Below are positions 1 to 40,000 of a stretch of 40,000 nucleotides of DNA, piece after piece (within the stretch, counting starts at the first letter, position 1; every line of letters begins with the position of its first letter). This stretch comes from Takakia lepidozioides. Lineage: Eukaryota > Plantae > Bryophyta. The stretch is from the NCBI GenBank assembly GCA_030704615.1, contig JAKLZA010000079.1, forward strand, positions 1 through 40,000. The letters are read 5' to 3'. The position numbers and the translations under genes were made by a program. The notes below the pieces were generated by a model that worked only from the letters and a program-made list of their open reading frames with translations, was not told the DNA's origin and searched no databases.

Positions 1-761
1 CACCAGGGGTGTCCGTCATGCTTTCGATCCATGTCTGTTAACATCCCGGAGGATTTCTTTGACGAAGAAACAGGTGGAAACTCGAAGATGACATTGCCAT
101 CGACTTCGGGAGGCAGAAACGTTACCTTTCTGACTGGGAATTTGGCATAGTCGAGAGCAGCCAGCTCGGAGCGAGAACCATCGAGGTGATGTTGTCGTAG
201 GAGCTGCACAATGGACCGGGTTGGAGTTATGCTCGAGGGCACATGCGTAGCACCTACAGAGACGTCCATGCCGGATTTGAACGACCGTGTGGAGGACATG
301 GGTACCTCAATGCAATCATCTTCCTCGTTGGAAATGTCGAATACGTCCACACGAGAAGCTACGGAGGGTCTTGACGGTCCAGGTCGGGAATGATTATCGT
401 TGCATACCTCTCTGTTGGCAGTGGCCGCCTCTCGGTTTCCGGACTCCTTTGTGGATGGTGTGGGCAGCGACTGATTCGGAAAGGGAATGGGCATTCCCAC
501 AGCTCGGTACAGGATGGTGTCTGACGGGGGAACGTGCCATTCGATTCCGCAACCTCCGTCGTTACCTAGCACGACAATGGTCTCGTCAACCTGTCCAGGA
601 ACATCCTTCCTTTCTTCTTCCAAATAAACTGTGCCCGGTTTGAGCTTGAATTTGGAACAAAGGTAAGTTTCAGTCACTCTGCAAAGTCCTCCCTCGTTTG
701 GGATCCAGGCTCTCCCAAGTTGCGGAGGACAGCAAACTATAGCGTAGGAATTCGGAGCCAT
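1..761 (-). CDS. 5' part of the element A transposase (continues off window)
   Basis: Reverse complement of 19182-19941; open through KKSSGMLTDMDRKHDGHPW. Confidence 0.85.
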   Translation of the reverse strand, partial: MAPNSYAIVCCPPQLGRAWIPNEGGLCRVTETYLCSKFKLKPGTVYLEEERKDVPGQVDETIVVLGNDGGCGIEWHVPPSDTILYRAVGMPIPFPNQSLPTPSTKESGNREAATANREVCNDNHSRPGPSRPSVASRVDVFDISNEEDDCIEVPMSSTRSFKSGMDVSVGATHVPSSITPTRSIVQLLRQHHLDGSRSELAALDYAKFPVRKVTFLPPEVDGNVIFEFPPVSSSKKSSGMLTDMDRKHDGHPW

Positions 762-930
762 CGAACACCGCACGGAGTTGGCAAGTGCGAGGTTCAGTAT
801 AGCGACAGACCAAGGCTCACAGGCACCATGCGGAGTCCATCGACGATTGGAAGTCGCACATTGAAGTGGAAAGTATTACGACAGCTTCATACAGCGCAAT
901 TCCGACCGCTTGAGACATTCATACTATCCA

Positions 931-2000
931 GAACGGAAATGCGGCAACGCATTTCCGTTTTGACTGAAAATCGTGAACCATCTGAACTAAAATGCGGCAC
1001 CGTATTTCCATCCGAGTCGCACCAACCAACATTCCAGAACGGAAATGCGGTACCGCATTTCCGTTCTGACTGAAAATCGTGAACCGTCGGAACTGAAATG
1101 CGGCAACGGATTTCCATCCGAGTCGCACTTCCCAACATTCCAGAACGGAATGTATTAGATTCAAAAGGGAAATGCGGCACCGCATTTCCGTTCTGATGAA
1201 ATATCCTGAAACCTCGGAACTGAAATGCGGTACCGCATTTCCGTCGGAGTCGCACCTTCCGACATTCCAAAACGGAAATGCGGCGCCGCATTTTCGTTTT
1301 GTATGTGAGGCATGGAGCTGTGGAACAAAAATGCGGCACGGCATTTCCGCCAGCGTCAGACGTTAATACTCTACAGAACGGAAATGCGGTACCGCATTTC
1401 CATTCTGACTGAAAATCGTGCGCAACGGGAACAGAAATCCGGCACCGCATTTCCGTTCCAGTCGCACCTTCCGACATTCTAGAACGGAAATGCGGCGCCG
1501 CATTTCCGTTTTGTATATTGGGCCTGGAGCTGTGCTACGAAAATGTGTAGCAGCATTTCCATCCATGTGAGACCTTCAAAGTTTCCGGACCGGAAATGCG
1601 GCACCGCATTTCTGTCCAGGTAAGACCTCTATACTTTCCCGAACGGAAATGTGGCACGACATTTCCATTCATCATCTAACGGATGTGAAGTGGGAACGGA
1701 AATGCGGTACCGCATTTCCGTTCACATTGAAAATCATGAACCACTGGGAACAGAAATGTTGTGCCTCATTCCCGTCCCAATCGCACCTTTCGACATTCCA
1801 GAACGGAAATGCGGCGCCGCATTTCCCTTTTGAATCTCATACTTGGAGCTGTGGGACGGAAATGCGGCACCGTATTTCCGTTCAACAACTAAGGTATGTG
1901 AAGGTGGAACGGAAATGCGGTGCCGCATTTCTTCCAACAAGTACGGATGTGTAGCTTCGTGATGGTACTTAACGGAAATGCGGCGCCGCATTCGCATTTT
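931..2000. repeat. Array of ~20 palindromes GGAAATGCGGYRCCGCATTTCC, 53-bp period (element A intergenic)
   Basis: Starts counted at 935, 988, 1041, 1094, 1168, 1221, 1274, 1327, 1380, 1433, 1486, 1539, 1592, 1645, 1698, 1752, 1805, 1858, 1911, 1974. Confidence 0.92.
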
Positions 2001-2343
2001 CGCTCCAACTCATCAGACGCTGGGACGGAAATACCTTGAAATGTGAACACGTGGAGCACGGAATTGCTGCACATGTCGGCACTCTATCTGACTGAAGGGG
2101 CATGAGGGCGGCGCGGCCTGACCGTTCGATAATGATGTTTGTTTTTCGGACGGCAGGCGTACCTCAACGATTCGAATTTCGTAATGACGCAAACTCCCCG
2201 AGGAGACACTTTCGTCCAACCCTTTCGAACCCAAGTGGTGCATCACCGCCGTTTCATCTACTTTTGTCGTGTCTCCTCAGTCACCCCTCTCGCGCCCTTT
2301 CCATCTGCACTCTTTGCCCCTTTTCCCTGTCTCTGTTCTTCTT

Positions 2344-5300
2344 ATGCTCGAACCTGAGAGGGGGGGAGTTCATGCACCAGACATGAGACCTTGTCGCAAG
2401 CTCCGAAAATTATACTTCGGACGTAGGCCAATGCCGAAGGGGAGGAAGCAGATGCGTCTATAGGAGGAGATTGCCATCTCCGAGCAGCAGGCCACTCAGG
2501 CAACCCAGCCACCAGTGAGAGCTCCATGCGATCGGGCTACGCGCAGCTGATCGAGCACCGAACCCCCCATTTTGCTTCTGTAATTCTTAGACTGAATGCT
2601 AGGAGACTTGAATGCAGAACATGTTTGCATGCCTAACAGGAAAGGTGGACGTGCTGGAGGGATCGCAGGAATCCGAAGAGCCGCAGGAAGAGTCCGAGGA
2701 GCTAGCTGCAGCACGTACACCCACCCGATCCCCGAGCGCGGGTATTCCTGCCGGGCCTAGCCCTCTGCGATTCAAAGACGCGTCTTCGAAGGGCAAGTTC
2801 AAAGTCCCAGAGATCGACGATCGCGTTCTTCGGTCATGTAGAATCGCCAGCAGGGGTCGGGCCCTTCTCCAGCAAAGTCGAAGAAAAGAAGCAGCCCGTC
2901 CCTCTACTGGCTTCTGAACCGGCTCAGGCCGATTCACCCCCCCCAACGCGAATGAAGCAGCAGGGTAGAAGACAGATTCAATTGCAGCAGCAGACACCTT
3001 CACTGCAAAGGATGAGGAAGCAGAAGGCAATCAGGGCGACGGGCGAACAATCTCCCGCAAACCGCTTCCACGAGCTGAAGCTCAGTTCCTGGAGGATTTC
3101 CCGCCTGTCAGATGTTGGGGCCGACTCTGCTGCAGCGAAGGCAATGGGATCGACCGTTGATCTCGATTTGGTACCGGAGGAGGGTGCTGCCGCTCAACTT
3201 TCGCAGCAAGACCTCACCACCGATGAGCAAGCAGGCCCGGAGGAGGCCTCTGCAATGGCAGAATTGCCCGCAGACAGGCCCCAGAGTGCAGCTCCAGTTG
3301 AGGATGCTCCAGCTGCTCAGCCACTACCGCACCTACAGACATGTCTCGGGAGGATTTCAAAAGTGCAGCGGATAAAATGTTGGAGGAGACACACAGTAGC
3401 ATTGGCAGAGTTCTGGGCAGCAGGGTATTCCAGCGGACTCTTCGAATCCCACTCTGTCGCATGGTCTCCCTTCCCATCGTCAGGCAGGCCCTTCCCGGAG
3501 ATGTGGATAAGCAAGTTCGCATTTCGAGAAGGGTACCGTCTGGGATCGGCAGCGTTTTACGTTCCATTGAGAATGAGGACGGCGAAACTCGTGGACCCAC
3601 TGCCGATGAATTGTCAACGTGGGATACCCACTGGCACACTCGCAACCACGAATTTGAGGCGACGCTGAAGGTGATCCCGACTTTGGCCATATGTCGGGTA
3701 AAATGTTCTTTGTGTGGGACGGGAATCACCGACTTCTCGCCTGGTGGGAGTACATCAAGCAGAACCATGCCAAGCACATTGGCTGGCATTACATGGTGGA
3801 GTGTGTCAATCCTCAGGTGAAGGCGGCAGACTCCTCCCTGCTCAAGAATGCCATGGCGGACCTCAACTCGTAAGATACTCATACCCTCCCTAGCACGTTC
3901 GAAATGCGGTGCCGCATTTCGGTTTCCATTCTGGTTTGTTTCCGTGCTTCCGTGTACTGAACTGGAGAGTGTGCCTTGCAGGGTCACTGAAATGCGTACG
4001 TGCATACCCACATGGCACATATGCTGTAGAGGGGTGAGGAAAACTGGTCTCCGCAGATGTTTGCGGAAATGCTGGAGCCCGAGCTCATTCAGAAAGCCGT
4101 TGCAAAAACAGACCGGACATGGTATCGTCTCACTATGGATGGAATGGTGGAGGTGATATACGAAGTAAGTCGTCCTCCAATTTCCTCTGCTCATCCTTCC
4201 CAATTTCAGTAATGTTTCCACATGAATCGAATGTAACGCTTCTGCATGTTTTTTGTTGGCAGTCAAACATCAAGCTGGATTTGGCCCATGCCAAACGCTT
4301 CTTCATGGAAAGTGAGGGGCAGGTCAAAACGTTGCAGTCATTGACTGAGCACTTGAAGGAAGCCGGTGTCAAGTCCAGAACCAAATACAAGTCAAAGCTT
4401 GTGAAGCTGGTGGCAATTGGCAGATCGGCACTTGGAAAGGACTTCATCCCCGAGATTGCAAAACACTATTCTCGGGCCATGCAGCCGACCATGCATTGGA
4501 GAAACTGCATCACCTCTCAACGGCATGTGTGGAGGCGAAAGAGAAGGTGAGGTTTCAATGCACTGAAGTTCCTTCCTAGCAATAGCCACTCTCTTCCAGC
4601 TCCTGACATTGGATCGGAAATGGCAGACACGGTGGCTGTCGATCTGGAATGCATCCGAGAGCATAAGGACAATGTGGTCTTTTCCACTCGAAGTTTCCGA
4701 CCCTGCAGTGGATGTGTGGCTCAACCGTATGACTTGGTGGTTCCAGGTAATTCAAGGTACTTCCCAGATTTGCTTTTCTGAACATGAATTCCCTGAACTG
4801 CTACGTGACAATGGATTTGGGAATCGCAGGTAATGTCGAATGCGAAGGAGCAAGTCGTAATGCACACAAATTCGTTCGGCTTGTACGTCAAATGGGATGG
4901 AACACAGACATTGGAAGACTACGTGACACGTTTCAGATGTGCGTACAAGGACAACCTTTTCGCCAGAGAGCTACAGACAGCAAGAAGGAGCGTGGAGTTT
5001 ACACATCAGGAGGGAGCGGGGAAAGCTGCAATGCGAATTGTTTACAGGTGAAGCACAGCTGCCCTTGTATGCGAAGCCTGGTACGAGGTTTGTCTCGGAA
5101 ATGCGGCACCGCATTCGCATTTTATGTTTTCGGTGGCACTCTGCCAGTAGGTTGGTCTCAAGTTTTGCTCACGCATACTGACTGCCTTGCAGGTATATGA
5201 AATACGTGCTCTTTCAGACAGGGGCCCTGGCTCAAGAGCCCCCTTTTTCATGGCTTGGACCATGGCGGGCCCAAGCTGTGTCTACACACCCAAGATGCAG

Positions 5301-7546
5301 AAACAATGGCATCCCGCGCATCTCGTTGGATGCCCTGGTACCTGGACATGTCTGGCGGTATTGTTGACGAGTCTGAGAAAGATCTGCACGCCTGGCAGAA
5401 GAGAAGAGAAAGGAAAGACGTGTCCCTGCTGGGCCAAAGTCGGCAAAGGAATCTGCTGCTGCTGGAAGAATCCAGAAAGGCAGCTGAGATGGCACAAAAG
5501 ACGGTGGATGCAGCTGTGCAGGCCCAACAGAAGGGGTCGAAGAAGAGGACTCGTCAGCAAGGAGCAGCTGTTGTGACACCCGCCAAAACGAAGAAGCAGA
5601 AACAGCCTGTTCAGGAAGAGGGTGAGGAAGAGGACTCCGATGGAGACTTTGCAACCAGCCCACCCCCCCAAAACGCAGGCTGCCTCCCATGTGCCCACCG
5701 TTGTCACGAGAGGCACGAGAACTGGCTCGGCAAAGAAGGCACTCTTCAACCCCCAGGGGGGCACCCTTTCGAGCCGGTGGAAATGAAGAGGCCGAAAGTG
5801 GCTCCCGAAACTGTAGTCCAGTGTTGTAAATGAGAGTTTCTTGGCGGCTTTGGATGGACGGGCAGCCAAGTTGGCATACCTGAAGACCATGGAGGGTCTG
5901 AAGGGCAGAGCACTGAAGAAAGCGACTGCCGAAGAGCCTTCCGACACCCAGGATTTCAGAATATGGTCTCGTTCTTTGAGAGGGTGTGTGCAGACAAGGA
6001 TTGTAGGAGGGGCGGAAATGCCACCGAGTGGTCTTGCGATATGATCATCTTGGATATTCCGGACGGAGAGCCTGTGGAAGGACTGCAAGCTTTGCCATCT
6101 TGGAACAGGTACTCGGAGGACTTTTGGAAGAAAGGATTCGGGCTTGCCCGCATGGTGTTGGACGACAGAGGCTGTGTGGTTGTCCTGGCGAGCAGAGGAA
6201 AAAACACTCACAGAGAACAGGAATTGCGAAGTGGACCCGCAAGAGCGCCGTCCCGATTCTGAAAAAGAAGTGGACGTGCATCAACACACTGGGCCTTCGG
6301 TCGGAAGGGAAGAAGGTGATTACGACACTGGCACTCGTCCATTCATTTGCTTGGGTGTTTTCAAATGCGGTGCCGCATTCGGTTTCTAATCGTTTTCCCC
6401 CTGTGTATGCAGACGAAGCAGTTCGATGCATACTGCTTTGTGAAGGAGAACTCCACCTTTGCTTTCCGGAAGGAGGGAGGAAAGGTTGACCCGAACTGCG
6501 ACCCACTCGATTACGACGTTCTGTTCAACAACGTTCCAAGGAACTTCTCCCTCATAGCCTCACTTCAACGGAACCCCTGCGGTACTCACGGACTCGGAGC
6601 CCTGCCTTCATTCAGACAATTATGGAGACATGCACAGACGTGGAGGGCACAGTGCTCGACCTCATCTGTGGGACAGGTATGCAGAATCTTGATCTCTGCT
6701 GTTCTGCAAATTCTCGTTAGGATGTAGTTCGCAACATCTGAAGCGCCATGTGGTAATGTGTGGATGGCATTGTAACAGGTGCCTCAATGTGGGCTGGGCG
6801 GTTTTCCGACCGGCACCTCTTTGCCTACGAGGAGGATTCATCCGTGTGGGGATCCCATCTGGAAGGGCTGCAACGGAATGTGAAGGCTCCCGACAGAGCG
6901 GAAGTCTCCTCGGATTCGTCGGAGTCCGAGGAAGACACAGTGGACATTGATGCGGAGGAGAACCCGGAATACGAGTGAGTGCAAACATTGTAAGTTTGCA
7001 AAGCCTTCTGGGTCATTTATGTCAAACGAATTTCCCGACTGTGGTTCTCATTAGTCTCGTTGATGATTGTCATGTGCAGGATTGCAGGGTCCGGGTCGAA
7101 ACATGTAGGGCCTACACTTCCTGCCAGGAAGAATGTCCCGTCTTTGCGAGGGCCGATTTCATGACGAGCCCGGTGAGGGACTACTCCCTTCCTAGTTATG
7201 CAGCTAAACTCGCAAATACAGCGATTAGAAGAAGTGAGAATCCCAGTAAAGTAGAGCAGATTTTGGAGAGGGCTAGGAGGACAGAAGGATAAGGAAAGAG
7301 TTGGCAGCAGCTCAGACAGGTAGACGGGTACGAAAGTACATATGTGATTCAGCGGATGAGAGCGACGCAGACAGGGAGGAAGACGACCCAACGGAGGTGA
7401 GATGGACAGTTCCGCAAGGGGAAGATGGGATTTTCGAAAGCCTGGCCAACGAGCAGTCCGCTGGAGATGAGAGAGGCACTGAGGGGGTGGAGGAGGAGCA
7501 GGACAGTCTAGAACAGGATGAGGATTCGGATGATTTTCAAGATTAA
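2344..7546 (+). pseudogene. ParB/Srx-like domain plus beta-class N6A/N4C DNA methyltransferase-fold protein, element A (~10 exons, stop and frameshifts)
   Basis: FFVWDGNHRLLAW (ParB-like). CDMIILDIPDG (motif IV-like), LARMVLDDRGCVVV, SPAFIQTIMETCTDVEGTVLDLICGTG/ASMWAG..LFAYEED (motifs X-I-II). Predicted exons ~2344-2514, 2640-3869, 3982-4164, 4263-4546, 4627-4746, 4830-5047, 5193-6315, 6413-6676, 6779-6974, 7080-7546; first intron uncertain. TAG at 2461 is CAG in B. Confidence 0.8.
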
Positions 7547-7679
7547 TAGAATTTTAATGAAGTCTCTGTAAATGTAAATTCTCTTCCAGAGTATATAAAG
7601 AAATTCTGCCCGACATTCGTGACCCCTCTCCAGTGTGCATTCCAGCCACACAATCGCCAAACCACGACGCTCCCAAAAT

Positions 7680-8375
7680 CAGAAATGGGGCACCGCATTT
7701 CCAAAACAGGGGAACTCTAAGAACCTCTTTTCGAAATGCGGCACCGCATTTCCAAAACAGGGGAGGGACTAAATTTTCATTTCAATGTTGGCATAGTAAA
7801 AGTAATCTGAATTGGAAATGCGGTGCTGCATTTCCAAAATTTCCTTTGTCCACACGCCAGTTTTGGCCTCTCCAACTCATTGCATGGATGCCACCACGCT
7901 TACAGAGGTCGAACAACGAGGTCGAACAAGGAGGTCGACATGGCGGGATTGAAAATGCGGTGCCGCATTCAGTATTGGGGATGGTCGTTGTTCGAAATGC
8001 AGGCCCATCAGCAAAAATTGGCACCGCATTCCATTGTAAAAAAAAGTCGATGACGGACATGGAAATGCGGCGCCGCATTTCCAGAACGGACATCGCAATT
8101 TGTCCATTTGCAGACCCTCTCACGGAAATGCGGTAACGCATTCCATCGCGCTGGTCGGAAATGTCACACTTTTCGAAGTGTTGGACGGAAATGCGGCACC
8201 GCATTCCCTTGTCCAAAAGAAGTTTCCATTGCCAAGCTGGAAATGCGTCGCCGCATTTGCAATGCCAACCTCGTTGTCTGTCAATTTATAGACCCGTGTT
8301 GGTATTTCGTGTACCTGGACGGAAATGATGCACCGCATTTCGATGCCGACATGGAAATGCGGTGCCGCATTTCAA
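7680..8375. repeat. Palindrome cluster downstream of the ParB-MTase gene (A)
   Basis: About 10 copies, e.g. 8061, 8124, 8187, 8239, 8321, 8353. Confidence 0.85.
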
Positions 8376-8630
8376 TGTCCGACATGGCGTTACTCTGGTA
8401 TATTCTTGACACATGACTCACATACCGGTTACTCTGCTATATTCATCCGGACAGACACATTGTAGAAATGAGACATCAAATTGTAAACAGTGGGCCAATT
8501 CCGACAGTTATTCAACACAATGAAACACAATCATACAGAAGTGAGGTACGATGGGTTTATTGATCGGACACGATGTCTCACATTTACCAACTACAGACAA
8601 AACTAAGCCCTTCCTCCTTCTACATGGGCT

Positions 8631-8846
8631 TCACCAAGTCGACGGAACTTCGATACCCCTCAAAACAAGCTCATCACTGCTGCGGCACCTCGAGGTAAAC
8701 TGCAATTCGGTCGTTCTGCTGCCCTTGCTGGAGCCGACGACAATGTCATGTCCATCAATGATACCACCATCATACATTGACAAGGTCACTGTAGGCCTCA
8801 TGTGCCCGTGCGATTCGTCTTCGCAACTCAGCTGAATGTCTCCATA
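8631..8846 (-). pseudogene. Orphan cargo X2, 3' part
   Basis: YGDIQLS...YDGGIIDGHDIVV...ELVLRGIEVPSTW aligns to the X1 C-terminus and is in frame with the 5' part once B and one TSD are removed (192 aa). Confidence 0.75.
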
Positions 8847-8854
8847 CACTGGAA
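8847..8854. repeat. Left target-site duplication of element B (CACTGGAA)
   Basis: Exact direct repeat of 23640-23647, abutting the terminus. Confidence 0.92.
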
Positions 8855-8936
8855 GGGGGCTGCTATTTCATGAGCCATGAGCCATGAGCGGCATGAGCCA
8901 TGAGCAGAGTCGTAAGTGTGGAAAAAAACATGAGCA
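8855..8936 (+). repeat. Left TIR and subterminal CATGAG repeats, element B
   Basis: GGGGGCTGCTATTTCATGAGCCATGAGCCATGAGCGGCATGAGCCATGAGC... Confidence 0.85.
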
Positions 8937-9317
8937 GCACTATTTTCCGGAAATGAGTGTCCGCGGGAATAGGGTTTAGGGTGCCACGGTCATAGGGGGA
9001 GAAGGACCTCCCGATGAAGGAGGTTCGGCAATGTTATTTAGAATTATATATTGAAAGGCAATGTTTCGCGAATGGTAGGGTGGTACTGCTCTGTACAATG
9101 GGGGCCCATTTCAGCCTACCAGCCATTTGCAAAATTCACCCACACTCCCAATCCCAAACGAAATGAGCAATGACGCATTCTCGGAACAATGGACACAGAA
9201 TAGAATAAAAAGAGGGCACAATGAGGTTTTTATTGATCCACATGAATTGCATTTGAAGCACGTCTACTGTGCTGATTGTGCCCTCAAATCTTGAGCCCTG
9301 TGCCTACTGAATACAAG

Positions 9318-9881
9318 TCACGTTGTCAATGGGACTTCGACTGCTCTCAGAACTAGCTCATGAGTCCTGGGGCTCCTCCATGTAAAGTCGATTGCAGCCG
9401 TTGTACCGCCCCTAGTGATGTTCACCACAATGTCCTGCCCTTCAATCATACCACCATCGAATATGGAAATCTTCACGTTTTCGTCGTCCACACCAATGCG
9501 AATGTCCCCATACAATGGAGAAGAGGAGCGCACTCCTCGAGGAGAATAGGTCTCTCCGATGGAGTCCACCCACGTCCAGTGGCAGCAGTTCCACCGCAAC
9601 AGCATAGCAGTGCGCCTTCTTCTGCATGGGTGACCGTCGTAGCTGGGAAAATCGGAATCGAGGATGCGCAGGAGCCACGGACTCCTCAAACCAAGATCGT
9701 CACCCCGCTCGAAGGCGTAGTGGCCTACGATATACTCAAAAGCCACCAATGTTTCCACAATCGAACCAGTATCTTCTGTGTAATCTGTGTACCAGATAAC
9801 AATGTCTCCCGATGTGGCCGAATACATTGCATAATCGATGCCTCCAAAGGGGCAGTCGTCCCGGTTCCGGAAGCACGGCAT
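9318..9881 (-). CDS. Orphan cargo protein X1 (187 aa, unknown function), element B, intact
   Basis: Open frame MPCFRNRDDCPF...ELVLRAVEVPLTT. Full-length similarity to paralog X2, including a shared start context AAGGATGCCGTGC. Confidence 0.72.
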   Translation of the reverse strand: MPCFRNRDDCPFGGIDYAMYSATSGDIVIWYTDYTEDTGSIVETLVAFEYIVGHYAFERGDDLGLRSPWLLRILDSDFPSYDGHPCRRRRTAMLLRWNCCHWTWVDSIGETYSPRGVRSSSPLYGDIRIGVDDENVKISIFDGGMIEGQDIVVNITRGGTTAAIDFTWRSPRTHELVLRAVEVPLTT

Positions 9882-10519
9882 CCTTGCAATGGAGGACCTG
9901 AGGACGACTTGGATGCCGATGACCTTGCGGACAGCTACGAAGCCCTTAGATTTTGGAAAAGATACGAAGCGGAAGAGCAGTCCGGCCTCCAAAATGGAGC
10001 ATCTGGGTCACACGTACCCACCGACGGAGGTGGAACGTGTTCATCACGCCAGCGGTGGATGAAGCCATACATCTTTCTCATCAACAAGTTATAGTTTGAG
10101 ATCTGCCACCGAAGTCCATCCCCCCGGATGGAAATTCGGCGCCGCATTTACATCGAAGGGGGATGGACTTCGTCGTGTCCAGTGGCTATCGGCCCACCTG
10201 GCAGTGACTGCCCATAGTTTGCATGGCAGGGTAGGAAACTGAAACGGCTACATTCATGCAGCAGCCAATCTTCATCGGTCCAGGATCCTGTACGGGGGAA
10301 ATTTAAATGTGCCCTGGAGTGTGCCCTGGAATGTACCTCACTCTGTATGACTGTGTTTCATTGTGTTGAATAACTCTCGGATTTGGCCCACTGTTTACAA
10401 TTTGATGTCTCATTTCTACAATTTTCTGTCTGGTTGAATAAAGCAGAGTAACCGGTATGTGAGTCATGTGTCAAGAATATACCAGAGTAACGCCATGTCG
10501 GACATTGAAATAATGTCGG

Positions 10520-11295
10520 CATAACCGCATTTCCATGTCGGCAAATGCGGCGATGTCGGATCGAAATGCATTTCCATGTCGGACATCGAAATCGGGACAT
10601 CCGGCACCGCATTTCCATGTGGGACAAGAAAATGCGGTGCATCATTTCCGTCCAGGTACACGAAATACCAACACGGGTCTATAAATTGATCAGAAAACGA
10701 GGTTGGCATTGCAAATGCGGCGACGCATTTCCAGCTTGGCAATGGAAACTTCTTTTTGGACAAGGGAATGCGGTGCCGCATTTCCGTCCAACACTTCGAA
10801 AAGTGCACCTATTTCCGACCAGCGCGATGGAATGCGTTACCGCATTTCCGAGAGAGGGTCTGCAAATTGACAAATTGCGATGTCCGTTCTGGAAATGCGG
10901 CGCCGCATTTCCATGTCCGTCATCGACTTTTTTTTTACAATGGAATGCGGTGCCAGTTTTTGCTGATGGGTCTGCAGTTCGAACAACCACCATCCCCAAT
11001 ATGGAAATGCGGCACCGCATTTCCAATCCCGCCATGTCGGCCTCCTTGTTCGACCTCTTGTTCGACCTCTGTAAGCGTGGTGGCATCCATGCAATGAGCG
11101 GGAGAGGCCAAAACTGGCGTGTGGACAAAGGAAATTTTGGAAATGCGGCACCGCATTCCCAATTCAGATTACTTTTTACTATGCCAACATTGAAATGGAA
11201 AAATTAGTCCCTCCCCTGTTTTGGAAATGCGGTGCCGCATTTCCAAAAGAGGTTCTTAGAGTTGCCAAAATTTTGGAAATGCCCTGACCCATTTC
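10520..11295. repeat. Palindrome cluster downstream of the ParB-MTase gene (B)
   Basis: Mirror of 7680-8375 with extra scrambled part-copies near 10510-10620. Confidence 0.82.
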
Positions 11296-11432
11296 TGATT
11301 TTGGGAGCGTCCTGGTTTGGGCGATTGTGTGGCTGGAATGCACACTGGAGAGGGGTCACGAATGTCGGGCAGAATTTTCTTTATATACTCTGGAAGAGAA
11401 TTTACATTTACAGAGACTTCATTAAAATTCTA

Positions 11433-14400
11433 TTAATCTTGAAAATCATCGGAATCCTCATCCTGTTCTAGACTGTCCTGCTCCTCCTCCACCCCTCAGT
11501 GCCTCTCTCATCCAGCGGACTGCTCGTTGGCCAGGCTTTCAAAAATCCCATCTTCCCCTTGCGGAACTGTCCATCTCACCTCCGTTGGGTCGTCTCCTCC
11601 CTGTCTGCGTCGCTCTCATCCGCTGAATCACATATGTACTTTCGTACCCGTCTACCTGTCTGAGCTGCTGCCAACTCTTTCCTTATCCTTCTGTCCTCCC
11701 TAGCCCTCTCCAAAATCTGCTCTACTTTACTGGGATTCTCACTTCTTCTAATCGCTGTATTTGCGAGTTTAGCTGCATAACTAGGAAGGGAGTAGTCCCT
11801 CACCGGGCTCGTCATGAAGTCGGCCCTCGCAAAGAACGGGACATTCTTCCTGGCAGGAAGTGTAGGCCCTACATGTTTCGACCCGGACCCTGCAATCCTG
11901 CACATGACAATCATCAACGAGACTAATGAGAACCACAGTCGGGAAATTCCTTTGACATAAATGACCCAGAAGGCTTTGCAAACTTACAATGTTTGCACTC
12001 ACTCGTATTCCGGGTTCTCCTCTGCATCAATGTCCACTGTGTCTTCCTCGGACTCCGACGAATCCGAGGAGACTTCCGCTCTGTCGGGAGCCTTCACATT
12101 CCGTTGCAGCCCCTCCAGATGGGATCCCCACACGGATGAATCCTCCTCGTAGGCAAAGAGGTGCCGGTCGGAAAACCGCCCAGCCCACATTGAGGCACCT
12201 GTTACAATGCCATCCACACATTACCACATGGCGCTTCAGATGTTGCGAACTACATCCTAACGAGAATTTGCAGAACAGCAGAGATCAAGATTCTGCATAC
12301 CTGTCCCACAGATGAGGTCCAGCACTGTGCCCTCCACGTCTGTGCATGTCTCCATAATTGTCTGAATGAAGGCAGGGCTCCGAGTCCGTGAGTACCGCAG
12401 GGGTTCCGTTGAAGTGAGGCTATGAGGGAGAAGTTCCTTGGGAACGTTGTTGAACAGAACGTCGTAATCGAGTGGGTCGCAGTTCGGGTCAACCTTTCCT
12501 CCCTCCTTCCGGAAAGCAAAGGTGGAGTTTTCCTTCACAAAGCAGTATGCATCGAACTGCTTCGTCTGCATACACAGGGGGAAAACGATTAGAAACCGAA
12601 TGCGGCACCGCATTTGAAAGCACCCAAGCAAATGAATGGACGAGTGCCAGTGTCGTAATCACCTTCTTCCCTTCCGACCGAAGGCCCAGTGTGTTGATGC
12701 ACGTCCACTTCTTTTTCAGAATCGGGACGGCGCTCTTGCGGGTCCACTTCGCAATTCCTGTCTGAGTGTTTTTTCCTCTGCTCGCCAGGACAACCACACA
12801 GCCTCTGTCGTCCAACACCATGCGGGCAAGCCCGAATCCTTTCTTCCAAAAGTCCTCCGAGTACCTGTTCCAAGATGGCAAAGCTTGCAGTCCTTCCACA
12901 GGCTCTCCGTCCGGAATATCCAAGATGATCATATCGCAAGACCACTCGGTGGCATTTCCGCCCCTCCTACAATCCTTGTCTGCACACACACCCTCTCAAA
13001 GAACGAGACCATATTCTGAAATCCTGGGGTGTCGGAAGGCTCTTCGGCAGTCGCCTTCTTCAGTGCTCTGCCCTTCAGACCCTCCATGGTCTTCATGTAT
13101 GCCAACTTGGCTGCCCGTCCATCCAAAGCCGCCAAGAAACTCTCATTTACACACTGGACTACAGTTTCGGGAGCCACTTTCGGCCTCTTCATTTCCACCG
13201 GCTCGAAAGGGTGCCCCCTGGGGGGTTGAAGAGTGCCTTCTTTGCCGAGCCAGTTCTCGTGCCTCTCGTGACAACGGTGGGCACAGGGGAGGCAGCCTGC
13301 GTTTGGGGGGGTGGGCTGGTTGCAAAGTCTCCATCGGAGTCCTCTTCCTCACCCTCTTCCTGAACAGGCTGTTTCTGCTTCTTCGTTTTGGCGGTGTCAC
13401 AACAGCTGCTCCTTGCTGGCGAGTCCTCTTCTTCGACCCCTTCTGTTGGGCCTGCACAGCTGCATCCACCGTCTTTTGTGCCATCTCAGCTGCCTTTCTG
13501 GATTCTTCCAGAGCAGCAGATTCCTTTGCCGACTTTGGCCCAGCAGGGACACGTCTTTCCTTTCTCTTCTCTTCTGCCAAGGCGTGCAGATCTTTCTCAG
13601 ACTCGTCAACAATACCGCCAGACATGTCCAGGTACCACGGGCATCCAACGAGATGCGCGGGATGCCATTGTTTCTGCATCTCGGGTGTGTAGACACAGCT
13701 TGGGCCCGCCACGGTCCAAGCCATGAAGAACGGGGGCTCTTGAGCCAGGGCCCCTGTCTGAAGGAGCACGTATTTCATATACCTGCAAGGCAGTCAGCAT
13801 GCGTGAGCAAAACTTGAGACCAACCTACTGGCAGAGTGCCACCGAAAACATAAAATGCGAATGCGGTGCCGCATTTCCGAGACAAACCTCGTAACCAGGC
13901 TTCGCATACAAGGGCAGCTGTGCTTCACCTGTAAACAATTCGCATTGCAGCTTTCCCCGCTCCCTCCTGATGTGTAAACTCCACGCTCCTTCTTGCTGTC
14001 TGTAGCTCTCTGGCGAAAAGGTTGTCCTTGTACGCACATCTGAAACGTGTCACGTAGTCTTCCAATGTCTGTGTTCCATCCCATTTGACGTACAAGCCGA
14101 ACGAATTTGTGTGCATTACGACTTGCTCCTTTGCATTCGACATTACCTGCCATTCCCAAATGCATTGTCACGTAGCAGTTCAGGGAATTCATGTCAGAAA
14201 AGCAAATCTGGGGAAGTACCTTGAATTACCTGGAACCACCAAGTCATACGGTTGAGCCACACATCCACTGCAGGGTCGGAAACTTCCAGTGGAAAAGACC
14301 ACATTGTCCTTATGCTCTCGGATGCATTCCAGATCGACAGCCACCGTGTCTGCCATTTCCGATCCAATGTCAGTGGCTGGAAGAGAGTGGCTATTGCTAG

Positions 14401-16635
14401 GAAGGAAATTCAGTGCATTGAAACCTCACCTTCTCTTTCGCCTCCACACATGCCGTTGAGAGGTGATGCAGTTTCTCCAATTGCATGGTCGGCTGCATGG
14501 CCCGAGAATAGTGTTTTGCAATCTCGGGGATGAAGTCCTTTCCAAGTGCCGGATCTGCAATTGCCACCAGCTTCACAAGCTTTGACTTGTATTTGGTTCT
14601 GGACTTGACCGGCTTCCTTCAAGTGCTCAGTCAATGACTGCAACGTTTTGACCTGCCCCTCACTTTCCATGAAGAAGCGTTTGGCATGGGCCAAATCCAG
14701 CTTGATGTTTGACTGCCAACAAAAACATGCAGAAGCGTTACATTCGATTCATGTGGAAACATTACTGGAAATTGGGGAAGGATGAGCAGAGGGAAATTGG
14801 AGCACGACTTACTTCGTATATCACCTCCACCATTCCATCCATAGTGAGACGATACCATGTCCGGTCTGTTTTTGCAACGGCTTTCTGAATGAGCTCCGGC
14901 TCCAGCATTTCCGCAAACATCTGCGGATCAGTAAGACCAGTTTTCCTCACCCTGTACAGCATATGTGCCATGTGGGTATGCACGTACGCATTCTCAGTGA
15001 CCCTGCAAGGCACACTCTCCAGTTCAGTACACGGAAGCACGGAATCAAACCAGAATGGAAACCGAAATGCGGCACCGCATTTCGAATGTGCTAGGGAGGG
15101 TATGAGTATCTTACGAGTTGAGGTCCGCCATGGCATTCTTGAGGAGGGAGGAGTCTGCCGCCTTCACCTTGAGGATGACACACTCCACCATGTAATGCCA
15201 GCCAATGTGCTTGGCATGGTTCTGCTTGATGTACTCCCACCAGGCGAGAAGTCGGTGATTCCCGTCCCACACAAAGAACATTTTTCCCGACATATGGCCG
15301 AAGTCGGGATCACCCTTCAGCGTCGCCTCGAATTCGTGGTTGCGAGTGTGCCAGTGGGTATCCCACGTTGACAATTCATCGGCAGTGGGTCCACGGGTTT
15401 CGCCGTCCTCATTCTCTATGGAAACGTAAAACGCTGCCGATCCCAGACGGTACCCTTCTCGAAATGCGAACTTGAGCTTATCCACATCTCCGGGAAGGGC
15501 CTGCCTGACGATGGGAAGGGAGACCATGCGACAGAGTGGGATTCGAAGAGTCCGCTGGAATACCCTGCTGCCCAGAACTCTGCCAATGCTACTGTGTGTC
15601 TCCTCCAACATTTTATCCGCTGCACTTTTGAAATCCTCCGGAGACATGTCTGTAGGTGCGGTAGTGGCTGAGCAGGTGGAGCATCCTCAACTGGAGCTGC
15701 ACTCTGGGGCCTGTGTGCGGGCAATTCTGCCATTGCAGAGGCCTCCTCCGGGCCTGCTAGCTCATCGGTGGTGAGGTCTGCCTGCGAACGTTCAGCGGCA
15801 GCACCCTCCTCCGGTACCAAATCGAGATCAACGGTCGATCCCATTGCCTTCGCTGCAGCAGAGTCGGCCCCAACATCTGCAGGCGGGAAATCCTCCAGGA
15901 ACTGAGCTTCAGCTCGTGGAAGCGGTTTTGCGGGAGATTGTTCGCCCGTCGCCCTGATTGCCTTCTGCTTCCTCATCCTTGCAGGTGAAGGTGTCTGCTG
16001 CAATAGAATCTGTCTTCTACCCTGCTGCTTCATTCGCGTTGGGGGGGTGAATCGGCCTGAGCCGGTTCAGAAGCCAGTAGAGGGACGGGCTGCTTCTTCT
16101 TCGACTTTGCTGGAGAAGGGCCCGACCCCTGCTGGCGATTCTCCATGATCGAAGAACGCGAGTCGATCTCTGAGACTTGAACTTGCCCTTCGAAGACGCG
16201 TCTTTGAATCGCAGAGGGCTAGGCCCGGCAGGAGTACCCGCGCTCGGGGATCGGGTGGGTGTACGTGCTGCAGCTAGCTCCTCGGACTCTTCCTGCGGCT
16301 CTTCGGATTCCTGCGATCCCTCCAGCACGTCCACCTTTCCTGTTAGGCATGCAAACATGTTCTGCATTCAAGTCTCCTAGCATTCAGTCTAAGAATTACA
16401 GAAGCAAAATGGGGGGTTCGGTGCTCGATCAGCTGCGCGCAGCCCGATCGCATGGAGCTCTCACTGGTGGCTGGGTTGCCTGAGTGGCCTGCTGCTCGGA
16501 GATGGCAATCTCCTCCTGTAGACGCATCTGCTTCCTCCCCTTCGGCATTGGCCTACGTCCGAAGTATAATTTCCGGAGCTTGCGACGAGGTCTCCTGTCT
16601 GGTGCACGAACTCCCCCCCTCTCAGGTTCGAGCAT
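11433..16635 (-). pseudogene. ParB-like plus amino-MTase-fold protein, element B copy (frameshifted)
   Basis: Reverse complement of 2344-7546. ORF 15111-15647 holds the intact ParB-like domain and ORF 12257-12631 holds MTase motifs X-I. Confidence 0.8.
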
Positions 16636-16979
16636 AAGAAGAACAGAGAGAGGGAAAAGGGGCAAAGAGTGCAGATGGAAAGGGCGCGAGAGGGGTGACT
16701 GAGGAGACACGACAAAAGTAGATGAAACGGCGGTGATGCACCACTTGGGTTCGAAAGGTTGGACGAAAGTGTCTCCTCGTGGAGTTTGCGTCATTACGAA
16801 ATTCGAATCGTTGAGGGTACGCCCGCCGTCCGAAAATCAAACATCATTATCCAACGGTCAGGCCGCGCCGCCTCATGCCCCTTCAGTCAGATAGAGTGCC
16901 GACATGTGCAGCAATTCCGTTGCTCACGTGTTCACATTTCAAGGCATTTCCGTCCCAGCGTCTGATGAGTTGGAGCGAG

Positions 16980-18756
16980 AATGCGAATGCGGCGCCGCAT
17001 TTCGTTAAGTACATCAGCTACACATCCGTACTTGTTGGAAGAAAATGCGGCACCGCATTTCCGTTCCACCTTCACATACCTTAGTTGTTGAACGGAAATA
17101 CGGTGCCGCATTTCCGTCCCACAGCTCCATGTATGAGATTCAGAAGGGAAATGCGGCGCCGCATTTCCGTTCCCACTTCACATACGTTAGTTGATGAATG
17201 GAAATGCCGTGCCACATTTCCGTTCGGGAAAGTATAGAGGTCTCACCTGGACAGAAATGCGTGTCGCATTTCCGGTCTGGAAAGGTTGAAGGTCTCACAT
17301 GGATGAAATGCGGCAACACATTTCCGTAGCACAGCTCCAGGCCGAATATACAAAACGGAAATGCGGCGCCGCATTTCCGTTCGAGAATGTCGGAAGGTGC
17401 GACGGAAATGCGGTGCCGCATTTCTGTACCCGTTGCGCACGATTTTCAGTCAGAATGGAAATGCGGTACCGCATTTCCGTTCTGTAGAGTATTAACGTCT
17501 GACGCTGGCGGAAATGCCTTCCCGCATTTTCGTTCCACAGCTCCATGCCTCACATACAAAACGGAAATGCGGTGCCGCATTTCCGTTTTGGAATGTCGGA
17601 TGGTGGGACTCCGACGGAAATGCGGTACCGCATTTCAATTCCGATGTTTCAGGATATTTCATCAGAACGGAAATGCGGTGCCGCATTTCCTTTTTAAATC
17701 TAATACATTCCGTTCTGGAATGTTGGGAGGTGCGACTCGGATGGAAATGCGCTGCCGCATTTCAGTTCCGATGGTTCACGATTTTCAGTCAGAACGGAAA
17801 TGCGGTGCCGCATTTCCGTTCTGGCTGATGGTAGGTGCGACTCGGATGGAAATACGGTGCCGCATTCAGTTCCGATGGTTCACGATTTTCAGTCAGAACG
17901 GAAATGCGGTGCCGCATTTCCGTTCTGGCGACTCAATTTGCGCATTTCAGTTCGATGGTTCACGATCAGTCAGAACGGAACGCATTTCCGTTCTGGATGA
18001 TGGTAGGTGCGACTCGGATGGAAATACGGTGCCGCATTTCAGTTCAGATAGTTCACGATTTTCAGTCAGAACGGAAATGCGGTGCCGCATTTCCGTTCTG
18101 GATAGTGTGAATGTCTCAACCGGTCGGAATTGCGCTGTATGAAGCTGTCGGAATCTTACTCGGCTCCAGGCATCAGATACAAAAATGGAAATGCGGCGCC
18201 GCATTTCCGAATTGCGACTTAATGTGAATGTCGAAAAGTGCGACTTTGACGGAAATGCGGTGCCGCATTTCTTCTGTTCCCGTTGTTCATAATTCTCAAT
18301 CAGAACGGAAATGCGGTACCGCATTTCCGTTCCACCTTCACATACCGTGCTTGTTGAATGAAAATGCGGTACCGCATTTCCGTTCTCGAGAGTATGAATG
18401 TCTTTTAAGGACGGAAATGTGCTGCAGCATTTCTATCCCTCAGCTCCATGCATCAGATACAAAATGGAAATGCGGCGCCGCATTCCCGTTCTGGAATGTC
18501 GAAAAGTGCGACTCGGACGGAAATGCGGTGCCGCATTTCTGTTCCCGTTGTTCATAAATCTCAATCAGAACGGAAATGCGGTACCGCATTTCCGTTCCAC
18601 CTTCACATACCGTGCTTGCTGGATGGAAATGCGTTACCGCATTTCCGTTCTGGAGAGTATAAAGGTTTCCCCCGGACGGAAACTCGGTGCCGCATTTCCG
18701 TCGCTCTGTTGCATGACCAAGATGCAATACGGAAATGCGGCGCCGTATTTCCGTCC
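16980..18756. repeat. Array of ~30 of the same palindrome (element B intergenic)
   Basis: For example starts at 18307, 18360, 18413, 18466, 18519, 18572, 18625, 18678, 18731 (53-bp steps). Confidence 0.92.
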
Positions 18757-19181
18757 ACCAGCAATCGACAGAATCACTCGTGACGGGAAATCTGGAACCT
18801 CAATGGGTTGCATTGTTCCGAAACAACACAATTGCGGCCAGTCTTGATGAGCACAACTTGGTTGTCTGACCGTTTTAACCAGCAGTCCTGGCACTTGTCA
18901 GTGCGAACGTTCCTGTCTGCACCGAGAATACTGCTGGATCCACCCTCAGGAGAAACTGTCAGGAGATGTTATTTCGTCGCCGAATCGGCCATCATTGTCC
19001 TACTCACTGGCTATGGAATCAAACCTCCCACCTTCATGCATGTAGCTTGAAACAATACTTTCCACTTCAATGTGCGACTTCCAATTGTCGATGGACTCCG
19101 CAGATCCACTTAGATGGTGCCTGTGAGCCTTGGTCTGTCGCTATACTGAACCTCGCACTTGCCAACTCCGTGCGGTGTTCG

Positions 19182-22100
19182 ATGGCTCCGAATTCCTACG
19201 CTATAGTTTGCTGTCCTCCGCAACTTGGGAGAGCCTGGATCCCAAACGAGGGAGGACTTTGCAGAGTGACTGAAACTTACCTTTGTTCCAAATTCAAGCT
19301 CAAACCGGGCACAGTTTATTTGGAAGAAGAAAGGAAGGATGTTCCTGGACAGGTTGACGAGACCATTGTCGTGCTAGGTAACGACGGAGGTTGCGGAATC
19401 GAATGGCACGTTCCCCCGTCAGACACCATCCTGTACCGAGCTGTGGGAATGCCCATTCCCTTTCCGAATCAGTCGCTGCCCACACCATCCACAAAGGAGT
19501 CCGGAAACCGAGAGGCGGCCACTGCCAACAGAGAGGTATGCAACGATAATCATTCCCGACCTGGACCGTCAAGACCCTCCATAGCTTCTCGTGTGGACGT
19601 ATTCGACATTTCCGACGAGGAAGATGATTGCATTGAGGTACCCATGTCCTCCACACGGTCGTTCAAATCCGGCATGGACGTCTCTGTAGGTGCTACGCAT
19701 GTGCCCTCGAGCATAACTCCAACCCGGTCCATTGTGCAGCTCCTACGACAACATCACCTCGATGGTTCTCGCTCCGAGCTGGCTGCTCTCGACTATGCCA
19801 AATTCCCAGTCAGAAAGGTAACTTTTCTGCCTCCCGAAGTCGATGGCAATGTCATCTTCGAGTTTCCACCTGTTTCTTCGTCAAAGAAAGCCTCGGGATG
19901 TTAACAGACATGGATCGAAAGCATGACGGACACCCCTGGTGTGTGACGAAGACCAGTAGCACGAAAATTGCTGATGGTGTTCGTGTACGATATGTCCTCT
20001 GTGCGGGGAAGCTGAGGTGCCTCAATCCCACCTGCTTCCACTTTCTCTCCAAAGGAGGGCGGAGAAACGAGACGGATTGGACTGGCACAACGCATCATCC
20101 ATTCATTGTCTCCAGCCAAGCTCCTGCGGGTTCTTTCAAGTGTGCACATTGCAAAGAACCACCGACGTGCATGTCCATGTGCAGAGCCAAGCAATATTAC
20201 GTAATCCATTTGCTCCCGGACTTGACTAGAGCTTGCATACACGTTGGGGTCCACTGCCACCCCTTGGCGAGAGGCAACATGCGTGAGGCTGTGCAGGAAG
20301 CACACGACATCATAAAAGAGGAGGTGAAATTGAGCCCCGGAGCCAGACCAAAGCAGATTCAGCTGAAGGCAGCCCACAAGATTGCTCTTGGCAAAATCAT
20401 GTCTGAAGATGGTTCCGACCGAGAGCCCTTGACCGAAGACGAGATGCGTGACCTCTTGGAGTCCGTCTCGCACGTTTGTAGTCCGAATGTGCGGAATCAC
20501 ATCGTATCTTGCAAGCAGGAGTTCGGCAGGGGGTCGGACATGTACTCAATCCTGGAGGTGAAACGAATGACTGGATATGACTACATCCAAGGTAGCAGGT
20601 TTCCAGGGCAAGGCAGCGAATCCGATCGTTGTTACATTTTCAAAATGTCGACGTGTGGGCCTGGGAGTGGAGTCGACTTGGTCACTCGCATGACAACTGG
20701 AAACTTGTCGAATGCTTGGGTGATGTTTGATCACATCAAGCGAATTACAAACCATCAGTGGGTGACTATGGGTGCGCATGTTTATGACTATCACTCCAAG
20801 AGGCTCATGACGATTGCAATCTGCGAGATGAAAGGGGAGGACACACAGTCCGAGATGCATCTGTGGGAGGGCATAAACCAGCAGATGGCAAGGGCGGGAT
20901 TGCCAGAGCCCAATTTCAGGGGATTCATGGCAGACAACGCTCAGGCCAACTGGGCAGCGGTGCGGCGTGTGTACGGTGAGGACCCCAATGTTCCAATGGA
21001 GGGGAAAGAGAGATCCTGTGGATTCCATTGGATGCAGAGTCTATCCCACTACACTACCAAATTTGTTGCTAGCTCATTCCAGGCTGAACACCGTGTCCTT
21101 TGTACGGCGTGGAAGGATGCACCCACATTTGATGACGCGGAGGTTAAGTTTGCTATCATCGAGGCTTGGTGGAACACGTCAGGTGCAGTGGAGACAACCA
21201 ATCTGGGAGCATTGCACAGCTGGTTGGGGTGGTGGCATTTTCGGTATCGACAGTTCGGACAGTACATGCGGGAGGTAGGCTGCTGTCATTTTCGTTCATT
21301 TGTCTTTCTGTTACGGACATTTCGATTGGTCCCTCACCGTTGTTTGTGTCCTTCTAGGAGCGGTGCTTGGATTCCGACACGGACATGCCGAACACGAATA
21401 TGGCAGAATCGGTCCACTCCTCCTGGCGAGCGTCTTCTGCCGCACATCTGGTGGACGTAGTGACGGCCACAACGGAGGACATCGACAGAGCAATCATGCA
21501 GCAAGCCACGTACTACAAGTTCCTGAGCGGCAAACAATGGGGCTTTGGGCCGGACAGGGAGGAATTGTTGGTACGAACAGCTTCGAGGTCCAAGAATCCA
21601 GTGAAATGGGCGACAGCATTGCGAGAGAAGATCAAAGGGACGCCTCTGCACCGCAGAGGTGAACACCTAGAGGGGGACGTCCGGACTCGCCCTGTCAGGC
21701 GGAGGATTGAAGAGGAACCCGGGTGCGAAGAGGATTCCTGGAGATCCGACAGGAACATTCGGACAGCACCTCGAGGTCCCGTCATGTTGCCGCACAATGT
21801 GTCTTCCAGCAGTGGAAGCCCAAGAAATTCCAGATCGCCGTCGCCTTCAACCGGGGATTTCGTGCAACAAATTCCCACCGCTCCCTTGCCCCACATTCCG
21901 CCCGCTGTTATGCAGTATGGCCAAGCCATTGTGGAGACGACTGTGTCTGCCTCACAGTGGAGAATTGCTCGCACAAAGCCGTCGTTTCGAGGAAGGTGTT
22001 CCGCAATTCGTGTGGATACACGGCAACGTTGTTTAGAGATGATAAGGAGGAATCCAGATGGGGCTGTCCCTGCTCCTACTTTTACAGGAAGATTTGTCCA

Positions 22101-22788
22101 TGCAAAGTTTGCGGAGGCGACAACCACCCAGTTCTGGTTCTGCAGGCACGACATTATGACTTGCGTGTATGGAAAGCCCAAGTACGGCATACAGACAATG
22201 CCAGAGGCTCCCCCGGTGTGGCCGGTGGAACCAGGCTGCGATCTGAGTCAGGTTGAGGCCGACGCCCTTACCGCCGCAGGATTTCGGATGGTGCAGCGCA
22301 CTGACGTGCCCAGACAACCATTTCCGCTTCCACAGCCTCCACCACCGACCCCTGTGAGAGCAAGAACAATGGGACACGACAGCTCTAAGCATCCTACACA
22401 CCGTTGGGGGAAACCGAAGAGGCGGCGACCTCCCTCAAAAGTGAACGAGACAAGGATGGGGAATGCACTTCGGATGAACTGTACAATCCAGAGCTCGACA
22501 GAAGTGCCCCCACCAGGATTCGGGCGTGTGTATCAGATGGCCACGGCGGGCTCAGCTGTTCGCAATGAGGTGTACACCATCACCATTTCAGAATTACCCA
22601 CCTGCAATTGCACCGACTTCCAGATCATGGCGAACAAGGGGGCATCATACTGCCCTTGCAAGCATTTGTACTACGTGTACCTAAAGAGACTCCGTTGTAA
22701 TTCCACAACTCATCACTTCATACATGCACCAGGGTTGAGCCCCCAGGAGGTTCACACTCTTCTGAATATGGATCCAGGGGACCAGTGA
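19182..22788 (+). CDS. MULE transposase of element B (GCM-like Zn domain, DDE core, C-terminal SWIM); 2 exons, one apparent 1-bp frameshift near 19895
   Basis: Start MAPNSYA aligns with MAENPSA of C. GCM-like DGHPW..CAGKLRCLNPTC..CAHC..C..C..HVGVHCHP. MULE core WVMFD, FMADNAQA, CGFHW, TNMAES. SWIM CNCTDF..CPCKHLYYV. Intron 21275-21357 (GT..AG) at the same position as in C. Copy A reads through the frameshift site in frame. About 1,170 aa. Confidence 0.88.
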
Positions 22789-23537
22789 GCTTGGCTTGCG
22801 GTCCACATACAATGGTACGCCCATCCTTTTCGGATAGTAGAACTGTACTGCTGCCAGTACCTCAGACTCTGGCCACACAAAGGTCCGACATATGTCTTGC
22901 CTACCAGTAACCTGTTTTGATCGAACTAAGATATTACTATATCGTTCACTTGTTTCCACGTGCATGTATTTTTGTATGTTGGAGGGTTCATGTTTTTCTG
23001 CTTTCCGAAAACTTGCTCTCCTCATTCGACCTCCGACAAGGAAATGCGGCGCCGAATTTCCAAGTATCGTCGTAGGTACCCCCAGAGGCGGCCTTCGCCA
23101 ACACCAAACCGCTCCGAAATTTCGCACGTGCGAACCCTAATGCGGCACCCTATTTCCCAGTTCAGTTGCAAACCTTTCCCGCCGAATACCCGAAGAAGAC
23201 AGAATTGTGAAGTACTGCAGACTGTATTGGTGCAGACTCCATTGGTTCAATCGCGGCAAAAGGGTCAGCTTCATTCCAATGTTAAGGCATGTAAAACCGC
23301 GGAATACTCTATACAGGCCAGTATGCGACGTCCTTTTGCAGTGGTATACTGGATTTCCCGTTGCACGGTCACTTATTTCCATGAGCGGATCTATAAAACC
23401 ATGAGCGGACTTGTTACTGACGACATATCTTCGCCGCATTACATGATCTGGAACGTCCAAAAATGGCAAGGTCAAATAAAAAACTATTATTTTAATACTT
23501 GTTTAATCTGCCGCATTTCCAAATTTGGAGGAGTCCG

Positions 23538-23639
23538 CTCATGAAATCCGCGTATCTTAGACTTCGGCTCACCGCTCATGCGGCTCATGCGGCTCATGGC
23601 TCATGGCTCATGGTTTCTGCTCATGAAATAGTAAACCTC
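23538..23639 (-). repeat. Right TIR and subterminal CTCATG repeats, element B
   Basis: Tandem GGCTCATG units followed by CTCATGAAATAGTAAACCTC. Confidence 0.85.
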
Positions 23640-23647
23640 CACTGGAA
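23640..23647. repeat. Right target-site duplication of element B (CACTGGAA)
   Basis: Exact direct repeat of 8847-8854, abutting the terminus. Confidence 0.92.
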
Positions 23648-24002
23648 GAGCGGAGTGATCTACACGTATATAGTTTTCCCCGGTGCCGTCCTCCCTGGTC
23701 CACTGGCAGCAGTTCCAGCGCCAAAGCGAGGCCGTGCGTGATCTGTCCGACATCCCTTTCCAGCTTGGTATATCGAGGTCAACAATTTTCAGGACCCACG
23801 GACCGCATTGACCCTCGCCCTCACCTCGCTCAAAGCGGTAATAGCCCTCCAGATACTCCATTGCGCGCAAAGACTCTTGCTTGATTCCAGCAGCGTCTGT
23901 GAAAACAGAGAGCCAGACAATGATGTCTCCTGATTCTGGTTTGAACATAGCATAATCGTGGCCATGATAAGGGCAGTCGGCTGGATTTCGGCGGCACGGC
24001 AT
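23640..24002 (-). pseudogene. Orphan cargo X2, 5' part (interrupted by element B)
   Basis: MPCRRNPADCPYHGHDYAMF...WRWNCCQWT...SALPV aligns to the X1 N-terminal two-thirds and ends at the TSD. Confidence 0.75.
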
Positions 24003-24531
24003 CCTTGAAAAAGAGTAGCGGAGTATGCTCAATGACAGCAGCTCCCGGATGGAGGAGGAGCAGCGCGGTGGCTGGAAAAAGTTCAAGCTAACGCTGCAAT
24101 TCCTCACAAACACTCCAGGGCACATTTAAATTTCCCCCCTACAGGATCCTGGACCGATGAAGATTGGCTGCTTCATGAATGTAGCCGTTTCAGTTTCCTA
24201 CCCTGCCATGCAAACTATGGCACTCACTGCCAGGTGGGCCGATAGCCACTGGACACGACGAAGTCCATCCCTCTTCGATGTAAATGCGGCGCCGAATTTC
24301 CATCCGGGGGGATGGACTTCGGTGGCAGATCTCAAACTATAACTTCTTGATGAGAAAGATGTATGGGTTCATCCACCTCCGTCGGTGGGTACGTGGGACC
24401 CAGATGCTCCATTATTGGAGGCCGGACTGCTCTTCCGCTTCGCATCATTTCCAAAATCTAAGGGCTTCGTAGCTGTCCGCAAGGTCATTGTCATCTGCAT
24501 CCAAGTCGTCCTCAGGTCCTCCTTTGCAAGG

Positions 24532-25094
24532 ATGTCGTGCTTCCAGAACCGGGACGACTGCCCATTTGGAGGCATCGATTATGCAATGTATTCGGCCACA
24601 TCGGGAGACATTGTTATCTGGTACACAGATTACACAGAAGATACTGGTTCGATTGTGGAAACATTGGTGGCTTTTGAGTATATCGTAGGCCACTACGCCT
24701 TCGAGCGGGGTGACGATCTTGGTCTGAGGAGTCCGTGGCTCCTGCGCATCCTCGATTCCGATTTTCCCAGCTACGACGGTCACCCATGCAGAAGAAGGGG
24801 CACTGCTATGCTGTTGCGGTGGAACTGTTGCCACTGGACGTGGTGGACTCCATCGGAGAGACCTATTCTCCTCAAGGAGTGCGCTCCTCTTCTCCATTGT
24901 ATGGGGACATTCGCATTGGTGTGGACGACGAAAACGTGAAGATTTCCATATTCGATGGTGGTATGATTGAAGGGCAGGACATTGTGGTGAACATCACTAG
25001 GGGCGGTACAACGGCTGCAATCGACTTTACATGGAGGAGCCCCATGACTCATGAGCTAGTTCTGAGAGCAGTCGAAGTCCCATTGACAACGTGA
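24532..25094 (+). pseudogene. Orphan cargo X1, element A copy (1-bp frameshift near 24843)
   Basis: Reverse complement of 9318-9881; split between ORFs 24385-24939 and 24735-25094. Confidence 0.7.
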
Positions 25095-25475
25095 CTTGTA
25101 TTCAATAGGCACAGGGCTAAGGATTTGATGGCACAATCAGCACAGTAGACGTGCTTCAAATGCAATTCATGTGGATCAATAAAAACCTCATTGTGCCCTC
25201 TTTTTATTCTATTCTGTGTCCATCGTTCCCAGAATGCGTCATTGCTCATTTCGTTTGGGATTGGGAGTGTGGGTGGATTTTGCAAGTGGCTGGTAGGCTG
25301 AAATGGGCCCCCATTGTACAGAGCAGTACCACCCTACCATTCGTGAAACATTGCCTTTCAATATATAATTCTAAATAACATTGCCGAACCTCCTTCATTG
25401 GGAGGTCCTTCTCCCCCTATGACCGTGGCACCCTAAACCCTATTCCCGCGGACACTCATTTCCGGAAAATAGTGC

Positions 25476-25557
25476 TGCTCATGTTTTTTTCCACACTTAC
25501 GACTCTGCTCATGGCTCATGCCGCTCATGGCTCATGGCTCATGAAATAGCAGCCCCC
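25476..25557 (-). repeat. Left-type TIR and CTCATG repeats, element A
   Basis: Reverse complement of 8855-8936. Confidence 0.85.
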
Positions 25558-26340
25558 CTTATGTGCTTTGTGGAGGTGGCTTGTTGCGGGTGGTGATGGC
25601 GCTTAACCCTCTTCCCCAATCGCTTAAGGTGCCTTTGGAGTTTAGGGATTCTCGTGTTCTTATCTCTTTTTCTTGCTTTTGAGTTTCTTAGTTGACATCG
25701 ATGACAAGTGTGAGGGTCTGTGATTCACCTGGGGTTCGACGATCCTCACTAACCTGTTGGTTTTTGTGGGGGCTTGTGATGGGACCAGGTGAGGATCCTC
25801 ACCTACTTTGAAGCTTCTTGAGCATGCAAATTGGGATATGGGCTGAGAAGACCTATGGGTTTTTGCGCTGTGAGGTGGCTGCTGCCTGCAGCCCCGATTT
25901 CAACCCGACCGCTCCTGGTTTGGCATGCTACAGCCTGGTTTTTGGCCTTTGTCGTTCTGCCGTCAATGCGCAGCTCAGCTTGACTGGCCTGTCTCGTGAG
26001 GCTTGCATACAAACCATGCCCTACCTCTTGATCTTTGACAGCATGGCCTGTGGATTATTGAGCTAGGTTATAAGTTCTTTTGGCCAAAGAGGATCTGGTT
26101 TTAGGTGGTATGTTTTTGGCGGTTTTGGGTCTCTATGGACATGGTGGGCCTTGAAGGGTATGGCGGCAGCCTGATAAGGCACCGACCTGCTCCTTTTTGG
26201 GCCTGTTTCTGTTGAGTATTGGATCACAGTGAGGTGTTCTTTGTATGCTTTAGCATGGAACTCTTGAAGGATGAGGATGGTAAGCTGCAATGGGATCCTA
26301 CCTGTAGTTCTGGCTCTGTCATGACATCAGGCCTATGACC

Positions 26341-26398
26341 GGGGGCTGCTATTTCATGAGCGGCATGAGCATGAGCGGAAAAAAAAAAAGCATGAGCA
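26341..26398 (+). repeat. Left TIR and CATGAG repeats, element C
   Basis: First 21 nt identical to the B left end, followed by CATGAG repeats. Confidence 0.85.
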
Positions 26399-26561
26399 GA
26401 CCATTGTGAGTCCACGGAAATAGGGTTAGGAGGCACGGAAATAGGGTCATGTGAAGTTGGAATGTGGCACCAGTGGACTTGAAATGCAACATTTTATTGC
26501 AAATTTTGTGGCAAGCCACGTCTATACAAGTGTGTTCTAACTGTCATAGCCGGAATGGGCA

Positions 26562-29500
26562 CTACTCTCCTACACCCTCCGAGGAACTTGCCCCACCTTC
26601 TTCCTCATCCCCCTCATCCCCCTCATCCTCCGAGCTCTGTGATGCATCAGTTCCACTATGCCTCTCAAAAATCCCGTCCTCTCCTTGGGGGACTGTCCAC
26701 CTCACCTCCTGGGAATCTTCTGCGTCTTCTCCCCCACTTTCCTCAGCAGAATCCAACACAAATCTACGAGCCCGACGGGCTCTAATAGCTGCTGCCTCCT
26801 CCCTCATCTTCATTTTCTTGAGGCTTGCCTCGTCTAAAATCTGTTGTACACGACTACGTTCGGAACACCTCCTAACGGACACCGAAGCAAGCCGGGCAGC
26901 ATAAGTAGGAAGGATGTACTCCCTTTCTGGACTAGGCATGAAATCCCCCCTGGCAAAAAAAGGCACGTTCCTCCTGCCCATGAACTCCGGTGTAGACGTC
27001 CCTCCGGCAGTACTTGGCATCCTACAGTAAGAACAAATCCACTTGAAGAATGTCAATACCAGCACAACCAGAAAGGGTTTTCAATGAAATAAGAGAGCGG
27101 AGGGAGGTGCCTCACAAAATCTGGAGGCAACTTACAATGCCACCACTCACTCGTAAACCGGGGGCTCCTCGGCCTCGATCCCAACTTCCTCCCCCTGCTC
27201 CTTCTCGGATTTTTCCTCATCCTCCGAGGATGCCTCTTCCTCTTTCGGCAGACGTTCAGCCGCTGCAAGTTCCGAGTTGTGGAGGGCAGTATCTGGCTCG
27301 AAGGCGAACACATGCCTGTCGGACAACGTCCCTGCCCACATTGAAGCACCTGAGGAACAAAGCGGGCGGTTAATAGCTTGCGGCATGCAATTGCAATGGG
27401 GCCAGGGGACAAACTGAGCACGTGAAGGCTTACCCGTGCCGCATGTGAGGTCCAGAATCCGCCCTTGGACATCCGAGCACGTCTCCATGAGGGTTTGGAT
27501 GAAAGCAGGGCTCTGGGTCCGGCTGTACCGCCACGGTTTGCCTGTCTTTGTGTCCTTCGGCATACTAGAGTGGGGCACATAGTTGTAGAGGACATCGTAG
27601 GTTACAGGGTCCACAGCGGCATCAACAAGACGACCGTCGTTGCGGAATTTGAACGTAGACCCTCTCTTCACAAAGCAATATGCCTCAAACACCAATGTCT
27701 GCACATCCAACAAAGAAGGGATCAATTCCAGGGTCTACTTAACATACACCACAATATGAAGTGAATGCAATAGATTGATAACTTACACTTTGGCCCTCTG
27801 TTCGCAACCCCTGCGTACTGATGCAGAACCATTTTCTGAGGAGGACCGGGGTGACACTTTTCGGTGTCCACCTTGCCACCGCATTCTCTGTGGTCTTCCC
27901 TCTCGTGGCAAGGACAACCACACATCCACCGTCATCCAGAAGCATCCCCGCCAGCCCAAACCCGGCTTTCCAGTAGTCCTCAGTAAACCTGTTCCAGGTG
28001 GGCACACCATCCAGGCCCTCCAGCAGCTCCCCATCTGGAATGTCGAGGAGAATCATGTCGCAAGCTCTCTCCACCTCAACCCCCCCCCCCGAGTGCTCTT
28101 GCAATTCGTGCTCACAGCCGTGAAGAATTCCATCATGGCTTCTTTAGGCTCTGTACCGGCAGCCCTCTTCTTGGCTTTCCCCTTCTGCTCCGCCAGAGAC
28201 TTGTTGTGTGCCACCTTCTTCGCCCTGGCAGCGAGAGCGTCAAGGAAGCTCTCATTGACGCATTGGATGATGGTTGGAGGTTCTAGCTTTGGCCTGTGCG
28301 TAAACGTCACCGCCGAATACCGCCGTGTAGGCTCGCCCTCAAATGCCAACTTCTTGGCAGAGCCAGTCCCACTCCGAACTGACTTGGGAACCCGGACGAC
28401 CGGTGACTGGGTAGGAGCAACAGCAGTCGCAGGACCTTGAACAAAATCGGCGTCGGAGTCACTCTCTTGGGTCCCCTCCTGCGCCTCCTCCGATGCCCCG
28501 ATGGTTTTCTTCTTTTTGGGTGTTACTGCAGTCACCTGTTTCCTTGTCCTTTTCCTTTGACCTTTACTCTTCTCATGCAATTTCTCCTGAATTCCTGCCT
28601 GAGCAAGCTCTGCCGCTTTCCTGGAGTTCGCAAGCGCTTTTGCCTCTTTTGCACCCAACGGAGGCAGCGGAGCCCGGTTTCGTCGGAATTCAGCATCCAG
28701 CTTCAATTGAAACTCGGATGGGTCGAGCGAGCCGGGCGGAAGGTCCACATACCAAGGGCAATCACGCAAATGTTCCAGATGCCACTCCTTCACAATATCG
28801 TCAGTGTACATGGAGTCAGCCCCAGGGTTCCTCCATGCCAGGAAGAATGGTGGCTCGAAAGACAGATGACCTTTCTCCAAAAGCGAGAACTTACAGTACC
28901 TGCATTCATGAAAAACACAATGAGGTCCGAAAATGGCTAAGTCCCTGAACGGCAATAGGGCCTACAACTGGAATATGGCGCCGAATTTCCACTTCAGGGC
29001 CACCCAGTCTAGGGACTTAGCCCGAAAATGGCTAAGTCCCTGAACGGCAATACGGCCTGGAACTGGAAAATGGCGCCGAATTTCCAGTTCAGAGGCAGCC
29101 AGTCTAGGGACTTAGCCCGAAAATGGCTAAGTCCCTGGACGGCAATAGGGCCTAGAACTGGAAAACGGCGCCGAATTTCCAGTTCCGGGCCAGCCACCTA
29201 GGGACTTAGCCCGAAAATGGCTAAGTCCCTGGACGGCAATAGGGCCTAGAACTGGAAAACGGCGCCGAATTTCCAGTTCCGGGCCAGCCACCCTAGGGAC
29301 TTAGCCAAAATGGCTAAGTCCCTGGACGGCAATAGGGCCTCGAACTGGAAAACGGCGCCGAATTTCCAGTTCCGGGCCAGCCACCCTAGGGACTTAGCCC
29401 GAAAATGGCTAAGTCCCTGCACGGCAATAGGGCCTAGAACTGGAAAATGGCGCCGAATTTCCAGTTCAGGGCCAGCCAGTCTAGGGACTTAGCCCGAAAA

Positions 29501-32500
29501 TGGCTAAGTCCCTGGACGGCAATAGGGCCTAGAACTGGAAAACGGCGCCGAATTTCCAGTTCAGGGCCAGCCAGTCTAGGGACTTAGCCCGAAAATGGCT
29601 AAGTCCCTCGACGGCAATAGGGCCTAGAACTGGAAAACGGCGCCGAATTTCCAGTTCCGGGCCAGCCACACTAGGGACTTAGGCCGAAAATGGCTAAGTC
29701 CCTGAACGGCAATAGGGCCTAAAACTGGAATATGGCGCCGAATTTCCACTTCAGGGCCAGCCAGTCTAGGGACTTAGGCCGAAAATGGCTAACTGAACGG
29801 CAATAGGGCCTGGAACTGGAAAATGGCGCCGAATTTCCAGTTCCGGGCCAGCCAGTCTAGGGACTTAGCCATTTTCGGAGCCCTGACTGGAAATTCGGCG
29901 CCATTTTCCCTAACACCACTTGAGGCCTCTAACATCCTGAAATGCCAGGACTTGAAAGAAAGGCAGCGCGTATGTACCTGTACAGAAGGCGCATTGCTGC
30001 TTTGTCCGCGTTCGGCTGGTCGGTGAACTCGTGGCTCCGGCGAGCATCTGCTATCTCCCGAAAGAATAGGTTGGTTTTGTAGAGCAGAAAGTACCTCGTC
30101 ACATAGTCACGTAGGCTCTCTGCTGCAGGAGATATCTCCATCTTGAACTGATGTGCTTGTGTGTCCAGCTGCTCTTGCGCATTCGTCGTCACCTGTGGAG
30201 ATTGTCCATCAGATCGCTTTCCTCAAAAAATACAATGAATCCACCCCCTACTAGAGTAGAAGCCCCAAACGAAGCGTGGGGAAGTACCTGAAACCACCAT
30301 GTCATGCGGTTCATCCACATGTCGAATGTGGGGTCAGAGAGTTTGTCCGGTTTGGGGAAGCTCCACATGTCCCTGGTACTTTGGGAACCATTCCAGATTT
30401 GGAGCCACCGGGTCTGTCCAACCACCCAGCATATTTCGTAAGCGCCAAACACCACAAAAAGGAGTTGTTGCCACCACAATTTGTTAAGAATGTATCACCT
30501 TTTCTGTTGCATCCACACAGGATGTGGCTAGACGATGGAGCTTCTCCAATGTCATCGTGGGCTTCAGAGCGCGAGAGTAGTGCTTCCCACCTCCACCAGA
30601 AAGTCGGCACCAAGGGCGGGATCAGCTATGGCCACGTACTTTACCATCCGCGACTTGTACTTTATGCGGGCCCTCACCTCCGCAGCTTTGACATACGATT
30701 CGAGTTCCGGGAGGGTTGGATTCTTCTCCTCTGACTCCATGTAGAACCTCCGCGCATGTGCCAAATCCTGCTGTATTTTCGTCTGTCGAAAAGGCGCACA
30801 TAAGATTAGAGATCCTGCTCAACACAATTTCTTCTATTGGGGGAGGAGAGACAGATTAGCTCAACAAAACTGTCAGGAGCTTTACCCGAAATATGTAGTC
30901 CACCATGGCGTCGACGCTCAGCCTATACCAGGTTCTGTCTGCCTTTGCCTCCGACTTGCGCAGGAGGTCGGCACTGAGGGAATTGGCAAACTCTTGCACC
31001 CCCTGCTTCCCGACATCCTTCACTCGGAAGAGCATATGGGACAAGTTGGTGGCAATGAAGGCATTCTCAGTCACCCTGCAGTGCCACATTTCCATCAAAC
31101 AATACTGAAATGGGAATTTTCATCATATATGAGGATTCGCAATGAAATGACTTCCAAATTCAAAGTCCAAAAGCGAGAGGGGTTGTAGCTTACGAGTTGA
31201 TGTCGGCCATTGCAGCTTTGAGAAGACTGCGATCTTTGGGCCCCGCAACCTTCAGCACAACACAATCGACGGCGAAATGCCAATCGAGATCGTTGGGGTG
31301 GGCTTGGGCAATGTGCTCCATCCATGCCAGGAGGCGATGATTGCCGTCCCACACGTAGAACATCTTACCGGACATGTGCTGGAAAAGAGGATCACTAGCA
31401 ATCGATCTCTCGAACTCCTCATTTCGCGTTTGCCAATGGGGACCCCATTTGTCCACCTCATCGGAAGTGTGGGCACGGGAAGCTCCGTGGTCGTTCTCAA
31501 TGGAAACGTAAAAGGCGGCAGACCCCATTCGATATCCATCCCGGAAAGAGAATTTCAGCTTGTCGATATCGCCTGGGAGGGCAGGTCTCACCACCTGCAA
31601 TGACACCAAGCGGCAAAGGGGAATTCGAAGCTTGGCCGGGTACACCATGCCCCCCAGCACCCTGCCAATGTTGCTGTGGGTTGCCTCCAACATCTTGGCA
31701 GCGGCCAACTTCATATCCGCCTCAGACATGACGTCTGCTGCAGAGGGGTTTTCCGGCAGCCCACCAGGACCGCCAAATCCAGCCTGTATGCTCCGGGTTT
31801 GGGGCCTGGGGATGTCCGGGAGGATGTCATCCTGGTCAGAAACCTCCATGTCGTCCTCCTCAACAGGGTCAGCCACCTGCGAAACCACCTCCAGCACTCT
31901 CGTCGTCTCTACTGCCCTCTCCCTGGCTTCACCTCGAACTTGCACAATCCGTGCTCTTTCAGGTGTTCTTTCCTCTCCTCCACTCTCCACCGTATGGGTA
32001 ATTGCGGGGGCTGCTCTTGCCCGCGATGGTCTAACCGGTGTGCTACTGCCTCTCTGTGGTGTCTTGTAGGGATCCACCGTCTCTGTGGGTCCCTCGCTTA
32101 CATTGGCATCTGTCATTTGGGCACCCCTGGCCTCTTCAGCTGCCTTTTGTCTTTCCTCCTGGCTAGCATTCTGTCTCGTCTGTTCTTTTGCCCTCTCTTT
32201 TGCCCTCTCACGGGCTTTCTGTTTCTTACTAGGGCTAGCAGCAGGGAGCCCTCCAGGACGACCACCTTTGATTGAGGCGAACTGACACCCTCGCGCGCAC
32301 TGCTCACTCCCCCCTCCGCAGCCCGTGACTGCTCTCTCGCCGGGGATTGCATGTGCTTAGCTTTTTTTTTTTTTCTTTGCGTGGGCGGGCCCTACTGCAT
32401 GTGCATGAACAACCTCCATTGCCGGATCTGCTGTCCTCATGTCCTCACGCCCTTCACCTGCCATGCCGCCTGCACCAACCTCCCCAATGCCTACTCTGTC

Positions 32501-33170
32501 GTAATCTCGTTGCAAGTCCTCCCGTCCACCAACAAAAGGTTTAAGTTTGCCCTCTCGCCCCAAGTTGGGCGATTCAAACATGCGATGAGTTGGAGCTGTC
32601 GATGATACCACCAGCGTGCCGGGCTCGTCGTCACTCTGTCATTGACAAAAATCGTGAAAACCAACATCGGTGCAAAAAGCAGCATCGCAACGAGCAGCGC
32701 AACCACCATAGCAACAATCATGTAGCAAAAATGAAAACATAACAATTTAGGAAGTATGGAGAGCCATGCAACAACAATGAAAACAAATGCAACCATTGCC
32801 TAAGAATGACATGCACAAGCAGCCTTCTCCAGAGCTGCCGGATTTGCACACGCATTGCAAACAATCTAAGGTTCACTCAACTATCTAAAGTTCACTCATA
32901 CAGCAAAGCCAGGATGAAGATGCAAAAACAAAGCGAGGTAACAAAGCGAAAGCAAAAAATAAATCGAACAAACCGAAAGCAGAAGTGGCTTGCCTGAGAG
33001 TACTCGGCTTCAGTTGGCGCAGGTTGTGAGCAAGACACTGGAATCTCCTGCTGGAGCTTCAGTTTGGCCATGCGAGAGATTGGCCGTCGTCCGTAGTACA
33101 GAGCTTTCAACTTCCGCCGCGGTCTGGATGTGAGGTCTCTCTCAGGAGAGCCACGCCCTTCAGGCGGCAT
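26562..33170 (-). pseudogene. ParB-like plus amino-MTase-fold protein, element C homolog
   Basis: MFYVWDGNHRLLAW (ORF 31190-32116), CDMILLDIPDG (27739-28104), SPAFIQTLMETCSDVQGRILDLTCGTG/ASMWAG..FAFEPD (27147-27725). Intron positions match A/B. First exon RPRRKLKALYYGRRP is homologous to RPRRKLRKLYFGRRP. A few frameshifts. Confidence 0.8.
28926..29908. repeat. Intronic tandem array, ~10 x 95 bp, two palindromes per unit (element C)
   Basis: Unit starts 29011, 29106, 29200, 29295, 29388, 29483, 29578, 29673, 29768, 29859. Contains AGGGACTTAGCC-n7-GGCTAAGTCCCT and GAACTGGAAAAYGGCGCCGAATTTCCAGTTC. Confidence 0.93.
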
Positions 33171-33420
33171 AAGTCCCAGCCAAAAAGATCTCCTTTTTGG
33201 GGTACATGCCTGGAATACCATGTTAAGCCAAGTTTAGCATGAGATTTAGGGTACGTGTCCAGGAAGCCATGCGTCGCCAGCCCGAATAATAACCGACGGC
33301 CGTCGACATTTATTGCCCAACTGCGCAATTAAATGTCGGATGAAGCCCTCCATGTCGGATGAAAATCGACGTAAACAGTCCCGGAATTTCCAACGTAGAG
33401 GTAATTCGGAGCGCTGCACG

Positions 33421-35068
33421 ATGGAATTCCGGCGCCGGATTTCCATCCTGCAGGTAATTCGGAGCGCAGCAGGATGGATATCCGGCGCCGAATTTCCATC
33501 CGCGGAGGAAGGCCGGCGCTGGAAATTTCCCTCACGCAGGTAATTCGGAAGCGCGCGGATGGAAATCCGGCGCCGAATTTCCATCCGCGGAGTTAGGGCG
33601 GCGCCGGAAATTCCCCTCACGCAGGTAATTCGGAAGCGCGCGGATGGAAATCCGGCGCCGAATTTCCATCCGCGGAGGTAGGGCGCGGTGGAAATTTCCC
33701 TCATGCAGGTAATTCGGAAGCGCGCGGATGGAAATCCGGCGCCGAATTTCCATCCGCGCAGGTAGGGCGGTGCGCCAAATTTCCCTCAAGCAGGTAATTC
33801 GGCGCCGAATTTCCCTCCATCCGTAATCGAATCCCGGATGATGGAAATTCGGCGCCGAATTTCCATCCTGCAGGTAATTCGAATCGGTGCCAAATGGATA
33901 TTCGGCGCCGAATTTCCATTCGCCATGTATTTCTGAGCGTGGAATTACCTTCGTGCAGGTAATTCCCAGATGAGATTACCTTCGCAGGTAATTCCCAGAT
34001 AAGAATTACCTTCGTGCAGGTAATTCTGGACGCGGAATTCACATCGAATGGAATTACCTGCAGGAAGGTAATTCTCATCTGGGAATTACCTGCAAGAAGG
34101 TAATTCCTGGCTCAGAAATACATGGCGAATGGAAATTCGGCGCCGAATATCCATACGCACCGATCCGACTTACCTGCTGGATGGAAATTCGGCGCCGAAT
34201 TTCCATTTATGCGGGATTTCGGCTGAACGTGCTTGATGGAAATTGGCGCCGAATTTCCATTCATCCGGTATTCGAATTACCTGCAGGATGGAAATTCGGC
34301 GCCGAATCTCCATCCATCCGAAGATTCCACTTACCTGCTGGATGGAAATTCGGCGCCGAATCTCCATCCATCCGGGATTCCACTTACCTGCTGGATGGAA
34401 ATTCGGCGCCGAATTTCCATCCGGGGGATGGTCTCTGTCGGAGAGGTGCCGCCTCTTGCCGCTCTGTTGGATATCGGTGCCGAATTTCCGTCCCGGGGGT
34501 TGAAATATGACGGCCAGGTGCCGACCTCTCCCTTCTCCCCGACTGCATTGGAACGCCCCGAATTGAAATTCGGCGCCGTTTTCCCATCTGTGGAAGTTTT
34601 TATGTCGGCCAGTTTTCGGTCTGACCCCCCGACAAGACTTCCTTTGGGGGCCCCGGATGGAAATTCGGCGCCGAATCTCCGTCCAGGGATGTTCTCTGTC
34701 GCACACTCGCCGGCCTCTGCGCCCGAGGCGACTTCATCCGGGCGTCCCCTGTTCGATATTCGGTGCCGAATTTCCGTCCGGGGTTGAAATGTGACGGCCA
34801 AGTGCAGGCCACTCCCCCCTCCCCGACTGCATCCGAAACGCCCCCGGATGGAAATTCGGCGCCGTTTTTCCATCTGGGGATGTTTTATGCCGTCCAGTTT
34901 TCGGCCTGACCCCCCGACACGACTCCCTTTGGGGGCCCGGATGGAAATTCGGCGCCGAATCTCCATCCACATCCAGGGGATGTTCTCTGTCGCACACACT
35001 CCGGCCTCTGCGCCCGAGGCGACTTCATCCGGGCTTCCTCTGTTGGATATTGGGTGCCGAATTTCCAT
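33421..35068. repeat. Intergenic array of ~20 palindromes GGAAATTCGGCGCCGAATTTCC (element C)
   Basis: GGCGCC/GGTGCC cores at 33431, 33484, 33569, 33654, 33738, 33801, 33851, 33904, 34139, 34191, 34245, 34298, 34352, 34405, 34476, 34572, 34667, 34762, 34858, 34951, 35053. Confidence 0.9.
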
Positions 35069-35369
35069 TCGGGGTAGTAATGTGAGGGCACGGTGCCGGC
35101 TTCTCCCCTTCAGCCGTCATCATCCGGACGGCCCCCCACTTTCTGACTGCATACCGTTGGCAGTTATTGCGCAAAGACCAGGGGCCGCATTCCGGAGACA
35201 AGGTTCATTAACACTCTGACTGTGGATTTTTGAGATAGTTGGCTCCCTGGATTTGGATCAGGCTTCGTCGCTCGGACAAATCGGCATCGCATTCATTCCC
35301 ATCGCTGCACCCCCCTTACCAGGGAGCTTCCCCGCACGCCATCCTGGCAGTCTTGTGTGCACATCTCCC

Positions 35370-38300
35370 ATGGCGGAAAACCCGAGCGCTACAGTGTACT
35401 GCCCTCCTCACGAGCATAGAGCTTCATTTCCGTGCAGAGGGGACACCTGCCGGGTGATGGAGAAATATCTGTGCGTTCGATACCACCTGAAACCGGGGTC
35501 GGTTTTTTTGGAGGAGGAAAGGAAGGACTCAAACGGCCTTGTTGTCGAGAGTATTGTTGTGCTCCACGATGATTTCGGCGATGGCAGGGAATGGCGAGTT
35601 CCACCATCGGACAGCGTCATATACAGGGCTGTTGGGGACTTCATTTGCCCGCCAAATGCACCGTCTATCCTGGCGCCTTCCACGAAACAATCCGCGAATC
35701 AGAGAGTGGGTACCTCAAAGAGAGAAGTCCGCAACGAAGTAAATCCAGAGCCGAACCCATCCATGAAGACGACCGAGAACCGGGTTGTTCACAACCTGTC
35801 CGACTCAGACGAGGTCATGGAAGTTCCGAGGTCGTCCTGGAGATCAGGCAAGTCCTCAATGGACGTCAGTGGAGGAGGAGTCATATTCCCAGCACGAGCA
35901 CCGCAGTTCGATCTATTCTAGAAATTCTGCGAGGGCTTCACCTGGAGGGACACCGGTCGGAGCTGGCCGGGCTGGACTACAGCAAGTTCGCAATTAAATC
36001 GGTTACATGCCTTCCCGCCGACGTCGACGGTAATATCTTCTTTGAGTTCCCTCCTCGGGCGGACTACTCGAGGGCGTCCGGAATGTTGACAGATATGGAT
36101 AGAAAACATGACGGTCATCCTTGGTGCGTTACCAAAACCACCAGCATGAAGATGCTGATGGTGTGCGGGTGCGCTACGTTGTTTGTGCGGGCGCGTTGCG
36201 GTGTTTCTCCCCAACTTGCTTCCACTTTAAATCCAGAGGTCACAGGAACGAGACCGATTGGACAGGCACAGCTCATCAACCATTTCGAGCTCAGGAGAAG
36301 GTTCCGAACTCCACATTTAAGTGTGCGCATTGCAAAGAACCACCACACTGCATGTCTGTTTGTAATGCCAAGCAGTTCTATGTGTTGCACCGTTTCCCTG
36401 ACCTCACCCGAGCTTGCATACACGTTGGTTCCCATTGTCACAAATTGGCGAGGGGGAACTCGCGGGAGGCTGCCCACGAAGCAGAGCAGCTCGTTCAGGA
36501 GGAGGTTAAGTTGAGACCGGGTGCCAAACCCAAACAGATACAGCTCCAAGCCGCCCATAAGATGGCATTGGCCAGAATTATGTCGGAAGACGGCTCCGAT
36601 AGAGTTCCTCTCGACGAGAAGGAAATGGAGGCATTGCTGGAGTCGGTGTCCCACGTATGTTCACCGAATGTCCGAAACCACATTGTCTCATGCAAACAGA
36701 AAATTGGGCGTGGCTCGGATATGCACTCCATTCTGGAGGTGAAGCGACGATGTGGATATGACTACATTCATGGAAGTAGGTTTCCAGGACAAGGGACTGA
36801 GGCAGATCGTTGTTTCGTATTCAAAATGTCCACGTGTGGACCTGGCAGTGGCGTCGAACTGGTCGACAGGATGACGAGTGGGAACTTGTCAAACAGTTGG
36901 GTCATGTTCGACCATATCAAGCGAATTACAAATCACCAGTGGGTGACAATGGGTGCACATGTCTACGACACCCACTGCAGGATGCTAATGACAATTGCTA
37001 TTTGTGAGATGAAAGGAGAGGACACACAATCGGAGATGCTTCTTTGGCAGGGAATAAACGAACAGATGGCCAAGGCGGGATTGCCCCCTCCCAATTTCCG
37101 TGGTTTCATGGCGGACAACGCACAAGCAAATTGGGCTGCCATCCGAAGGGTGTACGGGCAAGACCCCAATGTTCCCATGGAAGGCAAGGAGAGATCTTGT
37201 GGGTTCCATTTTCTGCAGAGCCTTTCGCAGTACACAACCAGGCTCGTGGCGCCAGATTTCAGAGAGGAGCACCGTTCCATGTGCCTTGCGTGGAAGCGCG
37301 CTCCCACCTTGGATGATGCAGAGACACAGTTTGCATGCATACGGGCTTGGTGGACATCGTCAGGTGCTGTAAGGAAATCAGACGAAGGAGCAATGGTCAG
37401 TTGGCTAGCATGGTGGCATTATCGTTTCCTCCAGTTCGGCGACTATATGCGGGAGGTGAGTTGCACGAATTCGCGTCCCGTTGGATATTATTCTTGGCCA
37501 TATTTGTAACTTGCTTGTAACCTCAACATGTGCTTGTGCAGGAAATGTGTCTCGACTCCGACACCGACATGCCCACGACAAACATGGCCGAATCAGTGCA
37601 CTCTTCCTGGCGTGCCTCCTCTGCGGCGCATCTGGTGGACATCCTCACTGCCACAACGGAGGACATTGTGAGGTCAATTATGCAGCAATGCAGGTACAAC
37701 GAGTTCTTGAAAGGGAAACAGTGGGGCTTGGGGCCGGACAGGCAGGAAATGCTGATGCGGACTGCCTCCAGATCGAAGAATCCTCGGAAGTGGGCGGCGG
37801 CCTTGCGAGAGGGCCTTCGGGACACGCCATTGCTGCGAAGAGGCCAACATTTGGAAGGAGATGTTCATACCCGTCCAGTGAGACGAAGACTTGACGAGGC
37901 ACCTGGCGGAGAAGAGGATTCATGGCGAGCTGACAAGAATATTCGCACGCTCCCTCGTGGTCCGGTGATGTTGTCCGAGGAGGTCTCGTCGAGCACCGAA
38001 GTCCTGCACGTTCAAGATCGCCATCTCCTTTGAGCACAGGGCGCGTGCCCCGGCAACATAACGAGCCATCTGTAGTAAAGCAATACAACATTCCCATTGT
38101 GGAGACAAGAGTGTCGGAGTCACAGTGGAGAATTGCGAGGACATTGCCGGCATTTCGAGGGAAGTGTTGCGCCATCCGGGTGGATACGAGAGCACGCTGT
38201 GGTGAGATGATTCGGAGGAACCCACACGTGCTGTACCTGCACCTTGTTTCAGCGGCAGATTTTTGACTCCCACATTTGCTCACGCCACAACGCAGACATT

Positions 38301-38957
38301 TTGGTTCTGTAGGCACGACATAATGACCTGTGTATTTGGCAAGCCCAAGTACGGGATTCAGGGAATGCCGGAGCCTCCGGGCGTCTGGCCTGTTGCACCG
38401 GGTTGCAGCCTCTCTCAGAATGAGGCGGATGCTCTATCTGCAGCAGGATTTCGAATGGTGCAACGCACAGACATCCCGGCCCACGCATTTCCGGTTCCTC
38501 AGACCCAGCCATTGCAGACTGCTCGGTCCAGTAGAGACGGATTGGACAATTCTGCACATCCCACAATGCGATTCGGAAGAGTGAAGAGACGACACCCTCC
38601 CAACAAGTTGAATGAGACTCGGATTGCAATGCTCTTGGGATGGCTTGCACTATTCAGAGCTCCGTGGACGTACCCCCACCCGGCCTTGGGCGTGTGTATC
38701 GGATGGCAACGGCCGGCTCGGCTGTACGCGACGATGTATACACAATTACGATTGGAGTGGAGCCGACTTGCAACTGTACGGACTTCTCGTTGATGGAAGC
38801 AAAGAAGGGTTCGAAGTATTATCCGTGCAAGCATCTGTATTACATTTACCTGAAGAGGTTGAGGATGAACGTGACTATTGATGACTTTATTCATGCACCG
38901 GCGTTGAGCGTGAACGAGCTGCACAAACTCCTCCTTAGGGATTCCAGAAATCATTGA
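35370..38957 (+). pseudogene. MULE transposase of element C (GCM-like/DDE/SWIM), several frameshifts
   Basis: ORF pieces at 35253, 35591, 36121, 37530, 38030, 38263 and 38640 are collinear with the B transposase. WVMFD, FMAD, CGFH, TNMAES and SWIM CNCTDF..CKH all present. Intron 37456-37541. Confidence 0.85.
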
Positions 38958-39111
38958 TGGGGCAAACGGAATCCTCCATATGGATATTTTCAATGCATTT
39001 TGCTGTATCAGACTTTTTTTTGCAGTGTAATGAAATGCACCCCAAAACTCCTGGAATGAGGCAATATTCCATTCAAACTGAGATCCAACAGAAGCAGTTG
39101 TGGGGCCATTT

Positions 39112-39470
39112 CTGGAAAAATGGCGCCGAATTTCTCTTTTTGGGGCCGAAAACTCGCTAAGTCCCAACATGCACTGGTACCTGTGTTTGGGAAAATGGCG
39201 CCGAATTTCTCTTTTTGGGGCCGAAAACTGGCTAAGTCCCACATGCACTCTGTACAGTGTCTGGAAAATGGCGCCGAATTTCTCTTTTTTGGGCCGAAAA
39301 CTGGCTAAGTCCGAACATGCACTGGAAAAATGGCGCCGAATTACCTGTCATGAGGGGACCTATAGCCGCGGAATTCGGCACCATTTTTCGCCAGAGAGAC
39401 CTATTGCCGCGAAATACGTCGCCGTTTTTTCAGGTTACGGACCCTATTACCGCGAAATTCGGCGCCATAT
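39112..39470. repeat. Right subterminal tandem repeat (~74 bp) with AAAATGGCGCCGAATTT and GGCTAAGTCC motifs (element C)
   Basis: Cores at 39122, 39197, 39270, 39332, plus inverted copies near 39377 and 39461. Confidence 0.85.
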
Positions 39471-39636
39471 TTGCACATGTCGCTGGAATTGGCATGAGCG
39501 GAAGACGAAATATCATGAGCACAACTGTCAAAATGCAATTTCCCTTCAAGGGGCCGAATAATATATTTGTTTTTCCTGACACATTGCATTAAATTATTGT
39601 TTTTTATTGTTTTTTATTTTCGAAATTTGTACTTCT

Positions 39637-39702
39637 GCTCATGAAAACCGATTGTGTTACTACTCTGCTCATGCCGCTCATGCTCATGAAATAGCAAACC
39701 TC
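39637..39702 (-). repeat. Right TIR and CTCATG repeats, element C
   Basis: Matches the B right end at 19/20 terminal nt. Confidence 0.85.
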
Positions 39703-40000
39703 GGTGGAGCCCCGCACACCGGGTTGCGGTGGGGGTGGGTCCACGGGGGGTAGTGGTAGCTTAGTGGGTCTTAGTAGGGGTGGCATAGGATTCACCATGG
39801 GGCGGAGAACTTGTGGTGGGAGTCGTGGGGAGTCTTGGGACTCATCACGGTCCAATGGGGCCATGGTGAGTGGGCCAAGACTCACCACGACTCATCACCG
39901 GGAATCGAGGGTCTTCGTGGTGGTTCGCCATAAAATGACTGGGTTGTTTGTGAAACCCCCGCGGACAGTCACAGAAGTATATATAGGGATTAGTAACCCC

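Follow-up and report, generated by a model that had tools for sequence, protein, structure and literature searches.

Palindrome arrays at whole helical turns in putative Mutator-like transposons that encode a predicted ParB-fold protein

Element copies and gene layout

The window (the whole 40,000-nucleotide stretch of Takakia lepidozioides DNA analysed here) carries two closely similar copies and one diverged relative of a transposable element. Self-comparison of the window shows that copy A (1-8373) is an inverted duplicate of copy B (19941-10596), with 97% identity, and that the third, diverged relative, denoted family C, lies at about 27000-39500. The gene layout was derived by projecting onto the window the ORFs of six distant relatives, which were fetched via the transposase ORF. 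In copy B and in family C, the conserved layout consists of a transposase and a divergently oriented, multi-exon accessory gene. The genes and long terminal repeats are as follows.

791-3, minus strand: transposase of copy A, truncated by the start of the window
8855..10322: left long terminal inverted repeat, 96% identical to 25557-24110
12089..15656, minus strand: accessory gene of copy B, with conserved coding blocks
19152..22770, plus strand: transposase of copy B, with homologues and a SWIM-like motif
24110..25557: right long terminal inverted repeat, partner of 8855-10322, with a hybrid palindrome at 24280
27261..31753, minus strand: accessory gene of family C, with the same block order as in copy B and an exon 1 that is 64% identical at the protein level
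35816..38939, plus strand: transposase of family C, a region with about 73% nucleotide identity to copy B

The 1.47-kb inverted repeats 8855-10322 and 25557-24110 enclose copy B, and the left one contains five copies of CATGAGC beside its tip and one hybrid palindrome at 10130. The flanks differ at the two tips of this repeat pair, and no target-site duplication (8-11 bp would be expected of a MULE) was found around it; the locus is thus rearranged, as the inverted duplicate, copy A, also indicates, and accordingly copy B does not represent a clean insertion. In contigs from independent runs on the same organism, the palindrome-bearing element family is present in very high copy number.

Transposase B has 65 homologues, all unnamed, with 34-45% identity. 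Inspection by eye reveals a SWIM-like CxC...CxH motif at the C-terminus and a readable D...D...CxxH-like core, whereas no Pfam family is matched. The transposase is tentatively classed as Mutator-like, and long terminal inverted repeats, a feature of Mutator-like (MULE) transposons, are present.

The palindrome and its arrays

Each family carries a 22-bp palindrome of its own. In families A and B, it takes the form GGAAATGCGGYRCCGCATTTCC, for which the whole window contains 86 matches at ≤3 mismatches, compared with 0 in 100 shuffles; a pattern widened to cover the form found in family C as well (ATTCGG..CCGAAT) gives 116 sites at ≤5 mismatches, again in the whole window. The family C palindrome is GGAAATTCGGCGCCGAATTTCC, which differs from that of families A and B by a symmetric G-to-T switch in both arms. 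In a sequence logo of 77 sites, the arms GGAAATGCGG and CCGCATTTCC are strongly conserved, the CpGs of the arms are retained in 57-60 sites, and the full site extends to a palindrome of 28-30 bp around the 22-bp core, with the weakly conserved flanks gaAC...GTtc. The central dinucleotide varies (TG in 27 sites, CA in 21, CG in 15 and TA in 12), and its letters track particular spacer types, so that they are to be regarded as inherited features of the repeats rather than as products of recent decay. Two conserved 10-bp arms around a free central YR step would fit a dimeric binder, and half-sites about one turn apart with an uncontacted centre would correspond to the usual picture of recognition by a dimer. 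A scan of metagenomes with a degenerate form of the palindrome gave isolated matches, one at each of 16 loci, and no arrays.

The palindromes are concentrated in the following arrays.

935..1995: array A, 20 palindromes at 53 bp, between the truncated transposase A and accessory gene A
7681..8374: end array of copy A, spacings 51, 82, 137, 110, 63, 63, 52, 82 and 32 bp
10595..11296: end array of copy B, spacings 33, 83, 53, 64, 63, 112, 136, 84 and 52 bp
16983..18752: array B, 31 palindromes, between accessory gene B and transposase B
28927..29910: intron array of family C, ten 95-bp units (spacings 91-95 bp) in an intron-like gap of accessory gene C
33423..35066: intergenic arrays of family C, palindrome GGAAATTCGGCGCCGAATTTCC, units of 53/54, 85 and 95/96 bp
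39114..39474: subterminal array of family C, spacings 75, 73 and 62 bp, downstream of the family C transposase

Of the intervals of array A (935-1911), 16 measure 53 bp, one 54 bp and one 74 bp, after which follows an interval of 63 bp. Array B is the inverted counterpart of array A, extended by a stretch (17981-18752) with a 265-bp higher-order repeat; its section 18307-18731 contains eight 53-bp intervals. The 53-bp recurrence of the palindrome that had been reported for these two sections in a preliminary description of the sequence was reproduced, and so were all the spacings given there for 8061-8353 (63, 63, 52, 82 and 32 bp) and for the arrays of family C. Because copy A is a 97% identical inverted duplicate of copy B, arrays A and B cannot be treated as independent. 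The homology between the two copies stops at the last palindrome of the end array at 7681-8374; the end array at 10595-11296 mirrors it, at a distance of 273 bp inward from the left terminal inverted repeat.

The intergenic arrays of family C flank a large inverted repeat of about 460 bp (33796-34258) and show spacings of 53, 85, 85, 84, 63, 50 and 53 bp, then of 52-54 bp, and then of 71, 96, 95, 95, 96, 93 and 102 bp. Each unit of the family C intron array includes a second, interrupted palindrome midway between the main palindromes, and the spacer of the subterminal array is related to the intron unit.

The largest arrays occupy the interval between the two divergent genes. Outside the arrays, single palindromes are found at 15063, 13857 and 12596, in three gaps between the coding blocks of accessory gene B, and each of the terminal 1.47-kb repeats contains one site. 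Such placement (central arrays, introns and one site per terminal repeat) argues against a simple role as terminal transposase sites and is compatible with a protein that would mark or regulate the whole element.

Helical phasing of the spacings

Phasing was assessed with a V-test (expected phase zero) on one modal spacing per spacer class, the relatedness of spacers being judged by shuffling, which gave 18 curated classes. Over periods of 6-20 bp, the best fit was obtained at 10.5 bp (V = 0.78), with p = 5e-5 in the prior band of 10.3-10.7 bp and p = 3e-4 for any period. Removal of the classes of about 53 bp (n = 12) leaves p = 0.008 for any period, and merging of possible ancient duplicates (n = 12) leaves p = 0.006. 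V is negative at periods of 10.0 and 11.0 bp, and the latter value rules out the 11-bp half-site as the quantum of length change. Automated collapsing of duplicates places the peak at 10.25-10.65 bp for all site thresholds, and at 10.55 bp (p = 2-4e-4) when copy A is left out. Among the raw intervals, 83 of 103 fall within 1.5 bp of whole turns and 3 of 103 within 1.5 bp of half turns. Thus, the proposal that the spacings approximate whole multiples of 10.5 bp is supported, and the distribution modulo 10.5, once tandem duplicates within the window are collapsed, is non-uniform with its optimum at 10.5 bp.

The three half-turn intervals (47, 58 and 120 bp) are all in copy B. At the places homologous to the 47-bp and 58-bp intervals, copy A has 53 and 63 bp, and the 120-bp interval belongs to a stretch of copy B with visibly deleted palindromes that is absent from copy A. 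For length variants within spacer classes, the phasing is not significant (7 of 14, p = 0.26). Phased established spacings combined with private lesions at random phase are what would be expected from selection on transposing copies followed by neutral decay, a pattern that, with so few events, is suggestive only.

The independent spacings are few (about 12-18), and the pattern was spotted post hoc in the same window. Two ways of clustering, both of which linked every spacer into a single class, were set aside; looser single-linkage clustering merges nearly all spacers (n = 4-8), whereupon significance is lost along with all power, so that the strength of the phasing result depends on how independence is defined. 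Taken with these bounds, the palindrome-array observation is real and statistically supported within the window.

Seven of ten distant relatives (L017-L026, about 40% transposase identity) carry palindromes of their own. Five of the ten have tandem palindrome arrays, with periods of 116 (47 copies), 122, 139, 182 and 255 bp, and one (L018) has a few sites only, spaced 102-232 bp apart. No common phase appears among the five arrays, whose periods are too long for helical phase to be judged; phasing is accordingly established only for the two families of the window.

Tandem duplication and the conservation of spacer length

Arrays A and B are organized as a 265-bp higher-order repeat with five to six spacer types, all of 31 bp (TRF periods of 106, 212 and 265 bp), and the 53-bp regularity arose, for the most part, directly by tandem duplication. 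Spacer types T1, T3, T5 and T6 are 43-65% identical in five of the six pairs (22% for T1/T5), at offset 0 only, and T2 and T4 are 65% identical. Between these two groups, no likeness was seen at any offset, and a reverse-complement relation between the odd and even groups was looked for and not seen. The division of the types into two groups implies that the ancestor was a 106-bp pair of units. Hence the statement of the preliminary description that the spacers differ greatly in sequence holds insofar as the types have diverged by 35-57%, whereas the number of A/B types is only five to six and these descend from two ancestral groups. In family C, most units of 50-54, 63 and 85 bp are related to each other, and the 85-bp unit consists of the 63-bp unit and an abutting, decayed 22-bp palindrome.

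What duplication leaves unexplained is that spacer length has been conserved despite the divergence of the sequence. The A/B spacers, diverged as they are, all measure exactly 31 bp and align only in register. Copies A and B, which are young, differ outside the arrays by 87 substitutions and 42 indels and inside the arrays by 80 substitutions and 18 indels, the latter including changes of -6 and -5 bp. This amounts to 60 indels per 167 substitutions, or to 12 when only indels of ≥2 bp are counted; many of the 1-bp indels between the two copies may be assembly errors. By a rough estimate, several indels of ≥2 bp would be expected over the old divergence of the spacers, yet none is seen in the consensuses of the spacer types. 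The sole old length change common to copies A and B is a gain of 21 bp, that is, two turns. Most family contigs from independent runs have an extra base at 17260 and at 17304, which brings the 52-bp intervals of copy B back to 53 bp, and some of the 1-bp deletions of copy B are private when compared with such contigs. Furthermore, both families have 53 bp as their predominant spacing, with spacers that cannot be aligned with each other, and lengths of 63, 82-85 and 95-96 bp are met again, in the two families, with spacers unrelated in sequence.

These data bear on the possibility that history alone accounts for the pattern: an ancestral 53/106-bp repeat would have been duplicated and would have diverged, the other lengths would have arisen by chance or by gains and losses of 22 bp or of half-site size, and the agreement with 10.5 bp would be coincidental. 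The higher-order tandem structure of the arrays, the derivation of the spacer types from two ancestral spacers and the composition of the 85-bp unit (63 + 22, through the abutting decayed palindrome) are all in line with such a history, as are the length variants that are not significantly phased, the loss of significance upon heavy merging and the lack of phasing in the relatives. It does not account, however, for a best period of 10.5 bp with V negative at 11.0, for spacers that are still exactly 31 bp long after diverging by 35-57%, when even young copies have acquired many indels, or for the recurrence of 63, 82-85 and 95-96 bp with unrelated spacers in two families; in addition, half-turn spacings are nearly absent, and all three of them are located in visibly decayed places of copy B. 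Altogether, we consider it unlikely that history is the whole explanation. The suggestion that selection acts on spacing rather than on spacer sequence is supported by the preservation of length despite divergence and is weakened by the in-class variants, which are not significantly phased.

The accessory protein

The coding blocks of accessory gene B are 15656-15117, 15040-14747, 14600-14227, 13814-13362 and 12962-12089. The first of these (exon 1) is predicted to adopt the fold of the ParB/Srx N-domain, and the last one appears to be DNA-methylase-like. A profile search with exon 1 retrieved 994 homologues. Its structure was modelled with AlphaFold (AF2) from 60 aligned homologues, a model obtained from a 5-sequence alignment having been dropped (pLDDT 47), and the resulting model reached a pLDDT of 92. 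The best 40 Foldseek matches of this model all belong to the ParB/Srx superfamily. Structural comparison with residues 42-139 of Caulobacter ParB gave Z 8.6 and an rmsd of 2.4 Å over 96 residues, and the N-domains of ParB and Noc proteins gave VIA Z 8.2-8.6 with rmsd of 2.4-2.9 Å over 92-96 residues; similar structural scores were obtained for Noc, Myxococcus and Bacillus ParB, KorB, PadC and sulfiredoxin. The modelled exon 1 is therefore assigned, at the level of the fold, to the ParB/Srx nucleotide-binding N-domains, an assignment that extends to this N-domain only, and the earlier proposal that the element encodes a ParB-like protein gains structural backing from this model (pLDDT 92, Z 8.6).

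At the sequence level, exon 1 has no Pfam match, and profile searches against PDB sequences gave chance matches only. A DGNHR..AW stretch is nearly invariant in the accessory family and could correspond to the CTP-binding GxxRxxA (GERR) box. A weak structural lead from the Atlas, obtained with a distant accessory homologue, points to the ParB_N and HTH_ParB families. The downstream accessory blocks are homologous to an ORF of a relative that matches PF01555 (N6_N4_Mtase) above the cut-off (E 5.5e-7, 30.2 bits), which is the sole Pfam match obtained; the catalytic (D/N/S)PP(Y/F/W/H) motif is absent both from this ORF and from the window. The 38 ORFs of the window match no Pfam family and, in particular, no ParA-type ATPase or Rep-like family, in a scan that is insensitive, given that the transposase was missed as well; ten long homologues likewise match none.

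A proposed mechanism and alternative explanations

From the arrays, their spacings and the predicted fold, we infer binding, the identity of the binder (accessory protein, transposase or host factor), cooperativity and purpose. In the reading that we favour, and to which we assign about an even chance of being correct, the phased palindromes are family-specific sites at which a dimeric, element-encoded protein binds cooperatively along one face of the DNA, the accessory protein being the likeliest candidate. The binder would thus most probably combine an N-domain of the ParB/Srx type with a methylase-like domain. Within the arrays, 3, 5, 6, 7, 8, 9 or 13 helical turns, of about 10.5 bp each, separate the centres of the sites, with five turns (53 bp) as the default, and, because they are whole turns apart, all bound dimers are proposed to lie on the same side of the DNA. 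Dimers on a common face could touch each other or wrap the DNA and so form a single cooperative nucleoprotein complex, which would cover the bidirectional promoter region, the zone just inside the terminal repeats and the introns and might serve the self-recognition or self-regulation of the element. Arrays would expand as blocks of several units are duplicated in tandem; among copies that transpose, selection would hold the unit lengths at whole turns, and dead copies would drift out of phase.

The transposase might itself be the binder, its N-terminal zinc-finger region recognizing the phased sites, in the manner of the subterminal repeats of En/Spm (TnpA), Ac or Galileo, and the arrays helping to assemble a transposition complex. 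In favour of this, one array is located just inward of the terminal repeat (10595-11296) and another lies downstream of the transposase of family C (39114-39474), the families differ from each other in palindrome as well as in transposase, and transposons with many internal transposase sites are known (Galileo, PMC3688188). Nevertheless, each terminal 1.47-kb repeat has only one palindrome, the largest arrays occupy the centre of the element, where they separate the two genes, and, in algal elements, similar arrays accompany a ParB-like gene under other transposase superfamilies, so that we regard the transposase as quite an unlikely binder.

The site-bound dimers of the favoured reading involve contacts between proteins; the sites could instead be set rotationally on nucleosomes so as to face outward for access by a host or element factor. 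Rotational positioning on nucleosomes has a period of about 10.5 bp. The quantisation at 10.5 bp, taken alone, is what such a setting would produce, whereas GC-rich perfect palindromes every 53 bp are atypical of a nucleosome-positioning sequence, and the family-specific sequence of the sites points to a specific binder; nucleosomal setting is therefore judged improbable. A role at the RNA level, in which the arrays would be transcribed and the palindromes would act as hairpins, for example as small-RNA precursors, is very improbable: a contig from one presumed RNA run reaches 18607-18682, and the interrupted second palindrome of the family C intron units is hairpin-like, but the RNA status of the run is a guess, the contig runs on into unlike sequence, loopless 11-bp stems make poor hairpins, and hairpins offer no reason for a 10.5-bp quantum.

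If the palindromes do nucleate a filament of the element-encoded protein, then shielding from silencing, control of both genes, or pairing or tethering of DNA during transposition might follow, and selection would hold the spacers to an exact number of base pairs even as their sequence drifts. The elements would then be a rare case among transposons in which selection on spacer length, as opposed to spacer sequence, is visible. Whole-turn spacing is also a structural clue to ParB-like accessory genes, from which cooperative binding to one face of the DNA would be predicted, along with a difference between intact and decayed copies.

Comparison with known systems

The closest functional parallels are offered by plasmid centromeres made of repeated sites and by iterons. 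In sopC of the F plasmid, twelve 43-bp repeats, each with an inverted repeat, are bound by SopB, a ParB protein, and in parC of R1, 11-bp repeats are bound by ParR. The window resembles these loci in the tandem arrangement of short sites, in the constant spacing of approximately whole turns and in the presence of a gene for a predicted ParB-fold protein nearby; at plasmid centromeres, the element-encoded protein binds cooperatively, as the accessory protein presumably would. It differs in that no ParA partner was found in the insensitive Pfam scan of its ORFs, that there is no free replicon to segregate, that the spacers are diverse and that the sites are in the promoter region and introns of an integrated eukaryotic transposon. 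A bolder form of the favoured reading, that a eukaryotic transposon has rebuilt a device akin to a plasmid centromere, in which a ParB-fold protein on phased palindromes forms a one-faced cooperative filament for self-recognition, is speculative and, in full, unlikely to be correct.

The sites are palindromes of 22 bp (28-30 bp when extended) and differ from the 16-bp consensus palindrome of bacterial parS. Iterons are direct repeats at a replication origin to which Rep monomers bind. The repeats of the window are helically phased, as iterons are, and probably likewise have an element-encoded binder, but they are palindromes, which, being perfect or near-perfect, have no orientation, and neither a Rep gene nor an origin was seen in the window. 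The designation of the arrays as parS/iteron-like in the preliminary description therefore holds only as an analogy: the sites are helically phased, but they are not direct repeats and are unlike parS, and the Pfam scan of the ORFs of the window found no Rep or ParA partner.

Among eukaryotic DNA transposons, En/Spm (through TnpA) and Ac have subterminal binding motifs. In En/Spm, some of these motifs fall within the promoter region, and the protein that binds them, which the element itself encodes, also acts as its regulator. The long terminal repeats of Galileo contain multiple THAP sites (PMC3688188). All these elements share with those described here the presence of many short, element-specific motifs inside a eukaryotic DNA transposon, but their motifs measure 6-12 bp and are irregularly spaced, in contrast to the sites of the window, which are perfect palindromes of 22-30 bp at whole turns, and En/Spm, Ac and Galileo involve no ParB-fold protein. 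A nuclear tandem array of palindromic dimer sites also exists in oriP of Epstein-Barr virus, where about twenty 30-bp repeats each form a palindrome for an EBNA1 dimer. The sites of oriP are about three turns apart, and a mobile genome uses them to hold its own protein, as is proposed for the arrays of the window; unlike these, oriP serves the tethering and replication of an episome, its protein has an unrelated fold and its repeats are near-identical.

The nearest relatives of the present system are giant transposons of algae. Plavaka PAG3 of Bostrychia has a ParB-like accessory gene beside tandem inverted-repeat arrays (bioRxiv 10.1101/2025.02.11.637652), Sola1-1 of Ectocarpus has a ParB-methyltransferase gene (PMC12477816), and self-binding of element DNA has been proposed for such elements (bioRxiv 10.1101/2025.02.11.637652; PMC12477816). 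Common to these and to the window are an accessory gene with a ParB-like domain (in the window followed by a DNA-methylase-like part), transcribed in the direction opposite to the transposase, and, alongside it, inverted-repeat arrays of the element's own. Because the combination of a ParB-like gene with inverted-repeat arrays has already been described in red and brown algae, the system itself is not new. The differences are that the host here is a land plant of bryophyte type, that the transposase appears to be Mutator-like, and that whole-turn spacing, single intron sites and family-specific switches of the half-site do not feature in the algal papers; we found no published report of whole-turn spacing in transposon arrays of this kind. 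What is new is the architecture, namely whole-turn phasing, in a type of transposon that has come to notice only recently.

Inverted duplication and divergence of copies A and B

The two closely related copies of the transposon, A (1-8373) and B (10596-19941), are arranged tail to tail as a 97% identical inverted duplication. The homology between them stops exactly at a palindrome in each copy (8353-8374 in A and 10595-10616 in B), and the adjoining terminal repeat is present in copy B only, being absent from copy A. Together, these features point to a rearrangement at the palindrome, by fold-back or template switching, rather than to two separate insertions. Substitutions between the two copies amount to approximately 5% in the palindrome arrays (928-1995 and 7681-8374), compared with 1.5% in the rest of copy A. 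Single-base indels between A and B are unusually frequent throughout, accounting for 32 of the 42 indels that lie outside the arrays; this abundance may reflect either assembly error or real decay.

Additional repeats and palindromes

The window contains three hybrid palindromes (10130-10151, 23040-23061 and 24280-24301), each pairing an A/B-type arm (ATGCGG) with an arm of the type found in the diverged family C (CCGAAT); two of the three fall within copy B's terminal inverted repeats. The 7-bp unit CATGAGC is repeated five times, 14 bp inside both tips of these long repeats (8869-8905 and 25507-25543).

In the family C intron array (28927-29870), every 95-bp unit harbors a second, interrupted palindrome, with 12-bp arms AGGGACTTAGCC/GGCTAAGTCCCT and a loop of 8 nt, the center of which lies 47-48 bp from the main palindromes, that is, at the exact midpoint (about 4.5 helical turns). 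The family C intergenic region (33796-34258) is itself an inverted repeat of approximately 460 bp (84% identity), with a different palindrome, GGAATTACC...GGTAATTCC, occurring at a spacing of about 30 bp at its center (33941-34039). Many of the main palindromes in this region are preceded, 22-23 bp upstream, by a half-site-like motif, GGTAATTCGG.

The accessory gene and its distant relatives

The catalytic (D/N/S)PP(Y/F/W/H) motif was not found in the methylase-like part of the accessory gene in the window (12089-12962 and 27261-28074). In locus L018 (18074-19183), the relative with a match above the Pfam threshold, DIPDG occupies the expected place of this motif, and a VGTGAS stretch that looks like the SAM-binding motif is retained. 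The methylase-like domain may be catalytically inactive.

In another distant relative (locus L025), GGGGTGCCGTTAACGGCACCCC is repeated 47 times with a 116-bp period (1417-7127); the array spans 5.7 kb upstream of the transposase, over the region expected to hold the accessory gene.

With a score of 0.96, a protein-language-model search placed P0185, a 901-amino-acid homologue of accessory exon 1, beside clusters of DUF3723 proteins from fungi. The Starship transposons of fungi carry DUF3723 as an accessory gene family. A link between the ParB-type accessory gene and the DUF3723 cargo of Starship transposons is possible, as a lead only.
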